Shown here: positions 1 through 64,000 of the stretch, in pieces
Layout of the letters: each line of letters starts with the position of its first letter
How positions within the stretch are numbered: position 1 is the first letter of the stretch
IMG/VR virus record: IMGVR_UViG_3300032770_000001
Span: 391,709-455,708 of that record
DNA length: 64,000 nt
Reading direction: 5' to 3' (one strand)
Program-made: the position numbers and the translations under genes
The notes under the pieces: model-generated
Seen by the model: only the letters and a program-made list of their open reading frames with translations
Told to the model about the DNA's origin: nothing
Databases searched by the model: none

Positions 1-2105
1 TCATCCTCACCGAACGACTTGGCGACTTCAGTGAGCTTGTCACCCAAACCGCCCCCATCCAACGCCTGACGATCCCAGAATCCTGCACCGTGACCGTTGC
101 GGGTCAGCCAGAAATCGTGTCCAGCTTGCTCTTCTGACGACCACTCACCGTGTCCGTCGTAGCCGGGACGCTGGTAAGCCTCGTTGAGCAGGGCTTCAGC
201 TTTCTGTTGGAACGCCTGACAATCCTGAGACATCTTGTTGAGCGTCTCTGGAGCGATGTCGCGGATATCGTAATTGCGATCCAAAGGCTCACCGCCACTC
301 GGATCGGAGTTGTCATTCGAAGACCACAGGGCGGCTGTAACATAAGCCGTCGTGAAGTCATCAAGCTGCTGAGCAAGCTTCTTCATAGAGCCAGCCCACC
401 ATGCTGCTTTCTTCGACTTCTGTTTCTTGAGCGAAGATGACATCGACATCGGATTCGGCCCCCACTTGCCAGCGTCGATCTCAGCCTGATGATCGAACGT
501 TGCGTGATGTGCCTGATTGTCCTGACTCATGCTGGCAGCGTATTCCATCATGTGGTCTTTGTGTTTTTCGAGACCCTTCTTGTCGCCAACACGGGCAGCT
601 TCCCAAGCGGCACTTGCGGATGCGCTCAGGCTGTCTGTTTCTTGAGCGTGTAGACGCCCAACGTCTGCCTTCGGAGTAAACTCCATGCGCTTTGCTTGCT
701 TGCGCTCTTCTTCCGGACGGCGAGGAACACCAGTCTCATCCAGAGCGATACCAATCGGTGCGCTCGTGAGTTCGACCACAGGCATGTCTTTTTCGGATGT
801 GTAGCCTTCCTTCTCCTGATTGCCCTTTTCGGCGGCTTCGGTGCCCGGCCCAACGTTTGTGAACGGGGTCTCGTGCACTGCGGCACCGCTCTTGTTCTTC
901 TCGCGAATCTTGGCGAAGTCGATACGCATACCAGTACCCTCGCACTGAGGGCAGTTGTCGCGCTGGACACCGGGCTTGCAAGAACAAGGCTGTCCGGTCT
1001 TCGGCTGGTATTCAGCCGTTGTAGGCATCGGCTTCACTGGGGTGCCCGGACGCGGGACGGAAGTCACCGCCTGCGGACGTGAAGATGGATCGGCGAACAG
1101 ACTCATGTCCTTTGGATTGCCGGAGATTTCGTCGGTTTTATCAGCCGGACCAGCCTTCTTGACAACGTAACCCTTGTCATCGCAATAGCGGCAGCCGTCG
1201 CCCTCACACTTCGGGCACTCTTCCTGAGCCGTCTTCTGCTCGGAGGAGATACGTGGAACCTGCACGTTCTTGGTTGGAGCCTTGCCTTCCGACGCATCCT
1301 CAACGCCCTCAGTTTCCGGCAACATGGAGTTGCGGAGTGCCTGATCGAGCGACTCGAATACGTTCATTTCCTGAGGATCGAGTTCCTGTTTGGTGACCTC
1401 GTCGGCAGTCTTGCGGGTCAGCAGAATGGTCTTCTTGAGCGAACTTTGCTTGGTCAACAGCGGGTATTCCTTCAGCGGATTCTCAGCAATCGCCGGGAAG
1501 TTCAGCTTCGGAGTGATGTTGTCCACGCTCCACTGAGTCGTATCCACATCGGTCATGATGGCGTCGAACGCCGAAGAGAGACGCGGATCGAAATATGCGG
1601 AGAAGATCAGGTGACGAACCAAATTGGCGAGTTGGTTGTCGTCCTTGGTAAAGTGGAAGCCGATGTACTCACGCTGGTTAACCCAGTGTGGGGCGAAGAT
1701 GATGAGGGCGGCGAATTTGCCGTCGCCGACACCGAACAACTCTTCCTTGATGGAATCGTAATCTGCCTGCGAATACTCGTCGAACTCGCTATCGCCGATC
1801 TTGTGCGAGATCAGGTCGGACATTTCCTCACCGCCGTAGGTACGCACGAGGCAACCGTAAAGCAGAGAGGTCGGGAATTCAGCACCGCTCTTGCCCGTTA
1901 CAGACGGAGGAATGACGTAGATGCGACCGATGGAAATGTTCTGACGGAAGCCCTTGTAGAAGGCTTCGAAGGACTGAATCGTGCCCGAATTGCGAGCTTC
2001 CTTTTCGCCAGCCTTAATTGCCTCGACAACTTTGGCGAGGAGTCCATCGTTCACCATGTAGCCTTGGAACGACTTCAATGCGATGCTGTTTCCACTGACG
2101 CCCAT
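1..2105 (-). CDS. K-x-A-punctuated modular polyprotein, putative internal head protein (3' end runs off the window)
   Basis: Absent from the ORF track because it has no stop in the window. ATG at 2105 with RBS AAGGGG. Translation MGVSGNSIALKSFQG...; includes KTAQEECPKCEGDGCRYC, CSCKPGVQRDNCPQCEGTG and KKLA-QQLDDFTTAYVTAALWSS...GHDFWLTRNGHGAGFWDR modules. Confidence 0.85.
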   Translation of the reverse strand, partial: MGVSGNSIALKSFQGYMVNDGLLAKVVEAIKAGEKEARNSGTIQSFEAFYKGFRQNISIGRIYVIPPSVTGKSGAEFPTSLLYGCLVRTYGGEEMSDLISHKIGDSEFDEYSQADYDSIKEELFGVGDGKFAALIIFAPHWVNQREYIGFHFTKDDNQLANLVRHLIFSAYFDPRLSSAFDAIMTDVDTTQWSVDNITPKLNFPAIAENPLKEYPLLTKQSSLKKTILLTRKTADEVTKQELDPQEMNVFESLDQALRNSMLPETEGVEDASEGKAPTKNVQVPRISSEQKTAQEECPKCEGDGCRYCDDKGYVVKKAGPADKTDEISGNPKDMSLFADPSSRPQAVTSVPRPGTPVKPMPTTAEYQPKTGQPCSCKPGVQRDNCPQCEGTGMRIDFAKIREKNKSGAAVHETPFTNVGPGTEAAEKGNQEKEGYTSEKDMPVVELTSAPIGIALDETGVPRRPEEERKQAKRMEFTPKADVGRLHAQETDSLSASASAAWEAARVGDKKGLEKHKDHMMEYAASMSQDNQAHHATFDHQAEIDAGKWGPNPMSMSSSLKKQKSKKAAWWAGSMKKLAQQLDDFTTAYVTAALWSSNDNSDPSGGEPLDRNYDIRDIAPETLNKMSQDCQAFQQKAEALLNEAYQRPGYDGHGEWSSEEQAGHDFWLTRNGHGAGFWDRQALDGGGLGDKLTEVAKSFGED

Positions 2106-2116
2106 GTCTATTCCCC

Positions 2117-2767
2117 TTACTTAGTCTGTGCGATATCACGCCGCACTTGATCTTCTTCAGTCTTCCAGAGTTCACGCCACGCCATCAAGAAGTTGCTGAT
2201 GGTGTGGTCACTGACCTGAACCGAGTGCAGAGCACGTTTGTTCATTTCAATGATGTAGTGCATGAGCTTCGCGAATTTCACGCCTTCAAAGTTGATGTTG
2301 TCAACTTTGGCATCGTTCGCTTCGAGAAGCTGCTTACCTAACTCGCGTGCGCCCTTGAGTTGTTCCAAGGACGTTTTCATTCCCTCTTTGTCGTTAGAGC
2401 CGGATACCTTCAGTTCCTCAATGTAGCGGAGCAATGAAGCCATCTCCAGTGCAATCGTTTTGGAAATCTCTTCGTTGGTTGCGGACGGATCGGCAATCAA
2501 CTTCTCGATCTCCTGAATTTTCGACACACGTGTCGGCTTTTTCTTGTCTGCCTCGCTCTGACCTTCGACCGCAGCATCGGCAGCCTTTAGCAGCCCTGCG
2601 GCATCGACCTTCGCCGGGGCCGGGGTTTCCGGTGCTACCGGGAGGTTGCCTACCGCTGTGCTCGCTAAACGTTCAGCGACGGTTGTAGTTTCGGTTGCTG
2701 TTGATGTCACTTCTGCACCCTCTTCCTTAAAATCAACGCTCATACGTTGGGATGTTGACTCGTGCAT
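2117..2767 (-). CDS. Helical hypothetical protein (terminase small subunit is a weak possibility)
   Basis: 216 aa ORF coupled to the upstream gene by TAATG overlap; amphipathic helices. Function is a guess from size and context. Confidence 0.6.
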   Translation of the reverse strand: MHESTSQRMSVDFKEEGAEVTSTATETTTVAERLASTAVGNLPVAPETPAPAKVDAAGLLKAADAAVEGQSEADKKKPTRVSKIQEIEKLIADPSATNEEISKTIALEMASLLRYIEELKVSGSNDKEGMKTSLEQLKGARELGKQLLEANDAKVDNINFEGVKFAKLMHYIIEMNKRALHSVQVSDHTISNFLMAWRELWKTEEDQVRRDIAQTK

Positions 2768-4713
2768 TAAAAGTCTCCCAACTTCGATGAGTTCGGCATC
2801 TGCACATCGCCGAAATCACCGCTGTATTCGATGTCCGCCATCTTGGTGTCGCCCGGACGACCGCTGCTCGCAGTCAGTTCGAACTCAGCGAGAATTGAAC
2901 GTCCATCTTCCGGCACCGATCCGGTCTTGTGACCTTCAGATACCGTAGCGACCTTCTTGGTGCTGCCCTGCTTGTCCATACCGGGGAACGTTAACAACGT
3001 CCCACCAGTCAGACCGCAATGCATACCCTGACGGTACACGCATGTGCCGCACTTCGCAGCGCCCACAATCGGGTTGTGCACGGCGAGCTTGTTCTTGAGG
3101 AACGTGCAATCAATCTGCGACAACGCAACCTTGATCGGCTTATTCTTCAGGCTGGCAATGAAATCCTTCACTGCCTTGCTCGCCTTGGCAGACCCGACTT
3201 TGGCTGCCGCTGACTTGTAAATCTTCTCCAGTGAGTGACCCTTCTTGTGGTAGTGCTCGATCACGCTGGCATCGATTTCCGGACTTGCAGCCAGACGCTC
3301 ACGGCGCAACTGATCCGGGTTGGACTCGACGTAGTTCTGTGGAACGCGAGACAACGGGCTGGCTTTCATTGATTTCTCAAAGCCAGCAGTTTTCTCGATC
3401 TTCTTGCAGCACGCACATTTGGCAGCCCCAACCAGATTCATGGCGTGAACGCCACGCTCTTTCAGGAACTTCACATCGGCGGCAGCGAGAACAACCTGCC
3501 CGTTCACATTCGGACGCAGAGTCGCGACAAAACCAGACAACGCTTTGGCTGCCGGGTAGGTGCCGAACTTCTTCTCAGCGGCGGCTGTGATCGCTTTCAA
3601 GCTGTGACCCTTCTGGTGCAACTTCGCAACATGCGAAGAGTCCCACGAAAGCGGAGCCACGCGGTTAGCACGCTTCGCCTGCGCATCGACGTGACCGACG
3701 ACTGGAGCCGAAATGCCGGATGACGCCGTCTTCGGGCTCTTCGGCATAACCGGAGATTTGGTGCCATCGTTTCCATTGGCGATGTTCACCAAAGCAGCAC
3801 GCTTCATCTTTTCCGGCACACCCGCCGTCAGCTTGTTGACAATCGGAGTCAGTTCCTTGGTGTTTGCCACGATGGGAAGCTTGTACAGACCGCAAGTCTT
3901 CTGGGAACCGTTCTTCTGGAAGAACTGGCAACCCTGACATGCACTGATTTGCTTCACCGACGCCGCCTTCGGCTTAATGCCTGCGGCTTTCCACTGCTTT
4001 GCTTGGCGCAGGCAGTCGTTCGAATCCGAACCCTGCTTCTTGCGCTCATAGGTCGGCGAATTCTTGTCCATGTAAGTATTGGGCTCAAGATACGCCATAC
4101 CGAGCAGTCCCGCGTTGTCCTGCAAGTAGCGGGTGCCGATCTGGTGATTCATCAATTCCAATTCAGCCAGCTTGCGAGCGATCTTCGCCGGGGACACACC
4201 CTGATTGAGCAGATCGTGAATGTATTTCTTGACTTCGGCATCCGAGATGGCTTTCTTCTCGGCGCTGTTCTCAGCAAGATTGTTGTCCTTGCCAGCCTGT
4301 TCGAGACTCTGAGTCACTTCGGCGAACAGAGATTCGTCATCACCAAAACTGTTCTTGTAGTCCTGAGGGCTGCTGGCTTCGTGGTTGCGCCAGTTCTCAG
4401 CCGAGCCGCCGACGCCGGAGAATGCCTGATCCTTGTGCGCCATGCGATCAAGATGTGTCGAGCGGGCCTCAGCGAGGCGCTGCTTCTTCAAATCATTGAG
4501 GTTCGAGCTTTTGCCAGTCGGCCAGACCGGAGTGTGGCGGGAGGCGGACTCGGCGATGTCGTCCGTAAAATCCTCGTCCACGTACTGGTGCGTGCGGTCA
4601 AGCTGCTCTTCGCCAGATTCCTTAGCTTCGTCGAGACCGAGGTCCTTCCAAGCGGGTTCGCGATCTTCCAAAAGCTGGTCGATGAGCGGGGTGTACTTTT
4701 CTTTATCTGCCAT
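2767..4713 (-). CDS. K-x-A-containing putative head protein with internal helical+Cys repeats
   Basis: 648 aa, RBS AGGAG; repeats KGHSL...VGAAKCxxC; motifs KKAIS, KTAS, KTAG, KVAT. Confidence 0.8.
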   Translation of the reverse strand: MADKEKYTPLIDQLLEDREPAWKDLGLDEAKESGEEQLDRTHQYVDEDFTDDIAESASRHTPVWPTGKSSNLNDLKKQRLAEARSTHLDRMAHKDQAFSGVGGSAENWRNHEASSPQDYKNSFGDDESLFAEVTQSLEQAGKDNNLAENSAEKKAISDAEVKKYIHDLLNQGVSPAKIARKLAELELMNHQIGTRYLQDNAGLLGMAYLEPNTYMDKNSPTYERKKQGSDSNDCLRQAKQWKAAGIKPKAASVKQISACQGCQFFQKNGSQKTCGLYKLPIVANTKELTPIVNKLTAGVPEKMKRAALVNIANGNDGTKSPVMPKSPKTASSGISAPVVGHVDAQAKRANRVAPLSWDSSHVAKLHQKGHSLKAITAAAEKKFGTYPAAKALSGFVATLRPNVNGQVVLAAADVKFLKERGVHAMNLVGAAKCACCKKIEKTAGFEKSMKASPLSRVPQNYVESNPDQLRRERLAASPEIDASVIEHYHKKGHSLEKIYKSAAAKVGSAKASKAVKDFIASLKNKPIKVALSQIDCTFLKNKLAVHNPIVGAAKCGTCVYRQGMHCGLTGGTLLTFPGMDKQGSTKKVATVSEGHKTGSVPEDGRSILAEFELTASSGRPGDTKMADIEYSGDFGDVQMPNSSKLGDF

Positions 4714-4724
4714 GGTCTCCTACC

Positions 4725-5048
4725 TTAAAACTCGATGTCGTCCATCACGCTGGACATAAAGCCAGTCGGGTTGCGACGGGGTGCCGCCACAATGGACTCG
4801 CCGTTGTCAACCTCGTCAGCGCCAACGAGTTTGATGATCTTGTTGCCCTTCACCTGCCAGAAGTCGCGGGTGCTGGGACACTCGTAAATGTTGCCTGCCA
4901 CGCGCTCTAAGCCGAGGGAGGCGATCTTCTGCTTGACCTCCGGATCGAGGGGAACGCTGGAAATAAAAGTGTTCAATGTGAATCTGCCGGAGACCTTTTC
5001 TTTGGATTGCCCCAGCCCAAACGATGCTACGTGACGAAGTTTGCCCAT
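4725..5048 (-). CDS. Small putative virion head protein
   Basis: 107 aa downstream of a late-promoter motif; KIAS and RVAG motifs. Confidence 0.7.
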   Translation of the reverse strand: MGKLRHVASFGLGQSKEKVSGRFTLNTFISSVPLDPEVKQKIASLGLERVAGNIYECPSTRDFWQVKGNKIIKLVGADEVDNGESIVAAPRRNPTGFMSSVMDDIEF

Positions 5049-5057
5049 GTCGCTGAC

Positions 5058-5079
5058 CTCTGATTAGAAGTTCGATAGT
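5058..5079 (-). promoter_or_regulatory. Putative late promoter (ACTAT-N12-CAGAG)
   Basis: Match to the recurring bipartite motif upstream of structural genes. Confidence 0.55.
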
Positions 5080-5118
5080 TGATTTTCGGGTAAATTTCCC
5101 CAAAACCGAAATCTCGCG

Positions 5119-5138
5119 ACTTCGGAGTTCCTTAATAG
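5119..5138 (+). promoter_or_regulatory. Putative late promoter (ACTTC-N12-TAG)
   Basis: Same motif, divergent orientation, upstream of 5151. Confidence 0.55.
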
Positions 5139-5150
5139 CGAGGCTTTCTC

Positions 5151-5936
5151 ATGCAGATTAAGAACATCAAAATCTTCGACTCCACCAACGCCGCCGATGG
5201 TTCGTGGATCGATATCAGCAATTGCGTAGCACTCTCGGTCGGTCTTTCCGGCGTCGAAAGCAAAACGTGGATCGAGGTCTCGAACGACCCGAATATCATG
5301 ATCGACGGCACTTCTGTCGTCAGTCCGCCTGCGACTCCCGTCCTGAGCCAAGCCCCCGCGCCGAACGGCGGCGGATTGACATCGCAAGGCACCTACTTCG
5401 TGAAGCTGACCTATATCACCAAGTACGGGCAGACTCTACCTTCTTCGGAAGCAAGCCTCGCAGTCAGCGACGGCAACGTTCTGAGCATCGCGGCTCCCGG
5501 TCCTGATCCAGCAGGTCTGGCAATCGGCTATTTGATCTATGCCAGCAAGACCACTGGCACCGAAAGACTTCAGAACGGTCCGCAATTCGTGAATTCAATT
5601 ACGGTCGATTCCACACCCGGCTACCACTACACTTCCAATACCGCGTTGCCTGTCAATCAGCCTGCGGCTTTGCCGTATCTGTTCAGCACGAGCGGTCCGA
5701 CCGTTCCGGTCTCGAACACGTCCGGCGGACCGGGCATCGGCATCAACATCACCGGAGACTTGGGGACGTTTACGCCCCCGTCCGGGCTTGATGAGATTGC
5801 GATTTTCTATGACAACGTCAACAAATTGGCGATGGTCAATCCATCATGTCTGTGCTGGAAGTTCCTGCGCGTGCGCAAGGACAATACTGCGCAGACGCTT
5901 GAAACCATTGCGTGGTTGATGGGTCAGAACGGATAA
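5151..5936 (+). CDS. Putative virion structural protein (beta-rich)
   Basis: 261 aa, S/T/G/P-rich; GTYFVKLTYITKYGQTLPS-type fibre repeat. Confidence 0.7.
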   Translation: MQIKNIKIFDSTNAADGSWIDISNCVALSVGLSGVESKTWIEVSNDPNIMIDGTSVVSPPATPVLSQAPAPNGGGLTSQGTYFVKLTYITKYGQTLPSSEASLAVSDGNVLSIAAPGPDPAGLAIGYLIYASKTTGTERLQNGPQFVNSITVDSTPGYHYTSNTALPVNQPAALPYLFSTSGPTVPVSNTSGGPGIGINITGDLGTFTPPSGLDEIAIFYDNVNKLAMVNPSCLCWKFLRVRKDNTAQTLETIAWLMGQNG

Positions 5937-6010
5937 AGCTTCCCCGCCTTCGATCAAGAGGGGCTCGTGCTCCTCTGAGGCACATACTAGCCTCTTTACG
6001 GGGGTTGCGG

Positions 6011-6454
6011 CTAGGCGGGGTTAACAGTCGCAGCCTCAACCTTCGGTGCCAAGTAGATCGAGGCACGAAGCAGGGTCTTTGAATCCTGAAAGACCTGAAG
6101 ACCCTTCTGGCAGTCCGAGCAAATCAACCCATGGACGTGACCATCGCGGTAATCGACCACCGTCTTGCGGTTGTAGAGCACCAACGGGCGTTCGCAGATC
6201 GGGCATTGCTGATTCTGAGTACGCCACATGTTGAGATACTCTCCCGGCTGCATGTTGAACTGAGCGAGAAGGTAGGCGTCCTGAACCTTGACCTTCGTCC
6301 AGAAGGTGCCGCAATAGGCATTGTGGCAGGTTTTGCAGTAGTGGGACTTGCCGGAGGCGGTGCGTTTGTTCTCACCGAAGGCACCTAAAGGCAACCATTT
6401 CTTGCACTTGTTGCACCACTTCTCTTTTTCGTTGAACAGCCGTTTACGTCCCAT
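6011..6454 (-). CDS. Endonuclease VII-like protein, apparently catalytically degenerate
   Basis: N-terminal KWCNKC...YCKTC Zn finger; C-terminal CPIC...VDYRDGHVHGLICSDCQKGL where the family normally has DHDH...RGLLCxxCN. Confidence 0.75.
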   Translation of the reverse strand: MGRKRLFNEKEKWCNKCKKWLPLGAFGENKRTASGKSHYCKTCHNAYCGTFWTKVKVQDAYLLAQFNMQPGEYLNMWRTQNQQCPICERPLVLYNRKTVVDYRDGHVHGLICSDCQKGLQVFQDSKTLLRASIYLAPKVEAATVNPA

Positions 6455-6510
6455 GCAATCCTCCTATTTCCTCTCTAAAAATAGGGATTTGATAGTCGGC
6501 GAATTCGCCC

Positions 6511-6531
6511 AATATCAAACCGTAGTTAGAG
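6511..6531 (+). promoter_or_regulatory. Putative late promoter (AATAT-N11-TAGAG)
   Basis: Variant of the bipartite motif upstream of 6558. Confidence 0.45.
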
Positions 6532-6557
6532 GAAACTTTCCTTAGAGGCACACATCA

Positions 6558-7889
6558 ATGGCAACTCCAACACTGGTTTCAGCGGGTTACGGCAACCCGG
6601 TAGTCTACGGTGGGCACATTCAGAACGCTTGGTCAAACAACCAAGGCGACAACATTGTGGTCAGCCCGACCGCTGGCAACACGCTTGTCGTGTTCGTCTT
6701 CGGTTTCCGCACCTACGATCCGTTCAACTTGTTCCACAACACAACTCCGGTTGTCCCGACTGGCTGGTCCGTCGGTATCAACGACATGACTCTGACCCCG
6801 ACGATCACGGACAACTCCGGTGACTCTGTTGCCGTCACGTCCGTCACTGAGACCACAACGGCACTGACCCTGACTGATGTCAACACGGCGGTGGGTGGTT
6901 CGGCAGTCTACGATGGCACCATCACTGGTGGTGCTGCGAACGCTCTGGCTGGCTACAAGTTCCAAGTAGCAGGCTTTACGACCGCAGCCAACAACGGCAC
7001 ATTCCTTTGCACGGCGTCTACCGCGACGAGCTTGACTCTGTCGAACGCAGCCGCAGTTGCCGAGACGCACGCCGCAACCGCGACGTACTCGTCTGTGGCA
7101 CTGACGACCGCGAGCAACAACTTCGGCGTCGGCGACGTAGTCGTTCTGGCTGGCTTTACCACGCAGACGTGGTTGAACGGTCAGTCGCAGGCTGTTGTGT
7201 CTTCCGGCTCGACCTTCAAGGTCAATGACAGCACGTTCCACGCAACCTCCGGTCCGACTGCACAGGCAGCCGCAACCGCAGCCCGTAACTCCGGCAACGA
7301 CTGGGTCACGGTCACTGGCAAGGTTCAGAACGGCGACGTGGATTACACCCCGTCCGGTGTGACCGACTTTACCGTCTCGTCCAAGTGGGACTTGAACGGC
7401 AAGTACCCGTCCGTTATCGCCTACTACGCGACAAACGTTTCGGGCGGCACCTACAACCTGAACGTCAACTCCTGCTATCAGGATGGCACGATCCGCCCCG
7501 GCGATCTCGCGGCTGGCAAGCCGTACTTCGATGGCGGCGTGGACATCCACGTTCTGGAATTCTCCGGTCTGTTGACTTCCGGCATCGGCGATCAGTCCGC
7601 AGGTGCAATGACGGCGTCCAACCCGGCGACGGTTTCTTACACCACGGCGGCGAGCGGCGACCTGATCCTCACGGGCGGTCTCATGAAGAACGGCAACGCC
7701 TTCTCGACCTATGCTCCAGTTGGCACCACGGGCACTTTGATGCTCGCGACTGGCAAGGGCGTAAGCTCGCAGGCTCACTGGGGCATCCAGATGCAGCTTC
7801 AGACTGCGAACGGCGCAATCACCCCCGGCTTTACGAACCCACTGGGTTACGAAATGGCCGTGGTTTCACTCGCACTCAAGCACGCTTAA
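6558..7889 (+). CDS. Virion surface/fibre protein sharing a 73-aa module with the tail sheath
   Basis: 443 aa, T/A/G/S-rich; followed by a strong terminator. Confidence 0.8.
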   Translation: MATPTLVSAGYGNPVVYGGHIQNAWSNNQGDNIVVSPTAGNTLVVFVFGFRTYDPFNLFHNTTPVVPTGWSVGINDMTLTPTITDNSGDSVAVTSVTETTTALTLTDVNTAVGGSAVYDGTITGGAANALAGYKFQVAGFTTAANNGTFLCTASTATSLTLSNAAAVAETHAATATYSSVALTTASNNFGVGDVVVLAGFTTQTWLNGQSQAVVSSGSTFKVNDSTFHATSGPTAQAAATAARNSGNDWVTVTGKVQNGDVDYTPSGVTDFTVSSKWDLNGKYPSVIAYYATNVSGGTYNLNVNSCYQDGTIRPGDLAAGKPYFDGGVDIHVLEFSGLLTSGIGDQSAGAMTASNPATVSYTTAASGDLILTGGLMKNGNAFSTYAPVGTTGTLMLATGKGVSSQAHWGIQMQLQTANGAITPGFTNPLGYEMAVVSLALKHA

Positions 7890-7908
7890 TCCTTCACGGA
7901 TTAGCGCG

Positions 7909-7940
7909 AGGGGCGGCTGATTTGCCGCCCCTTCTTTTTT
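7909..7940 (+). terminator. Rho-independent terminator
   Basis: aggggcggc-tgattt-gccgcccct followed by a T-tract. Confidence 0.85.
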
Positions 7941-7986
7941 CCCATAAAAATGGTCGAAAACCTCTCTTGGAAGTCGAAAAAAGTTC

Positions 7987-7995
7987 GTATTATAT
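7987..7995 (+). promoter_or_regulatory. Putative middle-class promoter element GTATT-N3-T
   Basis: gtattatat upstream of 8019; the motif recurs before other non-structural genes. Confidence 0.4.
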
Positions 7996-8018
7996 CATAG
8001 AGGTCGAATTTTAGTCAA

Positions 8019-8777
8019 ATGAGTGAGAATACACCGTACTTCGACAGCATCACATCCGCCCGTGCAATGCTCCTCGATGAGGATGAAGCCCTTCATGGCG
8101 CAACCCTGCTTTCGATGGAGTCCGATCCGGAGTTTGCCCGTGAGCAGAAAACCCTTGCCTACATCCAAGACAACTTCCCATCGTTCCTGAAGTACCTGCG
8201 GGAACTGAAAAAGGAAGATCAGGAATTGCTCCTGAGCTACTACATTCTCGCCAAGACCCAGAACACGCTCGCGGTGATCCACCGCAGCACTCAAACAGTG
8301 TGCAGCTTCCGCATCCGCATGGCCCGCAAGGTGCTGGGAGCCATGATGCTCTGGAACGGCGTGCCGGACGAAACCATCATGAGTCCGATCCTTGCCAAAG
8401 CAGGACTGGAAGACGGTTTGGCTCAGGAGGATGGCACTCCGGTCGCCCTGTCCACCGTGATCGCCATGTACGCCAAGACCCGCAGCTTCCAGAAGATCGC
8501 CGAGGTCTTCAAGCTCCACCGCCCGGACATCCGCCGCGCCATGAGCCGTTCATCCAAGACCTTGATGGAGACCAAGGACCCGGAGCAGCACGCACTGGGA
8601 GCCTACATCCACAGCTTGATCGACAAGGCAAATCCCAGCGGCACCGGATTTTCCAAAAGAAAAGTCTCGAAACTCGGTAATATATATCGTACAGACCCGG
8701 ATATTCTGGGTGAGTTCCGCATCAAAGTGGATGACCCTGAGTTCGAACACATGTTTGTTTCGAGAGCTAACCGATGA
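8019..8777 (+). CDS. Transcription factor with tandem sigma-region-4-like HTH domains
   Basis: LKKEDQELLLSYYILAKTQNTLAVIHRSTQTVCSFRIRMARKVL and YAKTRSFQKIAEVFKLHRPDIRRAMSR resemble sigma-70 region 4. Confidence 0.6.
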   Translation: MSENTPYFDSITSARAMLLDEDEALHGATLLSMESDPEFAREQKTLAYIQDNFPSFLKYLRELKKEDQELLLSYYILAKTQNTLAVIHRSTQTVCSFRIRMARKVLGAMMLWNGVPDETIMSPILAKAGLEDGLAQEDGTPVALSTVIAMYAKTRSFQKIAEVFKLHRPDIRRAMSRSSKTLMETKDPEQHALGAYIHSLIDKANPSGTGFSKRKVSKLGNIYRTDPDILGEFRIKVDDPEFEHMFVSRANR

Positions 8778-9046
8778 ACGATCAAGAGCTTCAGCAACAT
8801 AGATTAGAGCAAGAACGCGAGGATTCGCGCAGACGGTATCGACTCGTATGCATCAAACAACTGTTGGAAAGCGAGGGCGGTCGCGACAAGTTCGCAACCT
8901 CGTTGGCGGAAGTTCTTCGTCGGAAGCCGGAGGCAACTCGCTTCGCAATAACCGAGACTAGGATTGAGGAAACGGTCGAGGCTCTCGGTAGGGAGTATGA
9001 GCAGCGTTTGCGGGATGTTTTTGAAGTTGCAAAAACGAGAATTTAG
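8774..9046 (+). CDS. Small protein carrying an MCP N-terminal-arm-like motif
   Basis: QLLESEGGRDKFATSLAEVLRR vs MCP QLLKTAGGRQKLAASLGPSLRR (13/22 identical by hand); ATGA-coupled to 8019..8777. Confidence 0.75.
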   Translation: MNDQELQQHRLEQEREDSRRRYRLVCIKQLLESEGGRDKFATSLAEVLRRKPEATRFAITETRIEETVEALGREYEQRLRDVFEVAKTRI

Positions 9047-9054
9047 GAGAGAGT

Positions 9055-9237
9055 ATGACACTCGATATGGTCAAAGCAGTGATTGAACGCGCCAGCGTGG
9101 GGCGCACACCCCAAACGATCAAGTCTTCAGTCGGCTTGTCGTTCCCGGAAGTGAACTACATCATCGAACAGTTCCGCCGTGGTCAAAACGCGAAGCAGAT
9201 CACTGAGACGATGAACAAAAAAGGCTTCAAGCTGTAA
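9055..9237 (+). CDS. Small hypothetical protein, possible HTH with an internal duplication
   Basis: 60 aa, RBS AGGAGA; IERASVGRTPQTI / IEQFRRGQNAKQI. Confidence 0.7.
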   Translation: MTLDMVKAVIERASVGRTPQTIKSSVGLSFPEVNYIIEQFRRGQNAKQITETMNKKGFKL

Positions 9238-9248
9238 GGAAATCCTCA

Positions 9249-9257
9249 GTATTGAAT
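9249..9257 (+). promoter_or_regulatory. Putative middle-class promoter element GTATT-N3-T
   Basis: gtattgaat in the intergenic region upstream of 9310. Confidence 0.4.
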
Positions 9258-9309
9258 AGTGTGTCCCTAACGGGCATGTACCAATTTTCAAGATACTGAG
9301 GATAGTTCC

Positions 9310-9807
9310 ATGCGTACTTTTTCTGTTGAACCGCAGTTCAACGACACCGTTGACATGCTTGCCCTAGCCATTGGCTATCTTTCCGAACCAACCCCCAACA
9401 ACTCCATCGGACAAGCGGCGACCGACGCCGAGGCCGAAGCTCTAATCAAAGAGGCTGAGAAAGGCGGTCAGGTCGCTCAATACGTCATCTTCAACCCGCA
9501 AGATTATCACCTATTTCGCTACCGCAATCCGCGTCTCATCCATCACTTCGATTACGAGACACAGCAGCGCCTCGTCCGCCGTGGCATCGTTGGCTACCTG
9601 TGGGGAACCACGGTCGTGCTCGACAAGAATGTCACACGCGGCTATATCGTAGTCAGTGCGGACAGCCGCGAGAATGCGTTGAAGAGCGACAAATCCCTTA
9701 TTGTCGAGATCAGCAAGTTGGAAATTCCGAATCTTTCGATCACTGTGTCGAAAGCGAGTACGGACTGGTCGAACGGGCCATGCCCGGTATCGCAAGATCA
9801 AGACTAG
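9310..9807 (+). CDS. Truncated MCP paralog (A-domain-like segment only)
   Basis: VIFNPQDY...DYETQQRLVRRGIVGYLWGTTVVLDKNVTRGYIVVSAD aligns to MCP VFFNPRDY...DRETQRKLLKTGVMGYLWGATLLQSRKVGYGSIYILAD; RBS GAGGA. Confidence 0.85.
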   Translation: MRTFSVEPQFNDTVDMLALAIGYLSEPTPNNSIGQAATDAEAEALIKEAEKGGQVAQYVIFNPQDYHLFRYRNPRLIHHFDYETQQRLVRRGIVGYLWGTTVVLDKNVTRGYIVVSADSRENALKSDKSLIVEISKLEIPNLSITVSKASTDWSNGPCPVSQDQD

Positions 9808-10811
9808 GACTTTGGGAGACCCAACACGCTCATGATCCGGGCGACTTCGGCTGGATCATTCTTGATGGGTGCTGTCGCAAAGGGATCGGTCGGATTAAAG
9901 CAGGAGCGAACCATCTCGCTCCATGTCCGGTCGGATTCCCATCGACAGTTTTCCTCACTCCAATGGATGGATGAGAGTCTGGTTTTGAACACTGTGCGCT
10001 TGCCGAACTTGATGAGCACGTATGGCGTGCCGAAATCGGTGATTATCTGCCAGACCACGCCTGTACCCTTGCCGACGACCGTGATCTGCGTCCCCGGCTG
10101 GATTCCCCTGCCGTAACCACGCAACGTTTCATGTCGCCACGCTTCATCTTGAAAGTACCGCAGTCCATCATCCTTCCAGCCGTAATCCTTCACCCAGAGG
10201 GGCACACGCAGGCTGCTCTCGCCGTTGTCGAAACGAGACTCGGTAAGAAACATATCGACGTTGAAAGCTGACAGGTTCTTCAACCATTCTTCGGCGACAC
10301 GCACCTTCGGCGGCAGTACGTCCATCGGGATCACGAAATTCTTTGGATACCCGTACTGCGCCCTGTAGCCGACCTCGCATTCAATGATCGAGCCCCACAG
10401 TGCGACCTGTCCGTGGATGCCCTTCTCCGCGTATTTGATCCGCACCAGATGGGCGAAGTCCTTGGCGGCATAGATACCGCAGCGGCAGTCATCGACTGGA
10501 GATTCGTGTTTCACGACGTTCAAGAAAAACCATCGGGCTTCCGCCTCGGTCATTGGTTCCCTCGCACCGAGGTCGATGAACTGACCATCGGCGGTGAGCG
10601 AGGGACTGGCTCCGCGAACGCGAGTGTTCACCCAACTGGTAAAGTTGTGAACCTTCGGCTTCATGTAATGCTTGGTGATGGCTTTGTTGCAGGTCGCAAC
10701 CATTGCCTGTCCGGGAACCCACGGCTCATGGTTGAGCGACGTGAGCCCCCTAGCGTCCCAATCCCACGTGCGGTACGCGATGAGAGGATCGATGTAATCA
10801 GGGATTATCAT
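9804..10811 (-). CDS. Conserved phage hypothetical protein (AYRxW...CxCGIYA...GxVxLWG...GYRAQY)
   Basis: Start moved to MIIPDY at 10811 (ATGA overlap with the upstream gene); motif pattern recognised from other phage proteins. Confidence 0.75.
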   Translation of the reverse strand: MIIPDYIDPLIAYRTWDWDARGLTSLNHEPWVPGQAMVATCNKAITKHYMKPKVHNFTSWVNTRVRGASPSLTADGQFIDLGAREPMTEAEARWFFLNVVKHESPVDDCRCGIYAAKDFAHLVRIKYAEKGIHGQVALWGSIIECEVGYRAQYGYPKNFVIPMDVLPPKVRVAEEWLKNLSAFNVDMFLTESRFDNGESSLRVPLWVKDYGWKDDGLRYFQDEAWRHETLRGYGRGIQPGTQITVVGKGTGVVWQIITDFGTPYVLIKFGKRTVFKTRLSSIHWSEENCRWESDRTWSEMVRSCFNPTDPFATAPIKNDPAEVARIMSVLGLPKS

Positions 10812-10993
10812 TCTTGTCCGAGGAATGGGTGAAACTCTTCCCACGGCCCGTCGCCGAAGTTGTAGACCGAGACCACGCCGTCATCCCAATGGATTTCGAA
10901 CTTGATCCAACTGAGCACCTTGACGGTGCCCTTGACGCCGGAGTCGTTCAGAATGACGCGGCGTCCTGTCACAATTTCCTGTGCGAATGTCAT
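10808..10993 (-). CDS. Small SH3-like early protein
   Basis: 61 aa; overlaps both neighbours by coupled start/stop codons. Confidence 0.7.
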   Translation of the reverse strand: MTFAQEIVTGRRVILNDSGVKGTVKVLSWIKFEIHWDDGVVSVYNFGDGPWEEFHPFLGQE

Positions 10994-11136
10994 TAGGGCA
11001 CCAGTACAGGTTCCCGTTCGGGAACATTCGGCTCAGGTTCAGGGGTGACAGGGGGTAAATGTTCCCGGTCGGGAACATGCGCCGGGGCTTCCAGCGGCTC
11101 GATCACGAAGCGGCGAACTGGCTCTCCGATGTTCAT
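10993..11136 (-). CDS. 47-aa Pro/Glu-rich peptide (MNIGEPVRRFVIEPLEAPAHVPDREHLPPVTPEPEPNVPEREPVLVP)
   Basis: Below the ORF-track cutoff; leaderless TGATATAAT-N6-ATG start; TAATG coupling to the next gene. Confidence 0.75.
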   Translation of the reverse strand: MNIGEPVRRFVIEPLEAPAHVPDREHLPPVTPEPEPNVPEREPVLVP

Positions 11137-11152
11137 GCCCCGATTATATCAG
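11134..11152 (-). promoter_or_regulatory. Sigma70-type extended -10 promoter, leaderless
   Basis: cTGaTATAATcggggcATG. Confidence 0.7.
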
Positions 11153-11316
11153 TCTCCTCGCGTTCCGACAATGAATGTCAGATCGCCGTCCCGGTGCCTG
11201 TTGATGTGGCCGAAACGCCGCTGGCATTTCACCCGGCGTGGCGATGTATCCAGATAGGCGGGGCAGCGTTTGCCGAGTAATCCGAGCACCCAACCCCAGA
11301 ACGTCCAGTCTCTCAT
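11149..11316 (-). CDS. Small hypothetical protein
   Basis: Start MRDWTFW at 11316 (ATGA overlap). Confidence 0.55.
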   Translation of the reverse strand: MRDWTFWGWVLGLLGKRCPAYLDTSPRRVKCQRRFGHINRHRDGDLTFIVGTRGD

Positions 11317-11531
11317 GCGTATTCCTTCTGAACTCGTTCTTCGATGTGCTTGTACTGATGCCGCATCTGCATGATCGCCGATTGCGGCAGGTATTCTTTC
11401 CCGCACTCCTCGCACTTCACCGCAGAGGCGATACCGAGACAGAACTTGGACTCAATCGCGACAAAGCCACGTGCCTTCCAGACATCTTTCCACCCGGCGA
11501 TGCGATAGCGATTCGGGTCTTTGGCTCTCAT
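11313..11531 (-). CDS. Small C2H2-type Zn-finger protein
   Basis: CEECGKEY...HQYKH; start MRAKDP by ATGA overlap. Confidence 0.65.
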   Translation of the reverse strand: MRAKDPNRYRIAGWKDVWKARGFVAIESKFCLGIASAVKCEECGKEYLPQSAIMQMRHQYKHIEERVQKEYA

Positions 11532-12043
11532 TCTGCCCACCCCAACTCAGCCAGAATCGCCTTACCCTTCTTGGTGCTCGGATTGACGATGCACTTGGTC
11601 AGGCCATCGACGATTTTCCACGTCTCAGTCGGGGTCAACATGATCGCCTTGAACTCGCGACCCTCGCGATGCGCACGCACCGCCCGGTGGTTGCCGTCGA
11701 TCAGGATCGCGGACATCTTCGGACCGCCATCCGGCTTCGCCCATAACACGGTCGCCAGAATGCCGGGGCGCTCCGGGTCTTGCAGGTGCGCCAGATGCGG
11801 CTCGTTGATATAGACCATGCTCATGTGGTGCGACTTCTTGCCGCAGGAGCACTGCGAGATCACGACGCCGCAGTTCAGGCACTTCTCCTCTTCCAGAGGC
11901 AGCCCGATACCCTCCAAGAAAGCCTTCGGCACCGTGCGCAACGGGCGCTCCGGCGTCACCAGCTTGTTGGCGGCGGCGACATCAAACTCCAATGCCAGCA
12001 TCCGAAACCGTTCGTTCTCGTAATTTCCGCAGTTATCGCACAT
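11528..12043 (-). CDS. ParB/Srx N-terminal domain protein
   Basis: ILIDGNHRAVRA motif; RBS GGAG. Confidence 0.75.
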   Translation of the reverse strand: MCDNCGNYENERFRMLALEFDVAAANKLVTPERPLRTVPKAFLEGIGLPLEEEKCLNCGVVISQCSCGKKSHHMSMVYINEPHLAHLQDPERPGILATVLWAKPDGGPKMSAILIDGNHRAVRAHREGREFKAIMLTPTETWKIVDGLTKCIVNPSTKKGKAILAELGWAE

Positions 12044-12055
12044 AAGTCGTCTCCG

Positions 12056-13534
12056 TTAGAACCGTGGCGGCATGTACTCGTTACGACGCTGCCGCATTTC
12101 GCAAATCAAGGCATCCGCCAGAATCCATTCCTCGCGTTCCTTCTGCTCAGCCGCACGCTGCGCCTTACGCGCCTTGGCAGCGGCTTTCTTTTCTTCCTTG
12201 GTCTGGTAAGCCTTGGCGCGGCTGATGGTGGTCTGCTTCACGGCTTCCCTCTGCTCACCCGTGCGCTGATCGGTTCCGGCGTATTCCTCATGCTTCTTCA
12301 CAGTCGCCGTCAGGCTAACCACGTCGCCGACGTTGATGTCCTGCTCAGTCGCCGGGTTGTAGTACACGTTCGAGGAGAACCACACGATCACGTTGCCAGC
12401 CGCATCCTTGAACTTGTACAGGTGCGATACGCCCCAATCGCTCTCAAGATCGCGGGTGAACACCAGCGTCAGGTTCAGGAAGTCGCTACGCTTACCAACT
12501 TCGCCGACGTACTGACTGTTCTTGTCCGACTCGAACTGCTTGCGGCGGTTGATCTCGCGTTCCATCTCACGCATGTAAGTCGGGATCGCGGAGCAAGCGA
12601 TGCCGAAATTCTTGCTGGTGAACGTCGCACCCTTGCCGAGAACCGACAGGTTGTACATGTAGTCGTTCAGGTTCTCGCGTTCCGACAGGGACGCCAGCCA
12701 CTCGGCAACTTCGTGCGCCGTCGCCTTGTCCTCATCGGTCGGCTTCAACGGCTTTTCCCACTGCTTGCGCTCGTGCGCCCGTGCGAAAACCCAATTGGAA
12801 ACTTCGTTGGAAGTCGAGAGCGTACCGTACTCACGGGCCGTCTTGTTCGAGCGCCAACCATTCAGGCGAATCTGGCACGCGGCGAGGGCAAGAATCTCTT
12901 CCGCCATGAACCGCTCGACGTAGCGTCCACCCGCCCCACCGAAGAAGTCGTCATCTTCGGAGCCCATGCACAAATCTTCGGCGGACATCAGGTACTCGGC
13001 GTAACGGCAGAAAACCTCAGGCGATGTGTGACCCAAAAAATCGCGGAGGCAGTTGCGACCGACCTGCTTGTAGGTATCGTCCTCGTGACGCAGGACGAAG
13101 GTCTCGTTGCGGCGGCGGATCGTATTGCAATGATCGCAGTGATTTTCAGCGGAGCGATAGGCAACCGGAACTTCGTGCGAGGCTCCGGGGACGTTGCGCA
13201 GCATGTTGCCGAGGCTCTTGCCTTCCTCGTCGGTGACAGGCTGGATGACGGCGATGAATTCCCAACCGTTCAGCTTGGGGGCTTCGCCGGAGACGGTGAT
13301 GTCGAACACCTTGCGGAAGCAGCGAATCTTGTTGGTCGGGAACCCGGTGTATTCATCGTTCTCGTAAACCGGGACTTCCTTGGAGCCGAGGACGTTGATG
13401 ATGATCGTGCCGCAATTCAGCTTCGCAGCACGCTTGTTCAGCTTGGCGATCTGCTCTTCCAGCTTGGGAAGGTTGAATTCAGGAACTTCGAAGATTTTCG
13501 GCTCGGCGGCGACGTTGTTCATAACCTGTTCCAT
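12056..13534 (-). CDS. Conserved phage early protein, Zn-binding, with C-terminal OB-fold-like region
   Basis: 492 aa; CDHCN..RRRN..KQVGRNCLRDF; YVGEVGKR...YKFKDAAGNVIVWF; first gene behind a leaderless promoter. Confidence 0.8.
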   Translation of the reverse strand: MEQVMNNVAAEPKIFEVPEFNLPKLEEQIAKLNKRAAKLNCGTIIINVLGSKEVPVYENDEYTGFPTNKIRCFRKVFDITVSGEAPKLNGWEFIAVIQPVTDEEGKSLGNMLRNVPGASHEVPVAYRSAENHCDHCNTIRRRNETFVLRHEDDTYKQVGRNCLRDFLGHTSPEVFCRYAEYLMSAEDLCMGSEDDDFFGGAGGRYVERFMAEEILALAACQIRLNGWRSNKTAREYGTLSTSNEVSNWVFARAHERKQWEKPLKPTDEDKATAHEVAEWLASLSERENLNDYMYNLSVLGKGATFTSKNFGIACSAIPTYMREMEREINRRKQFESDKNSQYVGEVGKRSDFLNLTLVFTRDLESDWGVSHLYKFKDAAGNVIVWFSSNVYYNPATEQDINVGDVVSLTATVKKHEEYAGTDQRTGEQREAVKQTTISRAKAYQTKEEKKAAAKARKAQRAAEQKEREEWILADALICEMRQRRNEYMPPRF

Positions 13535-13580
13535 GCCTATATTCTACCAGTGGAAGGCGCGAAAAAGGTAGTATTTTATG
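13532..13580 (-). promoter_or_regulatory. Early leaderless promoter, copy 1 (CTGGTAGAATATAGGC-ATG)
   Basis: Exact 19-bp repeat including the ATG; extended -10 TGnTAGAAT 6 nt before ATG; upstream AAAATACTACCTTTTTC. Confidence 0.85.
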
Positions 13581-13592
13581 GCTATATTTGCC

Positions 13593-14024
13593 CTATTTTG
13601 AGGCACTTACGGATAGTTTTAGCTGATGACCCACGTGCCAGCCCTCACAAAACGGGCAGTGGTAGACATCGTAGGGGACGCCCTCCCGATCCTGCACGGC
13701 GCGTCGGTGCGACTCGGCGAACGACTGGAACTTATGCCGCTGCTTGCCCCGGCACATGCGTGACCACTGGTCGTAGTTCTCGGCAGTGATGAACCGGGGA
13801 CGCTTCACCCGCGTACAGGCTCCGGCGTGCGGCAGGCGCTCCAGCTTGGCGTTGTAGTAGTACGGGCCGAAGTTGTTTGTAGGACGGCTCCCGGTGGTGT
13901 CTTTGCCAACCCTGCGCAGGACGCCGCAGACACAACGGGAAACGTAGATGAGACCGCCGTGGTTGTTGTCCCATACGCCGGGGTTCTCTTTCATGCCGCC
14001 ATGGGGCTTGAATTCGTGGTTCAT
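13593..14024 (-). CDS. Early hypothetical protein with C-terminal CxGK...YxCPFCxGWH Zn finger
   Basis: Probable start MNHEFK at 14024, just after the upstream stop. Confidence 0.65.
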   Translation of the reverse strand: MNHEFKPHGGMKENPGVWDNNHGGLIYVSRCVCGVLRRVGKDTTGSRPTNNFGPYYYNAKLERLPHAGACTRVKRPRFITAENYDQWSRMCRGKQRHKFQSFAESHRRAVQDREGVPYDVYHCPFCEGWHVGHQLKLSVSASK

Positions 14025-14025
14025 G

Positions 14026-14274
14026 TCAGTTTCCCATTTGAATGCCGGACATACTGATGCCTGCATCCTGCGGTTGTTCGGCACGTTTGCGCCGGGGCGT
14101 ATCGAGACTTTCACTAGCTGTGAGTTCTTCCAGACTTGCGGCTGCCCGGAGATCAACGCCCAAAGTTCTAAACTGCCCGTATCCCCGACGATTCGGAGCA
14201 TACCAGCGCGTTCGTCTCTTTGTCCAGCCGATCTCTTTCAGCTTGTTCACGATCTGCAATCGAGTGTATCTCAT
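14026..14274 (-). CDS. Early hypothetical protein
   Basis: MRYTRLQ start with GAGGAG RBS and ATGA overlap. Confidence 0.6.
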   Translation of the reverse strand: MRYTRLQIVNKLKEIGWTKRRTRWYAPNRRGYGQFRTLGVDLRAAASLEELTASESLDTPRRKRAEQPQDAGISMSGIQMGN

Positions 14275-14666
14275 GATTGCTCCTCTTCCCACTCGTTTAG
14301 ACGAGCCATCATATCACGGGGATTATCGGAAAGGCGACCCCACCTTGTGGCTATTCGCGAGGAGCCGACATCGTGGAAATGGTTGTGCATCTTCTCCACC
14401 AGTTCGGACAAGCGGAGCACCAGCGCCATGTCCTTCGCCTTGTTGGAATTCAGGATGTGCCAGTCGGCGATGATCTCGTCTGCCTTGTCGCGTAGATGCT
14501 CAGGGAACTCGTAGTCCGATGTGATCGCTCGGATGTCCTCGATCATTTCCTTCTCGATCTCAGCGACAGCCCGGAGGAATGCGTCGTCAGTGTAGAACGT
14601 GATGCGGGGGTGCTGCTTGGAAGCTTCCCCCACACGTCGCGACAGGTTGTCGAAATAGCTGCTCAT
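14271..14666 (-). CDS. Early hypothetical protein (helical)
   Basis: MSSYFDN start, ATGA overlap. Confidence 0.65.
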   Translation of the reverse strand: MSSYFDNLSRRVGEASKQHPRITFYTDDAFLRAVAEIEKEMIEDIRAITSDYEFPEHLRDKADEIIADWHILNSNKAKDMALVLRLSELVEKMHNHFHDVGSSRIATRWGRLSDNPRDMMARLNEWEEEQS

Positions 14667-15097
14667 AATTCCACTTTGGCAACCGGGTACGTGACTTCCC
14701 ACGCCTCGTACACGCAACGGTCGGTCGAGTCCCAACTATCGTACACGCTGCCGTTGACAACAGCAACTACGTGATGTGCCTGATGCAGGATGAACCGCCC
14801 TTTGCTGTACAGCTTCACGAACTTCTTGGCGGTCATGCGCTTCTCGCCGCGCTTCGCCGGGAAGGGGATGCGCTGCTTGACGCCGAGTTCGTAGCGATCC
14901 AGATAGAGACAGATGTTGAACCCGTTTGTGCGGTACTTGCCCTGCAAAGCGTACAGCTTGTCCCACGCTTCGCCGTAGGTTGTCCCGGCTGCGACCGTCA
15001 AGGCTCGAACCTGACAATCCCCGTTGTCGTCCTCATCGCGGACGTGTTTGCCGGGGTCATACTTCACGAGAATTGGATTGATGCGCTCTAGGCTCAC
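14663..15097 (-). CDS. Conserved phage early protein (GDCxVRA...HVVAVxxGxxYDSWDS; papain-like Cys/His/Asp pattern)
   Basis: GTG start with GGAGGG RBS; C, H and D residues ordered as in a peptidase-like triad (inference). Confidence 0.65.
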   Translation of the reverse strand: MSLERINPILVKYDPGKHVRDEDDNGDCQVRALTVAAGTTYGEAWDKLYALQGKYRTNGFNICLYLDRYELGVKQRIPFPAKRGEKRMTAKKFVKLYSKGRFILHQAHHVVAVVNGSVYDSWDSTDRCVYEAWEVTYPVAKVEL

Positions 15098-15276
15098 TGA
15101 CCCTCCAGAATCTTTGCGCTTGCGTTGTAATAGGCTGAACAAATCAGATACAACCGGGCGACAGCTTCCGCTCTGCCCGATTCGTTTTCAATCGACATCA
15201 GGCGTTCGGTCTGGAACTCGAACCAGCCCATCGAGCCGACTTGAAATCCACCATTCTCCAGTTTAGGCAATGCCAT
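15094..15276 (-). CDS. Small early hypothetical protein
   Basis: 60 aa, fills the operon. Confidence 0.5.
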   Translation of the reverse strand: MALPKLENGGFQVGSMGWFEFQTERLMSIENESGRAEAVARLYLICSAYYNASAKILEGQ

Positions 15277-15484
15277 GACGTTTGTCCCTCGCCTTTTCCC
15301 ATTTCCGCATCTGCTGGCTGCTCAGCGTTGCCGACGCCAGTGCTTGATCTTCCGGGTGCGCCTCGACCACATGTTTCAGGTGGTCTCCCATCCTCGGCGA
15401 CCGGGTGCCGCACTCGCAAACGTAACCGCCGTTCACGATGTCATACGCCGGGTGTGTCGATGCCCACAGTGCGCTTCTGCTCAT
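15263..15484 (-). CDS. Small Zn-finger early protein
   Basis: CECG...HLKH; start MSRSAL by ATGA overlap. Confidence 0.6.
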   Translation of the reverse strand: MSRSALWASTHPAYDIVNGGYVCECGTRSPRMGDHLKHVVEAHPEDQALASATLSSQQMRKWEKARDKRHGIA

Positions 15485-15687
15485 TCTGGGACCGCCTTGA
15501 TCTTCGGCTGCCGGACGTTGGGCAGCTTCACTTCGTGCCCGTTCTGGCATTTGTGCACCGACCCCGGCGTCATTTCGTTCACGCTCCAGTAGAGCGATCC
15601 AGTAGTCGTCTCCGGGACGCACTCGCCGCACGTCGGGCAGATGACATCCACGGTCGTGATCTGGTAGGACGCGGTCTTAGCTGACAT
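15481..15687 (-). CDS. Small Zn-ribbon early protein
   Basis: CPTCG...CQNGH; start MSAKTA. Confidence 0.6.
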   Translation of the reverse strand: MSAKTASYQITTVDVICPTCGECVPETTTGSLYWSVNEMTPGSVHKCQNGHEVKLPNVRQPKIKAVPE

Positions 15688-15937
15688 AGGCGTTGACCTC
15701 GTAGTTACCAGAGTTGTCCATCTTGTGCCACGTGAAGAGAATCCAAGTGCGCTCACCAACCTGCTCGTGGACGCGGCCATCGCGACCGCAGTAGATGCCT
15801 TCCTCCAGCGACTTGAAGCCGTTGGAGGTCAGGATGGCGTCGATGTCAGCGAGGGGGAGGGTTTCCGAGTAAATGGGGAGGGCGTGCAGGGCGTCATTGA
15901 CCGCGTTGCGTGCGCTGCGCTCTTGAGAAGCCGTCAT
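15677..15937 (-). CDS. Conserved small early protein (C-terminal ...GNYEVNAYVS)
   Basis: First gene behind leaderless promoter copy 2. Confidence 0.75.
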   Translation of the reverse strand: MTASQERSARNAVNDALHALPIYSETLPLADIDAILTSNGFKSLEEGIYCGRDGRVHEQVGERTWILFTWHKMDNSGNYEVNAYVS

Positions 15938-15980
15938 GCCTATATTCTACCAGCCAGACGCGACTTTTGGTTAGGATTTA
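15935..15980 (-). promoter_or_regulatory. Early leaderless promoter, copy 2
   Basis: Exact catgcctatattctaccag repeat on the + strand. Confidence 0.85.
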
Positions 15981-15999
15981 CGCCTTTAATTACAACAGT

Positions 16000-16233
16000 T
16001 TACGTGGCGTCCGAGTACAGATAGCGCGTGACGTAACGCTCCGCTTCTGACTTGAGAAGCAAGTTGCCGTTCTCCAGACTCCACAGAAGATTGAAAACTT
16101 CTTCCGGCGTACCGCCAACCTCAAATTGAACGGCAACGAATGCGTCGAAATATCTATCGAGATCGCTGGCACCGCCGTGTACGAAATCGGCACCCTCGTC
16201 TTGCAGCTTGAGTTGCTGTAGCGTTGATGGCAT
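16000..16233 (-). CDS. Small early hypothetical protein
   Basis: 77 aa, RBS AAGGGG. Confidence 0.65.
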   Translation of the reverse strand: MPSTLQQLKLQDEGADFVHGGASDLDRYFDAFVAVQFEVGGTPEEVFNLLWSLENGNLLLKSEAERYVTRYLYSDAT

Positions 16234-16245
16234 ACTGTCCCCCCT

Positions 16246-16437
16246 TTACCAGAGTTCAAGAACGTAGAACGGTTCGTTTCCGATCTTCCGAATTTCCACC
16301 ACCCGAACTTTGTCCCACTTGCCCCGGCTCAATACGAACGGGCGAATCTCAATGATGTCGCCAGCCTTGACGACCCGTTTGTATAGGACGTTGTAGTATC
16401 CTGCCGGACCAGTTCCGAGTTTGGCATGAATCATCAT
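16246..16437 (-). CDS. Small beta-barrel-like early protein
   Basis: Start MMIHAK coupled to the upstream stop. Confidence 0.6.
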   Translation of the reverse strand: MMIHAKLGTGPAGYYNVLYKRVVKAGDIIEIRPFVLSRGKWDKVRVVEIRKIGNEPFYVLELW

Positions 16438-16748
16438 TGCTTTTTCGAGCAGGACTTGAGTTCGTAAAGAACGCCATGATCTACGCCGCCCGGTCGCGTG
16501 ATTTTGTACAGGCAACCATCGGCACCGTAGGTGTCCAGTTCCTTCCCATCTGCACTGACCGGGCATTTGCCGGACGTAACGATGAAAGTGTTGTCAGCCG
16601 ACACCGTGTACTGGCAGGCGTCCACCGTAATCCCGTGATCGACGTATTCGACGGTGCGCACAGGTTGCGTCTGAGCATCGAATTTGGTGCTCGGCATTGT
16701 ACAGGCCGTCAACAGCAAAGGCAGCAGAATTGTAATGGACGATTTCAT
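16434..16748 (-). CDS. Lipoprotein, possible superinfection exclusion protein
   Basis: MKSSITILLPLLLTAC signal peptide with lipobox; TAATG coupling. Confidence 0.7.
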   Translation of the reverse strand: MKSSITILLPLLLTACTMPSTKFDAQTQPVRTVEYVDHGITVDACQYTVSADNTFIVTSGKCPVSADGKELDTYGADGCLYKITRPGGVDHGVLYELKSCSKKQ

Positions 16749-16927
16749 TAGCTCCCCCATCCGCTATCGTCGCGGGTCGTCAGCGATTTCAACATCTTCG
16801 CGGCTTCACAACTATCCACTTTCTCGGACGCCACGAGCAGGATCGCATTGCGTTCATGCTCCGACCGGGTGAAGATCGTGTTCAGAAGTCGTGCCAGTTC
16901 ATCAGCTTTGTCTACGATGTTGCTCAT
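16748..16927 (-). CDS. 59-aa hypothetical protein (MSNIVDKADELARLL...)
   Basis: Hand-translated; coupled to both neighbours. Confidence 0.65.
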   Translation of the reverse strand: MSNIVDKADELARLLNTIFTRSEHERNAILLVASEKVDSCEAAKMLKSLTTRDDSGWGS

Positions 16928-17163
16928 GGCTTTCCCCCCATCCCGAAGAGATACTCAAACGCCGCGATCACGGCTGGCTCATTGCCCATCGTTCGACGAA
17001 GATCAGTCATCAGACGGTATCGCTTGGCGAAGTCCATCAATTGTGACATCGAACCCAATCCGGCTTCGTAATGTGCACGAGCCCATGCCTGCGGGTCTTC
17101 GAGAATGTTGATGTGGTCGATCTTGCACGTCAACGGTCGGCAATGTGGACAAGTCCAGTTCAT
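16924..17163 (-). CDS. Small early hypothetical protein (CPHC)
   Basis: Start MNWTCPHC, TGATG overlap. Confidence 0.6.
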   Translation of the reverse strand: MNWTCPHCRPLTCKIDHINILEDPQAWARAHYEAGLGSMSQLMDFAKRYRLMTDLRRTMGNEPAVIAAFEYLFGMGGKP

Positions 17164-17585
17164 CAGTCTACTGTCTCCTCGTCGCTGGTATCCTGCCACT
17201 CAGCGATACGATCCTCTTCGACGTACCAACCCACAACCTGCCGGACGACTGTGACGGCACCGAAAGCTGTCTTGCCAGAGTCTATCACCTTCCGACCGTA
17301 AGCCAAAGCCTTCTCTTTCGCTCCCTCACCCCGGAAAACCCTCATCAGGTGATCCAGATCGGCGTCGATGTCGATGTCCAGTTCGTACCGCTTGAGCCGA
17401 CACGCTTCGATCTCGCACTTGTCGAAATCCCCGGCGTGCCCTAGCTGCGCGTGCTTGCGCTTGGCGTTCATTTCGACCATGCGGATACGCCGCTGTGCCG
17501 AAACTTTCACCTGCTCCCACGAGCACTTCCACCGCTCGGCACCGAACTCCTCGTGCGTCCTGTCTGGATAGAGCCAAACCTGCAT
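17163..17585 (-). CDS. Early hypothetical protein
   Basis: 140 aa, RBS GGAGG. Confidence 0.7.
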   Translation of the reverse strand: MQVWLYPDRTHEEFGAERWKCSWEQVKVSAQRRIRMVEMNAKRKHAQLGHAGDFDKCEIEACRLKRYELDIDIDADLDHLMRVFRGEGAKEKALAYGRKVIDSGKTAFGAVTVVRQVVGWYVEEDRIAEWQDTSDEETVD

Positions 17586-17597
17586 ACCAGCCTCCGG

Positions 17598-17867
17598 TTA
17601 CGCTACGGCGGTTTTACGGATGTGGTACATCACGAAACTCATGTCCTCGGTGCGGACATAGTTCGAGTTCTCGCGAACCCACACGATTGGACGACCGTTC
17701 TTTCCTGCCTGCTTGCGATAGTCCTTCTCGGCATACTGCTTCGCCGTGGCGAGATCGCTGAACGGCTTGGTGAAGTTGGTTGTCGTGTACTCGGAACCCA
17801 TCTGACCGCCAAGGTGCGTCAGGTTCTCGGATGTGAGTTGAAAGACCACTACTTTCTTTTTCGCCAT
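17598..17867 (-). CDS. Early hypothetical protein
   Basis: Start MAKKKV at 17867 with GGGAG RBS. Confidence 0.65.
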   Translation of the reverse strand: MAKKKVVVFQLTSENLTHLGGQMGSEYTTTNFTKPFSDLATAKQYAEKDYRKQAGKNGRPIVWVRENSNYVRTEDMSFVMYHIRKTAVA

Positions 17868-17869
17868 AG

Positions 17870-18004
17870 TTATGCTCCCAAGTGAATTTTGAGATAAACG
17901 TAGAACAGCGTACCGACGATCAGATAGCTCCACATGCGAATGTTGCGCTTCTGCTTTGCGGGGCTCTCCTGCTCGATGTTTCCTTGATCCCAAGCTGCGC
18001 TCAT
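17870..18004 (-). CDS. 44-aa single-pass membrane peptide
   Basis: MSAAWDQ...MWSYLIVGTLFYVYLKIHLGA; ATGA overlap. Confidence 0.55.
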   Translation of the reverse strand: MSAAWDQGNIEQESPAKQKRNIRMWSYLIVGTLFYVYLKIHLGA

Positions 18005-18702
18005 TTCCATCCCCTTCCGATATCGTATTCGACTCCATCGATCCTGATGACCTTCGGCTTGCCGCCAGAAGTCACCGCCGTGCGGTCGTATTTAGGCAAC
18101 AGTCCAAGCCAAACCATGGCGTAGCACCACTCCCACCAAATCTCGATCATGCCGTCCGCGCTCTCGATGACCATCATTTCATCGTTCACGACCTGCAATT
18201 CGTTCGCGTCCGGCTTGACCCGGTCTTTCATCTTCCGAATGGCTGAACGCAGGTACGCCACATCGATGCGTTCCGAGGCGTCGATGGGAAGTTCGTCCTG
18301 TTCGCAGACATCCTCCAGAACGTCCGCCCGGTGCTCCAGTTCCTCGATGATCGTTTCGGAGACATACGCGGTCGAGAGTCGCCGTGGCTTGCGGGGACAG
18401 TCGTCCTTGTGCGCCCGGTTGAACTCGCAGATTTCAATGTTGCAGATGCACGACTCCGTCGCACTGATCTTAGGCTGAAACCAGACACCCGGCTCCGGCG
18501 TAATACCGTTCATGTCCTTACCCCAACAGCCTTCGTTGTAGTAAGTGTTGAGTTCGTGCAGGTTCATCCTGCCGCTGCTATACCCGGCTTGATTGATGAG
18601 CTTGACCGCTTGCGTCTTGGTCTCGGCGCACACGAAGATGTGTCCGTCCAGCTTCCAGAAGTCGCCGCGACCGTTCCAGATTTTGAGCGCCCTCTTACCC
18701 AT
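18001..18702 (-). CDS. Early hypothetical protein (two-domain)
   Basis: Start MGKRALKIWNGRG at 18702. Confidence 0.7.
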   Translation of the reverse strand: MGKRALKIWNGRGDFWKLDGHIFVCAETKTQAVKLINQAGYSSGRMNLHELNTYYNEGCWGKDMNGITPEPGVWFQPKISATESCICNIEICEFNRAHKDDCPRKPRRLSTAYVSETIIEELEHRADVLEDVCEQDELPIDASERIDVAYLRSAIRKMKDRVKPDANELQVVNDEMMVIESADGMIEIWWEWCYAMVWLGLLPKYDRTAVTSGGKPKVIRIDGVEYDIGRGWK

Positions 18703-19156
18703 TGAGCACCACCTTGAGTTCCGCACGCTTCGCGGCAAGCTGCTTCTCCAGCTTCTCGATATCTTCCTCGATCCGCTGCGCCTTGTTGTTGCGGTCGGCA
18801 GTCTTGCCAGCCTCCCGGAGTTCCGGGTGCTCACTCATGAACTTGTTCACTGCTGGAACCCACGCGGCGAGAACCGCCTTACGCTGCGCGTCGGTCGCGG
18901 AGTTGCCGAAGGAACCCTCTTTGTTGATGTAGAGCGAGTTCCACGTCATGCCGCTGGAGTCCTTCGAGGGCTCGAAGCCGTTGCCGTAGTCGTTGACATG
19001 GAGAGAGCCGCTGATCTGCTTGCCCCGGACGATGCACTTCTCGCCGTCCGGCGTGCTGATGTAGATGTGGTTGAAGTCGGTGATCGCGAGAACCACCGCA
19101 CCGATGGCGGTCTCAACTCGAACCTTGTCGGGATACTGCTTCCATTCTCTGCTCAT
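18695..19156 (-). CDS. Early hypothetical protein with C-terminal coiled coil
   Basis: Start MSREWK, ATGA overlap, GGAG RBS. Confidence 0.7.
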   Translation of the reverse strand: MSREWKQYPDKVRVETAIGAVVLAITDFNHIYISTPDGEKCIVRGKQISGSLHVNDYGNGFEPSKDSSGMTWNSLYINKEGSFGNSATDAQRKAVLAAWVPAVNKFMSEHPELREAGKTADRNNKAQRIEEDIEKLEKQLAAKRAELKVVLNG

Positions 19157-19395
19157 TTGGACTCCAGTGATTCTTCGGAGATCACGTTCTCGGCGGCGAA
19201 GCGGCAGTGCCAGCACGACATCTTGCTGCCCATTTCGTAGTGGAAAATCTGGTTGAAGGTGCCCGTGTGACCGCAGGGCGAGAAGGTGATGTAGGTGCCG
19301 TCCGTCTGCTCGTTGATCGCGACGACCTCGCGCTCCGGGCCGGACGAGTTCCTCAGGTTGACCCGCATGTTCCGGTCATAATCGATAACGATCAT
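19153..19395 (-). CDS. Small Zn-binding early protein (CGH...CWHC)
   Basis: First gene behind leaderless promoter copy 3. Confidence 0.75.
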   Translation of the reverse strand: MIVIDYDRNMRVNLRNSSGPEREVVAINEQTDGTYITFSPCGHTGTFNQIFHYEMGSKMSCWHCRFAAENVISEESLESK

Positions 19396-19440
19396 GCCTA
19401 TATTCTACCAGCTAAGGGTCTGAAAAAGGTAGGATTTTAG
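19393..19440 (-). promoter_or_regulatory. Early leaderless promoter, copy 3
   Basis: Exact 19-bp repeat; upstream AAAATCCTACCTTTTTC nearly identical to copy 1. Confidence 0.85.
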
Positions 19441-19475
19441 AGGTATATTTGTATTATAATCAACAGTTTGGGGAT

Positions 19476-19504
19476 GAAATAAAGGCGGGGCTATCAACCC
19501 CGCC
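19476..19504 (-). terminator. Rho-independent terminator (second of a tandem pair)
   Basis: ggcggggtt-gat-agccccgcc followed by tttatttc. Confidence 0.75.
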
Positions 19505-19545
19505 CCCTGTTTTGCTGCATTTCACATGCAGTCCTCCGATAGCTC

Positions 19546-19573
19546 AAGAAAAGGGAGGCGATGAACGCCTCCC
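19546..19573 (-). terminator. Rho-independent terminator (first of a tandem pair)
   Basis: gggaggcg-ttcat-cgcctccc followed by ttttctt. Confidence 0.8.
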
Positions 19574-19600
19574 CAGTTCCTCGTACACGTGGTACGTGAA

Positions 19601-19828
19601 TTACGCGACTGGATCAGTCGGTGCGCGGCGAGCGCCTTGACGCTTCGGACGCGGACCGCCTTTGCCGAGAACGTAGTTGACAAAGGTGTTGATGTCGAAA
19701 CGCGGATTCTCCGCACTCAACGGTTGTGCAATGCGACGTGCAAATTGTTCCATCTGCTCAGGCGAGAGACCCGATTCCTTGATCGCATCTGCGATCATGA
19801 TGTAGTCCTTACGGCTCAGGGCAACTTT
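19601..19828 (-). CDS. SRKDY...ENPRFD module, probably the +1-frame C-terminal extension of 19830..20594
   Basis: The frame reads KVA-LSRKDYIMIADAI...; the recognisable SRKDY lies upstream of the first ATG, which has no obvious RBS. Confidence 0.6.
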   Translation of the reverse strand, partial: KVALSRKDYIMIADAIKESGLSPEQMEQFARRIAQPLSAENPRFDINTFVNYVLGKGGPRPKRQGARRAPTDPVA

Positions 19829-19829
19829 G

Positions 19830-20594
19830 CTAAAGACTCCCGGAGGCTGATTTCGCGCCTGCGGGGGTAACCTTTGCAGAAGATTTGTTCACTTCACTAA
19901 CACCCTCAGCACGCGGAATTTCGAGCTTACTCGGAGCCTTCGGTTGTCCGGCTGCGTCACGATCAGTGACGTATGCGTCGGAGCCAACGGCGGCTTCTTT
20001 TTCTTCAGGTTTCTCTTCCTTGTCTTCGGATTCGGACTTGTCCTCGGACTCGGATTTTTCTTCCTTCCCCTTCTCGAACGAGGGCTTTTCGTCAATCGGA
20101 GATTCCTGCGACTCTTCGCCCTTTTCCTCACCAAGCTCAAGCTCAGCCTTGCCTTCGTCAGTGAATGCTTGTTCGGCTGGGGTTGCGCCCAGATCGACAC
20201 CGAGAACCTCGGCTGCCATCTCGATAGCGGCTGCCTGCTCATCCAGTGCCTTGTAGGACTGACGGAGGGCGTCTGCCAGCATGTCCGGCTTTTCGTCGGC
20301 AGTCTGACGGAATCCCTTGGCGTAGTTACGGGCGGCGGCGACACGAACCTTTGCCGGAGCATCGGCGGCGGCACGGACGAGACCGAGATTGGTCTGGAGA
20401 CCTTCCATCCAGTCAGCCTGACGTGCGGACTTCTCTACCAGAGAAGCCAGAATCTTCTCAAATTTCTGCGGGTTCTTGGCAGCGGCACGCATCTTCTCGT
20501 ACTTCGCCGCCTCTTCCGCTTTACGGGCTTCCTTACGGGCTACGATAGCCTCACGGAGCGCCTTGCGGTCGATTGCTTTCTTTTCCTTTGCCAT
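19830..20594 (-). CDS. K-x-A-containing putative head/core protein
   Basis: 254 aa, GGAGG RBS, late promoter; RVAAA, KEAAV, KSAS; shares the TDRDxxGQPKAP module with 48685..50214. Confidence 0.85.
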   Translation of the reverse strand: MAKEKKAIDRKALREAIVARKEARKAEEAAKYEKMRAAAKNPQKFEKILASLVEKSARQADWMEGLQTNLGLVRAAADAPAKVRVAAARNYAKGFRQTADEKPDMLADALRQSYKALDEQAAAIEMAAEVLGVDLGATPAEQAFTDEGKAELELGEEKGEESQESPIDEKPSFEKGKEEKSESEDKSESEDKEEKPEEKEAAVGSDAYVTDRDAAGQPKAPSKLEIPRAEGVSEVNKSSAKVTPAGAKSASGSL

Positions 20595-20606
20595 GTTTCC
20601 TCCACC

Positions 20607-20627
20607 CTATTAAAGGGGTCAAAAAGT
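20607..20627 (-). promoter_or_regulatory. Putative late promoter (ACTTT-N13-TAG)
   Basis: Bipartite motif upstream of 20594. Confidence 0.55.
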
Positions 20628-20634
20628 TCAGTTG

Positions 20635-23600
20635 TTAGGCGACTTTCAGCCCGTCGCCCTGAATACCTGCAACAATATCTTGAATATAGCGGTGCTCGAC
20701 AACCACAGAGTCGCCCCAGTATGTTACCCCGCTTTCAGGGTTAGGCTCGCCGCTGCTGTAGCTTGAGTCGAGGTTTTCGATGATCCAGTCCTCAGCCGCC
20801 GCCGTCATTGGGGTCAACAGGAAGATGCCGCCCTCGTTGCGAACTTCAAAATCCGGCCCCTCGTAGGGAGCACCTTGTGGGGTGTACTGCGGCTTATCCG
20901 CCTTTTTCTTACGACCACGTGCGCCGGGGTGACCGCTTGACTTCTTGCTGCTGGTCAGCGGAAGTGCCTGCTGATTCGGATCGGGAGCAGGTGCTTCCGG
21001 TTGCTCTTCCTCGTACAGGTTGCCGCCGTACTGCATGAAAACCTCGTGCCCCTGCTTGAGTTCCTCGACCATATCTTCGATCTGGTAACGCTCGTGCCAG
21101 TACAGATTGCCGTTCGGATCAGCGAAGATTTCACCGGAGGTCAGAGCCCCGATGTCGGCGGGATTGACATTCTCCCAGCCGTTGGTGAAGAAGTCTTCCA
21201 TGAGTTCCCAGATGCTCTGGTACGTCTGCGCATCTTGCGGTCCACCCTGAGCAACTTCCTGAAGCAACTGTGCAGTCGGCTTCAGTTTGATGCCGCCCTT
21301 ACCGTAGAGGACATCGACGTAGGTGCCTTTGTCTTCGCCCTTGGTCGGCGTGCGTGCTTCCTGCGCATCCACTTTGTTCTGCTCGTCCTGCTGTTTCAAC
21401 TCATCAAGCGTCACAGCCGTTTTCTTTGATGCGACAGCGGAGTTCGGAACGTAACCGACTTCCGGCTGTTTTGGCTTCAGACCGAGTTGGTCTGGAGTCT
21501 TCGGATTGCCACGCTGCTTCATGTTGAGAATTGCTGGATTTGCCGCTTCCTTGTCAGATGCGATCACTTCACCTTCCTCGTCATCATCATCGAACGGGAC
21601 GTAGCCATCATAATCGGAACGCTCCGGATAGAATGCTGCCCATTCCGCCAATGCTTCAGCGTTGCCGCGACCGGATTCCTTGAAGCGAGCGATCATCTCG
21701 TTCAGATACTCATAGCCATGCGTGGTCAGCGGGTTCTTTAGGAACTCACCGCAGCCTGCGCAGTTCTGCGGACTGTCGGACTCTTGATCGAAGAACGGAC
21801 CTTTCGGATAGTTGTCGGAGTCATAGCTTGACTCGTCTTCCGGGTTCTCCGGGCCTTCGCCGTTCGCGTCGATTCTCTGCGCGATTTTTATAGCGCAGTC
21901 TTCGCACCACACGTCAGCGGCGTAGATGTATTCACCGTCGTTAGAACCACGGATACCACTGTCGGCACCGGGCTCGAATGCTTCTTTTTCCATTGTGCCC
22001 TCTTTCACTTGCTCGTTCTTAAATGTCACGAAACGGTGACGCCCACCGTGCAGAGAAGTTCCGCAGCAATCGCAAGGACGTTTCGAAAACTCATCGATGC
22101 CTTCGCCCGTCTCGCTGTCGAAGTCAGGAACCAGCCAACCCAATCTCTGGATGCCTGCCTGAATCTGCTCCATGCGCTTGTTAGCCTCTTCGCCCTGATA
22201 GTAATAATCAAGGCCGGAGTAGTCATCGTTCACTGCCGCTTGCAGACAGTCGTCGCACAACCACAAATTGTCCTGCTCAATTTCAGCGGCAGTTTTGTTT
22301 GCCTGAATGCCCATGTCTTTCAACATCTGCTTCTCTTCGTCCGTGGGGTTGTATTCCTTCTCGTGCCCGTGGAACTCTTCGATACCCGCAGGCTCTTCCA
22401 ATTCTACGTCACCGGGGGTGATGTAGTCCGCGAGGCTCTGCAACTCAGCCAGTTCCGCATAGCTAATGCGCTCGGCACGAAGTTGGCTACGGAGATATTC
22501 CAGACGCTCCTGAATTTCCTCTGGCTCCAACTCGTCCTCGTCCTCATCAATCCATGCCTTCTTGCTCGATGCTTCCTTGGAGCAAGTGCCGCAGTACCAC
22601 TTGTTGCCGATCTCGTGGCTGCCTTCGTCTACGTCAGATGAATCGAACACCTTACCGCAGCCAGCACATTCAACTTCGCGTGAAGAGGTCTTGTCGCTGC
22701 TTTCGACCGCATCCAGTCCCTCATCCACATGACGATCCATGCAGGATTCGTCGCCAGACTCAATCTCTTCGAGGTCGAGACCTTCGATGCTTTGCCCACC
22801 CTCGGCATCGACCACCGACCAAATCGCACCACACGGTCCGCACGTAACCCACCACTGTCCGTGCTCGAACGCAGGCACGCAACCTTCGTGAATCTCAGTG
22901 AGAGGGTGAGACGCGATTAGACGCTCTACTTCCATCTCCATTTCCGGAGTGTTCTGCTCCGTTTTCAACGCTGCTTTCTTCATGGTGCCCTCTTCTGACG
23001 ACATGTGGAATTTCTTGTTGGGAAGCTCCGGTGGGACGGTCTTCCGCTTCAGCCCTTCGTTTTCTTTCTCCTGTGGCAGCACAGCCATCGGTGCCCCCGG
23101 CTGTCCGGGGATCGGCTGCACTACCGGATTTGGTTCCGCTGTGGGTGCTTGCGGTTGCGCTGCTGGTGCCTGAACCGGAGCCGGAGCCGCCGCCACAGTC
23201 ATGGAAACAACCTTCTCACCCGGCTTGAGCTTCTTGGTAACGGCTTTCTCCGCTCCCTGATAATCGTTGCCGCCTACGGTTTCTTCACGCTGATTGCCTT
23301 TGGTGTCACGCAGGGTGACCTTCCACTTGGCTTCCTTCAACATCTTGATACCGTGATTGCGATTGACACTGTGCTCATTCGCGGTGTCTTCAGTCGTGCC
23401 CCATACCGGACAATTGCGGCACTGCCACATCTTCTCCGGAACGGTGACGCCCTTGAGAGCGTCCGGGTTGCGAGCTAACAACTTGTCCAAACGTCCAGCC
23501 GTCTTGCTTGCACCCTTCATTTTCTTATAAGCTTCGAATTTCTGATCCTGCGGTACACCCGGCATGTGTTCTCCACCACCACGACAAGGGCGTAAATTGC

Positions 23601-25683
23601 AGGTTACACATTCCAGACAACGAGGGCAATACAGATGCGTGCGCTCTTGCTCATCATAGTCCGGTTCCTCAGGCATGTCGGCAGGCAAGAGGTTCTCCGC
23701 AAATTCTGCGGTCTTTGACGCTTGCTTGAGCTTCGAATAACGTTCCCGCATCTGTGCTAATGTCTTTTCGTCGAAACGGATGATGTCGGCATTGCGCTTC
23801 AGACCCTCTTCAGAGCCAAATCCGCCAGTCACCAACTTCTCCTCATCGTTCACGAAATGGTAGGAACCGTCGTTGAGCTTCTCAACTTTCCACTTGGGGT
23901 CATCGAGTTTGATGCCAACGGTCTTCGGCCCGGCGGGTTTCTTGCCGCCATGAATGTATTGCTCGTAATAAGCATCGTGCTCTTCAGCACTGATTTTGCC
24001 AGCATAGCGCAATGCGTCAATCACGCCAGCGATGTAGTTGTAGGCGTTTGAATTCTTTGCTGAGTCATCCCAGATTTTCGTCAGGAAGGTGCCGACATCC
24101 AAACCACGGAGGCTATCCTTCAACTCGGCGACTTTAACTGCTCCGGCATGATAACTGCCTTGCGTGCGTCCATGCGGTGGACGCCCGGTGTCGCCTTCAG
24201 TGATCTGTGGCTGAATGCCATCATAGAATTGATCGCCGCCCTCAGCGCCGTCTTTCTTCTTAGGTTCGGTCTTCTTCATCAACTCCACGGTTTTGTCGAA
24301 GTTTTCGCTGTAGACCGGGCAATCGATGCGGTGCCGTCCATGATAGCCGCCGCAGCACTTTGAAGTGTCAATCGTCGGAACCGAAGTATCGGCAGCTTCT
24401 TTGCAAATGCAATTTTCCTTCACCCGGTCACACGCATCACAGTACGGCACACCAGCAGGCGGGTGAATATCCCGCTCAGTCTGAACCGCAGCCGCTTTCG
24501 GATCATTGATGCCGGGGACGATACCGTGTTCCCAATTCTTGCCACAGTCATTGCACTTGGCAGTCTCGAAGTCGGTCGGCATGAGCCCGTAGTCTGAGGA
24601 GCCGCAGTGTGGGCACTTCGGTTTAGCCGATGCCGTGGCGTGTACTTTCGCCTGCGGTTCTTTCATCTGAGTGATGAGATTGATAAGTTGGTATCCAGTC
24701 TCTTCGCCACGAGGCAACTGTCCTTCGGTCGCAAACTCTTCAAGTAGACCGGGCAGTTCCGAGTAGTAACGCTTCAATGAGTCCTGACCGAGGTTGGTGA
24801 CTTTCAGCCAGTCCTGTACCAGATCGCTCACCGTAATCTTGGCTTCCCCAGTGCTCTCCTGTGCGTGCTTCCAGAACAGTAAGAGAACGATCATGTTGTA
24901 CTTGGCAGCCGTGCGGGATACCTTGGTTGGGAGCCATGCGGCGAATCGCTTCGCTACGTTCTTGAATTCCTGCTCGGATTCAAACTCAGTGTGCGGCGAT
25001 GGAGCATTCAACTGCTGACTGTCGATCAAACTATAAGTTTCGTCCTCCTCGTGCTTGCCGCCAGCAGGCTGCTCGCCGGAGACTTCCTCCGGATGCTGCA
25101 CCTGACGGATATAGCTCTTGGCACGCTCGATGCGGAAGGTAAACTGCTTCTTCAGGAATTCCGTAATCTGTTCGGCCACTGGGAGCTTCTTGACGCCAGC
25201 GGGAAAGTTCTTGATGGCTCGCGGAAAGTCCTGCATCGCCTTGCCGTGCTGGAGCACGTAAAGGATGACGTGATAGATCGCCTCATCCTTCAGTTCGAAG
25301 TCGAGGGTTGTGGATGTGAGTGAGGGAACGAAGACTGTCTGAAACCACTTCGACCAATCCATCTTGGGATCGACCGGATATCCCGCCTGCTCAATGTAGG
25401 ACTTGACGAACTTGTCGAAATCCTTGTTGTAGGCGAAGACGTAGCGGATTCGTGACGCAATACGCGCCTGACCCGGTGAGATCGGGTGGAAATTGGCTGG
25501 GGTCTGAACAGGCTTCCCGGTGTACGGGTCGGCCAACCTGAAGGCGTAGCCGTCCGGTCCGGCGACTTTAGACACCACCCGGTAGGCGGAACCATCGAGA
25601 GTATCGACAATTTGCCCCGGCGCGATAAGGCGGGAAAACTTGGTCAGGTTCGCCGCTGGTACTCGTACAGCGTCCTGAGGCAT
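20635..25683 (-). CDS. 1682-aa modular polyprotein: sigma-like N-terminal domain plus more than 15 K-x-A-delimited modules
   Basis: Linkers KAAA, KEAA, KVA, KQASKTA, KGASKTA, KEA, KKAA, KEASSKKA, KTAA, KKTA, KKKA separate Zn-finger and acidic modules. Confidence 0.9.
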   Translation of the reverse strand: MPQDAVRVPAANLTKFSRLIAPGQIVDTLDGSAYRVVSKVAGPDGYAFRLADPYTGKPVQTPANFHPISPGQARIASRIRYVFAYNKDFDKFVKSYIEQAGYPVDPKMDWSKWFQTVFVPSLTSTTLDFELKDEAIYHVILYVLQHGKAMQDFPRAIKNFPAGVKKLPVAEQITEFLKKQFTFRIERAKSYIRQVQHPEEVSGEQPAGGKHEEDETYSLIDSQQLNAPSPHTEFESEQEFKNVAKRFAAWLPTKVSRTAAKYNMIVLLLFWKHAQESTGEAKITVSDLVQDWLKVTNLGQDSLKRYYSELPGLLEEFATEGQLPRGEETGYQLINLITQMKEPQAKVHATASAKPKCPHCGSSDYGLMPTDFETAKCNDCGKNWEHGIVPGINDPKAAAVQTERDIHPPAGVPYCDACDRVKENCICKEAADTSVPTIDTSKCCGGYHGRHRIDCPVYSENFDKTVELMKKTEPKKKDGAEGGDQFYDGIQPQITEGDTGRPPHGRTQGSYHAGAVKVAELKDSLRGLDVGTFLTKIWDDSAKNSNAYNYIAGVIDALRYAGKISAEEHDAYYEQYIHGGKKPAGPKTVGIKLDDPKWKVEKLNDGSYHFVNDEEKLVTGGFGSEEGLKRNADIIRFDEKTLAQMRERYSKLKQASKTAEFAENLLPADMPEEPDYDEQERTHLYCPRCLECVTCNLRPCRGGGEHMPGVPQDQKFEAYKKMKGASKTAGRLDKLLARNPDALKGVTVPEKMWQCRNCPVWGTTEDTANEHSVNRNHGIKMLKEAKWKVTLRDTKGNQREETVGGNDYQGAEKAVTKKLKPGEKVVSMTVAAAPAPVQAPAAQPQAPTAEPNPVVQPIPGQPGAPMAVLPQEKENEGLKRKTVPPELPNKKFHMSSEEGTMKKAALKTEQNTPEMEMEVERLIASHPLTEIHEGCVPAFEHGQWWVTCGPCGAIWSVVDAEGGQSIEGLDLEEIESGDESCMDRHVDEGLDAVESSDKTSSREVECAGCGKVFDSSDVDEGSHEIGNKWYCGTCSKEASSKKAWIDEDEDELEPEEIQERLEYLRSQLRAERISYAELAELQSLADYITPGDVELEEPAGIEEFHGHEKEYNPTDEEKQMLKDMGIQANKTAAEIEQDNLWLCDDCLQAAVNDDYSGLDYYYQGEEANKRMEQIQAGIQRLGWLVPDFDSETGEGIDEFSKRPCDCCGTSLHGGRHRFVTFKNEQVKEGTMEKEAFEPGADSGIRGSNDGEYIYAADVWCEDCAIKIAQRIDANGEGPENPEDESSYDSDNYPKGPFFDQESDSPQNCAGCGEFLKNPLTTHGYEYLNEMIARFKESGRGNAEALAEWAAFYPERSDYDGYVPFDDDDEEGEVIASDKEAANPAILNMKQRGNPKTPDQLGLKPKQPEVGYVPNSAVASKKTAVTLDELKQQDEQNKVDAQEARTPTKGEDKGTYVDVLYGKGGIKLKPTAQLLQEVAQGGPQDAQTYQSIWELMEDFFTNGWENVNPADIGALTSGEIFADPNGNLYWHERYQIEDMVEELKQGHEVFMQYGGNLYEEEQPEAPAPDPNQQALPLTSSKKSSGHPGARGRKKKADKPQYTPQGAPYEGPDFEVRNEGGIFLLTPMTAAAEDWIIENLDSSYSSGEPNPESGVTYWGDSVVVEHRYIQDIVAGIQGDGLKVA

Positions 25684-25695
25684 GTTCTTCCGTCC

Positions 25696-25926
25696 TTAGT
25701 CGATGTGGATGTCGTTCGGGTCGCCTTCGGTCTTCTCGTCTTCCTTCATGATCTGCTCAAGGGTCTTGAGGTACTCTTCGTGATCCTCAAAAGCCTGCGG
25801 GTCATGCGGAGCGCCCTTTTCGTCCTTGATCGTGGACTGAGCTTTCTTCAGTCCAAGGCGGTCAAGCTCGCCTGCGTACAGGCGGTTCATTGCGGATGAC
25901 TCTGCTGCTGCGAATTTCTTTGCCAT
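25696..25926 (-). CDS. Small putative head protein
   Basis: 76 aa, AGGAG RBS; KKFAAA, KKAQ. Confidence 0.75.
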   Translation of the reverse strand: MAKKFAAAESSAMNRLYAGELDRLGLKKAQSTIKDEKGAPHDPQAFEDHEEYLKTLEQIMKEDEKTEGDPNDIHID

Positions 25927-25960
25927 TTGTTATCTCCTAGCTAGGGAAAGCGGAAAACCG

Positions 25961-25982
25961 CTCTATACTTGAATACCGTAGT
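25961..25982 (-). promoter_or_regulatory. Putative late promoter (ACTAC-N12-TAGAG)
   Basis: Would drive 25926 and the 1682-aa polyprotein. Confidence 0.6.
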
Positions 25983-26004
25983 AAGGATTTGTGTTCACAA
26001 CCGT

Positions 26005-26676
26005 TTAGGTGATCGTCACCGTTGCGCTCGCGGTCAGCCCCAGAGGGTGCCCCGTCGCGTCGTAGCACGTCATGGTCAGCAGGATAGTGTGAGTCCACCC
26101 CGTGCCCTTGATGTAAATACCTGATCCAGCAGTAGTTATGCGACCGGAATCGAACGGCGGATCGATGCCGTTGTTTCCCGTAATCTCAATCTGAGCCACG
26201 TTGATGGTGTCCCAGATCAGGGTGACGGAATGTCCTGCCGTCGTGTTGCTGGGATTGGCTGCCAGAGCCGCCTGTGGCGGCAGGCTGCTGTCCCCGGTGG
26301 ACTGATAGCTCGCGATCAAAGCGAAACCGGGCACAATCGGTGCCGCCGAGACGACGGCGATGACCTGCTGTACAAATGGGTCCGGGGTTGCCGTGCAACC
26401 AATGTAGTTGGCATCACCGACGTAAATAGCCGACAGGTTGTGGAAGCCGACTGTCAGGATGGTGAGATCGAGTTCTGCCGTGGAAATTGTGCTGGTCGGC
26501 GAGAGCGGCGTCAGGTTTACGGTCCCGAGCAGGTTGACGCCATCGAAGAAATTGACCGCGCCTGATGGCGGGGCAACGTTAAACGAAGACGCCGTGACCG
26601 TGACCGTCATCGCGATCTGTTGTTCGAACTGCGACGGCGACGGCGAAACGACGAGAGTGGCGGTTGTGGATACCAT
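26005..26676 (-). CDS. Ig-like (Big_3 type) domain virion protein
   Basis: STTATLVVSPSPS...PSGAVNFFDGVNLLGTVNL...GFHNLSAIYVGDANY matches the bacterial Ig group 3 pattern. Confidence 0.8.
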   Translation of the reverse strand: MVSTTATLVVSPSPSQFEQQIAMTVTVTASSFNVAPPSGAVNFFDGVNLLGTVNLTPLSPTSTISTAELDLTILTVGFHNLSAIYVGDANYIGCTATPDPFVQQVIAVVSAAPIVPGFALIASYQSTGDSSLPPQAALAANPSNTTAGHSVTLIWDTINVAQIEITGNNGIDPPFDSGRITTAGSGIYIKGTGWTHTILLTMTCYDATGHPLGLTASATVTIT

Positions 26677-27297
26677 TTACTGTAACCCCGGCACTTTCAC
26701 GACGTACCAACCAACATTCGACGCGGCACCGACGAGTTCCTGCGTGTGCACCGTGAGGTTCTGAGTGTCAGCCGGATGCATGGCGATCACTGGACGAATC
26801 ACGTACTTGCTCAAATCAAAGCCGTTGTTGTAGGTCTGTAAAGTCGAAATTGACGATTGAAACAAAGGGTCAATTGCAGCGTACAGGTTGTGGTGTAATC
26901 CGTCATCCACCATGAGCAGATACGCCGGAGGGATGCTCTGTGGAACATACGTGACCGAAAACGTCACGATACTGGAGACGTTAATGTTATCGATAACCAC
27001 CTGCCCACCGAGCAGCGTGTACGAGATGTGGTGCAGCGAGCCATTCATGTCCGCGTAATACACGTGAACGATACCGGGACGGGAGATAGTGCCAACCCAC
27101 GCAACATTTTGAGCCAGAGAGAAAGCCGTGTTGCCGGGAACTGCCGATCCTCCGGTACTAATCATGTTGACCACGCGAAGCGATCCCGTCTCTGTGATGT
27201 AGAAAAACAGATCGGTACCGTTCAAGGTCGCATACGACTTGGAGATGAACTCCGACCCCGGCGTTACGATGAAGTATGTGTCAACAGGAATGCCCAC
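26677..27297 (-). CDS. Putative tail-fibre-associated beta-rich protein
   Basis: GTG start, AAGGGG RBS. Confidence 0.7.
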   Translation of the reverse strand: MGIPVDTYFIVTPGSEFISKSYATLNGTDLFFYITETGSLRVVNMISTGGSAVPGNTAFSLAQNVAWVGTISRPGIVHVYYADMNGSLHHISYTLLGGQVVIDNINVSSIVTFSVTYVPQSIPPAYLLMVDDGLHHNLYAAIDPLFQSSISTLQTYNNGFDLSKYVIRPVIAMHPADTQNLTVHTQELVGAASNVGWYVVKVPGLQ

Positions 27298-27306
27298 GGA
27301 GCCCCC

Positions 27307-30300
27307 TTAGATTCGGCGACCCCACTGGTAGTTGATCGAAACGTTGGTTCCAGTGATAGTCTGCACGCCGCCGTCCTGACCACCGTTCTGGAACTGTGTG
27401 AAGCCGAAGAACGGGTGCACTTTGTAGCAACCCAGCGAAGCCCCAGCCGGAGCGTTCGTCGGGTTCTGCACGGCGTACCAGTCCCACCAGCCATGAACCG
27501 CAGCACTCTCAAGGCTGCTGTACGGAGCCAGCAAGTTCGGACTCTGACTGTCTATGCTGATGTTCGCCACGTCGGTCGCGATACCAAGGCAGTTGGGATC
27601 GAACGAAGCTGCCGGAGCCGTGCCAACAGCGGCGAGGCTGTTACCCAGACGAGCCGCATCTATTGCTACCTGTGAGGCGTTGTAGTCAACCAGATAGAAC
27701 GGGCCGAACTCAGTGATTGTGTTGCTGGTCGCGGAATTGCGCCCATGCTGCACAGTCACACGAAGATTCGTGATACCAGTTTGACGGGCAAACGAGTACG
27801 CATAACCGTTATGGGCACGCCACAGCGGAGTGATTTGCGTGTAGCTAGTTCCGCCGTTGGTTGAAACTTCAAACTTCAAACCACGGCACAAATTGCGATT
27901 CTGCAAGAATTTGTAAGTTGAACCCTCAGCAGGGTTGACTTGCGAACCGTAGCTGTAAAACACCAGATCAACGAAGTTGCAGGTTGTCTGCAATACTGAA
28001 GTGCTGAGACGGAACGTGCTGACCGATGGCAAGCTGGAGTTCGTTGCCGTGATGTTCAAGCGGTAGTAACGGTACGAACCCGGTGTCGTCACATTATAGG
28101 CGTAGCCGCGTGACGCCGATACACCAGTGCGTGTATCCAGCGTAGTCCACGAGGAGTTATCATTCGAACCCTGCAACTGGAAATTCGTCGGCAGACCGCT
28201 GCTTGGGTTATCCGAAGTGTCATAAACGGTGCGGAAACCATAAGACAGAACTGTCTGAGCATTGCCGAGACCGAGATCGATTTCGAGCCATTGTGTCGGA
28301 GAGCCACTAGCCTGCCAGAACTCTTGCGGGTTATTCATGAAGGCTTTCCAGCTTGCGGTAGTCGTACCGCTTTGTGAACTGCTGGAAGCCGTGTAAGTGT
28401 TGGAGCCCACCGTCCATGAGTACGGGTTGCTGCCTGTGACGATGTTAACGTTCGCCGGAGCATAAGCATAGCTTCCGGTAGCGAATCCGTTCGGCGTCCA
28501 TACCAGAACCAGCGGTGAGGCGTCGAAGCCTACGTTAGAGCCGTCCAATTTGTTCCACGAAGCCGACGTTGTCCAGCCCTTATAAGCTGTAGTCAACGAC
28601 GCAGTGTTCGGCGTTGTGCTGGTCGGAGCAGTCCAAGTCGCACCACCCGGATCGGTGTCGATAAAGTACGGAGTGATGGCTTCTTCTTGAGCAATGGTGC
28701 GGCTATCAGTGTTGGTGAACGTCTGACCCGCGAATTGTGCCCACGAAGAGCGCAACTTACGAGCAAACTTGGTGTTGCCATAGCACATGTTCCACGTGTG
28801 GAACTCGCCGTTAGTCCATGAAGTCGAAGACAACGGGCCGAACTGTACAGCCAAACCATACGGCAGGTTGATCGTGCTGGTGTAGCCGCCAGCATACGCA
28901 CCCACAGTGTAGGGGTTGCTCGAAGCGTCGGAGAAACTGTCCGCCATTACCCAATTGCCGCCCGAATATTTCCAGTAAGTTGGCAGGAATGCCATGCCCT
29001 GCCCAGCCGCACGACCATAGGTCGCGTTTGAGGGCAAACCATCCTGTCCACCACCAGCGCAGCGCAAGAACACCATGTAATTGTCGGTCAACGAAACTGG
29101 GAACATCCACGCCCCACGGTCGAGGAACTGTCCGGAAACCGGAGTCAAATCCATCCAAGACCAATAATCTTGCTGAACGCTTTGAATCGATGGAGGATTG
29201 CTGCTGTAGCTGTTGCGTTGAATCAACGACAAGCTGGTCGGCGAACTCCAGTTAAACCCCGGAGGAGCCAAGTAAATTGGGCACGTAGCGTTGTTCGAGT
29301 GAATCGGCTGATGCGGGAAGAACGTGGTGCGGTCGGCGTTCGTCGCATAGTCACGTGCGTGCGTAATCGAGATCGGCTGCGTGGCCGGGTTGAACTGGCT
29401 CGGATTGAAGCTATCGTTCGCGAACAATGTGCTTGACGCGACAGCGGTCAACTGCGTATTGCTCAGCGAAGCCGTAGAGCCGGATACGTTGAGTGTAAAG
29501 ACCGATGCGCAATGCCAGCTACCCTGAACCAACAGGATGTTTGGAGCCACGTCATGCATGAATGCGTTGATGTCGTAGAACCAAAAATCTGGGTTCTGGC
29601 TTGGTGAAGTCGCATTGGCACCGAAGTTCGTACCGTACTGAATCGGTGAAGAACCGTTGATCTTGGACGTGTTCCATGTCGCAGCGACCGGATCGTATGC
29701 CTGCACTTGCCAGTTGACATTAGTGACTGCACCGAAAGCGTTCGATACAGTGTACGGGCCGCCGCCCGAAACGCTAACGTCCTCGCACAGAATGTAGAGC
29801 TTGCCATCGCGAGGGGAAATCATCTCGCTCAATGAACGACCGTTATGACGCCCGGTGTTTCCACTGAAGGTGATCGAACCCCATGCGCCCGTACCGATGA
29901 AGTAATTGACGACACCAATGCGAGCCGTAGCGACCAAGCCCGTCTGTGTAGTGCGCGGATCGGCTGTCATGGTGCCGTAAAGCGCCCACAGTTCGTAACA
30001 AGTCGCCGTACCTGTGTCGGAGGCGTTGGTGTAGTTGCCGACCGTTGTCGGGACTTGGAAGCTGCTTGTGGATAATCCGGTTGCCGACACCACATAGGTG
30101 ATGTTGTTAATTCCGGACTCCTGCGTGCCTGTGATGTTCACCACATCGCCAGCTTGGAAATTATTTGCTGCCGTCACAGTCAGAACGCCGCCAGTTGCGG
30201 AAGTCGCCGTGATCGGCCCGGTGATTGTGCGCGTCTTCAATGCGCCGTAAGCCTCGCCCACGTGCGCAACTGCTGGAGCATTGGTCGCGAAACTGAATGA

Positions 30301-31893
30301 ACCGGAGCCAGCCAGTTCGAGAACACCGTTGGTCTGCGTGAAATCGTAACGAGCCAGTTTGCCATCCTCAGAGAGGAAGAAGACCTGATATCCCAATACC
30401 TGCGTAGAGTTGCTGGTATAGTAAGTCGGCACAGTCGCAACACCTGCAATACGCATCGCGGTGGAGCCTGTCCACGTATCCGCAAGATCAAAGAACAAGA
30501 GCGGCACCATCGAAGACTTATTGCTCCAGATCGAGCATTTGGTGTCCATCACCAAGCCGTAATATTCTTCGTTGATGTTGAATGTCGCCGCCTGACGAAC
30601 GCGGAAGTCCGGGTTATAAACTGCAATACCACCCGAAGTTTCTCCCTGTGCGGAGTAAACACTGTGCACCGTGTTGATGGTGAATTGGGTGCTGGTTGCA
30701 GTAGCCACAGTCCAAAGCTGACCATTGAGCCACGTGTTGTTGCCGTTGGTCAAACCCTGAATGAAGACAATCTGGTTTGTCGAGAACGTATTTTTCGCAG
30801 TGACCGTAACTACGGTGCCGGATGAGGCCACAGAAGTGATTGCCGCACCCACATCACGCCCACCTGCCCAAACATATTCCTGTTGATCGTTGACGTAGGT
30901 ATACGGGTTCTGAATATTCTGACTTGAAACTACGACGCCCGTGCCGAGTGTCTGACCATCTTCCTCATACGGATAAGCGAATGAGTTGAAGCCGTTGTCA
31001 AATACTTTTGCCAAATGGAACGATAGACCACGACTGTTCAGCTTGCGCACACCTGTGATCTGGAACAGTTCGCGGTAGTTGTCGCTCGCGGCTGAGTTAA
31101 GACCGCCGCTCTGACGCAGAGGATCGCTAGTCGCCGGGTATGTCTGGCCTAAAGTATTTGGAGTTTCCGCACCCGACCACGCTGGCAACTGACCTGACAC
31201 GCTGTTGTTGTCATTAAATCCCGTCATGCGGAGCGAAGGGCGATTCTCCATGAAAAACTTCAGGCTGCCGGAGCCAGTTGACTGTGAGCCCGTGCTTGCA
31301 ATGTGGAAAATCATGTAGCTCGCAGGCATGTAGATCGAGCGTGTCAACGCCGAGGACATGTTAATGATCGAGTCTGTACCATCGGAGGGCGAAGAGTTCG
31401 AGTCTAGCCACTGATGAGCAATGTCCGCCGTCATCGGCCATGACGCTACACCATGCCCGTATACGGGTTCATAATCCGCAGATTCTCCATTTGGATCGTG
31501 GCTATAATCGGCATAGACAAGACCACCGACAAGACTCCCAATGTAGCCGTCACGAAAACCGCTCACAGCAGGCGGAACAGCGGTTCCCACGAATGCCATT
31601 GTGCGAACGAAATATCCACCGTTCGGACGCCATGCCTGACCACTGGACGTACCATCACCGGAGCCCGTTGTCTGCATGTAGCAATCGCTGCTCGGCGAGG
31701 CTGGGTTTGTTGAAGCCTGAGGATTGATGCTTCCCCATGTACTCAGAAGATGGAAGTAACGTGCGGTCTGTCCGTTTACGTTGTCCGGAATGATACCGAA
31801 TTCTGAAGCGAATGCACTGGCATTGCGTGTGACCGGAGAAGTAGCAAGAAACTGCCAGTTTAGATCGGCGATTTGATATGGGTGAATTGCCAT
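27307..31893 (-). CDS. Large tail fibre / receptor-binding protein with a discoidin (F5/8 type C)-like domain
   Basis: 1528 aa, S/T/G/N-rich; ASSSSQ...WKAF...QWLEIDLG...PTNFQLQGSNDNSSWTTLD...YRYYRLNIT. Confidence 0.85.
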   Translation of the reverse strand: MAIHPYQIADLNWQFLATSPVTRNASAFASEFGIIPDNVNGQTARYFHLLSTWGSINPQASTNPASPSSDCYMQTTGSGDGTSSGQAWRPNGGYFVRTMAFVGTAVPPAVSGFRDGYIGSLVGGLVYADYSHDPNGESADYEPVYGHGVASWPMTADIAHQWLDSNSSPSDGTDSIINMSSALTRSIYMPASYMIFHIASTGSQSTGSGSLKFFMENRPSLRMTGFNDNNSVSGQLPAWSGAETPNTLGQTYPATSDPLRQSGGLNSAASDNYRELFQITGVRKLNSRGLSFHLAKVFDNGFNSFAYPYEEDGQTLGTGVVVSSQNIQNPYTYVNDQQEYVWAGGRDVGAAITSVASSGTVVTVTAKNTFSTNQIVFIQGLTNGNNTWLNGQLWTVATATSTQFTINTVHSVYSAQGETSGGIAVYNPDFRVRQAATFNINEEYYGLVMDTKCSIWSNKSSMVPLLFFDLADTWTGSTAMRIAGVATVPTYYTSNSTQVLGYQVFFLSEDGKLARYDFTQTNGVLELAGSGSFSFATNAPAVAHVGEAYGALKTRTITGPITATSATGGVLTVTAANNFQAGDVVNITGTQESGINNITYVVSATGLSTSSFQVPTTVGNYTNASDTGTATCYELWALYGTMTADPRTTQTGLVATARIGVVNYFIGTGAWGSITFSGNTGRHNGRSLSEMISPRDGKLYILCEDVSVSGGGPYTVSNAFGAVTNVNWQVQAYDPVAATWNTSKINGSSPIQYGTNFGANATSPSQNPDFWFYDINAFMHDVAPNILLVQGSWHCASVFTLNVSGSTASLSNTQLTAVASSTLFANDSFNPSQFNPATQPISITHARDYATNADRTTFFPHQPIHSNNATCPIYLAPPGFNWSSPTSLSLIQRNSYSSNPPSIQSVQQDYWSWMDLTPVSGQFLDRGAWMFPVSLTDNYMVFLRCAGGGQDGLPSNATYGRAAGQGMAFLPTYWKYSGGNWVMADSFSDASSNPYTVGAYAGGYTSTINLPYGLAVQFGPLSSTSWTNGEFHTWNMCYGNTKFARKLRSSWAQFAGQTFTNTDSRTIAQEEAITPYFIDTDPGGATWTAPTSTTPNTASLTTAYKGWTTSASWNKLDGSNVGFDASPLVLVWTPNGFATGSYAYAPANVNIVTGSNPYSWTVGSNTYTASSSSQSGTTTASWKAFMNNPQEFWQASGSPTQWLEIDLGLGNAQTVLSYGFRTVYDTSDNPSSGLPTNFQLQGSNDNSSWTTLDTRTGVSASRGYAYNVTTPGSYRYYRLNITATNSSLPSVSTFRLSTSVLQTTCNFVDLVFYSYGSQVNPAEGSTYKFLQNRNLCRGLKFEVSTNGGTSYTQITPLWRAHNGYAYSFARQTGITNLRVTVQHGRNSATSNTITEFGPFYLVDYNASQVAIDAARLGNSLAAVGTAPAASFDPNCLGIATDVANISIDSQSPNLLAPYSSLESAAVHGWWDWYAVQNPTNAPAGASLGCYKVHPFFGFTQFQNGGQDGGVQTITGTNVSINYQWGRRI

Positions 31894-32504
31894 TATGCTA
31901 CCCCAACGATGGACAGGAAGTAGGAGACCTGAAGAATGTCAGGTGTTCCCGAACCGCCGTTACGTCCATGAATTAAAATCGATGACGGCAGAACCACGAG
32001 GGTCTGCGGAATAAAAATTGTCGGCTGTTGGTTAACCGCACCGAACTGTGCGTCCGGAATGTCTCCACCTGCGGACGATGACTGCCAACCTGTCAGACCG
32101 AGAGCTTTCAACTGAAAATCCAGCGGCAACTTTGTCCACTCGAAGAACAATTTGTGGCGTCCACCGACCGGAGTCAACGGTGCCGTGTAGGTCTGACGGG
32201 TCTGCCATTGCGGGTCGGCCCCAGTATCTACCGAGTTGTTTGCGGTTGCACAATACGGGGCATACGGATTGGTGCGATCAAATGTGAAGCCTGTCCAGTT
32301 CGTATAGCCTATAGGATCATCGGGAAGCAGGAAGCACCACGGCGCTCCACCGCCCTGCATCTGAGTGATGAAGATGTGCCCGTAAGCGCAGAGAACGTCA
32401 TCCGAGATGGCGTTATCCTTAGACCACTCGGCGACCGTCTCACCTGTCTTGCCGGAGATGACCTTAAGCTGGACTTCGTTTTCGAATTTCAATCCTTGAT
32501 ACAT
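31893..32504 (-). CDS. Putative tail/baseplate protein
   Basis: 203 aa, translationally coupled within the structural operon. Confidence 0.7.
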   Translation of the reverse strand: MYQGLKFENEVQLKVISGKTGETVAEWSKDNAISDDVLCAYGHIFITQMQGGGAPWCFLLPDDPIGYTNWTGFTFDRTNPYAPYCATANNSVDTGADPQWQTRQTYTAPLTPVGGRHKLFFEWTKLPLDFQLKALGLTGWQSSSAGGDIPDAQFGAVNQQPTIFIPQTLVVLPSSILIHGRNGGSGTPDILQVSYFLSIVGVA

Positions 32505-33539
32505 TTAGTTCCCCATCCATGCTGGCAGAGCATTGCCGCCTGTCGCTAACTCTTGCGAGAGACTCAAAGTGATCTCATCCGCACCCGCTTCATTTACAAA
32601 GGCTTGACGAACATCGAAGAAACTGAACGTGTTACCGTTGCCTGCTTCTAAAGAAGACTTCGAAAGTTGAATTGCATCATCTGGCCCCTCATTCAGGAAT
32701 GCCTCACGAGTATCGAAACCAGCGAATGCCACGCTGCTCGCATATTTCAGCGTAAGTGACTCATCCAAAAAGAGTTGAGTATTGGCGTGCTGCGTGTTTG
32801 AATCCACGGTAACGGTCGTCTGACCGGGGATTCCCTCGTTGTGGAGGACTGGATTCCATGGGTGCTGCGCGTTGACACCATCTCCCCACGTGACAGAAAA
32901 CTGGTAGCGCAGGCTGCCGACATTGCTGAACGGGAAGCTGAAGTACGGACGAACCGGAGAGCCGAGGAATGTGTTAATCGGAGTCCAGTCCTGAACAAGC
33001 ACCCATGATCCGGTGTATGGGAACGGACGTGCATAGAAACGGAAGAGAACTGAAGCGGCATTCGGCGTCGGCTGCCACGGTTCCCACGTACTAAGCTCAG
33101 ACACGGTGACCGAATAGGTGTTCGTGAATGCATCGAGGAAAAGACTTGGCTGCGGAAGCAATGGCGGATTGAAATAGTCGTCAACCACAGCGGTTGAAGA
33201 TTGGCCTTCCTGTTTCGCCGTCAGTGAGTCCTGAAGCAACTGGAAATTGTAAGTGAATGGCGTCGGTGGATTCGGACCGCCGGAAACCTGCACCGGGTTG
33301 ACCTGTGTAGGAGGCCACGTTGCGGTATCAACCACGCGGCAAAACAAATGCGATAGATATTCGAACGTTAAAATGTACTGCGTGCCGCTGTAAACCTGAA
33401 TTGATGGGCGTGCGCCCGGCCCGACAAAGTGCCAGACATCTGGGACACCCGGCTGCGTGCTGCTGACAGTCTGCGGCATCCGCGTGACGTACACGCTTCC
33501 GTTGATCTCTTTGCAAGCGAGAATGTAGGCGGCTGGCAT
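32505..33539 (-). CDS. Putative structural protein
   Basis: 344 aa, coupled; short D-x-L-T-L repeats near the C-terminus. Confidence 0.7.
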   Translation of the reverse strand: MPAAYILACKEINGSVYVTRMPQTVSSTQPGVPDVWHFVGPGARPSIQVYSGTQYILTFEYLSHLFCRVVDTATWPPTQVNPVQVSGGPNPPTPFTYNFQLLQDSLTAKQEGQSSTAVVDDYFNPPLLPQPSLFLDAFTNTYSVTVSELSTWEPWQPTPNAASVLFRFYARPFPYTGSWVLVQDWTPINTFLGSPVRPYFSFPFSNVGSLRYQFSVTWGDGVNAQHPWNPVLHNEGIPGQTTVTVDSNTQHANTQLFLDESLTLKYASSVAFAGFDTREAFLNEGPDDAIQLSKSSLEAGNGNTFSFFDVRQAFVNEAGADEITLSLSQELATGGNALPAWMGN

Positions 33540-33865
33540 TAGGTGTCCTCACCCGGCTCGATACCCGGCGTCAAGTCATACAACGGCGGATTGACGAGAG
33601 CAGTAAATGGCGGTTGTGGCATGTGATGCACCACTTGAATCACACCCTGAAGATTGAACGATTGCTGCATGAAAATCAGATAGCGATTGTTCACTGAGTC
33701 GAATGACCACGACTGCACAACCTGTAAAGAACCATCGACGTAAATTTCCAGATCGCGCTGCGGATTGAAAACACCCAGCGGACCGTCCTGCACGAACGGG
33801 CCGATGTACGGTGCCAGCGTGATCTGAAGTCGATTTGGATACGGGCCGTTGGTGATCGCCTGCAT
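33539..33865 (-). CDS. Putative structural protein
   Basis: 108 aa, TAATG overlaps on both sides. Confidence 0.7.
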   Translation of the reverse strand: MQAITNGPYPNRLQITLAPYIGPFVQDGPLGVFNPQRDLEIYVDGSLQVVQSWSFDSVNNRYLIFMQQSFNLQGVIQVVHHMPQPPFTALVNPPLYDLTPGIEPGEDT

Positions 33866-34833
33866 TATTCTTCTTCCTCTTCTTCTGGTTCCTGCTTGTA
33901 CGGCAGACCTTTGTGAAGATGCGGTTTGTGTTTCTTGTGCGCATCCTCGATCCGTTTCTGCTCACCCTCAAATAGATCGCCGATAGATTCTTCTTCCGTT
34001 TTCTGCGGAGCCTTCGGCTTGTACGCTTCGGGAAGCTCCATCCACGCTGGCTGCTTCTTCTCTTGAGGCGCAGTAGCGGGGGCTTCACGCTGCACCAGCG
34101 GCTCAGCCTGCTCTTCCAAATCTTTCTCATGGAGCATACGAGCTTCTTCTTTTTTGCGCAGAGCTTCGAGCAGCTTGTCCTGAATTTCCTTATCCTTGAC
34201 CTTCCGGATTTTCTCGATCTCCTGTTTCTTCTTCATCCGGTCTTGCTTCTTCTTCAACTCCTCCGGCGTCATGTCGCGCTCTTCCTTGTGACGCTCAACC
34301 TCACGCTCGCGAAGAATCTTCACGATGTTGTGTTGCACTGAAGGCAGGATGCGTTCGAACACCGCGTGAATGTGTTTGCAGATGACGTAGTTGCCACGCA
34401 AATCGAGACGCTCGGTCGGCGGCGACAACTCCGGTCGTGGCGTACCCAGCAGCCCGTCACGCTGGTGGAGATTCCATTGGGCTCCCCAGTACAGAAACGC
34501 GGGGCACGAGCAACTCACCTGCACATCGAGGTCTTTCGCCTGAGCCGACTCCTGCACCTTCGTAACATCGAATTGCACTCTAACATCGTGACCGTTAGGG
34601 TCGCTGTCTTCCTTGCTGCACTTCACGTTATAGTGGAGGAAGAGAGCTTTGGGGTTCGAGTCGAGCAACTTCGGCTGGCAGCCGCCACGATACTTTTTCG
34701 AGAAAGCGTTGGTCTGCCGGACGATGTCAGGCAGTGAAACTGCGGTCTTGACGGCCCGGTTCCCCACGCCATCGACCACGTCCACGGCGGCGGACAGTGG
34801 AATTGTCATTGTGACTGGGAGATTTCCGCTCAT
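33865..34833 (-). CDS. SWIM-type Zn-finger protein with charged C-terminal coiled coil
   Basis: VSCSCPAFLY...ICKHI; N-terminal leader ending in KTA. Confidence 0.8.
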   Translation of the reverse strand: MSGNLPVTMTIPLSAAVDVVDGVGNRAVKTAVSLPDIVRQTNAFSKKYRGGCQPKLLDSNPKALFLHYNVKCSKEDSDPNGHDVRVQFDVTKVQESAQAKDLDVQVSCSCPAFLYWGAQWNLHQRDGLLGTPRPELSPPTERLDLRGNYVICKHIHAVFERILPSVQHNIVKILREREVERHKEERDMTPEELKKKQDRMKKKQEIEKIRKVKDKEIQDKLLEALRKKEEARMLHEKDLEEQAEPLVQREAPATAPQEKKQPAWMELPEAYKPKAPQKTEEESIGDLFEGEQKRIEDAHKKHKPHLHKGLPYKQEPEEEEEE

Positions 34834-34846
34834 GAACGCAATAAAC

Positions 34847-34868
34847 CCTCACTGAAGAATCAGAAAGT
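34847..34868 (-). promoter_or_regulatory. Putative late promoter (ACTTT-N12-TGAGG)
   Basis: Heads the fibre operon. Confidence 0.55.
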
Positions 34869-35203
34869 CACCATCTCAGAGGACTGGGATTTCCTTCCCC
34901 GTAAAACACTATGCGGAAAGACTTTAGGCTGACAACCACGCCCAGTTCCCACAGTTGACGGGCAACCAGATGCTTCAGGTAGCGGCGGAATTGGCTGATC
35001 GTCATGCTGTCCTTCATCTGGTTGCAGTACAGGCAGGCAGGGAGCAGATTGGACATGGCATTGGTTCCGCCCCGGCTTTCAGGCAGGGAGTGATCGACGG
35101 TCAAGTCCATCAGGTCTTGTGGTTTCCAGCCACAATACCAACAACGACCGCCGCATTTGCGAACGGTTTTCCACCACTGGGTCTTACGGGTTGTGCGCGG
35201 CAC
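34868..35203 (-). CDS. HNH endonuclease
   Basis: CWYCG...TVDHSLPESRGG..NLLPACLYCNQMK. Confidence 0.9.
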   Translation of the reverse strand: MPRTTRKTQWWKTVRKCGGRCWYCGWKPQDLMDLTVDHSLPESRGGTNAMSNLLPACLYCNQMKDSMTISQFRRYLKHLVARQLWELGVVVSLKSFRIVFYGEGNPSPLRW

Positions 35204-35205
35204 GA

Positions 35206-35682
35206 TTAGACTGTCTTATCAACGATGGGCTCAGGGATTTCTACTTTGAGCGGCGGACGCTTGGACTCTTGGTCTTTCAGAGCGAGAGCCTCTTTAAGGC
35301 GCGGAGGGAAGTTCTCCTCCCCCTCGATAACGGTAGGTACGGCCTTCTTGCGTTTCTGTTCAAGTTCCTCTTTAGTCGGCTTGATCGCTTCCTTCTTCGG
35401 CTCCGGCTTAAGATCGGGCTTGAGCTTCGGCAATGAACGCTTCAACATATCAATTACGGCAGGTGCCGGAGGAGCCGGGATCGTCTGCTCGTAGATGAAA
35501 CCGTTCTTGATGAGGGCAGCCATGCCCAAAGAAGTCTGCTGGAGGGTTTTAACGATCTCGCCAGCCCGATATACCGTCAAACGGTGACTCGCGAGTTCAT
35601 GGACCAGAACGTCCCCGGAATTGACCCGGAAATTGAACTCGACGAAGTTGATCGGCGATTTAGCTATGTAGCTCTTTTGCAT
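35206..35682 (-). CDS. Hypothetical protein with Lys/Pro-rich C-terminus
   Basis: 158 aa, GGGAG RBS. Confidence 0.7.
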   Translation of the reverse strand: MQKSYIAKSPINFVEFNFRVNSGDVLVHELASHRLTVYRAGEIVKTLQQTSLGMAALIKNGFIYEQTIPAPPAPAVIDMLKRSLPKLKPDLKPEPKKEAIKPTKEELEQKRKKAVPTVIEGEENFPPRLKEALALKDQESKRPPLKVEIPEPIVDKTV

Positions 35683-36157
35683 CTACAAGGCTCCCTTCTA
35701 TGTAATACTCTGGATTTTCCGCATGAAATTGCAAATATTGCACCAACCCCAGTAACTTGGAGACACTGTCATTTACATGCCCTAAAGCTATGTTGCACCC
35801 TCCACATAAAACCCCTCGCTTTTTACCCGTTTTGTGATTGTGATCGGAGTGACCCCCACCGCTGGGAAGTTCCTTACCGCAGCCGGGATTCGCGCAACGG
35901 TAGTCCTGCGCCTTTAATTGTTTCTCACGGTCCGCCTGCTTTCTTTTCGTTTGTTGCCGCGATACTTCTCGTTGCTTCCCTAATATCACTTCTTTATTGG
36001 CTTCATAGTAATTGCGTGCCGCTTCTGAATCATGAACACGAGGTTGTCCCTGACCGCAGAGACGACAGCGAGAATACACTTTACCGTGGTCTCGAACCTC
36101 AACCATGTTTTCAGGGGTTAAAGGATGAAGTCTGTTAGAGCACAATTCAACGGACAT
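35660..36157 (-). CDS. Endonuclease VII-type homing endonuclease
   Basis: CANPGC...SDHNHKTGKKRGVLCGGCNIALG; AT-richer than its neighbours. Confidence 0.85.
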   Translation of the reverse strand: MSVELCSNRLHPLTPENMVEVRDHGKVYSRCRLCGQGQPRVHDSEAARNYYEANKEVILGKQREVSRQQTKRKQADREKQLKAQDYRCANPGCGKELPSGGGHSDHNHKTGKKRGVLCGGCNIALGHVNDSVSKLLGLVQYLQFHAENPEYYIEGSLVDAKELHS

Positions 36158-36175
36158 TTTCTTTTACGGGAAGGC

Positions 36176-36197
36176 TCCTATAAAAGAAAATGATATT
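36176..36197 (-). promoter_or_regulatory. Putative late promoter (AATAT-N12-TAGGA)
   Basis: Bipartite motif variant. Confidence 0.45.
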
Positions 36198-36204
36198 GGG
36201 AGAA

Positions 36205-36711
36205 TTACTGAGAAACTTCCTCTTCGTAATGCACGTGCCAAGGCTCCCAGTAGATGAGAGCCGCCAATTCGTACAGGAACTTGCGCTGTCCGGGCAGAAT
36301 GTAGTCGTAGGCTTCTTCTTTTAGCTTGAACCAGCTAGCCCGGTCGATTTCCGGGATCGTAAGCATCTTGCCGGAGCCCGCTGGATATTCGATCTCACAC
36401 GTGTTGCTCTTGAGCCTAGATACCTCCCATTCGCCTTCAAAGGCGAATACAGAGACCTTTTTAGTCTTGGACTGCTGGTGGGTACCCAGAAACTTCGGAG
36501 CCACTACAGACGGCGTAAAGCCCAATTCTTCCTCGAACTCGCGCATGGCGGCACCGAGGATTTCTTCCCCGTCCTCGACTTTGCCTTTGGGGATCGACCA
36601 CCAGCCTTTGTCGCGGTGCTGCCAGTACGGTCCGCCGGGGTGCACGAGGAGCACCTGCGTGCTATAAGCAGGACGCCAGCGATACATCAACAAACCTGCG
36701 GAGTGATCCAT
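36205..36711 (-). CDS. NUDIX hydrolase
   Basis: LLVHPGGP...WSIPKGKVEDGEEILGAAMREFEEELG Nudix box. Confidence 0.9.
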   Translation of the reverse strand: MDHSAGLLMYRWRPAYSTQVLLVHPGGPYWQHRDKGWWSIPKGKVEDGEEILGAAMREFEEELGFTPSVVAPKFLGTHQQSKTKKVSVFAFEGEWEVSRLKSNTCEIEYPAGSGKMLTIPEIDRASWFKLKEEAYDYILPGQRKFLYELAALIYWEPWHVHYEEEVSQ

Positions 36712-37037
36712 TATGGCTCCAGTTGATCGGATTTGTCGCTTGCGTAAGCGAAGGCATCCCGCCGCCCTTCGTTCGTCGCCGGAAACCGGGCGAGCAGGTG
36801 GTTGCTCTCAGTGAAGTGCGGGTCGAGTTCATCGATACCCTTGAAATGCTTGGGATCGCCCCGGAAGACCATGACTTTTTTACCCTCGAATGTCGTGCAG
36901 CCGGGATAGAAAGCTTCGACGATCACGATGCATGATTTGTGCTCAACCGCCGTGATGCCGAGGATTTTGAATTTCTTCGGGTCGGGGTTCGGTGGTGTCG
37001 GGTTGTTGTCGCTAGCTCTGAAAAGGCTCAGTCCCAT
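36711..37037 (-). CDS. Conserved phage hypothetical protein (YPGCTTFEGKK...LDPHF)
   Basis: 108 aa; TACAAT-N6-ATG suggests a leaderless start. Confidence 0.75.
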   Translation of the reverse strand: MGLSLFRASDNNPTPPNPDPKKFKILGITAVEHKSCIVIVEAFYPGCTTFEGKKVMVFRGDPKHFKGIDELDPHFTESNHLLARFPATNEGRRDAFAYASDKSDQLEP

Positions 37038-37055
37038 AAGAAAATTGTATACTTG

Positions 37056-37493
37056 CTATTGTAGAGCAGGGGGATGCTTGATGTAAAGAGCGGCTCTTTC
37101 CAGAAGCTCCGGAGAATCATAGAAACTACCGAGACCCCAGTTACATGTCCCGCACAGCAATCCGCGAAACTTTCCTGTTTGATGATCGTGATCTGGTTTC
37201 GCCGCTTCAGCGCGAGTCTTACCGAATGGTTTTCGACAAATCCAACACTTGTGCTCTTGACGTTCTGACTGGTCAAAATATTCAGTCAGCGTGATGCCGC
37301 ACAGCGCCTCCAACCGCTCTCCGAATCTACGTCTAGCTCTTGCGTTGGCAGCCGCTATTTTTCTTGCTCGATGTTGGGGGTTGGAATGGTATTTCTCTCG
37401 TTCAGCATCTCGACGGCACTTCTTACAGTACCCCTGTTTTGATGTGATAAGAGATTTCGGGTCTTCGCATTTCGGGCAAATTCTTGTCTCCAT
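37056..37493 (-). CDS. Endonuclease VII-type homing endonuclease
   Basis: CWICR...PDHDHQTGKFRGLLCGTCNWGLG. Confidence 0.9.
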   Translation of the reverse strand: METRICPKCEDPKSLITSKQGYCKKCRRDAEREKYHSNPQHRARKIAAANARARRRFGERLEALCGITLTEYFDQSERQEHKCWICRKPFGKTRAEAAKPDHDHQTGKFRGLLCGTCNWGLGSFYDSPELLERAALYIKHPPALQ

Positions 37494-37558
37494 ACTCAGG
37501 AGCCCGAAAGTCGTTTCTTACAATTCTGACAATGCAAGTTCCTTACAAAATTGAGGGC

Positions 37559-37714
37559 TTAACGACTCAAAGCGATGCGAAAAAGTTCTTTCTCACGCAC
37601 TTTGTATTCAGGCGTGCCTTCTGTCATCTTAAGCCACTCAATGTAAAGAGACTCGAATTGCTGCTTCGAGATCGAAGAAGTTGTCTGAGTAGCGGTTGCT
37701 GTGGTCTGTGCCAT
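37559..37714 (-). CDS. 51-aa hypothetical protein (MAQTTATATQ...)
   Basis: ATG at 37714 with GAGGGG RBS, behind GATTT-N12-TAGAG at 37730..37751. Confidence 0.6.
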   Translation of the reverse strand: MAQTTATATQTTSSISKQQFESLYIEWLKMTEGTPEYKVREKELFRIALSR

Positions 37715-37749
37715 GTTCACAAAAATCCCCTCTAAATAGAGTTCCAAAA

Positions 37750-38154
37750 TCACTTTTTAGCCGCCAGTGCCGTGATTGCCACGGTCTGTCGCCATGCATC
37801 CAAGTTCACACCGTGTGGGTTAAACCCCCTCGGTAACACCGAATGAATCCATTCCGCGTAACCTACTACGATAACGTGGTGTTCTTTCAATAGTTTATAC
37901 CATCCCCCATAACCTGTCTCACCCGGCGTTTGAGCATTGCCATGTTCAGCCATCCAAATCAATGCCTCTTCGGTTGTGGGAGCAAATGGCTTTGGGTTTT
38001 GAGAAGTACGCCATTCACCTAAGGCCCACAGAGCATCCATTCCCTCCATCCCAGCGCGACGAGCCCCGCTCATGATATGCTCTAGCAGAGTTTCTCGACG
38101 GTCAAAAGGCCGCTGGTCGTACATCTCCCAGTCGAAGTTGATGTAAACAGGCAT
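37750..38154 (-). CDS. Hypothetical protein
   Basis: 134 aa; GTATT-N3-T-N4-ATG upstream. Confidence 0.7.
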   Translation of the reverse strand: MPVYINFDWEMYDQRPFDRRETLLEHIMSGARRAGMEGMDALWALGEWRTSQNPKPFAPTTEEALIWMAEHGNAQTPGETGYGGWYKLLKEHHVIVVGYAEWIHSVLPRGFNPHGVNLDAWRQTVAITALAAKK

Positions 38155-38196
38155 TATTACTTAATACGCTGGCCGCTAGTGACTTCTTACAAATTT

Positions 38197-38802
38197 TCAA
38201 AGGAACCGGGCGTGCACTTCACGCATGTACGCGGGGTCGCACTTGTGGGTCGTAATCATGTCGTTCCCCGGCGTCGGGAACCGCCAGTGCAGGTTGCTGT
38301 GCACATAACGTTGGTCGTCGAACAGCGGTGCTTTCTGGTTCATTACCAGATAGTAGCCGACCGAGGAATCTTCGAGCTTACGATTCTTCCATTCTTGCTC
38401 CGGCTCGGCGACGAGAATCTTCATCGCACGCCGCGACAGCCAGTACCCGCAGCCGCCTGCCGCATAGAACAGTTGCCGTGCGCTTCCGCAATAGTCATGG
38501 TACTGATAGCCGGAGGCGAGCAGACGGGGGATGTGCACATAGGTGTCATCATCCGCTTTGAACAGGTTGGTGTAGTCGCGCTCCAGCGTCCACTTCATCG
38601 TGTAAAACAGCTTCAGCGGCAGACTCTCGTAATTGTCGGGAACGGGTAGGTAGACTTCATCCTTCTTGGCCCGTTTCTTCGGATCACCGATGAAGAATCG
38701 GTAGTCGATCTCTTTGCCCCATGTTTTCAACCACGTGTCACGGCAGGCGTCCTGCTGTTCTTTGAAGGCGTGACAGGTGAGGATGGCGAGGAGAGGTTTC
38801 AC
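38197..38802 (-). CDS. Glycosyltransferase, GT31 (galactosyltransferase/Fringe-like) family
   Basis: RDTW, DNYESLPLK, FKADDDTYV (DxD), GGCGYWLS, EDSSVG, TTHK motifs; GTG start at 38802 behind GTATT-N3-T-N4. Confidence 0.85.
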   Translation of the reverse strand: MKPLLAILTCHAFKEQQDACRDTWLKTWGKEIDYRFFIGDPKKRAKKDEVYLPVPDNYESLPLKLFYTMKWTLERDYTNLFKADDDTYVHIPRLLASGYQYHDYCGSARQLFYAAGGCGYWLSRRAMKILVAEPEQEWKNRKLEDSSVGYYLVMNQKAPLFDDQRYVHSNLHWRFPTPGNDMITTHKCDPAYMREVHARFL

Positions 38803-38836
38803 ACTAAATAAATACCGCGTCCTATGTCCAATCCAC

Positions 38837-38867
38837 AAAAGAAAAGGGCTCGCATCGCTGCGAGCCC
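38837..38867 (-). terminator. Terminator after the MCP gene
   Basis: gggctcgca-gcga-tgcgagccc followed by ttttctttt. Confidence 0.9.
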
Positions 38868-38895
38868 AATCTGATTATCCAACCAGAGAGAACGA

Positions 38896-39855
38896 TTAGT
38901 TCTCGCCGTAGTTGGCGGTCGAGTTGAAGCGACCATTGACCGTAAGACGCTGCACGCCGGACGGGTTGAACACGAGGAAGCCGAGGTTCTCGAAGATCGA
39001 GAAGCCGATCTGACGGAGGTCAGGACGGTCGGCGCTCATGACCGTGAGCGGAATACGCTCTGGGATAACGCCGAGGAACTCTGCGTCCGCCAGAATGTAG
39101 ATCGAGCCGTAGCCGACCTTACGCGACTGGAGGAGCGTTGCGCCCCAGAGATAGCCCATCACGCCCGTTTTCAACAGCTTGCGCTGTGTTTCGCGGTCGA
39201 TGTTCTGTTGGGTCCACTTCAACAGGTCCGTGTAGTCACGGGGGTTGAAGAAGACGAACGCGACTGAGAGGTCATGACGCTGCACCTGACCAAAGCCGTC
39301 TGCCATCGAGTTGATGTCAATCGGAGCGTTGATCGGAATGTCAGGGTTGTAGACCGGATCATTCGAGTTCTTACCCGCTGCGCTGTTCGCGACACCGTCA
39401 AACAGAACGAACACGTATCCGTCTTCGGCTGCGCCCACTTCGGCTTTCGCCAAGTTCAGTGAACGAGCAACCAAGTCGAAACGGCGCTCTTTGATCTGCG
39501 TGATCGGGATCATCGGATTGGACACGATTTCGAACGTCGGAACCGTGACGCGCTTCGGTTTTGTAACGCGGACGATGTCACCACCTTCTTCGCCGACGAT
39601 GAATGCTTCGACGAAGGACGAACCCGGAGTCGAGCCAACGGTCATCGCGTTGACATCGAATTCCTTGTCGTAGATGGGCAGTGCGCCATCCGGAAGAGTT
39701 TCGACCATGAGAGCCTTGCGAGCAATGCTCATATAGTCACGGCGACGACGCAGGGACGGACCGAGCGAAGCCGCAAGCTTCTGACGCCCACCCGCCGTCT
39801 TCAAAAGTTGGCCGAGCATTTGCGTCTGCTGTTGTGTGCGAGAAAGTTGTGCCAT
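38896..39855 (-). CDS. Major capsid protein (HK97 fold)
   Basis: 319 aa; gene order protease-scaffold-decoration-MCP-terminator; DYMSIARKALMVETLPDGALPIYDKE, VPTFEIVSNP, GFSIFENLGFLVFNP; GAGGAG RBS. Confidence 0.9.
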   Translation of the reverse strand: MAQLSRTQQQTQMLGQLLKTAGGRQKLAASLGPSLRRRRDYMSIARKALMVETLPDGALPIYDKEFDVNAMTVGSTPGSSFVEAFIVGEEGGDIVRVTKPKRVTVPTFEIVSNPMIPITQIKERRFDLVARSLNLAKAEVGAAEDGYVFVLFDGVANSAAGKNSNDPVYNPDIPINAPIDINSMADGFGQVQRHDLSVAFVFFNPRDYTDLLKWTQQNIDRETQRKLLKTGVMGYLWGATLLQSRKVGYGSIYILADAEFLGVIPERIPLTVMSADRPDLRQIGFSIFENLGFLVFNPSGVQRLTVNGRFNSTANYGEN

Positions 39856-39870
39856 TGTGAATTCTCCTCG

Positions 39871-40437
39871 TTAGATCAGTGACGCTACGCCGAGCCATGC
39901 TTCCGAAGCGGAAGGAACGTGAGTGCAAATGCCAATTGCAATTGGAGCGGAACCGCCCGAATTGCCAGCACGAGCCGCGCTCGTGTACTGTCCGACATTG
40001 TTGTGCGTGGTCGTATGCCCGCAGTAGACGTATCCACCGAGAGTAAACGTCGCATTCGTGTCGTAAATTGAAACCGTTGCACCCGAAGTGAAGCTAGTGT
40101 TGCCAACGTTGCCCTGCCACATCGCACGAACTACAGGGGCACGCTTGGAGCCAGAAGCGCCAATTGCACCGGAGAATTCGTTTGCAGAGTCGTTGAGCAA
40201 GGTTGCGAATGGGATTTGACTATCTGTGTCGCACGGCGCGATAGCACCGATTGCACCAAAAGCAGGCTGATTGGTGTATACGCCAGCGGAAGGCGTGGTC
40301 AAAGCCACGATCTTTCCACCGTAGTACCCAGCGTTATCCAGTGTGAACTGGTCAGTACCGGGATCACCAGTCAAAACTACGTTCGGTGTGCAGTTGACAG
40401 AGTCGTTCTGCCCCATGTAGGTCAGCTTAAGGGACAT
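39871..40437 (-). CDS. Head decoration/cement protein
   Basis: 188 aa, directly upstream of the MCP; G/T/A-rich, ends IAIGICTHVP...LGVASLI. Confidence 0.75.
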   Translation of the reverse strand: MSLKLTYMGQNDSVNCTPNVVLTGDPGTDQFTLDNAGYYGGKIVALTTPSAGVYTNQPAFGAIGAIAPCDTDSQIPFATLLNDSANEFSGAIGASGSKRAPVVRAMWQGNVGNTSFTSGATVSIYDTNATFTLGGYVYCGHTTTHNNVGQYTSAARAGNSGGSAPIAIGICTHVPSASEAWLGVASLI

Positions 40438-40537
40438 GCTGATTCCTCCACCTTGAGTTTTGGTTCAGTTGAGCAGTTTGAATTTGCCGTTCCCAATCCG
40501 GCCTGTGTTCGCAGGCTAAAGGACTATAGGACAGCGT

Positions 40538-40559
40538 GCTCAATAAAGAGGCAGGTAGT
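40538..40559 (-). promoter_or_regulatory. Putative late promoter of the decoration-MCP operon (ACTAC-N12-TGAGC)
   Basis: Bipartite motif about 100 nt upstream of 40437. Confidence 0.55.
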
Positions 40560-40631
40560 GAAAAAACCCAATTACTTGCGAAAAAATTATTTCGATGGGA
40601 TTTCTGCTATAATTTTCAGGTATTTACCGAT

Positions 40632-41093
40632 ATGAGTGTCTCCACAAACAGACGCCGTCTGAGAGAGCAAATCTTCACTCTGCTCGGCAATCGCTGTGTC
40701 GGGCCGGATTGCGGGTGGATTAACGAAGACGGGACTCGTGGGTGTACCGATATCCGATGCCTTCAAATTGACCATAAAAACGGCGGCGGACATCAAGCAG
40801 TTCTCAAAGCCGGAAACAACTACGAGCATTTGAAAGAAATCTTACGAGACCCAGAAATTCACGAACACTATCAGCTTCTCTGCGCCAACTGCAACTGGAT
40901 CAAACGACATCTGAACAACGAATTCAATCGCAAAGGAACTCGACAATCGACCGAGCGTCAACTTCGTATTCGAGACATGATTTTAGAACGACCTGATCTC
41001 ACTCAAGCGGCTATCGGAGAGATTTTCGGCATCAGCCGGGTATCGGTGTACCACATATCCAAAAAGTTTGGAATCCAACCCACCAAGCAATGA
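40632..41093 (+). CDS. HNH-type homing endonuclease with C-terminal HTH
   Basis: LQIDHKNGGG...YQLLCANCNWIK; LTQAAIGEIFGISRVSV; TGcTATAAT at 40605..40613. Confidence 0.85.
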   Translation: MSVSTNRRRLREQIFTLLGNRCVGPDCGWINEDGTRGCTDIRCLQIDHKNGGGHQAVLKAGNNYEHLKEILRDPEIHEHYQLLCANCNWIKRHLNNEFNRKGTRQSTERQLRIRDMILERPDLTQAAIGEIFGISRVSVYHISKKFGIQPTKQ

Positions 41094-41100
41094 TCTTTTA

Positions 41101-41673
41101 CTATTTCTTCAAACAACCACAGGGGTAGCCCGGAGGATGCACATGGTTCTTGTTGGGGGTAATCATCTTTCCGCTGTAGAACGGCCCGTCACGATGCACG
41201 GCTTCTGTGTTAGCCCAGCCTTGGAAAATCGGGCTGGTCAGCCAGAAGTTCCCCGCGAACTCCAACCACATACCGATCTGCGGATCGCTCCCGGCGTCGA
41301 GAAGAGTCATAGTGCCCTGAGAGACTGGACGCTGATTGATGGCGTCCATCGTAGCCAGTGTTTGAAGGTTGGTCGCATTCTGAAGCGGAACATGCGTCAA
41401 CTGCACATACGTCATCGGCACGTTGAACCAGCCCGACAAAGCCATGTGGAAGATGTAGTCCGTGTCGAGTGATCCCTGCCAGCGTCCACCGGGCACGACA
41501 AGTTGATTGCCGAAGAAGATAGTGGTCTGCACCTTGCCGAAGATTTGCGTCACTGACAGCAGCGGTCGCCACGATGGTGTGAATGTCAACTGCCCCGCTT
41601 GGTTGGCTTGCGGTGCTTTGGGCTGTTGAAGCTGAATCGCGAGGACGCGAGAATCGAGAGGACTGAGTGCCAT
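41101..41673 (-). CDS. Hypothetical late protein
   Basis: 190 aa behind ACTTT-N12-TAGAG at 41681..41702. Confidence 0.7.
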   Translation of the reverse strand: MALSPLDSRVLAIQLQQPKAPQANQAGQLTFTPSWRPLLSVTQIFGKVQTTIFFGNQLVVPGGRWQGSLDTDYIFHMALSGWFNVPMTYVQLTHVPLQNATNLQTLATMDAINQRPVSQGTMTLLDAGSDPQIGMWLEFAGNFWLTSPIFQGWANTEAVHRDGPFYSGKMITPNKNHVHPPGYPCGCLKK

Positions 41674-41696
41674 AAATGATCTCTATCTATGGTTCC

Positions 41697-41726
41697 AAAA
41701 GTGAAGGGCTGGCTTTCGCCAGCCCC
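41697..41726 (-). terminator. Terminator after the scaffold gene, overlapping the next late promoter
   Basis: gggctggc-gaaa-gccagccc followed by ttcactttt. Confidence 0.7.
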
Positions 41727-41752
41727 TCGGTTAACTACCGTGTAACGGTGGA

Positions 41753-44008
41753 TTAGAACTCTTCGCTGCCGAACAGCGCGGTTGCAATGTCCACAGGCTT
41801 CGGCGAAGCGACGACCGGGCGAACACGCTTAATGCTGCCCTTCTTCTCGTCCTTCTTCTCTGATGCCGCCTTTGCTGACTGTTTCGGAGCCTGCAATTCC
41901 GGACGTGCATCTTGAGGAGTGCGCTTTGCGCCCTGCTCTTCAGGCTTGATGTCCTTCATTGCTTCCGCGAACAAGTCCTCATCGTGATCGGTGTCGTTGT
42001 CGCGTGCTTCCGAACCGTCCTGCTTGAAGTGGTTCGCCGCGTCAACAAACGCCTCGACCACGTCTTCGCCTTCAACGCTGGTTGCCGTTTTGTTGTCAAC
42101 CGACGCCATCAGGCTGGCAAGCGGATCATTTTCCGAGCCCTGAACTGTGAAGTAGTCCTCGATTGAAGCGACTTGCATACCGCTGTCTTCGAGTGCTGCT
42201 TCCATCTGTGCCGCCGAGGTCGGTGCGAAAAAGTCTTCCGCAGCCATGTGCTCGACGCTACCGTCGCCTTCGTTTGCAAGAGCCGAAACTTTATCGTCCA
42301 TTGCACCCTCATCAAATACGGACGAAAGGTCAAGCTCGCCCTCTGCCGGGCCTTCAGTCTCTTCGAGCGAAATTTCTTCCTCGCCTTCCAACGGAAGAGC
42401 AGGCTCTTCCTCGGACTCTTCGAGAATTTCCTGTTCGAGTGCCTTGATCGCTTCCTCGGCTTCCTCGATCTTTTCCTGCACGACCATCTTCTTCTCGTCG
42501 GTCAGGATTGCACCAGCGGCTTCCTCAGGCGGTGCGCCTGCATCGCCAGCCGGAGCTTCTGCCAACGGATCGCCCGGTGCTTCAGGAGCAGGCGGTGCGT
42601 CTGGAGCCGGAGCATCGACCGGAGCTTCCGCTGCCGGATCGTCTGCGACTTTCTGATCTGCGCCCTTTACTGGAGGAGCAGGGAGATCGGCCTTCTTTTC
42701 GGCAGCAGCTTTCTTCTCTGCGGCAGCCTTGCACTCAGGGCAATCACCAGCACACTTGCCGTCCTTGCCATGAGCAGTCTTCGCGGCAGCCTTCTTGCTG
42801 TCGCCTTCGGAGAGGTTCACGGTCTGACCCGGCTTCTCACCAGCGTCCGGACGCTCGGCGGCTTTACCCGCTTCGAGTTCCTTCGGCTCAGTGTGCTCAC
42901 CGCCGCCGCAACCGCGACCATCGTTGTACGTGCCTGTCTGTGGACCTGCATCCTTGCGGTCGTCGGCAGTCTTCGCGGCTGCTTCTTTCGCAGAACCATG
43001 AAGTTCCTTTTCGACGGCGGCACGCTCAGACTTGAGCACGGACGGGTCTTCAAGATACTGATTGAGTTCGGTCTTGTGGACTTCTTTGAACTGTTCAGCA
43101 AGGTGGGTGGAGTGAGCGTTCTTTGCGGTCTGACGGAGGGCGGCGACGAGAGTCTTCGTGTCATTGCCATCCAGCAGCGATGTCGCGAATGCTTGACGAC
43201 GCTCGACGGAGGCTGTCGGCAACATCGTGTTAGCGATGGTATACGCCGCAGCCGTGCGAATCTGTGCTTCTTTCTTGATAGACTCGCGCTGTTTCTTTGC
43301 CTCAGCGAGCTTCTCTTTCAGATTCGCGGGCTTGGTAGCAGTCTGATTTGCCATGGTAGAGCCTTCCTTTTTCATGTCAGAACGGGCAGAAACGCCCTTC
43401 TTTAGAGGTACTTGATAGTTATTTTTCTTGCTAATTGGAGCTTTTGCACTAGCAAGGGGTGCTTCCAGAGGGGCTGCTTCCGCAGCCGCATCATCTGTGG
43501 GAAGTGGTTCTGCCGCCCCAGCCGCGCCGTCAACCGGGGGCTCAGGGGTAGCTGCCGGAACAGCAGCTTCAGGGGCAGGAGGGGGTTCCGGTGCCGGGGG
43601 TGCTGCCGGAGCGGAAATGCCAAGATCGGGTGCCGGGGGTGCCAGCGGTGCTGCCGGAGCAGCCAAGGGATCGATAGCGGGTTCACCGCCAGATGCGTCG
43701 GCGATCTGCGAATCCAGACCATCCAAAACGGACTTGATCTCTTCCGACCACGGTCCGCCCTTGAACTTTTCCCACTCACCAATCAATTGCACGCCTTCGC
43801 GCATGTGACGAATTTCTTCTTCGAGTTCTTCGCGCTTCTGGGAGAGGAGGTCGAATTCCGGCGATGGGCCGAGATCAGTGGGTGCGTCGGGAGCCATCTC
43901 AGGCATACCCATAAGCTGGTCGTCCATGCCGTCCAGCAGGGCTTGTTTACGAGCGATTTCCGCCGCTACGTGTGATTTGATCTGTGCAACTGTCTTCGGT
44001 TTTGCCAT
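41753..44008 (-). CDS. Prohead scaffold/core protein
   Basis: 751 aa, acidic, Pro/Ala-rich, coiled coils; many K-x-A motifs (KEAAAKTA, KKAAAKTA, KKAAAEKKA, KVA, KTAT); lies between protease and MCP. Confidence 0.8.
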   Translation of the reverse strand: MAKPKTVAQIKSHVAAEIARKQALLDGMDDQLMGMPEMAPDAPTDLGPSPEFDLLSQKREELEEEIRHMREGVQLIGEWEKFKGGPWSEEIKSVLDGLDSQIADASGGEPAIDPLAAPAAPLAPPAPDLGISAPAAPPAPEPPPAPEAAVPAATPEPPVDGAAGAAEPLPTDDAAAEAAPLEAPLASAKAPISKKNNYQVPLKKGVSARSDMKKEGSTMANQTATKPANLKEKLAEAKKQRESIKKEAQIRTAAAYTIANTMLPTASVERRQAFATSLLDGNDTKTLVAALRQTAKNAHSTHLAEQFKEVHKTELNQYLEDPSVLKSERAAVEKELHGSAKEAAAKTADDRKDAGPQTGTYNDGRGCGGGEHTEPKELEAGKAAERPDAGEKPGQTVNLSEGDSKKAAAKTAHGKDGKCAGDCPECKAAAEKKAAAEKKADLPAPPVKGADQKVADDPAAEAPVDAPAPDAPPAPEAPGDPLAEAPAGDAGAPPEEAAGAILTDEKKMVVQEKIEEAEEAIKALEQEILEESEEEPALPLEGEEEISLEETEGPAEGELDLSSVFDEGAMDDKVSALANEGDGSVEHMAAEDFFAPTSAAQMEAALEDSGMQVASIEDYFTVQGSENDPLASLMASVDNKTATSVEGEDVVEAFVDAANHFKQDGSEARDNDTDHDEDLFAEAMKDIKPEEQGAKRTPQDARPELQAPKQSAKAASEKKDEKKGSIKRVRPVVASPKPVDIATALFGSEEF

Positions 44009-44904
44009 TAGCGTATTAGCCTCCCGCGTAAATCGGCGTTGAGTAAAGCTTCCCCCAAATCAAGGGTCTCGAAATCATTATTTTTACTGGCAATTTTTGT
44101 AAGCTTTGCGATCTTGCCAGCCCCAGCCGCTTTGGTGTATGGAGATTTGGGACCGATCCATACCTCGCCGCCCTCGATAATGTTGCGTTTCGAGGCTCCG
44201 GGGAACGCTGGGGTCGCAACCCAAGAAGCTTCCACGAACTTCACACCGCCGTTCGGCAACGTCTTGTGACCGCAGAGTTCAGCGATGCGACGGGCGATGC
44301 CGTCTTCGTCCGGAAGGAAAGTGCCCTTCTGGTACGACAGATGATTGCAATAGGTGCTTTGATCGGTGACATGGGTGCCGCAATAAGAGCAGATCACCAG
44401 ATCGGTGACGCAACCCATCGACAGATAGCGAACTTCCTCGTTCTTGATGTCCTCAATCAGTTTCTCGTGTCCGAGATCGGTAGCGACGAGGATATCGACG
44501 AAGTACACCCAAACTTCGTTGCCGACAACGTGCACCTTACGAAGCTGGGAATCCAGAATGTGCCCTTTGGCGTACTTGCTGTTCTGGTAGTGCTCAACGA
44601 AGTTGAAGGCACCAGTGAAACTCTTGTGCGAAAGCTTTATGACCTCGTTCGTCCATGCGTCATCGTTGTTGTTGACAAGATGCGCAGTCTCCGGCTTGAT
44701 GAGGTAGTCGTAAGGATCGTGCTCAGTCATCACGCTCGCCATGATGGTGCAATGCGAAAGCATGTACCGGGAATTGTCGGCGGCGATTTTGATTTCCGAC
44801 GCTTGCTTGTGACCGAAGGCACGATTGCCATACATCAACTGCCAGTCGTTGGCAGAGACAATGGGGTCTTCGATAAGCGCGTTGGCAAACTTCTTGAAAG
44901 GCAT
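44008..44904 (-). CDS. Prohead maturation protease (assemblin/HK97-type Ser protease with Zn-finger insert)
   Basis: NNNDD, FVEH (His), LSMGC (Ser), CSYCG...CNHL, FVEASWVATPAFPGA. Confidence 0.85.
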   Translation of the reverse strand: MPFKKFANALIEDPIVSANDWQLMYGNRAFGHKQASEIKIAADNSRYMLSHCTIMASVMTEHDPYDYLIKPETAHLVNNNDDAWTNEVIKLSHKSFTGAFNFVEHYQNSKYAKGHILDSQLRKVHVVGNEVWVYFVDILVATDLGHEKLIEDIKNEEVRYLSMGCVTDLVICSYCGTHVTDQSTYCNHLSYQKGTFLPDEDGIARRIAELCGHKTLPNGGVKFVEASWVATPAFPGASKRNIIEGGEVWIGPKSPYTKAAGAGKIAKLTKIASKNNDFETLDLGEALLNADLRGRLIR

Positions 44905-44909
44905 AGGTC

Positions 44910-44932
44910 TTCTATTAAAATAGGGCTAAAGT
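44910..44932 (-). promoter_or_regulatory. Putative late promoter (ACTTT-N13-TAGAA)
   Basis: Upstream of the protease gene. Confidence 0.55.
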
Positions 44933-47778
44933 CAGAAAAAGCTCCCACAACGAGTACACTCTAACATCCCGGCGACTGCCGCGACCTTTTTCCCCTGTGT
45001 ATTGTTGCAGTTACCGCATTTTGATCCAACACGGTGCTGAGTGCCTTCAAACCACTCATTGGTGTACTCTTCACCCAGTTCATCCCACAACTGCTCCATA
45101 CCGATTCCGGCATCCTGAGCCTGTTGCAGCATAAATTTGTCTTCCATGAACGCAGCTTTGGCTTCTTTCTGAACGTCGCGGACCTGATCCATGAAATGTT
45201 CGTCTTGCTCATCCATGCGCATCTCTTCGCCGAGGTCGGCGGTCTTGCCAGCGACCGAAGTCATCGTGAGAAGACTCGATTCCAATGAATCCGCTTCTCC
45301 TGACGGATTGAGATTCGGATCAATCTGACCGTTCGAAGGTTTCTGCTGCGGTTGAGCAGGCTGCGCAGGGTTGACACCTTCCATCACTTCGTCCTGAACG
45401 TTCTGGTCGATGTGACGACGCATGTCATCGCGTTGTGGCAGGAACTTCGGAGTTTCATGGAACTCAATCGACTCAGCCGGAGGAACAACGGCTCTTTTAT
45501 CGAGCGTGTCTGCGGTGCGCAGGGCTCTCAGCAGCGAACCGAGATGGCTACTGGCAGTCGTTCCCTCTTCATCCTCTTCTCCCTGAAGTATGTCGATGGC
45601 GTTGATATCGCCGCCAATCGGCACACCCGTACCATACGTCTTGGTGATGGCTGATTCTTTCTCATGCGGTGGATCAGAAATCTTTTTGAATTTGCCTTCG
45701 CAGTTTGCGCAGGAGTCAACTTCTACCGTGGTTTTTGGTGCTGAGCAACGGCAGGTCTGCACGCTATGGCAGTTCTTGCACACGATGCGTTCATGATGAT
45801 GTTCCGCATGTTTGACACCCAGATAACCTTCACTCCCGTCATCCTGACCCAATGCTTTCTTGAGTTCACGGTGGAAAGTTTTGGCGTATGTTGCCATCGA
45901 CGATTCTTTCGGTTCTGCCTTTTCGGGCTCACCCTTTAGGGCTTCAACCGGGACATCGATATTGCCCCCAGCCTCAGTAAACATGGTGTCATCATCACCC
46001 TCGTTCTCTGCGCAGCACGCATTCGGAACCACGTGCATACCCCAGAACGAACACCACGACTTGCGCCCTTCCGGGTCTTCACCCTGAGCTTCGCTACCGT
46101 ATTCGCAGCGGTGACAACCGAAACCTTTCACGTGCGGACGCTCAGTATACTTGGCGTCTTCCTTCGTGAATTTGTGCTTCATCGGTGCGTCAGTTTCGGG
46201 GTCGCCCAGATGATAGAGACGGCAGGAGCCCGTCGTGAAACTGATCGGGCCATTTACACGGGCGCACTCATCGGTGCCCCGGCGCATATCGCAGGTACCG
46301 CACAAGTAGTTGCCGCTCGGATCGAACGGCTTAATCGTGTCAGTGTTGTCGCTCTCTTCCGCATACTGAGCCCAGTCTTTTGCCTCTTGGCGAACGTGCG
46401 CTTCGTGCTCGAAATCGTATTCACCCGTGTCTGGAACGTTGCCTTCCTCTTCTTCAGAAGCATCAGCCTGTTTCTCAACATCCTCATCGGGACGAAGAAC
46501 CTGCCCTTCCGTGTCGGGACGCACAATACCAGTAGCTTGATCGACTTTATCTCTAAAAAGGTCGGACGGAGATGGACGGATCGCACCGGACTTGGTGACG
46601 GTCACATCACTCTGACTGCTGTAACGCTGGGAATACAACTTACGCTGCTCCTCGGTCGGTGTGGCTTCCTTGGCTTTGATGGCGTTGCTCAGCACGAACC
46701 ACTCGGCTTGCATACCACAGTAATTGCTCTCTTTCGGACGGAGGCGGTTGCGTGCCGTGCAAATGTCGGCGAGAGCCACGCCTTTGATCTTGCCTACGGT
46801 CTGCCAAACGAACCCACGGTTTTCGGCGAAGTATTTGGCGGTGTCCCAGTTCGAAGACCACGATGTGACTTCACGATGGCTCCCAGTCCACGTCGGGATT
46901 CCCTCGTTGTGATACTTCTCGTTATACTCCCCGTAGTACCCCGGCTCGCCGCGATACAAGCACTTGCCTTGCGTCCACTGATTCGGTACGAACGCAGGAA
47001 TAGTCTTGATGATCGGAGCCAGCTTTTCGATGGGAGCATCAGGGACAGAAACATAGTCGGCGACCATGTTCCAAAGCTCATCGTCATCGGCAATCAGATA
47101 GCAGGCACGTTCGTACTTGCTATTTGGGTCGTCAGCCAGTTCCTTGAACCGTTTGTCGAAATCGCCGCCGACCGCAGCCTTTTTCTTGAGGCTGGCTTTG
47201 ATGCCAATGTCCTTCAACCACTTTTTCTCATCATCAGTCGGATTGTAAGTTTTCTCGTGAACGACGGGCTCAGATGTCGGGTTCGGGTCGTCCATGATCT
47301 GCAACATGTCGGCGAGGTCTTCAGTGTTGCGGCTCCAAACCTCGATTTCGCCCTCGTCGAGCATCATCCAGAACGGCCCGGCTTCGTCGGCATGAACCAC
47401 GATCTGCGTGTCCGGCCACTCCGGGTACGTCCATGATTCCATGCCGCTCAATGAACTCGGAGTATAGCCGTGCGACTGGAGGATGTCCCGCCACACGTCG
47501 TCCTGATATTGTTTGTTCGGATCGCCCTCTTTGAAGAACGTGCCCTTTTCGATAGTCGGCATCTCCTCGACAAGATTGTCTCCGGTGTCGGGATCGGTGA
47601 CTTCCTGCGCGGTAACATTCAGCGCACCTTCCTCAACCTCGGTGCCCTTGCCCATCAATTTACCGTTCTGGGTGGTATAGTCGGGATCGGAATGCCACAT
47701 GCCTGACTGCGCACGATCAGGATCGTTGTACATCTGATTGAGTGCTTCGAGTGCCCGTTTTTGGAAGAGAGGATTCAT
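44932..47778 (-). CDS. 948-aa modular polyprotein with ADP-ribosyltransferase and HiPIP-like modules
   Basis: LYRG...TSWSS...QAEWFV; two CxxC...C...C modules; linkers KRA, KKKAA, KQA, KKA, KHA, RTA, KTA. Confidence 0.85.
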   Translation of the reverse strand: MNPLFQKRALEALNQMYNDPDRAQSGMWHSDPDYTTQNGKLMGKGTEVEEGALNVTAQEVTDPDTGDNLVEEMPTIEKGTFFKEGDPNKQYQDDVWRDILQSHGYTPSSLSGMESWTYPEWPDTQIVVHADEAGPFWMMLDEGEIEVWSRNTEDLADMLQIMDDPNPTSEPVVHEKTYNPTDDEKKWLKDIGIKASLKKKAAVGGDFDKRFKELADDPNSKYERACYLIADDDELWNMVADYVSVPDAPIEKLAPIIKTIPAFVPNQWTQGKCLYRGEPGYYGEYNEKYHNEGIPTWTGSHREVTSWSSNWDTAKYFAENRGFVWQTVGKIKGVALADICTARNRLRPKESNYCGMQAEWFVLSNAIKAKEATPTEEQRKLYSQRYSSQSDVTVTKSGAIRPSPSDLFRDKVDQATGIVRPDTEGQVLRPDEDVEKQADASEEEEGNVPDTGEYDFEHEAHVRQEAKDWAQYAEESDNTDTIKPFDPSGNYLCGTCDMRRGTDECARVNGPISFTTGSCRLYHLGDPETDAPMKHKFTKEDAKYTERPHVKGFGCHRCEYGSEAQGEDPEGRKSWCSFWGMHVVPNACCAENEGDDDTMFTEAGGNIDVPVEALKGEPEKAEPKESSMATYAKTFHRELKKALGQDDGSEGYLGVKHAEHHHERIVCKNCHSVQTCRCSAPKTTVEVDSCANCEGKFKKISDPPHEKESAITKTYGTGVPIGGDINAIDILQGEEDEEGTTASSHLGSLLRALRTADTLDKRAVVPPAESIEFHETPKFLPQRDDMRRHIDQNVQDEVMEGVNPAQPAQPQQKPSNGQIDPNLNPSGEADSLESSLLTMTSVAGKTADLGEEMRMDEQDEHFMDQVRDVQKEAKAAFMEDKFMLQQAQDAGIGMEQLWDELGEEYTNEWFEGTQHRVGSKCGNCNNTQGKKVAAVAGMLECTRCGSFF

Positions 47779-47799
47779 CCTATTAAAGGATTGAAAAGC
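47778..47799 (-). promoter_or_regulatory. Putative late promoter (GCTTT-N12-TAG) abutting the ATG
   Basis: gcttttcaatcctttaatagg-ATG. Confidence 0.55.
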
Positions 47800-47827
47800 A
47801 AAATAAAAGGGCGGTTTTAAGCCGCCC
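47800..47827 (-). terminator. Terminator after the tail tube gene
   Basis: gggcggc-ttaaa-accgccc followed by ttttatttt. Confidence 0.8.
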
Positions 47828-47851
47828 CCTCATTCCGTGCGAAGATCATGG

Positions 47852-48517
47852 TTATGTGCTGTAGAGGAGTGAACGGCCCGTCGAATCGCCGGAGTTCATA
47901 CCAGCGTCGAGGAACTCGCCGTACACCGAGCCAGCCACGTCGAAAATGTCGGTGACGATGACCGTGCAGTCTTCCTGCACTGCGGCGGTATCAGTCGTGA
48001 AGCCCGTGTTATAAGTCTCCATCCAGCAACCTTCGTAAACTGTTGCAATGGCGAAGAGTCCGGGGTTACCGAGGTTGTTCAGACCGCCCTCGTTCGGGAT
48101 GTCTGCCAGAGTCGCCTGACCCACGTTCGGGTCTTCCGATGCAAGCTGCGAGAAGACGATCTCCTGCTTAATGTCGAACGGCCAACGGTGATGCTTGAGC
48201 GAACGCACAGCGCCCGACACGCCAGCCTTGTAGCCGAGAACCTGCATAAGGTTCGCCAGATACAGGCAAGTACGTGTGATCGAGATGGACAAAGGCTGGG
48301 TCACGCTCGGAACGAGTTCCGCAACCTGATCGCCGTATCCAAGACCGCGCACCGGATCGATGGTCTTCGATTCGTTGTAATTGAACGCCGAAGTCACACC
48401 GAGCTTCACGAACTTGCCGACATCAACGGCGTCCGTAAAAATCTTGAACCGCGACGAAATTACTGTCTCGGTGTTAGGCGATGTGCCCTGACGATATACA
48501 TATCCACCTTGGGGCAT
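47852..48517 (-). CDS. Tail tube protein
   Basis: 221 aa downstream of the sheath; ESKTIDPVRGLG..VAELVP, WPFDI, YEGCWMETY; GGAGG RBS. Confidence 0.8.
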   Translation of the reverse strand: MPQGGYVYRQGTSPNTETVISSRFKIFTDAVDVGKFVKLGVTSAFNYNESKTIDPVRGLGYGDQVAELVPSVTQPLSISITRTCLYLANLMQVLGYKAGVSGAVRSLKHHRWPFDIKQEIVFSQLASEDPNVGQATLADIPNEGGLNNLGNPGLFAIATVYEGCWMETYNTGFTTDTAAVQEDCTVIVTDIFDVAGSVYGEFLDAGMNSGDSTGRSLLYST

Positions 48518-48600
48518 GTTTGTTTCCTCCAGCCTCTAAAAAGAAGGCTTCTGACTTAATGACCGCGTAAACGGTCTTTGCGAAATCACCTGCGAACCAC

Positions 48601-48682
48601 TTTAGCGGGTCGGGGCGTTTCCAAACGCACACAAAGTAACGTAACGGTCCTGAGTTCGCGTGCCCGAACCCGACCCGCTAAA
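48601..48682. repeat. 14-bp perfect inverted repeat enclosing two hairpins (candidate structured RNA)
   Basis: tttagcgggtcggg ... cccgacccgctaaa; internal gcgtttccaaacgc and ttcg-cgtgcc-cgaa. Confidence 0.7.
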
Positions 48683-48684
48683 CT

Positions 48685-50214
48685 TTACTCAGCGGCGGCT
48701 ACCAGCTTGAGACCACCGAACACCGAGGACTGCTTTCCTTTGCTGCCCTTGGCATCCTTGATCTTCTCGGCTTCTGCCGCCGACTCTTCCTGAATCTCCT
48801 GCTTGTTGAGGACTTTCACGGCCTCATCAAACATGTCGCCTGCGCGGAAAATGGCTTCAACCGCTTCACGCACCGGACGCGAACTGTTGGTCTGAACCAA
48901 CGGCTTTGCATCCAAATACATGCGCTTCAGCGTTTCGCCTAGCCTTTCCGCCTCCTTCACAGCCTTGCTCGTGCTCATCTCGGCTGCTAATTTGATAGGC
49001 GCTGTCGTTTCTGGACGCTTGATCCCGGTGTTGTCGTCACGCTCTGAGTGCGCTTTCGCGATCTCAGGGACGCGACTTCCACCGTCTGTCACATCCATCG
49101 TGTCTTGATCCTGAACGAACCAAGCACCACCGTTGCCACTCGCAATCTTGCGTGCGATTATGGCAGCCGCGTACTTCGCACCTGCATCAAATGCAGCTTC
49201 GATCTGCTGTGAAGATTCCTTCTTGTTGTGAATTGACCATGCCGTTGCATAGGCTTTGTCTTTTTCGCCGGGGTACTCATCCTTCAGCTTGTGCATGAGG
49301 GATTCGCTGATTCCCGGAGGCGTAACGGCAACCTTTGCCGAGGCGTCCTTCTCATCCTCGAAACCGACGAGGGCGAGACCGCCAAAACGCTTCAGGTCGA
49401 AGATCGGTGACGCGGCCTTGGACGAAGCAGCTTTCGGCGCTTCAGGTGCCACAGGCTCAACGGGGCGATTCTTCAAAATTTCCGCGAGGCGTTCAACCGC
49501 AGCTTGCACGGACTTGTTGGCTTCGAAGCCCTCCAGACCCGTAAGGTCTTTCACTAGCTGAGCGATGAACTCGCTCGGCAGCGACTCGAACAGCGTGTCG
49601 AGAGACCCATCACCAACCGGGCCGCCCGGTGCCGGAGCAGCGGGAGCGGGGGCTGGAGCCGGAGGCGGCACAGGAGCGGCAGCCGCAGGAGCAGGAGGAA
49701 TCGGGGCGGCACCAGCAGCCGGGTCTTCCGCTTCCTTCTTTTTCTTGCGTGCAGCTTCTTTATCAGCAGCCAAACGAGGAACATCAGCCTTTTCAGGAGC
49801 TTTCGGCTGACCCTTCTCGTCACGGTCGGTCACGAAGGCGGAATCCGCTGAACCAGCGGCATCCTTCTTCGACGCCATTGATGGCTTTCCGACTGGAGCA
49901 GTTTGAGTTACCTTTGCGGGGCGTTGTTCCCCACGCCAATTTGCAATCATGTCAACCTCTTGTTTTACTTTCTGTGCGATCTCCGGCGAGTACGAATCGT
50001 CGAGATAGCTGTCAGAGTTTGGTGCTGCTGAAACTTCTTTCAGGTAATCAATCGATGATGCCAACTGATCGACCTTTGGATCATCCAGCCCTTCCTGCAT
50101 CCACTGATTCAGAAGCGATTCACCAATCGAAATCGCATCACGTACAGTTTCAGGTGACGTGAGGATCGTGCTTTTCTTCGTTGCCGCTGCGCGGCGTTCC
50201 ATCAGTTTGCTCAT
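48685..50214 (-). CDS. K-x-A-punctuated putative head/core protein
   Basis: 509 aa; KDAA, KEAA, KEA, KAASSKAAS, KDASAKVA, KIAS, KLAA; KAYATAWSI motif. Confidence 0.8.
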   Translation of the reverse strand: MSKLMERRAAATKKSTILTSPETVRDAISIGESLLNQWMQEGLDDPKVDQLASSIDYLKEVSAAPNSDSYLDDSYSPEIAQKVKQEVDMIANWRGEQRPAKVTQTAPVGKPSMASKKDAAGSADSAFVTDRDEKGQPKAPEKADVPRLAADKEAARKKKKEAEDPAAGAAPIPPAPAAAAPVPPPAPAPAPAAPAPGGPVGDGSLDTLFESLPSEFIAQLVKDLTGLEGFEANKSVQAAVERLAEILKNRPVEPVAPEAPKAASSKAASPIFDLKRFGGLALVGFEDEKDASAKVAVTPPGISESLMHKLKDEYPGEKDKAYATAWSIHNKKESSQQIEAAFDAGAKYAAAIIARKIASGNGGAWFVQDQDTMDVTDGGSRVPEIAKAHSERDDNTGIKRPETTAPIKLAAEMSTSKAVKEAERLGETLKRMYLDAKPLVQTNSSRPVREAVEAIFRAGDMFDEAVKVLNKQEIQEESAAEAEKIKDAKGSKGKQSSVFGGLKLVAAAE

Positions 50215-50222
50215 GTCGCCTC

Positions 50223-50657
50223 TTACACCGTGAAATCAGGCAATGCTGGCACAATCATCTTGGCTCGAAGTGCCATCATCGACTGCTGAATACGACTCAC
50301 GACCACGTTGTACCAAGCAGTCGCAGCCTCAGTCGGATTGGTCGTAATGCAATCCAACGGCCCCTGATTTGGGGCTGGCTGGTTGGGGTTGCTCGCGTTC
50401 GGCAACGCCAACATAAAATTCGCCGTCTGAGAAGAGAGTTGCGTAGTGATACCCACGTACTTCTCAGTCGTCGGGAACTGGAACGTGAACGACGGATTCT
50501 GCGGGTCAGCAAAGCTTCCAGCGATGTTCACCAGCGGATCGCCAAACGCCCCGATCTTCGCAATGTCCGTTGCATCTGTCGGATCACCGACGAATGTAGC
50601 TTGGATCACTACGCTGATGATGCCATTCGCCTGTGTCACAATCGGATGAATCTTCAT
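50223..50657 (-). CDS. Putative structural protein
   Basis: 144 aa, downstream of the sheath. Confidence 0.7.
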   Translation of the reverse strand: MKIHPIVTQANGIISVVIQATFVGDPTDATDIAKIGAFGDPLVNIAGSFADPQNPSFTFQFPTTEKYVGITTQLSSQTANFMLALPNASNPNQPAPNQGPLDCITTNPTEAATAWYNVVVSRIQQSMMALRAKMIVPALPDFTV

Positions 50658-50676
50658 TTCTCAGCCTCAAGTATTC

Positions 50677-50698
50677 AAAGGGCGGCTACTGCCGCCCT
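50677..50698 (-). terminator. Terminator/hairpin after the sheath gene
   Basis: agggcggc-agta-gccgccct followed by tt. Confidence 0.65.
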
Positions 50699-50703
50699 CT
50701 GCC

Positions 50704-53700
50704 TTATGCATTGTTCAAGTTCGTGTTGACCGTGAAGACCACGCTCACATACAGCAAGCTGAAGAGCGGCTGGTAAGTCACAGTAACGTCTGCCTGCGTC
50801 GGATCGACCGGGTCTTGCACGACCGACAGGCTCTTGTAACCAGCGATGATCTGCTGATCCACCAAGCTCTTCAGGCGAGCATTGCAAACCACCTGAATGT
50901 CTGTGGTGAGCGAGTCCAGCATCTTGCGACCGATGAACTGGTTGAGATCGCTGCGGAACACCTGAGCCACGTAGTCAGAGATCGTGGTCGAAGTCGGCTC
51001 GGAAGTGAGCGGGTTCGACGGATCAGTGGACTTGTAATGGCGAATCTTGAGCGAACCATTGTTGTCCAAGATGCAGGTTAAGCCGTCCGCTGCCATCAGG
51101 TCCATCGTCGGATCATCGTACTTGATGAACAGGCGGGTGAACCCAACCAAATTCTGGAACGTCAGCGTGGTCGCCACGTCGTTCGCCGGGTTGCAGTTCA
51201 AACCAGCCATTGCCGCTGCGATGAACTCGCCGGAGACCGGGTACTCGACTGTCACACCCGTGGACGGGTTGGTGATGTTCACACCGGACAGCGGGGTGCC
51301 GATGGCGATGATGCGCTTGTTGGCGATGCTGCGTGCCGATTGACGCATCGAAGCCGGAGTTGCGAACTGATCGTAACCGATGAAGCCGATAGCCTCACCC
51401 TTGTTGCGGATCGTCGCCTGACTCGTCAGGAAGCGGCTGAGGTACTGTTGAACTGTCGGGCTGGTGCTCAGCGGAACGATAACGTTCGCCTTGCTGCTGC
51501 TACCCGGCAGCGCAGTTGCCAGAGACGCGATTGCGTTGATGTAGTCCTGATCGGACGCCTGATTGGTGCCCGGAACCACAGGAACCTGAATGACGCCGAA
51601 CAACTGCACACCGTTCTGCGACATGAACTGGATGCCCAGCGAAACGCGGTTGACCGTGTTCGGCTGACCATACACAGCGTATGCGTCGGCAGGGTTGGTG
51701 TACATCTGGATCGCGTAGTCGGCAGCCGTCTTGTTGCGCGTGTAGCTGACGTAGTAGAACTCGCCCACGTTCGGATCGTTGCCGGACTTCACGAAGGTGC
51801 TCACGATCACCGTATCGCCAGCGGTCGAACCGTAGTTCGATGACACAATCGTCCAAATACCGGGAATCGCAATGCGGTTGTTAGACTCAGCCGGAGCAGT
51901 TCCCGGATTGCCGCAGTGACGGATCGCTGCATTTGCGCCAGTGGCGTCTGCCTTCACAATGAAGTTCAGCACGTCGCCGACTTGGAAGTTGTAGCTCGCC
52001 GGGATGCTCGGCACGCCGTAAGCGGCGTGATCGGCAGGATTGACCACCGTGATGCGGAAGCCAGTGACCTCGTCCTCGTAAGTCTGATCGAGGTAGCCGA
52101 TTGCGGTGCCCTGTGAACCGGAACCCTTTGAATTGGTCGAAGTGACCGTGTAGCTGTGGGTGACCGGAGTCGTAACCGCATCATGGCCGCTAGCCAGCGG
52201 AGTTGCCGCCGTGGTGCTTGCCTGACCGGAGGTTGTACCCGAAGCCACGCATACGATCTGACCGCCGCTGATGGTCTCAGCAGACGGGAACCATGTCTGG
52301 ATCACAGCCAGAGTGTTAGCAGTAGCGTTGCCGTTCCAGTTGGCGTAGATCGTGACCACGTCGCCGACCACGCTCACCGGGATCGCGTTGAGGCTCGAAG
52401 CATCGATTGCGATCTGAACGTTGTTGCCATTTGCACCCGGCGTTGTTGCCGTGAAGGTCAGAGTGCCTGCACCCTGAACGATAGCGACCGAAGCCGGGAC
52501 CGCAGGAGAGATAACGTTTGTACCGTCATTGTTGAAAGTCAGTGTGACCGTTTCATCAACTGCCGCACCAGCTTGCGCCTGAATGTCAGGGAAGTTGAAC
52601 GGATAGACGATGCCAGTCGCTTGGAAGGCTGCGTTCTGCGCAACCGTCGCACTTGCGAAGGTCACCAGCGGCATAACGCGCTGGAGTTCGTCGGAGATGA
52701 TGAAGGTGCCGTTGCCAGCGTAACCGGGCTGAACAACCTCGACCGTATACTGGTGGTCTGACAAGCGGCTACGGTAGTAGCTCGCCCACACACCCACAGG
52801 TTCGAGTGGCTGATTGCTGACGCTCGTTGACGGTGCCGGAGGATTGAACAGAGTTACAGTCTGTGCTGCACCAGCGAGACGGGCAACCTTGACTGCGCCG
52901 TTGAGGAACGCGGTTAGAGGATCGCTGCCGACGTAAACCTGAATCAGGCTGACATCGTCAGTTTCGACTGCCTGTCCGCTGCCATCCACCGGAACATCGG
53001 GGATGGAGTAAACTGTGTTCTTACCGTTGACTGCGCCTGTCAGCGGTTGCAGGTAGACCTTTTCGTCAGCGAGAGTTGCGTTAATCTCGGACGGGGTGAA
53101 GTTCGCCTGCTCGCCAGCGGCAGAGATGTCGATAGCTTCCGTGACATAGGAGCCCCACTGCACTGTGCCGTTACCAGCGGAGTCCTTGCCGAGCACGTAA
53201 TCAGTGCCCTGAATGAAGTCTGCACGATCCGGGCCGAGACCGACAAGCGTGATTGCTTCCACATTGGAATCGGGGAGCAGATCGAACGTGTTCGGCCACG
53301 TGTTGAAGTAGTAGCTGATCGTCAAGGAAGAGGTTGTGCCGCCCTGTGCCGTGGTAGGAGGCACGGGACTCGCCAGTGTGACGAGACCATGCTGACCGTC
53401 GAGCGATGCAACCGTTACCGGGTTGCCATTCAGTTCAACAGTCACCTTGGTGACATCGGTTGTCACGACGCCGCCGTTGGTGCCATCGACCACCGGGGTG
53501 TGTGCGACCTTGAAAACTGTGTTGCTGTTCTGACCGGAACCACCTGAGTATGCGACCGATGCGCCTGCCGTCAATGCCTGCGTTGGCGCTGTCGAAGTAC
53601 CTGCGGTAAGGAACCCGCCGTCCAGCGTCGGGATGCCAGCCGCGATCAGAGTGATGAGGCTTGCAACCGTGCGGAGCGTGCCGTTCGCGTTGCGGATGTT

Positions 53701-54642
53701 GATCGTGACCGCATCCGAACCTGCCCCGCTGACCGCCAGAGCATCAACCACACCGCCCGTAGCCGAAGCTGCGGTCGCGGCATGAGTCTCAATTACCGCG
53801 TTGGCGTTCGCCAAGGTAAGGGTCGTGATGCTCGAAGCAGTGCAAAGGAAGGTGCCGTTGTTTACGGAGTTGGTGAAGCCGGAGACCGTGAAGACATATC
53901 CGGCGAATGCGTTAGCGGCACCGCCAGTGATCGTACCCGTGTAGACTGCGCTCGAACCAACCGAGGCCGCAACCGAAGCCAGCGTGAGGCTGACCGGGGT
54001 GCCGCTATCCACAAGCTGGATCGTAACGAGATTGCCTGTTGCGCCGGGGGTGGAAAGACCGAGAGCGAGAATGTTGCCGCTCTGCGTCTGGGTCAGTGCA
54101 CCGCTGGAATTGACGTACAGGGCCGCTGTGACCGGAACCTGATAGAGCAGGCTTTCCGGCACGTTGTAGGGAGCCACACCACCCACACCGATAAAGGTGT
54201 CGCCACGTTTGAAGAAGTAGTCGATGGTGAGTTCGGTGCCCTGCGGGATGATCTGCTGTGTGCTGAACTGACCTGTTGCACCGTTGAGCGAGATCACTGT
54301 AACTGGGAAGATGTTGCCTGACGAATCAACAGCCTGAACTTGAACCTTGCTCGGATCGTTTGTGACGGTGCCGTGTCCAGTACCGTCTGTGACCGGGAAA
54401 TAGGTCGTCTGGAAGTTGCGGGTCAAACCCGTGACTTGAGGCGTGATATTTTCGTTGACCGCTTCATCATCCTGCACCGCAGAGGAACCACGGAACAACT
54501 CGACGTTGTTCACTGCGAAAAATTGCTGACCCTCGCCAATGATGACGGGTACACGCTGCGTTCCATTCGTCGGAGCCGCGTTCGTCTGAATAATAGTCTG
54601 CGTGTATACTCCGGGCGGGGCATACGATGTAAACAGTGCCAT
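50704..54642 (-). CDS. Contractile tail sheath protein (large, with inserted domains)
   Basis: N-terminal YAPPGVYTQT; C-terminal sheath domain (IAAAMAG, IRHYKSTD, FIGRK, VTVTYQPLFSLLYVSVVF). Confidence 0.92.
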   Translation of the reverse strand: MALFTSYAPPGVYTQTIIQTNAAPTNGTQRVPVIIGEGQQFFAVNNVELFRGSSAVQDDEAVNENITPQVTGLTRNFQTTYFPVTDGTGHGTVTNDPSKVQVQAVDSSGNIFPVTVISLNGATGQFSTQQIIPQGTELTIDYFFKRGDTFIGVGGVAPYNVPESLLYQVPVTAALYVNSSGALTQTQSGNILALGLSTPGATGNLVTIQLVDSGTPVSLTLASVAASVGSSAVYTGTITGGAANAFAGYVFTVSGFTNSVNNGTFLCTASSITTLTLANANAVIETHAATAASATGGVVDALAVSGAGSDAVTINIRNANGTLRTVASLITLIAAGIPTLDGGFLTAGTSTAPTQALTAGASVAYSGGSGQNSNTVFKVAHTPVVDGTNGGVVTTDVTKVTVELNGNPVTVASLDGQHGLVTLASPVPPTTAQGGTTSSLTISYYFNTWPNTFDLLPDSNVEAITLVGLGPDRADFIQGTDYVLGKDSAGNGTVQWGSYVTEAIDISAAGEQANFTPSEINATLADEKVYLQPLTGAVNGKNTVYSIPDVPVDGSGQAVETDDVSLIQVYVGSDPLTAFLNGAVKVARLAGAAQTVTLFNPPAPSTSVSNQPLEPVGVWASYYRSRLSDHQYTVEVVQPGYAGNGTFIISDELQRVMPLVTFASATVAQNAAFQATGIVYPFNFPDIQAQAGAAVDETVTLTFNNDGTNVISPAVPASVAIVQGAGTLTFTATTPGANGNNVQIAIDASSLNAIPVSVVGDVVTIYANWNGNATANTLAVIQTWFPSAETISGGQIVCVASGTTSGQASTTAATPLASGHDAVTTPVTHSYTVTSTNSKGSGSQGTAIGYLDQTYEDEVTGFRITVVNPADHAAYGVPSIPASYNFQVGDVLNFIVKADATGANAAIRHCGNPGTAPAESNNRIAIPGIWTIVSSNYGSTAGDTVIVSTFVKSGNDPNVGEFYYVSYTRNKTAADYAIQMYTNPADAYAVYGQPNTVNRVSLGIQFMSQNGVQLFGVIQVPVVPGTNQASDQDYINAIASLATALPGSSSKANVIVPLSTSPTVQQYLSRFLTSQATIRNKGEAIGFIGYDQFATPASMRQSARSIANKRIIAIGTPLSGVNITNPSTGVTVEYPVSGEFIAAAMAGLNCNPANDVATTLTFQNLVGFTRLFIKYDDPTMDLMAADGLTCILDNNGSLKIRHYKSTDPSNPLTSEPTSTTISDYVAQVFRSDLNQFIGRKMLDSLTTDIQVVCNARLKSLVDQQIIAGYKSLSVVQDPVDPTQADVTVTYQPLFSLLYVSVVFTVNTNLNNA

Positions 54643-54665
54643 GGGTTTTCCCTCTTAAAAATGGA

Positions 54666-54687
54666 CTTCAACTAGGAAGCCCATAGT
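54666..54687 (-). promoter_or_regulatory. Putative late promoter (ACTAT-N12-TGAAG)
   Basis: Upstream of the sheath gene. Confidence 0.5.
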
Positions 54688-54721
54688 TCATTTGTCGTCA
54701 AATCTGCGATTTCTGAGCCCT

Positions 54722-55105
54722 TTAGTCTTCCTTTGGCGGTTTCGGCAGTTCAACGAACGTCAATTTCTTATCGCTACTCTCGACTCCAGAAAACTGATAG
54801 TCGGAATCGCCAGACCCAGCAATCGTTTCTTGCACAGCACGCTTGCCAGCCGCCTCACGAACCTTGTTGCGCTCTTCTCTACGTTCGTAAATACGGTCCC
54901 AGCGTTTGGCTGCTGCCTGTCCGATCTTCACGTCGTCGGACGCATTCGACATGCCGCCTGTCAGGACGGCTGCGGCGGTGATGCGGTGAACCGCAACGCC
55001 CCCACACTTTAAGCATTCTCGATCTTCGAATGTTGCCGAACCTATCGGCTGAACAATGTCGCGGATCGCCCCGCACTTCTCACATTTGAATTCGTAAACT
55101 GCCAT
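54722..55105 (-). CDS. FmdB-family Zn-ribbon protein
   Basis: MAVYEFKCEKCG...CLKCGG; GGAGG RBS. Confidence 0.8.
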   Translation of the reverse strand: MAVYEFKCEKCGAIRDIVQPIGSATFEDRECLKCGGVAVHRITAAAVLTGGMSNASDDVKIGQAAAKRWDRIYERREERNKVREAAGKRAVQETIAGSGDSDYQFSGVESSDKKLTFVELPKPPKED

Positions 55106-55173
55106 TGAATTCCTCCAAATATGTCGTTCTAATTAGTGGTTACGGAAGATGGTTTCTCGCGTTTGCCTGTAAG

Positions 55174-56913
55174 CTAGACATACGCCGGAATAAATCGAGA
55201 CGCCCCGAACGCGGTCATGCGCGGGGTGTTTTCAATGCGGCTGGTAGTACCCGTCACAGTCGCCATTTGGGAAATTTCAAAGCTCAACAGCCGTGTAACC
55301 AATGGTTTATAGACCTTCCAGTCGGCTGCCGCCGTGCACGACACGTCGTAGACGTAGTTGGTCGCGGTGCCGGAGGGGTCACGCATCTCGCCTCGGAAGT
55401 CGCGGGTCATCTCATAGATGGTCAGACCATCAGCCTCGACATCCTTGCGGCTGGTGATGAGCAAATACTGCTTGACCATCTCGGACATCTCCGAAGATGT
55501 CTGTAAGTCATTGGATTTGAACTCCAAAGTGAATGTCAGGTTCTCTTTGGTGCCGTAAACCGCGTGCGTTTCGGTCATCGTCGGGCTGATGAGGATCGCC
55601 GCCTGATCGCCGACGAAGACGTTGTCGCCGATTGCCAGCCAAAGGCCGGGGAAGACGTACTGATGTTGACCAGTGCTGGTTAACATAGGATCGCCAGCGT
55701 TGACCTGCACCTGCGCAGGCGGCGGGGCTCCCACCGGAAGCGGCTGGGGTGGGACCGGGGTCTCGAACTTGATCGAATTCGGATCGACAATCGTTAAGCT
55801 ATTGACTTCGTACTTTTTAGCCTTCGCCTTAAATTGTCCGGCGTCGATACGGAAGCTCCAGTAGGCGTTATCACCCGGCTGCAAAAGCTGGGGGATGGTC
55901 ACAGTCCCATCTGGATTCGGCGTCACCGCCGTGTAAGTGCCGCCAGAAGTCTGGATGACGACCTGATTGGGGGCGAGCGTCTGGCTCCCCGGCTGCAATC
56001 CGATATTCAGGACGTTCTCCGGGTTGGTTGCATTGCCAGTCAGGGGGCTAACTTTGACTACCAAGTTCGCTGTGACTGTGGTTCCGGGCGGCGTCCACTG
56101 GGAACTGTGAACCCATTGCGGTCCGCCGTAGAACGTATAATCAATGTTGGGACGCCATACGTAGCCAGTCTGATCTACCAGTTCCATCGTCACGTACTGC
56201 TCTGGAATGTTGAACAGGACTTGTCCGGAAATGTTGGTCGCAACCACGACGCTGAGGTTGCGCTGATACCAATAGTCGGTCTCGCGTGCGAGCGGCATAC
56301 CGTTCGCAAAGTACAGAACAAGGTTGGTGACCGGGGTCAGAAGGATGATCGTGCCGCCGAATGATGAATTCAATGCGGTAAACTGCACGAGTTCACCAGT
56401 CTCGCCATCACGGGCGATGATCGTATTCAAATCGACCTGCTGCGATGTGCCGGGATCGATCAGGCCCTGTTTGAAATAAACGATGGAACCGACAGCGTTT
56501 TTGTAGTTGCCTTCCGCCCACGTGTACTTCTGCACTGTCAGGCCGATGTCGCGGGTACGCTCATCCACAAAATCGACGTTCATGTAGTAAACGCCGGGTT
56601 GCGGGGTCTTGTGGGTGGGATCGACTTCTTTGATCCATTCCACGAACAGGCCATCCTTATCCGCGACCTTCGCGAGGATGGCGCGGCCAATTTGCGTGCA
56701 CATGAAATAGTCGGGTGAGAAACGGTTGCCGGACGTAGTGACACTTTTAACGATGACCTGCACGTCCTTCCAGCGAAGGGCGGTGGTCGGGTTCGAATTC
56801 ATTGGGTACGTCACGTCGCCCAATGCGTTCCGAAACCGGGGATTCTTGTAGATAACGTCCCGGATGATGCGCATTAGGTAAGCGACGAGATTGGCCCCAG
56901 TTAAATCGATCAT
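55174..56913 (-). CDS. Putative tail completion/terminator protein
   Basis: 579 aa between neck genes and sheath; C-terminal LTFTLEFKSNDLQTSSEMSEMV pattern. Function inferred from synteny. Confidence 0.6.
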   Translation of the reverse strand: MIDLTGANLVAYLMRIIRDVIYKNPRFRNALGDVTYPMNSNPTTALRWKDVQVIVKSVTTSGNRFSPDYFMCTQIGRAILAKVADKDGLFVEWIKEVDPTHKTPQPGVYYMNVDFVDERTRDIGLTVQKYTWAEGNYKNAVGSIVYFKQGLIDPGTSQQVDLNTIIARDGETGELVQFTALNSSFGGTIILLTPVTNLVLYFANGMPLARETDYWYQRNLSVVVATNISGQVLFNIPEQYVTMELVDQTGYVWRPNIDYTFYGGPQWVHSSQWTPPGTTVTANLVVKVSPLTGNATNPENVLNIGLQPGSQTLAPNQVVIQTSGGTYTAVTPNPDGTVTIPQLLQPGDNAYWSFRIDAGQFKAKAKKYEVNSLTIVDPNSIKFETPVPPQPLPVGAPPPAQVQVNAGDPMLTSTGQHQYVFPGLWLAIGDNVFVGDQAAILISPTMTETHAVYGTKENLTFTLEFKSNDLQTSSEMSEMVKQYLLITSRKDVEADGLTIYEMTRDFRGEMRDPSGTATNYVYDVSCTAAADWKVYKPLVTRLLSFEISQMATVTGTTSRIENTPRMTAFGASRFIPAYV

Positions 56914-56914
56914 T

Positions 56915-57490
56915 TTAAGCCCTCCCCGCCCAATGAGCTTTTACAGCCTCACGAATTCGATTTCGAGTTTCAAGACTGCGTTTCTTACCTCGATGGCTTT
57001 GTCCACCTTTACGACAACCCTCTAATCCTTGACCTATATGAGTCTTCCCGAAGAAACCGTTTCGTTCACCGGATGTCGCTCTACTTCTCTTTTCATTAGA
57101 CTCCGGACTATTTTTCGTTCCTAAACGTAGAGCCCGAAGTTTAGCTTTGACTTGATCCGTGTGGGTTTTTTCCCACATAGGATTCAATTCACCCGGAGCC
57201 GCACCATCACCACCGAGGGTAAGGTTGTAACCATTTTCAGGTTTATGGGATTGGTGCAGAACGATAAAGAAGGTTTCCATCGCGTTCAACTCTTCAAAGG
57301 TCTTCGCGACGTGTAAAATCTCAGTTTTGAAAGCAGCAGCGCCGTACTTACGAATCGCGTTATGCACTGGATTAGTGCTTCCACGCTTCACTTCGGCAAG
57401 CAAATTGATCCAGCGTTCCTCAGGAGTCCGCGTTGTCTTCCCGATGTACACTTTGCCAGTCTTCGTGTTGGTTCTGCGATAAACGTACAT
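56915..57490 (-). CDS. GIY-YIG homing endonuclease with NUMOD3 repeats
   Basis: MYVY...KVYIGKT...AIRKYG...GYNLTLGGDG; late motif GCTAT-N12-TAGGG at 57498..57519. Confidence 0.9.
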   Translation of the reverse strand: MYVYRRTNTKTGKVYIGKTTRTPEERWINLLAEVKRGSTNPVHNAIRKYGAAAFKTEILHVAKTFEELNAMETFFIVLHQSHKPENGYNLTLGGDGAAPGELNPMWEKTHTDQVKAKLRALRLGTKNSPESNEKRSRATSGERNGFFGKTHIGQGLEGCRKGGQSHRGKKRSLETRNRIREAVKAHWAGRA

Positions 57491-57522
57491 CCAAAGCCCC
57501 TATTTATGCTTCAGATAGCCGT

Positions 57523-58035
57523 TTACCAGCCTCCCGAAACAGTCGGGCGAACCTGCGGAAGCGCGTCAGCGTCCGTGTTCTTGTCGTCCACAATGCGAAC
57601 CTTCAATGTGCCGTAATCGACACCCGGAGGCGGCGGTGGGACAGTTTGCTGAATTGGTTCCACCCACTGATCGATGGAGCGGCGGACATCGTAAACCGAG
57701 ACCTGTGCGTTCCAACGCGGGTACCAGCGGTTCTCGATGTGCACCATGCCCTGCCACGGATAGTCCAGAATGTTCCATTGGCTGCCGTCATGGGCTTGGA
57801 AAGTCGCACCGGGGATCATGTAGGCAAAGAAAATTTCATCGCCCTCAATCGGGGAGAGCGGATTGGGCAACTGAAGAGTGCCCGGATTCGGCTTGGTCTG
57901 CGCGAACGTCGAAATGCGAGCGTCGTCAGGGTCGCCGACCATCTTCTGAAGCTCCGGATTGGAGTTCGGAACGTCGTCTTCGACGAGGATACGGGCTGAT
58001 TTTGCCAGTGTTCCTGCTAAAACTTTTGCATCCAT
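57523..58035 (-). CDS. Hypothetical late (virion) protein
   Basis: Start MDAKVL at 58035 with GAGGG RBS and ACTTT-N12-TAGAG at 58045..58066. Confidence 0.75.
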   Translation of the reverse strand: MDAKVLAGTLAKSARILVEDDVPNSNPELQKMVGDPDDARISTFAQTKPNPGTLQLPNPLSPIEGDEIFFAYMIPGATFQAHDGSQWNILDYPWQGMVHIENRWYPRWNAQVSVYDVRRSIDQWVEPIQQTVPPPPPGVDYGTLKVRIVDDKNTDADALPQVRPTVSGGW

Positions 58036-58070
58036 AGCGTTGCCCTCTACTTTATTGTTCGAAAGTCCAT

Positions 58071-58619
58071 TTATGTCTGAATCTGTGGTCTCCATCGACC
58101 CATCGGCAATCCCTGAGCCTTCTTTTCAGCCCAAATGCGTTTCAAAGCCGCCGACGTGCTTTTACGAATTTGTTCTTTTGTTTCTTCAGGATGAGTCTTC
58201 CCGAACATCGGGTGTTTTTGACCATCCACCAACCCCTGATGGGCATTAGACATCCGCTGTCGTGTCGCCTCGGAATGCTTCTTGCCCAGCATCCCCTTCG
58301 GGTGTTCGACGTATTGATTAAACCACCCGCCCTCACCACCAACAGTCATGTTGTAACCGAAAGCCGGGTCATTGCTGCGGTATTCCGCTATGAACTGTTT
58401 TTCTAATCGATCAAGCTGAGCCGGAGAAGAAGCCTCAGCGAGAATTTCAACCTGAAACGCCGGGACCCCATACTTACGAATAGCTCGGTGAATATAGAAC
58501 GGGCTGCATTCAGTCAGAGCCGCCGCGATATGCTTTTTCCAACGATCCGCCGCACTCTTCTCGGTTTTTCCGATATAGACTTTTTCGTTCTTCAAATTCC
58601 TAATGAGATAAATGACCAT
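58071..58619 (-). CDS. GIY-YIG homing endonuclease with NUMOD3 repeats
   Basis: Start MVIYLIRN at 58619; KVYIGKT, AIRKYG, GYNMTVGGEG, GKKHSEATR. Confidence 0.9.
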   Translation of the reverse strand: MVIYLIRNLKNEKVYIGKTEKSAADRWKKHIAAALTECSPFYIHRAIRKYGVPAFQVEILAEASSPAQLDRLEKQFIAEYRSNDPAFGYNMTVGGEGGWFNQYVEHPKGMLGKKHSEATRQRMSNAHQGLVDGQKHPMFGKTHPEETKEQIRKSTSAALKRIWAEKKAQGLPMGRWRPQIQT

Positions 58620-58620
58620 G

Positions 58621-59958
58621 TTAAGTTTGTATCTTCCCAAACGTGACCGTGCGACCGATAGGAATGTGCGGATTCTCCCAGTCCTTACCCGGCACCGTGC
58701 GCGGATCGAAGATCGGCTCCCCGCTGCCTTGCCCGGTGTACGGGCTAGCCTTGCCATCCTGCGGGTCTTTGTGAACCACAGGGTTGTAAATCGTTGGCAG
58801 CCCGGTGTTAATCGGGATCAGATAACGGGTATCGCCCTCATCCAAGAGACTGGTATTGAAGCTCTGCATTAACAGAATGCCGCGAGGGTTCTTGTAGGTC
58901 ACCCCGGAAATCACCAGACGCTCGAAGTTGCGGCGAACAATAAGGTCGCCGTTCTGAACGATGGGCGTAGGACCGAGGAAGCTTCCCGAATCACGAGTCA
59001 CCTTGCGACCACCTTCGTTCAGTTCCACCTGCAAAGCGGTGTCCGGTGGGACGTAAACGAAATCGTAAGGACCGTAGTAACCGCCAACGATACCGACGCC
59101 GAAACATACCGGGCAGGCGGTGCGTGCCGAGTTGAGCCCGGTGTTGGAGCAGCCGCAAAGCTCACCACGGGTTTTGCGGAACAACAGATAGGCGGGTTCG
59201 CCCACCTGCTCAAAGAGCCAGTCGTTGCGGCGTACCATCTCTTGGTACTCCCACGTGATCTGATCGACTTCCATCGTGTTGACGATGATGCTGCCGTGCG
59301 CACCGGGCGCGTGGCATTCACCTTTGTCGCCAACCGGGACAACCGTATAGAAGGTGCGAATCAGCGAGGCGTAAACTTCGACGAAGTTTTGGAGCTTCTT
59401 GTAGACCACTTGAAAGGTCTTCACCCCGGAGTAGTCCGCCTGCCATACGACGCCGTTGGACTTGATCGGATATGCTGACGTTGAGCCGCCAAGCGGCACC
59501 GTATTGTCCATCTGCAACCAAACTTCACGGTCGAGCCCGTTGACGCGGGCCGGACGGAACGATTGCCCATCCATGATGACGGTGACATCGTTGACATCGT
59601 TACTGATGACCGGGCGTCCCTTGACTACGTCACTGTAGATGTGATCGGGCACGCGAAGCACCCAGCGTCCAACGTTGAGCGGATTGCCGAGGACATTGTC
59701 GATGACGTTGCCCTGCTCGATCCAGTCTTGCGGCTGAACCGTATAGGTCACCTGCTCCAACGAAGACATATCGCGATAGAAGTGGCCGACGTGAGGAGTC
59801 TCATTGATCTTGATCCAGTGAGTCGGGTGATCGAACGCACGGTAGATGTTGTAGCCTTTCGTGGCGGCGGGGTCATCCACCCACCACAGATCGCGGCTGC
59901 CCACATAGCTCGAATTCAGAACGATTAGTTGTTCAACCATTTTTATCCCAGCAACCAA
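58621..59958 (-). CDS. Putative neck/head-closure protein with Zn finger
   Basis: GEPAYLLFRK..GELCGC...CPVCFGVGIVGGYYGP...GDLIVR; follows the adaptor gene. True start may be MVEQL at 59940. Confidence 0.65.
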   Translation of the reverse strand: MVAGIKMVEQLIVLNSSYVGSRDLWWVDDPAATKGYNIYRAFDHPTHWIKINETPHVGHFYRDMSSLEQVTYTVQPQDWIEQGNVIDNVLGNPLNVGRWVLRVPDHIYSDVVKGRPVISNDVNDVTVIMDGQSFRPARVNGLDREVWLQMDNTVPLGGSTSAYPIKSNGVVWQADYSGVKTFQVVYKKLQNFVEVYASLIRTFYTVVPVGDKGECHAPGAHGSIIVNTMEVDQITWEYQEMVRRNDWLFEQVGEPAYLLFRKTRGELCGCSNTGLNSARTACPVCFGVGIVGGYYGPYDFVYVPPDTALQVELNEGGRKVTRDSGSFLGPTPIVQNGDLIVRRNFERLVISGVTYKNPRGILLMQSFNTSLLDEGDTRYLIPINTGLPTIYNPVVHKDPQDGKASPYTGQGSGEPIFDPRTVPGKDWENPHIPIGRTVTFGKIQT

Positions 59959-60899
59959 CGCTGCTGACGCAAGCCGACGCTGACTGGACGGTTCGCGGTC
60001 ACCAACGGTGCCATGTTGTTAAACTGTTGCATGTATGCATCGCCCAGTCCGCGATACAGGTCAGCCTTATTGATGTCCAGCGTGACGCCGTTCAATGAGT
60101 ACGCGAACTGATCGCCTGCCCAGCGGATGGCTTCGCTTGACAGACAGAGCCCAGCGGCACCGAGAGCGGCGATGTTGCCCCAGTCCTTCGGAATCGTGTC
60201 CAGCGTCCAGTTGTAAATGTTCTTCGGGTTGTACAGGTTCAGCATGGAGATCGCCTGATCCAATGCCATGAGAATCTGGGTGTCCAGCCAGATAAAGCCG
60301 ACGCGGGTGTTAAAGCCTGCGACCACGCGACCGGGGGTTGGCGGACGGAAATGATAGTTGCGATCCGGATTGGTATCCGATAGGTTCCAGCGGACGTACA
60401 TGACCGCCTTGGCGATCATCTCCGGAGTTGCGTTGCCGACGTTCACGATGGATGGCGGCACAGCGATGACGGTCGAGGGTGCCTCGAAGCCGGGGTTGGT
60501 CGGATCGACGTTCTGCACCACGAAAGTTTCCTGCACGGTGTCAATCGGGCAGTTGGTGGAGTAAAGCTGAAGGTTCCAGACCAGACGATAGACGCCCTTC
60601 CACGTGGTAGGGATCGTGATCGGCACATAGTAAGCGCCTTGGGATACACGGGTCGGCACCTGCTGAGGCAGGCTTGCCAATGTCCAGCCCTCAGGCGGGA
60701 GCGGCGGGCCGCCAGCCATGTTCTGCGGCTGGTGCAAATCCCACTCATACGCTTGATCGATCTTCATGGGGATGGTGTCAGTGATCTTGAAAATCGTGTA
60801 GTTCAACAGTGCGGGGTCGATCAGAGCCCCGTTCGCATCTCGAACAAGGATTGAGAGATTGTTCGGACCCAACGTTGTGCCTTGCGTAAACGTAACCAT
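59943..60899 (-). CDS. Putative head-tail adaptor (neck) protein
   Basis: Start MVTFTQG at 60899 (TAATG overlap); helical C-terminal domain IWLDTQILMAL...FAYSLNGVTLDINK. Confidence 0.7.
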   Translation of the reverse strand: MVTFTQGTTLGPNNLSILVRDANGALIDPALLNYTIFKITDTIPMKIDQAYEWDLHQPQNMAGGPPLPPEGWTLASLPQQVPTRVSQGAYYVPITIPTTWKGVYRLVWNLQLYSTNCPIDTVQETFVVQNVDPTNPGFEAPSTVIAVPPSIVNVGNATPEMIAKAVMYVRWNLSDTNPDRNYHFRPPTPGRVVAGFNTRVGFIWLDTQILMALDQAISMLNLYNPKNIYNWTLDTIPKDWGNIAALGAAGLCLSSEAIRWAGDQFAYSLNGVTLDINKADLYRGLGDAYMQQFNNMAPLVTANRPVSVGLRQQRWLLG

Positions 60900-61489
60900 T
60901 ATGCAACCCCCGGAAAGCGGCTTTTCTTGTGAGTTTCTACCCAATTTTTGGATGGGAGAATCTGTCGAAGGATCGGACTTAGCCGCATCATGTCCTCATA
61001 AGAGAGATAGTTATTCTTAATCCGATTGCAAACAATACATGCGACCACGCAGTTCTCCGTTGAGTACCCTTCTTCGTTGTTTTTTCTATCTAAATTTGTT
61101 CGACCATTCCCGGTCTTTCCCATGTTGTGTTTTGTCCACGAGATGGCTGAACCACAGTAATGACATTCGGACACCCTCGTGAACTGCAAGAATTCTTCAT
61201 AGGTCAGATCGACCTCAACGTCTCGTTTCTCCGAGATATGACGGAGCCTATTTAACAACCACTCATACGGACGGAGAATCTTTCCCCGTTGATGCGGAAG
61301 GATTTGCAGCATTGAATTTCGTCTCACACATTTGAGACAAAATCCTTTATGCTTTTCAAAACGTCTCGGTTCCACCCAAAACTCGTTGGGACATCCTTCA
61401 GTCGCACAACGGAAGAGGTACATATTCTTATTCTGACGCCCCTGCGGGCGTAACTCTTTTCGGAGCGCATCTGTGATTTGCAAACTCAA
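60899..61489 (-). CDS. HNH homing endonuclease
   Basis: CHYCG...LDRKNNEEGYSTENCVVACIVCNRIK; TTG start; AATTT-N12-TAGAG at 61497..61518. Confidence 0.9.
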   Translation of the reverse strand: MSLQITDALRKELRPQGRQNKNMYLFRCATEGCPNEFWVEPRRFEKHKGFCLKCVRRNSMLQILPHQRGKILRPYEWLLNRLRHISEKRDVEVDLTYEEFLQFTRVSECHYCGSAISWTKHNMGKTGNGRTNLDRKNNEEGYSTENCVVACIVCNRIKNNYLSYEDMMRLSPILRQILPSKNWVETHKKSRFPGVA

Positions 61490-61548
61490 GGTAGTCCTCT
61501 ATATATGAGTTTGAAATTGGGTATTACATAACGAGGAGGATTATTTTC

Positions 61549-61836
61549 ATGGAACGCAAAGTCGTGGATTGTGATCGCTGCGGTGCCCCGGACTCGGTCG
61601 AGCAGGGCAGATTTAAGGTTCCCGTGCATCGAGGACTCGATGCGGCAGGTTCTAACTCAACGGATTTTCAAGATATCGATCTGTGCCCCGGTTGCATGGC
61701 GGCAGAACTGAAGGCAATCATCAAGGAAATGTCGTTTGAGCAGGGGAAGGCGTTTGTAGATCGCGTCCTTAGTTCAACGGCTCATCCGAATCGGAAGACT
61801 GGGAAGGGTCTGACGGGATGGCGTAGTCTTCAGTAG
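61549..61836 (+). CDS. Small Zn-binding protein (CDRCG...DLCPGC)
   Basis: GAGGAGG RBS; gtattacat at 61521. Confidence 0.75.
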   Translation: MERKVVDCDRCGAPDSVEQGRFKVPVHRGLDAAGSNSTDFQDIDLCPGCMAAELKAIIKEMSFEQGKAFVDRVLSSTAHPNRKTGKGLTGWRSLQ

Positions 61837-62263
61837 CGATGTCCCACGGCGTCACGCCTGCCGCAACGAGGGCCTCATAGAGCTTCTGGTTTTCCGGCAA
61901 GGTGAAGTCCAACGGATAGTCGATGCCGGGGACGGGCGGCACATCTCTCCAGTGCGGTTTGACGAGTTGATCTTCGGTCACGTACTTGCCGTCCACCGGA
62001 AGTTCAGTACCGCAATAGGTGCAGCGGGGCGGCTCGAACCGCTCTTCGGGCTCCAGCTTCCAGTAGAGCACATCAAAATCACTATGCCCGTGACGCATAC
62101 AGGCGAGGCTATTCAGCACGGTACAGATCGCCTGCTTGAACCACCGGGGAAGCCATTGACCCCAGCCGGAGTCCATTCCCCATGTGACACGACCGTCCGC
62201 GTCGAAGAATAAACCCCAACCCTTTTCAAAATCGTCGTCAGTTCTGTTTAGGACGAGCCCCAT
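61769..62263 (-). CDS. Hypothetical protein (C..GH...CTYCG)
   Basis: ORF in the minus-strand operon; start uncertain. Confidence 0.6.
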   Translation of the reverse strand: MGLVLNRTDDDFEKGWGLFFDADGRVTWGMDSGWGQWLPRWFKQAICTVLNSLACMRHGHSDFDVLYWKLEPEERFEPPRCTYCGTELPVDGKYVTEDQLVKPHWRDVPPVPGIDYPLDFTLPENQKLYEALVAAGVTPWDIATEDYAIPSDPSQSSDSDEPLN

Positions 62264-62612
62264 AGACCACACGCTTTCCGTTCTTCTTGATGACCGTCAG
62301 TCCGCCGTCTTGCAGGCGTTCCATCATGCAGACGATCAACCATTGTGCTGCCACGCACGCACCTGTCGCCTTGAGGGTCGTCGGCTCAATCGTAATGGGC
62401 TCGACCTTGAATCCCTTGGGGGCGACTTTCTCGATCTTGCGCTGTGACTCAAACAGGTAGTTGATGACTTGCAATCCGCCGCGAAGATTCTTGGCGACGA
62501 TAATGTTGGTGGGATCACCCGTGGCGACGAGGGCTTTCTTCGCCTTCGAGATCATTGCACTCTGGCTCTTGGTCAACTTCGGGCCGACCATCGGAACCGT
62601 CAATTTGGACAT
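62238..62612 (-). CDS. Hypothetical basic protein
   Basis: 124 aa, GGAG RBS. Confidence 0.7.
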   Translation of the reverse strand: MSKLTVPMVGPKLTKSQSAMISKAKKALVATGDPTNIIVAKNLRGGLQVINYLFESQRKIEKVAPKGFKVEPITIEPTTLKATGACVAAQWLIVCMMERLQDGGLTVIKKNGKRVVYGARPKQN

Positions 62613-62624
62613 AGAACGCTCCAG

Positions 62625-62963
62625 TTAACCGTGTGCTTGTAGTGTATCAGCAGACAGGTTAGCTGGCAAGCGTGTGGCAAGAGCCCGGATTTTCTCGGTG
62701 ATTTCGATGATCTCCGGCACGTCGCCGTTCTCTCGAATCTTCACATCCTCATACTCAGCAGCAACGCGGCGATACATCTCCATCAGGGACATGACGAGGG
62801 TGCCGAAGGTGTTGTTGATGTTCTCGTACTTGAGCCCCGCGTCCAACAGGGAGTGCAGGGTCAGGCGGGTAATGACGTAATTAAGGTCTCCGACGTTTTC
62901 CATCACCGGAAACAGGTCTACGAGGAGAGCGTCGATTTCCTCGCGGTTACGAATGTATGGCAT
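62625..62963 (-). CDS. DUF6899-like protein
   Basis: MPYI...GDLNYVITRL...EMYRRVAAEYEDVKIRENGDV pattern, recalled from phage nucleotide-metabolism clusters. Confidence 0.7.
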   Translation of the reverse strand: MPYIRNREEIDALLVDLFPVMENVGDLNYVITRLTLHSLLDAGLKYENINNTFGTLVMSLMEMYRRVAAEYEDVKIRENGDVPEIIEITEKIRALATRLPANLSADTLQAHG

Positions 62964-62973
62964 GATACCTTCC

Positions 62974-63960
62974 TTAAGCGCAGTTTGTCTCTACCGCAGA
63001 GATGCGCATCCCATCTTCAATGGAAACCTTCTGTCCGCGATGCAATGACCCGGAACCGGACTTTTTGTGGTAGATCACGGTCGGCATTCGCTTTGAGCCA
63101 GCACCGTACACGTGCTCCACAATGTCCTCAAACGAGATCGATTCCCGCAATAACGGGATGTTCTTCCCATTAAGGTTGATGGTGATTGTCGGTAGCTCCG
63201 GTACTGGGTGCGATTCGAACATGTACAGTTCGCGCACCAGACTCCACGCAATCACGGAGTAGCCGAGCAGGTCCTTCACGGCGTCTGTTTTCGGTTCGTA
63301 GTTAGCTTCGCGACCGAGCGCACTCAATTGAGCGTACCGGGCGATCTTGTCCCACAAACGCGGGATCGTACCCTGCAACCCATGGCGGCGGTAGCTCTCA
63401 CCGTAATCATGGGTCTTAGACAGAAGCGTCTCAATGATCTTCGTAATGCGGGCCTGTACCATCGGTTTGAGGGTCATGAAACTTTCTTTGGTCGGGGCTC
63501 CCTTGATTTGCCCCTCTTCGAGCAAGCACAGGACGGCTGCCACGTAGGTCAGGAATCGAAGCTTCTTTTCCGCCAGCACCACTATGCTGACAGGCCACTC
63601 GCCAAGCGGTTTATTCCAGAAGACATTGGTGACGCCTTCGAGAATAATGAACTGGTAGACCCACTGAAGCGTAAGGAATTCACCGTTGTAATGCCCATTT
63701 GGGGGCAACCCGGCTTCGATGATCGCCGAATCGAGCGACCCGGTAACCAGTTCGCCGTTAACGATGGACTGACCGCTGAGAGAGAGCACGAGTTGCTCAC
63801 GGGTCTGGAGTTCCTCGACTATGGATTGATCGATGTCAAATATCTGAGGTAGGGTGTTCAGAGTCGCTTCCCAATCATAATCCTGAAGCACGAACAGCCC
63901 TTTGCGGACGTTTTGCCAAAATGGTGAACCTTTGAAAAGGTCGGTTGTAGACGTTCCCAT
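62974..63960 (-). CDS. Nucleotide-modification-associated (DUF1599/Nmad1-like) protein fused to a C-terminal multi-ubiquitin-like domain
   Basis: KTHDYGES...RLWDKIAR...DAVKDLLGYS; C-terminus ITINLNGK...SISFEDIV...TVIYHK...GSLHRGQKVSIEDGMRISAVET. Confidence 0.75.
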   Translation of the reverse strand: MGTSTTDLFKGSPFWQNVRKGLFVLQDYDWEATLNTLPQIFDIDQSIVEELQTREQLVLSLSGQSIVNGELVTGSLDSAIIEAGLPPNGHYNGEFLTLQWVYQFIILEGVTNVFWNKPLGEWPVSIVVLAEKKLRFLTYVAAVLCLLEEGQIKGAPTKESFMTLKPMVQARITKIIETLLSKTHDYGESYRRHGLQGTIPRLWDKIARYAQLSALGREANYEPKTDAVKDLLGYSVIAWSLVRELYMFESHPVPELPTITINLNGKNIPLLRESISFEDIVEHVYGAGSKRMPTVIYHKKSGSGSLHRGQKVSIEDGMRISAVETNCA

Positions 63961-63998
63961 GCTTATTCAATACCAACTTTCGAGTATTAAATATTGTG
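63961..63998. promoter_or_regulatory. Divergent pair of GTATT-N3-T elements
   Basis: Minus strand gtattgaat-aagc-ATG (63960); plus strand gtattaaat-att-GTG at the window edge. Confidence 0.5.
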
Positions 63999-64000
63999 GG

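What the first reader, a model, noticed from the sequence alone, without database searches (positions are those of the whole stretch)
20635..25683. Candidate system: virion-packaged cargo polyproteins cut at K-x-A sites into many effectors
Seen: this 1682-aa ORF is a string of roughly 25-140 aa self-contained modules (Zn fingers, very acidic domains), each preceded by K-x-A(A/S): KAAA, KEAA, KVA, KQASKTA, KGASKTA, KEA, KKAA, KEASSKKA, KTAA, KKTA, KKKA. The same punctuation occurs in 1..2105, 2767..4713, 19830..20594, 44932..47778, 48685..50214 and the scaffold, but is only sporadic in the sheath, tube and fibre. These genes lie in operons headed by the late-promoter motif. Known: T4 gp21 and phiKZ gp175 prohead proteases cleave internal head proteins at short motifs (after Glu), and those proteins are ejected into the host. 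Inference: K-x-A is this phage's protease site, and the polyproteins are an extensible cassette for delivering many small host-takeover or anti-defence proteins together with the DNA.
Basis: partly seen in the sequence, partly recalled or inferred. Interest (0 to 1): 0.92.

Follow-up and report, generated by a model that had tools for sequence, protein, structure and literature searches.

The report
Megaphage polyprotein punctuated by K-x-A sites
A 1682-residue late gene of a soil megaphage strings together small proteins that other phages encode as separate genes, joined by a short Lys-x-Ala motif that is probably the head-maturation protease's cutting site, so it looks like a true phage polyprotein, though no cleavage or delivery has been shown.

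Summary
The ORF 20635-25683(-) has 22 K-x-A against about 10.6 expected. Across the head-cluster ORFs K-x-A is the top gapped dipeptide after CxxC (95 vs 51-57), while other Lys-rich ORFs sit at expectation (26 vs 26.3). The refined motif is [K>R/L/M]-[T>>K,Q,V,I,L,E]-A|[S/A].

Three independent results lift it above composition:
- In 34 unrelated long multi-module relatives, K-x-A is 330 vs 185 and KTA 73 vs 9.7. In about 100 free-standing homologues of the same modules it is 38 vs 38.
- The start Met of 18 and 70 free-standing homologues maps onto, or 13 residues after, K-x-A junctions.
- The prohead protease family, including phage G, keeps invariant K-x-A at residues 5-7, K-T-A-S at 33-36 and A-S in a variable C-tail, where such proteases cut themselves.

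The best reading is a polyvalent-type head protein cut in trans by the prohead protease at an Ala-type site, unlike the Glu-type sites of T4 and phiKZ. Virion location, cleavage and any effector role are inferred, not shown. It is a new variant of a known kind, and is testable in Tunturi_5, phage G and Bxz1-like phages.

The parts
20635..25683 (-). 1682-aa modular ORF (polyprotein candidate); ends ...GLKVA-stop
24649..25683 (-). Conserved N-terminal domain, aa 1-345. It is the only part shared by the whole family: P0001-P0007, P0128 and Tunturi_5 gp345.
24490..24636 (-). Zn-ribbon module aa 350-398 (KPKCPHCG...WEHG...DPKAA|). It is embedded at 75-89% identity in many otherwise different proteins, usually flanked by [K/R/L]-x-A-A and DPK-x-A.
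22969..23328 (-). aa 786-905: 'WKVTLRD' beta-alpha module (AF2 pLDDT 77-91) beginning right after KEA|, then a Pro/Ala-rich stretch and the conserved TVPPELPNxKFHM motif
22570..22968 (-). aa 906-1038: acidic Cys-rich module. The free-standing homologue P0138 starts at the position equivalent to aa 905, just after KKA.
21979..22287 (-). Module A, aa 1133-1235 (pLDDT 94-97 for 1133-1222). In 18 free-standing 85-184-aa homologues the Met maps to aa 1131-1137 (mode 1133, the P1' of KTA 1130-32). Their C-termini map to 1221-1230, before KEA 1233-35.
21544..21978 (-). Module B, aa 1236-1380. In 70 free-standing homologues the start maps to aa 1245-1251 (mode 1249, in 46; 63 begin with Met), and their ends map to 1355-1379, before KEA 1378-80. 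Erythrobacter phage XM05_117 is an annotated stand-alone copy.
20899..21414 (-). aa 1424-1595: acidic module. aa 1489-1567 is shared with Tunturi_5 gp328. It also has shorter homologues (P0165 140 aa, P0142 243 aa, P0136 575 aa), with the match starting at their residues 4-17.
20638..20898 (-). aa 1596-1682: last acidic module, after KKKA|, ending in KVA
44008..44904 (-). Prohead (head-maturation) protease, 298 aa, with invariant S162-M-G, H51 and H105 and a Zn-ribbon-like insert. K.A is 7 vs 2.0.
44086..44097 (-). Protease C-tail K-I-A-S (aa 270-273). A272-S273 are invariant in a variable tail across 32 (A2) and 26 (A1, incl. Tunturi_5 and phage G) sequences; predicted self-cleavage site.
41753..44008 (-). 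Scaffold-like Ala/Lys-rich 751-aa protein directly after the protease; K.A 21 vs 11.5
38896..39855 (-). Major capsid protein, 319 aa
39793..39801 (-). K-T-A at capsid protein aa 19-21. Homology to distant capsid proteins begins at aa 21-23; candidate propeptide cut.
44932..47778 (-). 948-aa ORF just upstream of the protease; K.A 13 vs 4.6. Its positional orthologue in a sister phage is 2301 aa and carries ART-PolyVal.
48685..50214 (-). 509-aa ORF, homologue of Tunturi_5 gp328 ('DNA ejection protein' by annotation); K.A 12 vs 8.3 (weak)
19830..20594 (-). 254-aa gene after the ORF, homologous to the C-terminal part of Tunturi_5 gp345 (fission/fusion partner); K.A not enriched (5 vs 6.0)
25696..25926 (-). 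76-aa gene before the ORF, conserved with Tunturi_5 gp344 and with a 75-aa gene at the same position in L009; 3 K.A vs 1.0
2767..4713 (-). 648-aa ORF with K.A 15 vs 7.8
1..2105 (-). N-terminal 701 aa of an ORF running off the window, with KTA/KKA around a small Zn knuckle; K.A 9 vs 5.1

Best explanation
The window comes from a 456-kb soil megaphage of the clade that includes Tunturiibacter phage Tunturi_5 and, more distantly, Bacillus phage G.

The ORF belongs to a family of late, structural-module proteins. Each has a conserved N-terminal domain of about 345 aa followed by a freely shuffled string of small modules: Zn ribbons, acidic domains and a small beta-alpha domain. Many of these modules exist elsewhere as free-standing small phage genes.

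The modules are joined by a short linear motif, [K>R/L/M]-x-A followed by S/A. I infer that this motif is the recognition site of the phage's own prohead protease (44008-44904). On that reading the protein is loaded into the prohead and cut in trans into roughly 15 pieces, as the scaffold-like protein, the protease's own termini and probably the capsid protein's 21-residue N-terminus are cut.

Shown: the motif, its specificity to concatenated proteins, its position at module boundaries, and its invariance in the protease's own termini.

Inferred: that the protease cuts there, that the ORF is inside the head, and that the pieces stay in the capsid and enter the host with the DNA.
For: Enrichment and specificity:
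- ORF 22 vs 10.6. The pooled set is 95 vs 51-57 and robust to local shuffles. Other Lys-rich ORFs give 26 vs 26.3.
- Logo: KTA is 34 vs 6.4 (z 11), G/P/N are depleted at P2, and S/A are enriched at P1'.
- Independent replicate: in 34 long relatives found by module homology, K.A is 330 vs 185 (z 12.5) and KTA 73 vs 9.7 (z 21). Short free-standing homologues give 38 vs 38.0.

Junction position:
- Starts of free-standing homologues map to aa 1133 (18 proteins), 1249 (70) and 905 (1), with their ends just before the next K-x-A.
- Embedded copies of module B in other long proteins carry K-x-A 10-15 aa upstream in 7 of 10 cases.
- In the AF2 model only 1 of 18 sites falls in a block with pLDDT >=70, against 29% expected (p 0.017).

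Protease link:
- The protease matches phrog_18299 (E 2e-15).
- It keeps invariant K5-x-A7, near-invariant K33-T-A-S and invariant A272-S273 in a variable tail, also in Tunturi_5 and phage G.
- Scaffold-like partners are enriched in Tunturi_5 gp332 (16 vs 5.6), L005 (26 vs 13), phage G gp19 and gp21 (8 vs 2.4 and 7 vs 2.7), and the Rizal gp94 protease-scaffold fusion (19 vs 8.1).
- Capsid proteins carry KTA/KSA at aa 19-21.

Cargo idea:
- Gene fission and fusion occur at a K-x-A junction.
- The neighbouring family carries ART-PolyVal in a sister phage, with KTA 17 aa before the domain.
- Free-standing homologues sit in arrays of small non-structural genes.
Against: - There are no proteomic or biochemical data for any member. 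'Virion structural protein' for Tunturi_5 gp345 is only an annotation, and the isolation paper reports no mass spectrometry.
- The N-terminal domain has no known homologue.
- The capsid protein's N-terminus is uniformly conserved in 119 homologues, so its KTA is uninformative there. Phage G's capsid protein has no K-x-A at all.
- Enrichment varies among family members: P0002 has 10 vs 10.4.
- Some K-x-A lie inside domains (aa 1266, 582).
- Distance of sites to AF2 confidence edges is not significant as a median (p 0.36), and 60% of the model is low confidence.
- The protease fold class could not be established.
- No module has a demonstrated function.
Confidence: 0.55

Rival explanations
1. 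The K-x-A sites are protease sites, but these proteins are assembly material (scaffold or inner-body-like core). They are chopped up so that the pieces leave, or merely fill, the head. The modules would then have no role in the host.
For: The strongest enrichments are in the scaffold-like proteins next to the protease. T4 and phiKZ-type scaffolds are degraded this way (established knowledge; PMC10052503). No module has a known effector function.
Against: Modules A and B and others are homologous to free-standing small genes in non-structural small-gene arrays of other phages. Module content is shuffled and expanded, which is typical of conflict genes. A sister phage's neighbouring family member carries an ART-PolyVal enzyme domain. 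Folded Zn domains of 9-17 kDa are unlikely to escape through capsid pores (inference).
Confidence: 0.2
2. K-x-A is a linker or docking motif that is not cleaved. The ORF then acts as one giant multidomain (classical polyvalent or tail/neck-associated) protein, and the motif serves flexibility, DNA binding or binding of another factor.
For: The ORF lies at the end of the tail-fibre part of the late module. Some polyvalent proteins, such as the N4 vRNAP, are packaged unprocessed (PMC5512222). There is no direct cleavage evidence.
Against: The motif's invariance at both variable ends of the protease itself is what autoprocessing predicts and is hard to explain as a linker. It is absent from tail proteins. 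It occurs as doubled sites (KQA-SKTA, KGA-SKTA, KEA-SSKKA). The P2/P1' preferences and the depletion of G/P at P2 fit an extended-strand protease substrate rather than a flexible linker.
Confidence: 0.2
3. The pattern is a by-product of Lys/Ala-rich composition, or of relic MK-x-A N-termini from fused genes.
For: Some stretches are Lys/Ala low-complexity (scaffold aa 405-455). Four junctions have Met one or two residues before the K-x-A (MKGA, MKKAA, MEKEA, MLKEA). A.K and K..A are mildly enriched too.
Against: The enrichment survives 15-30-aa local shuffles and is far stronger than reversed or shifted controls. Free-standing homologues do not start with MK-x-A and show no enrichment (38 vs 38). 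KTA is at z 11-21.
Confidence: 0.03

Closest known systems
Polyvalent proteins of phages and conjugative elements (Iyer, Burroughs, Anand, de Souza, Aravind 2017; PMC5512222)
   Same: These are very large phage proteins that concatenate many independent domains, with extensive domain shuffling, and are proposed to be packaged in the head and delivered with the DNA. A sister phage's neighbouring family member carries the diagnostic ART-PolyVal domain.
   Different: This ORF has none of the catalogued effector domains; its modules are tiny Zn-ribbon or acidic domains of unknown function. Processing there is attributed to embedded MPTase or other peptidase domains. Here a conserved junction motif points to trans-cleavage by the capsid maturation protease at many sites.
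Prohead-protease substrates of T4 (gp21: IPI-III, Alt, gp22) and phiKZ/SPN3US (gp175/gp245: inner-body and ejection proteins)
   Same: A short tripeptide motif is shared by capsid protein, scaffold, the protease itself and internal or ejected head proteins, with multiple motif copies in propeptide regions (PMC10052503).
   Different: Those enzymes cut after Glu (L/I-x-E and A/S/G-x-E) and mostly remove one N-terminal propeptide. Here P1 is Ala with Lys at P3, and the sites lie between about 15 self-contained modules, so this would be a true polyprotein. No experimental support exists yet.
Herpesvirus assemblin and its (V/L/I)-x-A|S maturation and release sites; UL26-type protease-scaffold fusion (own knowledge; homology of phage prohead proteases to herpesvirus protease is cited in PMC5694885)
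   Same: Both have Ala at P1, Ser at P1' and a long side chain at P3, with self-cleavage sites flanking the protease. The relative Rizal gp94 is a protease-scaffold fusion.
   Different: Membership of the assemblin/T4 gp21 fold could not be tested (no Pfam or PDB hit, poor model). The substrates here include multi-module cargo proteins.
Polyproteins of RNA viruses (picorna-, poty-, nidoviruses)
   Same: One ORF encodes many mature products separated by a short conserved protease motif. New modules can be added by insertion between sites.
   Different: Those are unrelated proteases, and their processing is cytoplasmic and used for gene expression. Here processing would be inside a capsid and would deliver pre-made proteins.

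Membership tests
Polyvalent proteins (Iyer et al. 2017) | Many (2-15) independent domains in one polypeptide of a phage or conjugative element, with shuffled architectures | tested here: met
   At least five modules have separate homologues, free-standing or embedded elsewhere. Architectures differ among P0001-P0007 and P0128.
Polyvalent proteins (Iyer et al. 2017) | Contains catalogued conflict or effector domains (ART-PolyVal, MPTase, PBECR, ParB, lysozyme and others) | tested here: not met
   The ORF and P0128 have no Pfam, NCBIfam or functional PHROG hit. Only the orthologue of the neighbouring ORF 44932-47778 in L005 has PF18760 (E 1e-18).
Polyvalent proteins (Iyer et al. 2017) | Packaged in the capsid and delivered with the DNA | not testable with these tools
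   The only evidence is position in the late structural module and an annotation label.
Prohead-protease substrates (T4 gp21 / phiKZ gp175 type) | The phage encodes a prohead protease in the head gene cluster | tested here: met
   phrog_18299 'head maturation protease', E 2e-15. The gene sits between the 948-aa ORF and the scaffold-like ORF, 4 kb from the capsid gene. More than 800 homologues were found.
Prohead-protease substrates (T4 gp21 / phiKZ gp175 type) | One short motif shared by the protease's own termini, the scaffold, the capsid protein N-terminus and internal proteins | tested here: met
   This is shown at sequence level only, and the capsid site is uninformative.
Prohead-protease substrates (T4 gp21 / phiKZ gp175 type) | Cleavage C-terminal to Glu (L/I-x-E or A/S/G-x-E) | tested here: not met
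   The enriched motif has Ala at P1. E.A is not specially enriched (z 3.0 vs 12.5 for K.A).
Prohead-protease substrates (T4 gp21 / phiKZ gp175 type) | Demonstrated cleavage and presence in virions | not testable with these tools
   No mass spectrometry is reported for Tunturi_5. The phage G JMB 2020 paper is not held.
Assemblin / T4 gp21-like serine protease fold | Ser-His-His/Glu catalytic residues on the assemblin fold | tested here: inconclusive
   S162, H51, H105, H188, H213 and E225 are invariant. However, AF2 pLDDT is 52, Foldseek found nothing, and there is no PDB or Pfam sequence hit.

The most novel reading that the evidence does not exclude
A large clade of soil megaphages, whose protease family reaches phage G and Bxz1-like mycobacteriophages, uses its capsid maturation protease as a polyprotein-processing enzyme. 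Small proteins that other phages express as early genes are concatenated behind a head-targeting domain and separated by [K/R/L/M]-x-A|S/A sites. They would be cut inside the prohead and injected ready-made with the DNA. This would be an extensible, recombination-friendly cassette for pre-made host-takeover or anti-defence factors, including an ADP-ribosyltransferase in a sister phage.
Probability: 0.3. Interest if true: 0.85.

Novelty: new variant of a known kind. Interest (0 to 1): 0.68.

Why it matters
If K-x-A is the cleavage code, three things follow.
- It gives a third specificity class for phage prohead proteases: Ala at P1, like herpesvirus assemblin, instead of Glu.
- It allows the mature virion proteome of hundreds of uncultured megaphages to be predicted from sequence.
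- It shows that phages can use a eukaryotic-virus-style polyprotein to deliver many small proteins at the moment of infection, before any transcription.

The junction rule also marks out dozens of small domains as candidate injected factors worth screening for anti-defence activity. Three cultured systems exist for testing: Tunturi_5 on Tunturiibacter, phage G, and Bxz1-like phages on M. smegmatis mc2 155.

Tried and rejected
Searches that found nothing useful:
- Megablast of the ORF against phage records found nothing.
- Pfam, NCBIfam and PHROG searches of the ORF, its N-terminal domain and its neighbours found no functional family.
- tblastn of the N-terminal domain at E<=1 found only Tunturi_5.
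- PDB sequence and profile searches with the protease found nothing.
- A viral-contig scan found only the source contig.

Structure attempts:
- The AF2 model of the protease was poor (pLDDT 52), and Foldseek on it was meaningless.
- Foldseek with the ORF model gave only weak, non-significant p56-like and tiny-phage-protein matches.

Tests that were not informative:
- The capsid protein family alignment was meant as a test of the KTA site, but the N-terminus is uniformly conserved.
- The median distance of sites to AF2 confidence edges is not significant (p 0.36).

Explanations considered and rejected:
- A DNA-level repeat: codons vary.
- Relic MK-x-A N-termini: free-standing homologues do not have them.
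- Helical heptad or composition bias: refuted by local shuffles and by reversed and shifted controls.

Not resolved:
- The late-promoter claim could not be checked. CCTTTAATAGG occurs only twice.
Full report
WHAT THE WINDOW IS
The window is part of IMGVR_UViG_3300032770_000001, a 455.7-kb viral contig. Nearly all genes from about 14 kb onward lie on the minus strand and include a late structural module:
- sheath, 50704-54642 (phrog_2839);
- prohead protease, 44008-44904 (phrog_18299, E 2e-15);
- major capsid protein, 38896-39855 (phrog_2522);
- tail and fibre proteins.

The nearest cultured relative is Tunturiibacter phage Tunturi_5, a 309-kb jumbo myophage of Acidobacteriota (capsid protein 70% identical). 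Next come an uncultured 485-kb phage (LR745208) and Bacillus phage G (PMC11924767). Gene order is shared with Tunturi_5. The protease has more than 800 metagenomic homologues at 60% identity or more, on contigs up to 894 kb.

- K.A occurs 22 times against 10.6 expected from composition (0 of 500 shuffles reach 22). Against 20-residue local shuffles the expectation is 11.5.
K.A is the top signal after C..C (the Zn-finger signature): 95 vs 51-57, z 7.6, 6.5 and 5.8 under global, 30-aa and 15-aa local shuffling.
- All other ORFs of the window with at least 5% Lys give 26 vs 26.3. Sheath and fibre are at expectation.
- Two of the named ORFs are not convincingly enriched: 19830-20594 (5 vs 6.0) and 48685-50214 (12 vs 8.3).
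- The codons used at the sites vary freely (AAA/AAG, all four GCN), so this is a protein-level signal.

REFINED MOTIF
From 220 sites in this ORF family and the head-cluster proteins of the window and Tunturi_5:
- P2 strongly prefers Thr (KTA 34 vs 6.4, z 11), then K, Q, V, I, L and E.
- G, P and N are depleted at P2.
- P1' prefers S or A, and P4-P6 prefer S or A.
- In related proteins P3 can be M, L or R.

INDEPENDENT REPLICATION
An exhaustive HMMER search with ORF residues 346-1545 found 3700 proteins. None of them was selected for the motif.
- The 34 listed hits of 400 aa or more (the closest homologue, P0128, set aside) have K.A 330 vs 185 expected (z 12.5) and KTA 73 vs 9.7 (z 21).
- The roughly 100 hits of 200 aa or less have K.A 38 vs 38.0 and KTA 3 vs 1.6.
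- Reversed and shifted controls are far weaker (A.K z 3.5, KA z 2.1, K..A z 5.7).

The same domains therefore lack the motif when they are separate genes and acquire it when they are concatenated.

THE MOTIF SITS AT MODULE BOUNDARIES
- Module A (aa 1133-1235): 18 free-standing proteins of 85-184 aa, all starting with Met, align so that their first residue falls at ORF positions 1131-1137. The mode is 1133, exactly the residue after K-T-A 1130-1132. Their C-termini fall at 1221-1230, just before K-E-A 1233-1235.
- Module B (aa 1236-1380): 70 free-standing proteins (63 beginning with Met) start at ORF positions 1245-1251 (1249 in 46 of them), about 13 residues after the K-E-A cut position. They end at 1355-1379, before K-E-A 1378-1380. 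Erythrobacter phage XM05 gene 117 is an annotated stand-alone example in an array of small genes.
- One free-standing homologue of the aa 906-1038 module starts at position 905, after K-K-A.
- In other long proteins, embedded copies of module B are preceded by K-x-A in 7 of 10 cases (KFAmeKAA|ynpg..., gsteKKA|fepd...). Zn-ribbon copies are flanked by [K/R/L]-x-A-A-(A)-K-P and followed by DPK-x-A.
- An AlphaFold2 model of aa 483-1682 is confident only for some modules (mean pLDDT 52). Only 1 of 18 sites lies in a 10-residue block with pLDDT of 70 or more, against 29% of blocks (binomial p 0.017). Nine sites lie within 7 residues of a confident/unconfident transition. The median-distance test is not significant (p 0.36).
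- A few K-x-A (aa 39, 272, 582, 1266) are inside domains and are probably not junctions.

ARCHITECTURE OF THE FAMILY
- Seven metagenomic proteins (994-1390 aa), P0128 (1915 aa) and Tunturi_5 gp345 (667 aa) share the N-terminal domain of about 200-345 aa.
- The metagenomic relatives also share two short conserved motifs, GDTGRxPH and TVPPE(L/I)PNxK(Y/F)HM. Everything else is shuffled, duplicated or unique.
- ORF residues 935-1682 have no counterpart in P0001-P0007 or gp345 (P0128 does cover most of aa 896-1565). This part is made of acidic modules (net charge -11 to -26).
- The family keeps a fixed place at the end of the structural module, after the fibre genes and a conserved 75-77-aa gene.
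- The ORF ends in K-V-A-stop. The next gene (19830-20594) is homologous to the C-terminal part of Tunturi_5 gp345, where it is preceded by KYA/KHA. A gene boundary here therefore equals a junction there.
- ORF aa 1489-1567 is shared with Tunturi_5 gp328, a different head-cluster protein.

LINK TO THE PROHEAD PROTEASE (INFERENCE, BUT WELL GROUNDED)
In an alignment of 26 proteases that includes Tunturi_5 and phage G, the N- and C-terminal tails are variable. They nevertheless contain K5-x-A7 (invariant), K33-T-A-S (about 90%), a further K-x-A|A-D, and, in the C-tail, x-A272-S273 (invariant, with K, M or L at P3). Prohead proteases of the T4 and phiKZ types, and herpesvirus assemblin, trim themselves at their own recognition motif (PMC10052503 and my own knowledge), so this is the expected signature.

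The scaffold-like protein after the protease is enriched in each lineage examined:
- this window, 21 vs 11.5;
- Tunturi_5 gp332, 16 vs 5.6;
- sister contig L005, 26 vs 13;
- phage G gp21, 7 vs 2.7, and its protease gp19, 8 vs 2.4;
- the protease-scaffold fusion gp94 of mycobacteriophage Rizal, 19 vs 8.1.

The capsid protein has K-T-A (K-S-A in Tunturi_5) at residues 19-21, where homology to distant capsid proteins begins. That N-terminus is uniformly conserved in 119 close homologues, and phage G's capsid protein lacks the motif, so this point is only compatible with the hypothesis, not evidence for it.

WHAT THE CARGO MIGHT BE
No module matches a family of known function.
- Free-standing homologues sit in co-directional arrays of small unannotated genes, next to sigma-factor and GerE-like genes. 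This is typical of non-structural phage regions.
- A domain of about 50 aa in the model resembles tiny free-standing phage proteins, including the phi29-family uracil-DNA-glycosylase inhibitor p56. The E-values are not significant (0.04-0.4).
- The ORF just upstream of the protease (44932-47778, K.A 13 vs 4.6) belongs to a second frame-plus-insert family. Its positional orthologue in a sister phage (capsid protein 94% identical) is 2301 aa and carries PF18760 ART-PolyVal (E 1e-18) 17 residues after a K-T-A. This recalls T4 Alt, a head-packaged, gp21-processed ADP-ribosyltransferase (PMC5512222).

COMPARISON WITH WHAT IS KNOWN
The general idea of many domains in one phage protein, delivered with the DNA, is the polyvalent-protein concept (PMC5512222). 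Processing of internal head proteins by the prohead protease at a tripeptide motif is established for T4 and for phiKZ/SPN3US. Three things differ here:
- The motif has Ala at P1 and Lys at P3, resembling herpesvirus assemblin's (V/L/I)-x-A|S rather than x-x-E.
- The sites separate about 15 self-contained modules instead of removing one propeptide.
- The modules are interchangeable with free-standing genes.

I therefore rate it a new variant of a known kind.

LIMITS
- Nothing here shows cleavage, virion location or ejection.
- The protease's fold class is untested: the AF2 model was poor, and there were no PDB or Pfam hits.
The only recurrent upstream string I saw, CCTTTAATAGG, occurs twice.
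- My confidence is about 0.55 that the ORF is a prohead-protease-processed head polyprotein, and about 0.3 that its pieces are injected effectors.

Noticed in passing
window 44008-44904 (-), aa 162-188: The prohead protease has an invariant Cys/His cluster (C165, C172, C175, C186, H188) immediately after the invariant S162-M-G. This is a Zn-ribbon-like insert next to the presumed catalytic Ser. A subclade adds 'RGCQxDGDHPFC' before the KTA|S site.
   Followed up: partly
window 27307-31893, 50704-54642 and other tail genes: Tail, fibre and sheath proteins are extremely Lys-poor (1.2-1.6% K), while the head-internal candidates have 7-12% K.
   Followed up: no
L011 (Mycobacterium phage Rizal) 2989-7101: gp94 (1370 aa), annotated 'tape measure', carries the prohead-protease homology at its N-terminus and is K-x-A enriched (19 vs 8.1). 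It looks like a protease-scaffold fusion, as in herpesvirus UL26, so the annotation is probably wrong.
   Followed up: partly
window ORF aa ~497-505 and ~885-897 (about 24169-24195 and 22993-23031): Two short motifs are conserved across the otherwise shuffled family: GDTGR(L/P)PH, and TVPPE(L/I)PNxK(Y/F)HM after a Pro/Ala-rich stretch. Their function is unknown; they could be docking or targeting signals.
   Followed up: no
window 20594-20637 and L001 38567-40570: The ORF ends ...KVA-stop. The next gene (19830-20594) corresponds to the C-terminal part of Tunturi_5 gp345, so gene fission or fusion has occurred exactly at a K-x-A junction.
   Followed up: partly
L005 3060-9965: The positional orthologue of window ORF 44932-47778 is 2301 aa and contains PF18760 ART-PolyVal (aa 374-551, E 1e-18), inserted between segments shared with the window protein.
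   Followed up: partly
window 20606-20616 and 47779-47789 (-): CCTTTAATAGG occurs only twice in the window, both times just upstream of a start codon (genes 19830-20594 and 44932-47778). Expected by chance 0.26; 3 of 100 shuffles reach 2.
   Followed up: partly
window 9310-9807 (+): A 165-aa ORF on the plus strand matches residues 192-250 of the Tunturi_5 major capsid protein (35% over 62 aa, E 3.5e-11). It is a capsid-fragment-like ORF far from the real capsid gene.
   Followed up: no
ORF model mfae50f419177 (probably aa 786-832): A beta-beta-alpha-beta domain of about 50 aa resembles many 50-70-aa uncharacterised phage proteins and the phi29-family UDG inhibitor p56 (Foldseek probability 0.84-1.0 but E 0.04-0.4). 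The aligned region is not reported by the tool.
   Followed up: partly
L005, L009, L010: HNH, GIY-YIG, NUMOD3 and Endonuclease_7 genes and a Hint/intein-containing 769-aa gene are scattered through the structural modules of relatives.
   Followed up: no
L002 (phage G) 3985-5931: The phage G portal gp14 has K-Q-A|A at aa 18-20, K-M-A|S at 55-57 and K-I-A|S at 625-627 (5 K.A vs 2.2). These are candidate terminal trimming sites that could be checked in existing proteomic data.
   Followed up: no

What the first reader, a model, noticed from the sequence alone, without database searches (positions are those of the whole stretch)
20635..22560. Acidic polyprotein modules resemble stand-alone small phage early proteins
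Seen: consecutive D/E-rich modules: ERLEYLRSQLRAERISYAELAELQSL; LWLCDDC...EFSKRPCDCCG; YIYAADVWCEDC...YDSDNYPKGP...NPLT; IGALTSG...YWHERYQI; DFEVRNEGGIFLLTP...VVVEHRYIQDIVAGIQGDGL. From recollection, not a search, these patterns occur as separate small genes in other phages. Inference: early genes were captured into the packaged polyprotein; acidic ones are candidate DNA mimics or defence inhibitors.
Basis: inference. Interest (0 to 1): 0.7.

Follow-up and report, generated by a model that had tools for sequence, protein, structure and literature searches.

The report
Phage fusion protein of small acidic domains
One 1682-residue gene at the end of the virion-gene block of a 455-kb wetland phage strings together small acidic domains that in thousands of other phage sequences are separate tiny genes, which fits, but does not prove, a protein that rides in the virion and delivers them at infection.

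Summary
Window 20635-22560 is the C-terminal 642 residues of one real ORF (20635-25683, minus strand, 1682 aa). It holds five acidic domains (pI 4.05-4.35) separated by short basic linkers.

All five domains belong to uncharacterised families, none in Pfam, that occur as free-standing small genes bounded by stop codons:
- ERLEYL: about 55 aa, 1310 hits.
- LWLCDDC and YIYAAD: four-Cys domains. The unrestricted search of the whole stretch gave 3683 representative hits, most of the best being these two as 85-250 aa proteins.
- IGALTSG: about 147 aa.
- DFEVRN: about 77 aa.

None has a second copy in this genome.

The protein belongs to a family with a conserved N-terminal domain of about 340 aa, a Pro/Ala spacer and a TVxPELP motif. 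Behind these the domain set varies: LWLCDDC and DFEVRN occur only here, and ERLEYL also in one relative. The gene keeps its place behind capsid and tail genes.

Variants from other samples fall on third codon positions at 28 of 30 sites, and independent contigs bridge both LWLCDDC junctions.

Packaging, cleavage at the repeated ASKTA-type linkers, early expression of the free genes, and DNA mimicry or anti-defence activity remain untested. The closest known kind is the polyvalent protein of phages, but without its hallmark enzyme or MuF domains.

The parts
20635..25683 (-). Whole gene, 1682 aa (P0001): N-terminal domain, about ten small modules, 35 Cys in CxxC-type pairs, stop codon at 20635-20637
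   Evidence: third-codon-position variants in other samples
24649..25683 (-). Conserved N-terminal domain, residues 1-345: a small beta-barrel plus two helical subdomains joined by an acidic loop. It defines the family and is the proposed virion anchor
   Evidence: 28-42% identity to 11 long proteins and to Tunturi 5 gp345; model pLDDT 73 with no fold match
23002..23040 (-). Conserved motif TVPPELPNKKFHM (residues 882-894), placed after a Pro/Ala-rich spacer (residues 831-881)
   Evidence: Occurs once in 10 of 12 family members, including Tunturi 5 gp345
22564..22983 (-). Acidic module with two zinc-ribbon-like CxxC pairs, residues 901-1040 (pI 4.30).
   Evidence: only sub-threshold Pfam zinc-ribbon / Lar hits
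22294..22563 (-). ERLEYL module, residues 1041-1130 (core 1054-1104), pI 4.26
   Evidence: 1310 homologs at E<=1e-3, mostly 52-75 aa free-standing proteins, 60-80% identical. Small ORFs bounded by stops in MAG and phage contigs
21994..22293 (-). LWLCDDC module, residues 1131-1230, four conserved Cys, pI 4.35. Present in no other member of the N-domain family
   Evidence: PHROGs 8253/7225/3034, E 7e-5 to 5e-4; free-standing 164-aa gene on a 229-kb contig; both junctions bridged in other samples
21529..21993 (-). YIYAAD module, residues 1231-1385, four invariant Cys, pI 4.05, with the leader MEKEAFEPG
   Evidence: Over 100 free-standing homologs of 85-250 aa that start at residue 2-5; Erythrobacter phage XM05_117; model pLDDT 85 with no solved fold match
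20959..21402 (-). IGALTSG module, residues 1428-1575, pI 4.19
   Evidence: The free-standing 147-aa gene P0307 has an upstream stop and a ribosome-binding site. Its N-terminus MEKSAITLDELKQQDE is colinear with the linker SKKTAVTLDELKQQDE here
20638..20856 (-). DFEVRN module, residues 1610-1682, pI 4.05. Present in no other member of the N-domain family
   Evidence: 26 free-standing homologs, mostly 62-90 aa. Fused to ERLEYL in small proteins elsewhere (P0066, L019)
21403..21528 (-). Basic linker, residues 1386-1427 (pI 9.9), containing ASKKTA
20857..20958 (-). Basic linker, residues 1576-1609 (pI 10.2), containing SSKKSS
   Evidence: the same LP(L/M)xSSKKxAT linker occurs in P0004 and P0008
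22981..22993 (-). In-frame AGAGGGCACCATG (GAGGG plus ATG, codon M901) at a module boundary
21991..22003 (-). In-frame AGAGGGCACAATG (GAGGG plus ATG, codon M1231) at the LWLCDDC/YIYAAD boundary
   Evidence: not conserved at DNA level in relatives
19830..20594 (-). Downstream 254-aa helical/acidic protein (P0306), always next to the fusion gene in relatives. In Tunturi 5 gp345 it is fused to the N-terminal domain
25696..25926 (-). 76-aa ORF ending 12 nt upstream of the gene, with its own ribosome-binding site (MAKKFAAAE...)

Best explanation
The region is the C-terminal cargo of a modular fusion ('polyvalent-type') protein of a 455-kb phage.

Shown:
- It is one real gene encoding a conserved N-terminal domain of about 340 aa, a Pro/Ala spacer with a conserved TVxPELP motif, and a train of small domains.
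- The last five domains are acidic. Each belongs to a large uncharacterised family of free-standing small phage proteins.
- The domain set differs between relatives, while the N-terminal domain and the gene's place behind capsid and tail genes stay fixed.
- The linkers carry a repeated peptide, A-S/N-K-(K)-T-A or M-E/K-K-x-A-x. It is conserved at the peptide level and resembles the N-termini of free-standing genes.

Inferred:
- Small genes were fused in frame behind an anchor domain that brings the chain into the virion.
- The chain, whole or cut at the linkers, enters the cell with the DNA.
- The domains therefore act before any phage gene is expressed, most plausibly by binding conserved host proteins or nucleic-acid enzymes, for host takeover or anti-defence.
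- DNA mimicry is one possibility among several.
For: Real gene: (28 of 30 variants at third codon positions; junctions bridged in other samples).

Free-standing homologs of all five domains:
- 3683 hits, most of the best 150 being 85-250 aa proteins with the domain starting at residue 2-5.
- 1310 hits. for the other two domains.
- stop codons on both sides of the small genes.

No second copy in the own genome.

Variable cargo behind a constant N-terminal domain.

Conserved position: relatives carry an MCP homolog 89-94% identical, tail-fibre homologs, then the fusion gene, then the P0306 homolog. In the window, sheath, MCP and tail protein lie on the same strand.

Linkers:
- ASKTA-type motif occurs four times here and once in the rest of the genome.
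- Different Ser codons are used at these sites.
- Linker SKKTAVTLDELKQQDE aligns with the N-terminus MEKSAITLDELKQQDE of a free gene.
- Real genes of this phage begin MAKK/MAKE.

Precedent: polyvalent proteins whose domains also occur solo (PMC5512222) and injected T4 internal proteins that block restriction (PMC12373910).
Against: - There is no direct evidence of packaging. The only 'virion structural protein' label on a homolog is a structure-based annotation, and the word search of PMC11924767 found no mention of mass spectrometry.
- The N-terminal domain matches no known head- or tail-associated fold.
- No MuF, S78 or S77 protease was found in the genome, and no peptidase domain in the protein, so cleavage has no identified enzyme.
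- No domain matches a known anti-defence family at threshold.
- Acidity alone does not show DNA mimicry.
- The embedded YIYAAD copies cluster together and carry a leader that the free copies lack, so not all linkers are fossil N-termini.
Confidence: 0.5

Rival explanations
1. A late-expressed cytoplasmic multi-domain protein that is not packaged. The fusion only co-regulates several small host-directed or assembly-related domains, and the N-terminal domain has a function of its own, for example binding RNA polymerase or another phage protein.
For: No packaging evidence exists. The N-terminal model's weak structural neighbours are RapA Tudor-like domains and sigma factors, at TM 0.17-0.28 and not significant. 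Free-standing homologs lie in non-structural gene arrays.
Against: The gene keeps a conserved position inside the virion-gene block across relatives. In Tunturi 5 the N-terminal domain is fused to the homolog of the downstream gene and lies beside tail-fibre genes. Variable cargo behind a constant N-terminal domain is the pattern described for packaged polyvalent proteins and MuF-anchored toxins.
Confidence: 0.25
2. A purely structural virion component, such as internal head body or scaffold-like material, or a tail or fibre accessory. The acidic zinc-binding modules would serve assembly or DNA condensation rather than acting on the host.
For: The gene lies next to tail-fibre and Ig-like domain genes. 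It is always followed by a helical/acidic, scaffold-like protein. From my own knowledge, giant phages carry abundant acidic internal head proteins.
Against: The same domains are far more often free-standing tiny genes in arrays of small ORFs away from structural genes, and in phage-plasmid-like and MAG contigs. The cargo set changes between close relatives whose capsid protein is 89-94% identical. That is unusual for a structural part.
Confidence: 0.15
3. The direction is reversed: the long fusion protein is ancestral, and the free-standing small genes arose from it by fission.
For: Embedded YIYAAD copies form supported groups and share a leader. The tree is unrooted and poorly resolved, and the AU test was not finished.
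Against: Free-standing copies are far more numerous and diverse: 103 of 117 YIYAAD sequences, and families of hundreds to thousands of clusters. LWLCDDC and DFEVRN occur in one of 12 family members, and ERLEYL in two. The closest LWLCDDC relative (63% identity) is a free gene.
Confidence: 0.08
4. An artefact: several small genes joined by assembly or sequencing errors, or a chimeric contig.
For: The record is a metagenome assembly. Two in-frame ribosome-binding-site-like sequences followed by ATG lie at module boundaries.
Against: There is no stop codon in 5 kb. Independent metagenomes give uninterrupted relatives of 570-2005 aa. Contigs from other samples bridge both LWLCDDC junctions, and variants sit at third codon positions.
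Confidence: 0.02

Closest known systems
Polyvalent proteins of phages and conjugative elements (Iyer, Burroughs, Anand, de Souza, Aravind 2017; PMC5512222)
   Same: Both have many domains in one polypeptide. The domains also occur solo and in other combinations. Both are encoded beside virion genes. The proposed logic is delivery with the DNA so that the domains act before gene expression.
   Different: None of the hallmark domains was found: zincin-like peptidase, ArdC-N, methylases, ARTs, SNF2/DarB helicases, MuF or portal fusion. The cargo here is a set of small acidic, partly zinc-binding domains of unknown function behind a new N-terminal domain.
T4 internal proteins Ip1-3 (injected inhibitors of GmrSD type IV restriction; PMC12373910)
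   Same: Small, fast-evolving, non-homologous proteins proposed to be carried in the head and injected to neutralise defences. Each has a short leader.
   Different: The T4 proteins are separate genes, each with its own N-terminal capsid-targeting leader. Here the domains are chained behind one large N-terminal domain, and no T4-type protease was detected (where the control did not ring, so this is inconclusive). Neither packaging nor function is shown here.
MuF-anchored polymorphic toxins / MuF-fused effectors of temperate phages (from my own knowledge; MuF fusions are also described in PMC5512222)
   Same: A constant N-terminal domain sits in the virion-gene block and is followed by a variable C-terminal cargo.
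   Different: There is no MuF domain. The structural match to a MuF/VIP2 phage protein is not significant (TM 0.16). The cargo is a train of several small domains, not one toxin.
Proteolytically processed head and inner-body proteins of giant phage phiKZ (from my own knowledge)
   Same: A giant phage with large head-associated precursors that are cut at a short repeated motif into several pieces.
   Different: No sequence similarity was found. The linker motif here (ASKTA type) differs, and neither a protease nor cleavage is shown.
DNA-mimic anti-restriction proteins (Ocr, ArdA)
   Same: Strongly acidic small proteins of mobile elements.
   Different: No sequence or fold similarity was detected. 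Two of the modules are four-Cys zinc-type domains, unlike Ocr and ArdA.

Membership tests
Polyvalent proteins (Iyer et al. 2017) | Two to fifteen distinct domains in one polypeptide | tested here: met
   At least ten modules. Five in the finding have independent homolog families
Polyvalent proteins (Iyer et al. 2017) | The same domains occur solo and in other combinations | tested here: met
Polyvalent proteins (Iyer et al. 2017) | Encoded by a phage or mobile element in the context of virion or transfer genes | tested here: met
   455-kb virus record; same strand as sheath, MCP and tail protein; synteny conserved in relatives
Polyvalent proteins (Iyer et al. 2017) | Carries the family's recurrent conflict domains (peptidase, ArdC-N, methylase, ART, helicase, nuclease) or a MuF/portal anchor | tested here: not met
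   No Pfam family at threshold in P0001 or in six long relatives; no Mu_F in the genome
Polyvalent proteins (Iyer et al. 2017) | Packaged in the virion and delivered into the host | not testable with these tools
   Needs virion proteomics. The only support is gene position and a structure-based annotation of Tunturi 5 gp345
T4-type internal proteins | Short N-terminal capsid-targeting sequence removed by a gp21-family (S77) prohead protease | tested here: inconclusive
   No S77 match in the genome, but the control genomes did not ring either. Repeated linker peptides exist, but cleavage is unknown
DNA-mimic anti-restriction proteins (Ocr, ArdA) | Sequence or fold membership in the Ocr or ArdA families | tested here: not met
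   No Pfam hit; no PDB sequence hit for the two Cys modules; no fold hit for YIYAAD. The other modules were not folded
DNA-mimic anti-restriction proteins (Ocr, ArdA) | Strong negative charge arranged to imitate the DNA backbone | tested here: inconclusive
   Net charge and pI fit. The surface arrangement was not analysed and DNA-enzyme binding is not testable here
Lar restriction-alleviation family (PF14354) | Score above the Pfam gathering cut-off (28.6 bits) | tested here: not met
   13.6 and 17.2 bits for residues 356-384 and 994-1029, outside the finding's five modules
MuF-anchored phage effectors | N-terminal Phage_Mu_F domain | tested here: not met
   BFVD match to a VIP2/MuF protein at TM 0.16 only

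The most novel reading that the evidence does not exclude
The N-terminal domain of about 340 aa plus the TVxPELP motif is a previously unrecognised virion-loading anchor of large soil and wetland phages. The ASKTA / MEKxA linkers are maturation cleavage sites. The phage would then inject a cocktail of small acidic proteins released from one precursor. Under this reading the five widespread 'dark' small-protein families (ERLEYL, LWLCDDC, YIYAAD, IGALTSG, DFEVRN) are immediate-acting host-takeover or anti-defence effectors, encoded as free early genes in other phages.
Probability: 0.25. Interest if true: 0.8.

Novelty: new variant of a known kind. Interest (0 to 1): 0.55.

Why it matters
Small phage genes of unknown function are the largest unexplored part of phage genomes. 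Here five such families, each with tens to thousands of members and none in Pfam, are tied together by fusion into one protein that sits in a virion-gene block. That gives a concrete, testable hypothesis for all of them: they act at the very start of infection.

The work also defines a new family with a conserved N-terminal domain and exchangeable cargo. The family includes a cultured phage, Tunturi 5, whose gp345 carries the N-terminal domain. Packaging of that domain could therefore be tested directly.

The very high conservation of the 55-aa ERLEYL protein (60-80% identity) in contigs binned with bacteria of several phyla points to a conserved target.

Tried and rejected
- **Family scans.** Pfam and PHROG scans of the whole protein, of ten pieces and of the free-standing homologs gave nothing at threshold, except three function-unknown PHROGs for LWLCDDC.
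- **Long relatives.** Pfam on six long relatives gave nothing.
- **Cultured phages and plasmids.** tblastn against them gave only Erythrobacter phage XM05 (YIYAAD), Tunturi 5 (N-terminal domain) and one Enterobacter plasmid (LWLCDDC).
- **Solved structures by sequence.** PDB profile searches for the two Cys modules gave nothing.
- **Fold searches, YIYAAD model.** Nothing in PDB (best VIA-align Z 4.0) and only uncharacterised small proteins in AFDB.
- **Fold searches, N-terminal model.** No significant match. RapA-Tudor, sigma-factor and MuF/VIP2 neighbours at TM below 0.3 were rejected as evidence.
- **Paralogs.** No paralogs of the LWLCDDC or YIYAAD modules in the own genome. The whole-protein search of the genome found no further copy of any module.
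- **Protease and MuF.** S78, S77 and Mu_F searches of the own genome gave none.
- **In-frame GAGGG+ATG sites.** The two sites were considered as internal starts or fossil ribosome-binding sites. They are not conserved at DNA level in relatives, so this remains an open curiosity.
- **Co-clustering.** Other modules were not found next to free-standing copies.
- **DarB-like neighbour.** The 1478-aa ORF next to the gp348/gp349 homologs has no Pfam hit, so no DarB-like neighbour as in Tunturi 5 was found.
- **AU test.** The test for a single origin of the embedded YIYAAD copies did not finish in time.
- **P0014.** It was at first taken as a free-standing IGALTSG gene, but it has no upstream stop within its contig. 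It was replaced by P0307, P0308 and P0311, which do.
- **Complex prediction.** No job was run, because no binding partner is claimed.
Full report
**What is there**

The window is the last 64 kb of a 455,708-bp virus record. The finding (20635-22560) is not a set of genes. It is the C-terminal 642 residues of a single ORF at 20635-25683 on the minus strand, 1682 aa, stored as P0001.

The stretch has D+E 20.4%, K+R 9.0%, net charge -73 and pI 4.31. A crude ORF set of the same genome averages 11.1% D+E.

The stretch resolves into five acidic domains (residue numbers of P0001):

| Module | Residues | pI |
|---|---|---|
| ERLEYL | 1041-1130 | 4.26 |
| LWLCDDC | 1131-1230 | 4.35 |
| YIYAAD | 1231-1385 | 4.05 |
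| IGALTSG | 1428-1575 | 4.19 |
| DFEVRN | 1610-1682 | 4.05 |

Two basic linkers (pI about 10) lie before IGALTSG and before DFEVRN.

**Is the ORF real?**

- Independent metagenomes give uninterrupted relatives of 570-2005 aa.
- A Logan contig of 73 kb holds the stretch unchanged, though it may come from the source sample.
- Short contigs from three other wetland samples cover parts of the stretch. One spans 22208-22398, the ERLEYL/LWLCDDC junction. Another spans 21905-22173, the LWLCDDC/YIYAAD junction.
- 28 of the 30 variant sites lie at 20635+3k, which is the third codon position of this frame. That is the signature of purifying selection on the protein.

**Do the modules occur as separate small genes?**

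Yes, for all five.

- **LWLCDDC and YIYAAD.** An HMMER search of residues 1041-1682, with no length restriction, against 1.84 billion representative proteins gave 3683 hits at E<=1e-3 and 600 at E<=1e-10. Most of the best 150 are proteins of 85-250 aa in which one of these two domains begins at residue 2-5.
- **ERLEYL.** The piece alone finds 1310 proteins, mostly 52-75 aa and 60-80% identical over the core RLEYLRGELRAERISYGELAELQSLA..I.PGDVELLEAAGVPEF.
- **DFEVRN.** The piece finds 26 proteins, mostly 62-90 aa.
- **IGALTSG.** The piece finds free genes of 110-175 aa.

The last three searches accept only candidates of similar length, so they show that short forms exist, not how common long forms are.

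I checked the DNA directly. The small genes are bounded by stop codons on both sides:
- L001, L005, L006 and L016-L025.
- L029, L030, L032 and L033, which also have ribosome-binding sites.

One candidate, P0014, has no upstream stop within its contig and was set aside.

None of the families is in Pfam. LWLCDDC matches three PHROGs of unknown function. The ESM Atlas neighbours of YIYAAD and ERLEYL are clusters of viral hypothetical proteins.

In this phage's own genome the LWLCDDC and YIYAAD domains have no second copy. A whole-protein search found none of the others.

**Context of the free genes**

- **LWLCDDC (P0153).** It lies in a run of about 35 small unannotated ORFs on a 229-kb contig.
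- **YIYAAD.** It is XM05_117 of Erythrobacter phage XM05, in a row of small hypothetical genes.
- **ERLEYL (P0210).** It lies in an array of overlapping small ORFs at the end of a 113-kb contig. It also occurs in contigs binned with Acidobacteriaceae, Dehalococcoidia, Saccharimonadales, Microlunatus, Thermoanaerobaculia, Rickettsiales and Gaiellaceae.
- **IGALTSG (P0311).** It lies near endonuclease VII and RNase H genes.
- **An LWLCDDC-containing protein.** It lies in a small-gene array of an Enterobacter plasmid, next to a DUF5906 gene.

These are the kinds of places where early or accessory genes lie, but no expression data support the word 'early'.

**The protein family**

Long hits share the first 340 or so residues of P0001 at 28-42% identity:
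- P0002, 1915 aa
- P0015, 1892 aa
- P0021, 1620 aa
- P0010, 1435 aa
- P0064, 617 aa
- Six distinct IMG/VR loci encoding proteins of 570-2005 aa

Tunturiibacter phage Tunturi 5 gp345 (667 aa) shares the first 200 or so residues.

Profile searches give this cargo matrix:

| Protein | Cargo modules detected |
|---|---|
| P0001 | ERLEYL, LWLCDDC, YIYAAD, IGALTSG, DFEVRN |
| L007 | ERLEYL, YIYAAD, IGALTSG |
| P0002 / L011 | YIYAAD, IGALTSG |
| P0064 | IGALTSG |
| L012, P0010, L014, P0015, P0021 | YIYAAD, at residue 585-770 rather than 1250 |
| L009, L013 | none of the five |

Where P0001 has residues 1105-1231, which include LWLCDDC, L007 has 29 residues. The closest relative of that module is a free gene at 63% identity.

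A motif, [KR]xT[VI]xPE[LI]P..K[FY]HM, follows a Pro/Ala-rich spacer and occurs exactly once in 10 of the 12 proteins, including Tunturi 5 gp345. In the distant relatives it lies near the C-terminus. In P0001 it is followed by 788 more residues of modules.

A quick tree of 117 YIYAAD domains groups the embedded copies: two supported groups, and 4 label changes against 7.8 expected. YIYAAD is therefore probably an old resident. The tree is poorly resolved and the AU test did not finish.

**Position in the genome**

The gene is co-directional with a tail sheath gene (50704-54642), the major capsid protein gene (38896-39855), a tail protein gene with an F5/8 type C domain (27307-31893) and an Ig-like domain gene (26005-26676).

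In relatives the same order recurs: a capsid protein 89-94% identical, tail-fibre and Ig-like homologs, the fusion gene, and then a homolog of the 254-aa protein encoded at 19830-20594. That downstream protein aligns with the C-terminal part of Tunturi 5 gp345 (E 4e-9 in the pairwise comparison). The two are therefore one polypeptide there and neighbours here.

The 'virion structural protein' label of gp345 is a structure-based annotation. The word search of PMC11924767 found no mention of mass spectrometry.

**Linkers**

A-S/N-K-(K)-T-A occurs four times in P0001, at residues 655, 725, 1128 and 1418. It occurs once in the rest of the genome's ORFs.

Related forms sit at the other boundaries: MKKAAL at 901, SSKKAW at 1039, MEKEAF at 1231 and SSKKSS at 1577. 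The four ASKTA sites use different codons, including TCA versus AGC for Ser, so the conservation is at the peptide level.

The free IGALTSG gene P0307 starts MEKSAITLDELKQQDE, colinear with SKKTAVTLDELKQQDE in P0001. Genes of this phage often begin MAKK or MAKE. This fits linkers that derive from the N-termini of fused genes.

However, embedded YIYAAD copies in distant relatives share a leader, MEKAAYNPG, that free copies lack. The linker peptide may therefore have a function of its own, such as a hinge or a cleavage site.

Two in-frame AGAGGGCACNATG sequences (GAGGG at ribosome-binding-site distance from ATG) lie at M901 and M1231. They are not conserved at the DNA level in relatives. Internal initiation or a fossil ribosome-binding site are both possible and untested.

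No S78, S77 or MuF homolog was found in the genome.

**Structure**

The YIYAAD domain folds with confidence: pLDDT 85, above 95 in the core. Four invariant Cys bring together two knuckles, followed by helices.

It matches no solved structure (Foldseek E>=2.5; VIA-align Z<=4.0). In AFDB it matches only uncharacterised small proteins.

The N-terminal domain model (pLDDT 73) shows a small beta-barrel and two helical subdomains, with no significant match.

**Interpretation**

The protein is best described as a new variant of the polyvalent-protein theme (PMC5512222): many small domains that are solo genes elsewhere, chained behind a constant N-terminal domain, in a virion-gene block.

It lacks all hallmark domains of that class, so I do not file it as a member. 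Functionally the nearest analogy is the set of injected T4 internal proteins that block restriction enzymes (PMC12373910).

The following are inference:
- **Packaging.** About even odds.
- **Cleavage.** Unknown.
- **Early expression of the free genes.** Unknown.
- **DNA mimicry or anti-defence activity.** Plausible but unsupported beyond charge and context.

The very high conservation of ERLEYL across contigs assigned to different phyla argues for a conserved target rather than a strain-specific defence protein. That is a point against a narrow anti-defence reading for this module.

Noticed in passing
window 19830-20594 (minus); L002 7962-9965: The 254-aa helical/acidic protein encoded just downstream aligns with residues 525-630 of Tunturi 5 gp345, whose N-terminus is the N-terminal domain of the fusion protein. 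The two are fused there and adjacent here, and the adjacency holds in five relatives.
   Followed up: partly
window 23002-23040 (minus): The motif [KR]xT[VI]xPE[LI]P..K[FY]HM follows a Pro/Ala-rich spacer and occurs exactly once in 10 of 12 proteins with the N-terminal domain. Its function is unknown; a docking or cleavage site is possible.
   Followed up: partly
window 22981-22993 and 21991-22003 (minus): Two exact in-frame copies of AGAGGGCACNATG (a ribosome-binding-site-like GAGGG plus ATG) lie at module boundaries M901 and M1231. They are not conserved in relatives at the DNA level.
   Followed up: partly
window 20606-20616 and 47779-47789 (minus): Exact CCTTTAATAGG lies directly upstream of two gene starts. 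Two matches were found against 0.26 expected, and 3 of 100 shuffles reached two. It may be a promoter or regulatory element of the late genes.
   Followed up: no
window 38896-39855 versus L009, L011, L014: The 319-aa major capsid protein is 89-94% identical in contigs whose fusion-protein N-terminal domain is only 28-42% identical and whose cargo differs. The fusion gene evolves much faster than the capsid.
   Followed up: partly
G000:C1:342438-353417 (outside the window): A 3659-aa ORF holds the only other ASKTA motif in the genome. It may be a second modular giant protein.
   Followed up: no
L016-L025; P0186-P0305: The ERLEYL protein of about 55 aa is 60-80% identical in contigs binned with Acidobacteriota, Chloroflexota, Patescibacteria, Actinomycetota and Rickettsiales. 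This is unusually high conservation for a tiny phage protein.
   Followed up: partly
L019 663-1046; P0066 (L028 622-1194): Small proteins of 127 and 190 aa fuse ERLEYL to a DFEVRN-like domain. These two modules therefore also combine outside the large protein.
   Followed up: partly
window 2117-4713 (minus); L002 11253-13362: Two genes here are homologous to Tunturi 5 gp348 and gp349, which there precede a DarB-like antirestriction gene. The following 1478-aa ORF in this genome has no Pfam hit.
   Followed up: partly
window 56915-57490 and 58071-58757 (minus); L011, L013, L014: Two paralogous proteins of about 190-228 aa have homologs directly upstream of the fusion gene in several relatives.
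   Followed up: no
window 25696-25926 (minus): A 76-aa ORF with its own ribosome-binding site ends 12 nt before the fusion gene's start. Its function is unknown.
   Followed up: no
window 24295-24375 (P0001 residues 437-463): A short Cys-rich stretch matches phrog_27432, a 37-residue profile of unknown function, at E 6e-5. Modules in the N-terminal half may therefore also have free-standing relatives.
   Followed up: no

What the first reader, a model, noticed from the sequence alone, without database searches (positions are those of the whole stretch)
24700..25430. Sigma-factor-like domain as the first cargo module of the giant polyprotein
Seen: after a leader ending RIASRIRYVFA comes a helical domain of about 250 aa. 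In order it has a region-2-like stretch (KDEAIYHVILYVL...ITEFLKKQFTFRIERAKSYIR), an acidic region-3.2-like finger (EEVSGEQPAGGKHEEDETYSLIDS), SPHTEFESEQ and a C-terminal HTH-like segment (ITVSDLVQDW...LGQDSLKRYYSEL). Inference: a divergent sigma-70-family factor made late, packaged, released by cleavage and injected to redirect host RNA polymerase. It could read the GTATT-N3-T promoters.
Basis: inference. Interest (0 to 1): 0.78.

Follow-up and report, generated by a model that had tools for sequence, protein, structure and literature searches.

The report
Sigma-like core of a giant phage protein
The flagged stretch is the conserved core of an undescribed family of late phage proteins, predicted to fold like a bacterial sigma factor in two helical domains joined by an acidic linker; every match is weak, so a virion-delivered sigma-like factor stays an attractive but unproven idea.

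Summary
Window 24700-25430 (minus strand) encodes residues 85-328 of a 1682-aa protein of a 455.7-kb myophage related to Tunturiibacter phage Tunturi_5, and every quoted peptide is present.

- **A real module.** 128 cluster representatives share residues about 10-345, and some proteins of 277-301 aa consist of little else. The C-terminal tail, rich in zinc ribbons and acidic residues, varies freely.
- **Predicted fold.** AlphaFold2 (pLDDT 83.6; domain A alone 95.2) gives:
  - an SH3-like barrel
  - helical domain A (88-196)
  - a disordered, strongly acidic linker
  - helical helix-turn-helix (HTH) domain B (230-320)
- **Sequence tests for sigma are negative.** Pfam, PDB and hhalign show nothing, and hhalign scores equal a reversed-profile control.
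- **Fold and language-model searches point to sigma, weakly.** They are collinear: A matches sigma domain 2 and B matches sigma domain 4. Z never exceeds 5.6 and unrelated helical folds score the same.
- **Packaging is plausible.** A KTA motif shared with the capsid-protein propeptide, the scaffold-like protein and a classical polyvalent protein suggests prohead packaging and proteolysis.
No cleavage site frames the module, and the "leader" is a folded domain.

Verdict: partly supported. The sigma-like architecture is probable; sigma function and injection are inferred.

The parts
20635..25683 (-). Gene for the 1682-aa late protein: N-terminal conserved module plus a variable tail rich in zinc ribbons and acidic residues
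   Evidence: ORF and translation. Shine-Dalgarno-like GGACGGA before the ATG. Single copy in the 455.7-kb genome.
25486..25638 (-).
25432..25476 (-). Residues 70-84: conserved helix (ends ...RIRYVFA) that opens the core module
   Evidence: AF2 helix 70-84. A84 is conserved in at least 90% of members. Present in the short relatives that lack the barrel.
25096..25431 (-). Residues 85-196: helical domain A, resembling sigma domain 2 (regions 1.2-2.4) with an inserted helix pair at 149-165
24997..25095 (-). Residues 197-229: disordered, strongly acidic linker with a conserved short motif (consensus ..SM.QP....NiLDteEh)
   Evidence: pLDDT below 50 for 199-218. Mean net charge -8.8 across the family, against -4.7 for ECF sigma linkers. 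Consensus.
24718..24996 (-). Residues 230-322: helical domain B with a helix-turn-helix (285-296 / 300-320), resembling sigma domain 4
24628..24717 (-). Residues 323-352: two terminal helices that close the conserved module
   Evidence: AF2 helices 332-339 and 342-352. Homology ends at about residue 345.
23707..23715 (-). First KTA motif (residues 657-659); further ones at window 23497-23505, 22288-22296 and 21415-21423. Candidate prohead-protease sites at module borders
   Evidence: 4 KTA observed against 0.53 expected (6 of 2000 shuffles reach 4). The same motif occurs in the major capsid protein (MCP) propeptide, the scaffold-like protein and the polyvalent protein.
25696..25926 (-). Conserved 76-aa acidic gene immediately upstream, a partner found in front of every family member examined
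   Evidence: Homologous 66-78-aa genes precede the family member in L007, L013, L014, L015 and Tunturi_5 (gp344). No PHROG hit.
44008..44904 (-). Prohead maturation protease, the presumed enzyme acting on the KTA sites
   Evidence: phrog_18299 head maturation protease, E 2.1e-15.
38896..39855 (-). Major capsid protein, with LLKTA at residues 17-21 just before the point where homology to other capsid proteins begins
   Evidence: phrog_2522, E 6.8e-42. Alignments to other capsid proteins start at residues 21-23. K(T/S)A is conserved in Tunturi_5 and L013.

Best explanation
Residues about 70-352 are the invariant core of an unannotated phage protein family. The core consists of a sigma-2-like helical domain, a strongly acidic disordered linker and a sigma-4-like HTH domain. 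In this protein it is preceded by an SH3-like barrel and followed by about 1300 residues of zinc ribbons and acidic modules.

The gene sits in the late structural gene array. The protein carries the same KTA motif as the capsid-protein propeptide, the scaffold-like protein and a classical polyvalent protein. I therefore infer three steps:
1. It is loaded into the prohead.
2. [quoted passage not shown] 3. It leaves the capsid with the DNA.

The most likely job of the core is to dock on host RNA polymerase core, or on promoter DNA, at the very start of infection, in the manner of a minimal two-domain ECF-type sigma factor.

Shown: the family, the predicted fold, the layout, the motif enrichment and the gene context. 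Inferred: homology to sigma, packaging, cleavage, injection and RNAP binding.
For: **Family and core**
- 128 homologues; some stand-alone proteins of 277-301 aa contain only the core.
- One such protein comes from a phage whose capsid protein is 69% identical to this one.

**Fold**
- AF2 pLDDT 83.6 (whole module) and 95.2 (domain A alone).

**Sigma likeness**
- VIA-align wide search, whole model: 10-11 sigma factors in the top 50, aligned collinearly (residues 91-203 to sigma-2, 232-321 to sigma-4).
- Domain A alone: 14 sigma-2 domains in the top 50. E. coli sigma-70 residues 377-446 align at rmsd 2.7 A.
- About 30 of the 50 best chains in the second look are sigma chains.
- An AlphaFold DB cluster named 'Sigma-70 family' matches at E 0.049, probability 0.77, over query residues 93-352.
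- ESM Atlas neighbours: about 68 of 100 (residues 83-330) and 86 of 100 (residues 85-200) carry sigma Pfam families.
- The top hhalign local hits always fall on the collinear sigma region.
- The linker is acidic, as in ECF sigma factors.

**Need for such a factor**
- No Pfam-detectable RNAP beta or beta-prime is encoded, while a real ECF sigma is, so this phage uses host RNAP with its own sigma factors.

**Packaging**
- KTA is enriched: 4 against 0.53 expected here, and 8 against 0.57 in a neighbouring 1478-aa ORF.
- KTA is absent from the fibre and the DNA polymerase; the sheath has a single chance-level copy.
- It lies at domain borders of the ART/GNAT/NUDIX polyvalent protein.
- It lies at the capsid-protein propeptide border.
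- It lies near the N-termini of several family members.
- The relative gp345 of Tunturi_5 is annotated as a virion structural protein.
Against: - No sequence-level link to sigma exists. Pfam finds nothing in 67 members scanned. The same library scores the phage's own ECF sigma at 72.5 bits (region 2) and 36.5 bits (region 4).
- PDB sequence searches are empty.
- hhalign gives probability 0.2-0.6% and scores of 11.5-15.2, against 11.1-14.1 for reversed profiles.
- Foldseek never reaches E 0.01. It lists no sigma factor for domain A alone.
- DnaD, AAA-lid/ORC, designed repeat proteins and Fur-type winged helices score the same or higher.
- ESM Atlas scores are below 0.9, with few shared features.
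- Domain A has net charge -0.3 against +4.5 for ECF sigma-2. The HTH has +0.2 against +2.0.
- The recognition helix has no conserved basic residues.
- There is no virion proteomics for any family member.
- The 'virion structural protein' label in Tunturi_5 is a computed annotation, as far as the paper shows.
Confidence: 0.4

Rival explanations
1. The sigma resemblance is only the generic look of a small helical bundle followed by an HTH. The conserved module would then be a capsid-internal organiser: a scaffold- or portal-binding or DNA-binding anchor. It would load the variable tail into the prohead, or hold the genome end, in the way of targeting or pilot proteins of other phages. It would have no action on RNA polymerase.
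For: - The architecture is a conserved N-terminus with a hypervariable C-terminus.
- The gene always lies in the structural array.
- All sequence tests for sigma are negative.
- The electrostatics are acidic to neutral, unlike sigma.
Against: - Two independent methods, fold search and language-model features, both pick sigma domain 2 for domain A alone.
- The two-domain alignment is collinear and includes an acidic linker.
- Stand-alone proteins of 277-301 aa consist of the core with no cargo to load.
Confidence: 0.33
2. The full first-reader model. The roughly 250-aa domain is a true, divergent sigma-70 family member. It is excised from the polyprotein as a separate factor, injected, and reads the GTATT-N3-T sites.
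For: - The fold and language-model leads are the same as for the best explanation.
- GTATTNNNT is mildly over-represented in the window: 22 against 12.4 +/- 3.3 expected.
Against: - No KTA-type site lies at either border of the domain in this protein. The first is at residue 657. In relatives the first site lies 17 to 680 residues after the core.
- The residues before 85 are folded and conserved, so they are not a leader.
- Family membership fails every sequence test.
- Nothing links the domain to that DNA motif.
Confidence: 0.1
3. The protein is not packaged. It would be a late-expressed regulator acting inside the infected cell. It could be an alternative sigma-like factor for the latest genes, or a decoy that sequesters host RNAP or host sigma. 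The small upstream acidic protein would be its partner or antagonist.
For: - It has a sigma-like layout.
- It is always paired with a conserved gene of 66-78 aa, which recalls sigma/anti-sigma gene pairs.
- Stand-alone forms have the size of a sigma factor.
Against: - It sits inside the structural gene array, with no nearby regulatory genes.
- The tail shares KTA motifs with head proteins.
- A tail of 1300 residues would be odd for a soluble regulator.
Confidence: 0.1
4. It is a tail or baseplate accessory fibre. The conserved N-terminus would anchor it to the baseplate and the variable C-terminus would contact the host.
For: - In this phage, in L007 and in Tunturi_5 it follows the fibre gene (1520-1528 aa in this phage and L007; gp341/gp342, 1294 and 1187 aa, in Tunturi_5), and in this phage and L007 also a Big_3_5 domain protein.
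- A conserved N-terminus with a variable C-terminus is typical of fibres.
Against: - In L013-L015 it lies near the capsid gene, without the fibre genes in between.
- The tail is acidic, helical or disordered and rich in zinc ribbons, not beta-rich.
- Fibre proteins of this phage and of Tunturi_5 carry no KTA.
Confidence: 0.05

Closest known systems
ECF (group 4) sigma-70 family factors, for example SigW, AlgU, BldN, CnrH and sigma-E
   Same: - Two helical domains joined by an acidic flexible linker, in the same order.
- Domain A superposes on whole sigma-2 domains (SigW residues 4-91, AlgU 9-93).
- Domain B superposes on sigma-4 (SigD4 at rmsd 2.5 A).
- The core is about 260 residues.
   Different: - There is no Pfam or profile similarity.
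- Domain A has an inserted helix pair at 149-165.
- Both domains are much less basic.
- The protein has an added SH3-like barrel and a tail of 1300 residues.
- It is encoded among late structural genes.
- The phage's genuine ECF sigma lies elsewhere and is recognised easily.
Sigma-like subunits without sequence similarity: phiKZ non-virion RNAP gp68 and AR9 gp226
   Same: Both are phage initiation factors. gp68 was recognised as sigma-like only by structure. AR9 gp226 shows no sequence similarity to sigma yet is essential for initiation (review PMC13282480).
   Different: Those proteins serve phage-encoded multisubunit RNAPs, and no such polymerase is detectable in this genome.
Polyvalent and ejection proteins packed in phage heads: polyvalent proteins of Iyer et al. 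2017, T4 Alt and internal proteins, P1 Dar, the phiKZ/SPN3US ejection proteins
   Same: - A giant multi-module late protein in a phage that also encodes a textbook polyvalent protein (ART-PolyVal, GNAT, NUDIX, ParB_N).
- A short motif is shared at module borders and at the capsid-protein propeptide, as with the protease motifs of T4 and phiKZ (those motifs are from my own knowledge; SPN3US papers are listed).
   Different: - No enzymatic domain is detectable in this protein.
- The motif here is KTA, not LxE or (S/A/G)xE.
- Packaging and cleavage have not been shown experimentally.
Tunturiibacter phage Tunturi_5 gp345 (XOB77788.1, 'virion structural protein')
   Same: It is a true family member: the profile matches it at E 1.2e-52 across profile positions 6-339 of 343. 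It has the same upstream small gene (gp344) and a similar neighbourhood.
   Different: It is only 668 aa, has a different tail, and has a single KTA. It comes from a cultured phage and host, so it is the practical object for experiments.

Membership tests
Sigma-70 family (Pfam Sigma70_r2 / r4 / r4_2) | A significant match to the region 2 and region 4 profile HMMs | tested here: not met
   No hit in the giant protein or in 67 family members. The best was one member at E 0.092. Positive control: the phage's own ECF sigma scores 72.5 and 36.5 bits.
Sigma-70 family | Profile-profile similarity to alignments of sigma factors | tested here: not met
   hhalign of A1 or its sub-domains against 52 ECF sigma factors and against RpoD/RpoS/RpoH/FliA gave probability 0.2-0.6% and scores 11.5-15.2. 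Reversed-profile controls scored 11.1-14.1. The top local hits were collinear (regions 2.1-2.2, 4.1-4.2) but not significant.
Sigma-70 family | Sigma-2 fold: helices 1.2, 2.1 and 2.2 plus the long 2.3-2.4 helix | tested here: inconclusive
Sigma-70 family | Sigma-4 helix-turn-helix domain after a flexible acidic linker, C-terminal to sigma-2 | tested here: inconclusive
Sigma-70 family | Binds RNAP core (beta-prime clamp helices, beta flap) and confers promoter-specific initiation | not testable with these tools
   This needs binding and transcription assays or complex modelling. The structure tool handles single chains only.
Head-packaged proteins processed by the prohead protease | A phage-encoded prohead protease, plus a recurrent short motif shared with the capsid-protein propeptide and scaffold | tested here: met
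   The protease is phrog_18299. KTA occurs 4 times here against 0.53 expected. It also occurs in the capsid-protein propeptide, the scaffold-like 751-aa protein, the 1478-aa ORF and the polyvalent protein. It is absent from the fibre and the DNA polymerase, and the sheath has one chance-level copy. That the motif is a cleavage site is itself an inference.
Head-packaged proteins processed by the prohead protease | Presence of the protein or its fragments in purified virions | not testable with these tools
   No proteomic data are available for this phage. The Tunturi paper reports predicted functions only.
Polyvalent proteins (Iyer et al. 2017) | Several enzymatic conflict domains (ART, GNAT, methylase, helicase, peptidase and others) in one giant polypeptide | tested here: not met
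   There is no Pfam domain in the 1682-aa protein. Relatives show only zinc-finger models. The genome's 3659-aa ORF does meet the definition.

The most novel reading that the evidence does not exclude
A family of phages of soil bacteria packs a sigma-like initiation factor into the capsid, fused to a modular tail rich in zinc ribbons. The factor is delivered with the DNA, so that host core RNA polymerase is redirected to phage early promoters before any phage gene is expressed. This would be a third route to immediate-early transcription. The known routes are virion RNA polymerases (N4, phiKZ, crAss-like phages) and reliance on the host sigma factor.
Probability: 0.22. Interest if true: 0.85.

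Novelty: new variant of a known kind. Interest (0 to 1): 0.6.

Why it matters
Huge phages that lack their own RNA polymerase are assumed to start infection with the host's own sigma factor. A sigma-like factor delivered in the virion would change that picture. It would also explain how such phages can use promoters unlike those of the host from the first minute.

Even if the sigma reading fails, three results stand:
- A widespread, unannotated family has been defined, with 128 clusters at 50% identity and no Pfam or PHROG model.
- The family has a confidently predicted fold and a constant small partner gene.
- KTA is a candidate maturation-cleavage motif for this clade of phages, which would help annotate their head-internal proteins.

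A cultured relative, Tunturi_5 on Tunturiibacter, makes all of this testable.

Tried and rejected
**Searches that found nothing for the module**
- Pfam and PHROG scans of the protein, of 57 aligned members and of 20 further relatives.
- PDB sequence searches with the protein and with the profile; only chance hits (peregrin, fructose bisphosphatase).
- A profile search of the 5.8-billion-protein collection for intermediates carrying sigma Pfam domains; none found.

**Weak hits judged spurious**
- A weak Sigma70_r2 hit elsewhere in the genome lies inside a family A DNA polymerase.
- A weak Sigma70_r4 hit at window 40992-41054 was not pursued.

**Fold searches**
- Foldseek against PDB, BFVD, AlphaFold DB Swiss-Prot and clusters, and the ESM Atlas shape search gave no significant match.
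- The RapA/Mfd Tudor-like matches to the N-terminal barrel have low TM-scores and were not taken further.

**Relatives and context**
- Phage G and the uncultured 485-kb phage LR745208 lack the family, so published phage G virion data cannot help.
- I first read L013-L015 as small phages with a head-to-tail gene order. This is rejected: the L013 capsid protein is 69% identical to this one, and its 460-aa protein shows no similarity to the sheath here. These loci are fragments of related phages.

**Other**
- Tape-measure protein: rejected because of the zinc ribbons, the acidity and the length range of 277-1936 aa.
Full report
**1. What is at the coordinates**

The window is the last 64 kb of a 455,708-bp phage record. 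Its structural genes mark it as a myophage: the major capsid protein (MCP; phrog_2522), a head maturation protease (phrog_18299) and a tail sheath (phrog_2839).

The capsid protein is 70% identical to that of the jumbo Tunturiibacter phage Tunturi_5 and 34% identical to that of Bacillus phage G.

The finding lies in a 1682-aa ORF on the minus strand, window 20635..25683. A Shine-Dalgarno-like GGACGGA precedes its ATG.

**2. The stretch is the core of a protein family, not one cargo among many**

A full HMMER scan of 1.84 billion representatives found 128 relatives, 44 of them at E <= 1e-30.
- In nearly all of them the match covers residues about 10-345 at the N-terminus of proteins of 100-1936 aa.
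- The remainder is variable: acidic (about 17% Asp+Glu), rich in CxxC zinc ribbons, and without enzymatic Pfam domains.
- A subset starts at about residue 80 and lacks the first 70 residues. This subset includes a complete 277-aa gene and a 301-aa gene.
- The 301-aa form comes from a phage whose capsid protein is 69% identical to this one. Close relatives therefore differ between a bare core and a 1682-aa giant.

The protein is single-copy in this genome. Among isolates I found it only in Tunturi_5 (gp345, E 1.2e-52), not in phage G.

A conserved acidic gene of 66-78 aa always lies immediately upstream. Here it is window 25696..25926.

**3. Predicted structure**

AlphaFold2 with a 57-sequence alignment gave mean pLDDT 83.6 and pTM 0.65. 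The model has these parts:
- a small beta-barrel (strands 25-51)
- a helix at 70-84
- helical domain A (88-196)
- a disordered segment (199-218, pLDDT below 50)
- helical domain B (230-320), with a helix-turn-helix at 285-296 / 300-320
- two closing helices

Domain A modelled alone gave pLDDT 95.2 and pTM 0.86.

The barrel resembles eIF5A/EF-P domain I at a weak level.

**4. Sequence tests for sigma: negative**

- Pfam finds no sigma model in the protein or in 67 relatives. The same library scores the phage's genuine 209-aa ECF sigma at 72.5 and 36.5 bits.
- PDB sequence searches are empty.
- hhalign was run against 52 ECF sigma factors and against RpoD/RpoS/RpoH/FliA. It gives probabilities of 0.2-0.6% and scores of 11.5-15.2. 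Reversed-profile controls give 11.1-14.1.
- The best local hit fell on the collinear sigma region in the three strongest comparisons: residues 124-142 on regions 2.1-2.2, 288-304 on region 4.2, and 246-311 on regions 4.1-4.2. Two sub-domain runs against the small RpoD/RpoS/RpoH/FliA alignment did not. This is a hint, not evidence.
- A profile search for bridging sequences found none.

**5. Fold and language-model tests: concordant but weak**

Foldseek found nothing significant in PDB, BFVD or AlphaFold DB. Sigma factors and TFIIB recur among the weak hits. The best named one is an AlphaFold DB cluster 'Sigma-70 family' at E 0.049, probability 0.77, covering residues 93-352.

- **Second look at Foldseek's best chains.** About 30 of the top 50 are sigma chains.
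- **Domain A alone.** 14 of the top 50 are sigma-2 domains: sigma-B 5.2, BldN 5.1, AlgU 5.1, SigW 5.1, and sigma-70 residues 377-446 at rmsd 2.7 A. These alignments put helix 110-122 on region 2.1, helix 129-146 on region 2.2 and helix 169-196 on regions 2.3-2.4.

Against this:
- Z never exceeds 5.6.
- DnaD (5.6), Fur (6.4), AAA lids, ORC and designed repeat proteins score the same.

The ESM Atlas feature search, which is independent of the structure search, points the same way.
- About 68 of the 100 nearest named clusters for residues 83-330 carry sigma Pfam families.
- 86 of 100 for domain A alone carry Sigma70_r2.
- Scores are 0.85-0.89 with few shared features, which the tool classes as a lead only.

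Electrostatics fit only in part:

| Segment | This family | ECF sigma factors |
|---|---|---|
| Linker | -8.8 | -4.7 |
| Domain A / sigma-2 | -0.3 | +4.5 |
| HTH | +0.2 | +2.0 |

My reading is that a sigma-like two-domain architecture is more likely than not, at roughly 0.6. Membership of the sigma-70 family is unproven.

**6. Is it packaged and cut out?**

KTA, usually preceded by small or acidic residues, occurs 4 times in this protein against 0.53 expected (6 of 2000 shuffles reach 4). It occurs 8 times in a neighbouring 1478-aa ORF against 0.57 expected (0 of 2000).

It also occurs in the following places:
- three times in the scaffold-like 751-aa protein next to the protease
- at residues 19-21 of the capsid protein, just before homology to other capsid proteins begins; K(T/S)A is kept there in Tunturi_5 and L013
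- directly after Pfam domains of a 3659-aa polyvalent protein carrying ART-PolyVal, GNAT, ADP-ribosyltransferase, ParB_N and NUDIX domains

The fibre and the DNA polymerase have none, and the sheath has a single chance-level copy. In Tunturi_5 the DarB-like protein gp350 and gp348 carry KTA, while the fibres do not. Family members often carry K(T/S)A within their first 20 residues and at module borders.

I infer that KTA marks prohead-protease sites and that this protein is a head-internal protein.

The module is not framed by such sites, however. The first strict KTA here is at residue 657. In relatives the first site lies 17 to 680 residues after the core. A free 250-aa factor is therefore not supported for this phage.

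**7. Context for a transcription role**

No Pfam-detectable RNAP beta or beta-prime is encoded, though highly divergent phage RNAPs could escape these models. A genuine ECF sigma is encoded, so the phage uses host RNAP with phage sigma factors.

In the papers I searched I found no report of a sigma factor delivered in a virion. Sigma-like factors recognisable only by structure do exist, for example phiKZ gp68.

GTATTNNNT is mildly enriched in the window, at 22 against 12.4 +/- 3.3. Nothing connects it to this protein.

**8. Verdict**

The best explanation (confidence 0.4) is a head-packaged, protease-processed late protein. Its conserved core has a sigma-like architecture and probably engages host RNAP or promoter DNA on entry.

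The main rival (0.33) is that the resemblance is generic and the module is a capsid-internal anchor or DNA binder.

The finding is a new variant of known kinds: sigma-like factors and head-packaged multi-module proteins. It is worth testing in the culturable Tunturi_5 system.

**9. Limits**

- Model coordinates and residue-level structural alignments were not available to me. Conserved residues could not be mapped onto surfaces or onto the sigma residues that contact RNAP.
- No complex modelling was possible.
- The fold-search enrichments were not calibrated with control domains.
- All statements about packaging rest on motif statistics and gene context.

Noticed in passing
outside the window: G000:C1:342438-353417 (locus L008), minus strand: A 3659-aa ORF is a textbook polyvalent protein with ART-PolyVal, several GNATs, ADPrib_exo_Tox, ParB_N and NUDIX domains. 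Its four KTA motifs lie directly after Pfam domains (residues 2025, 2971, 2975, 3330).
   Followed up: partly
window 1-2105 (the ORF continues upstream to G000:C1:393813; locus L009), minus strand: A 1478-aa ORF with no Pfam hit carries 8 KTA motifs against 0.57 expected, mostly as (A/G)SE-KTA or EK(A/S)-KTA. It is probably another processed head-internal protein.
   Followed up: partly
window 25696-25926, minus strand: A conserved 76-aa acidic gene lies directly upstream of the giant gene. Homologues of 66-78 aa precede every family member examined (Tunturi_5 gp344, L007, L013-L015). It has no PHROG hit and its function is unknown; it could be a partner, chaperone or antagonist.
   Followed up: partly
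window 38896-39855, minus strand (residues 17-21): The capsid protein has LLKTA just before the point where similarity to phage G and mycobacteriophage capsid proteins starts. Tunturi_5 has LLKSA and L013 has ILKTA at the same place, so a propeptide of about 20 aa is likely.
   Followed up: partly
window 41753-44008, minus strand: A 751-aa low-complexity, Ala/Pro/Glu-rich protein lies next to the protease gene (the capsid gene follows about 2 kb further on) and carries three AAA-KTA / DN-KTA motifs. It looks like a scaffold or inner-body protein.
   Followed up: no
outside the window: G000:C1:88354-88983, plus strand (L003:1393-2022): A genuine 209-aa ECF-type sigma factor (Sigma70_r2 72.5 bits, r4 36.5 bits). 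Its nearest named cellular relative in the search is from a Terriglobales bacterium (MAG), consistent with an acidobacterial host.
   Followed up: partly
window 27307-34833, minus strand: A conserved block of genes of 322, 108, 344, 203 and 1528 aa is syntenic with L007. The last has an F5/8 type C domain and is followed by genes of 206 and 223 aa (the 223-aa one with a Big_3_5 domain). By gene sizes it looks like a P2/Mu-type baseplate plus fibre. The baseplate identity is my inference.
   Followed up: no
window 19552-19574, minus strand: A strong terminator-like hairpin (9-bp stem with 7 G-C pairs, then a T run) lies after the 254-aa ORF downstream of the giant gene. It probably ends this late transcription unit.
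   Followed up: no
whole window, for example 38159-38167, 35700-35708 and 63965-63973 (minus strand); 7987-7995 (plus strand): GTATTNNNT occurs 22 times against 12.4 +/- 3.3 expected. Several copies lie 5-30 nt upstream of ORF starts. No link to any factor was tested.
   Followed up: partly
tails of family members (for example giant residues about 845-860; Tunturi_5 gp345 residues about 560-585): Short linear motifs recur in the otherwise variable tails: PELPN in 28 of 71 long members, ENLDLV...KTA...RIAARR, DTGR, and KTAKLV.G..LTPEM. This suggests shuffled mini-modules.
   Followed up: no
outside the window: G000:C1:141874-146346, plus strand: A 1490-aa ORF encodes a family A DNA polymerase with long extensions. 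It is the source of a spurious weak Sigma70_r2 hit.
   Followed up: no
window 21628-21930 (giant residues 1252-1352), minus strand: One internal module of the giant protein is 45% identical to a hypothetical protein of Erythrobacter phage XM05. Tail modules therefore circulate between unrelated phages.
   Followed up: no
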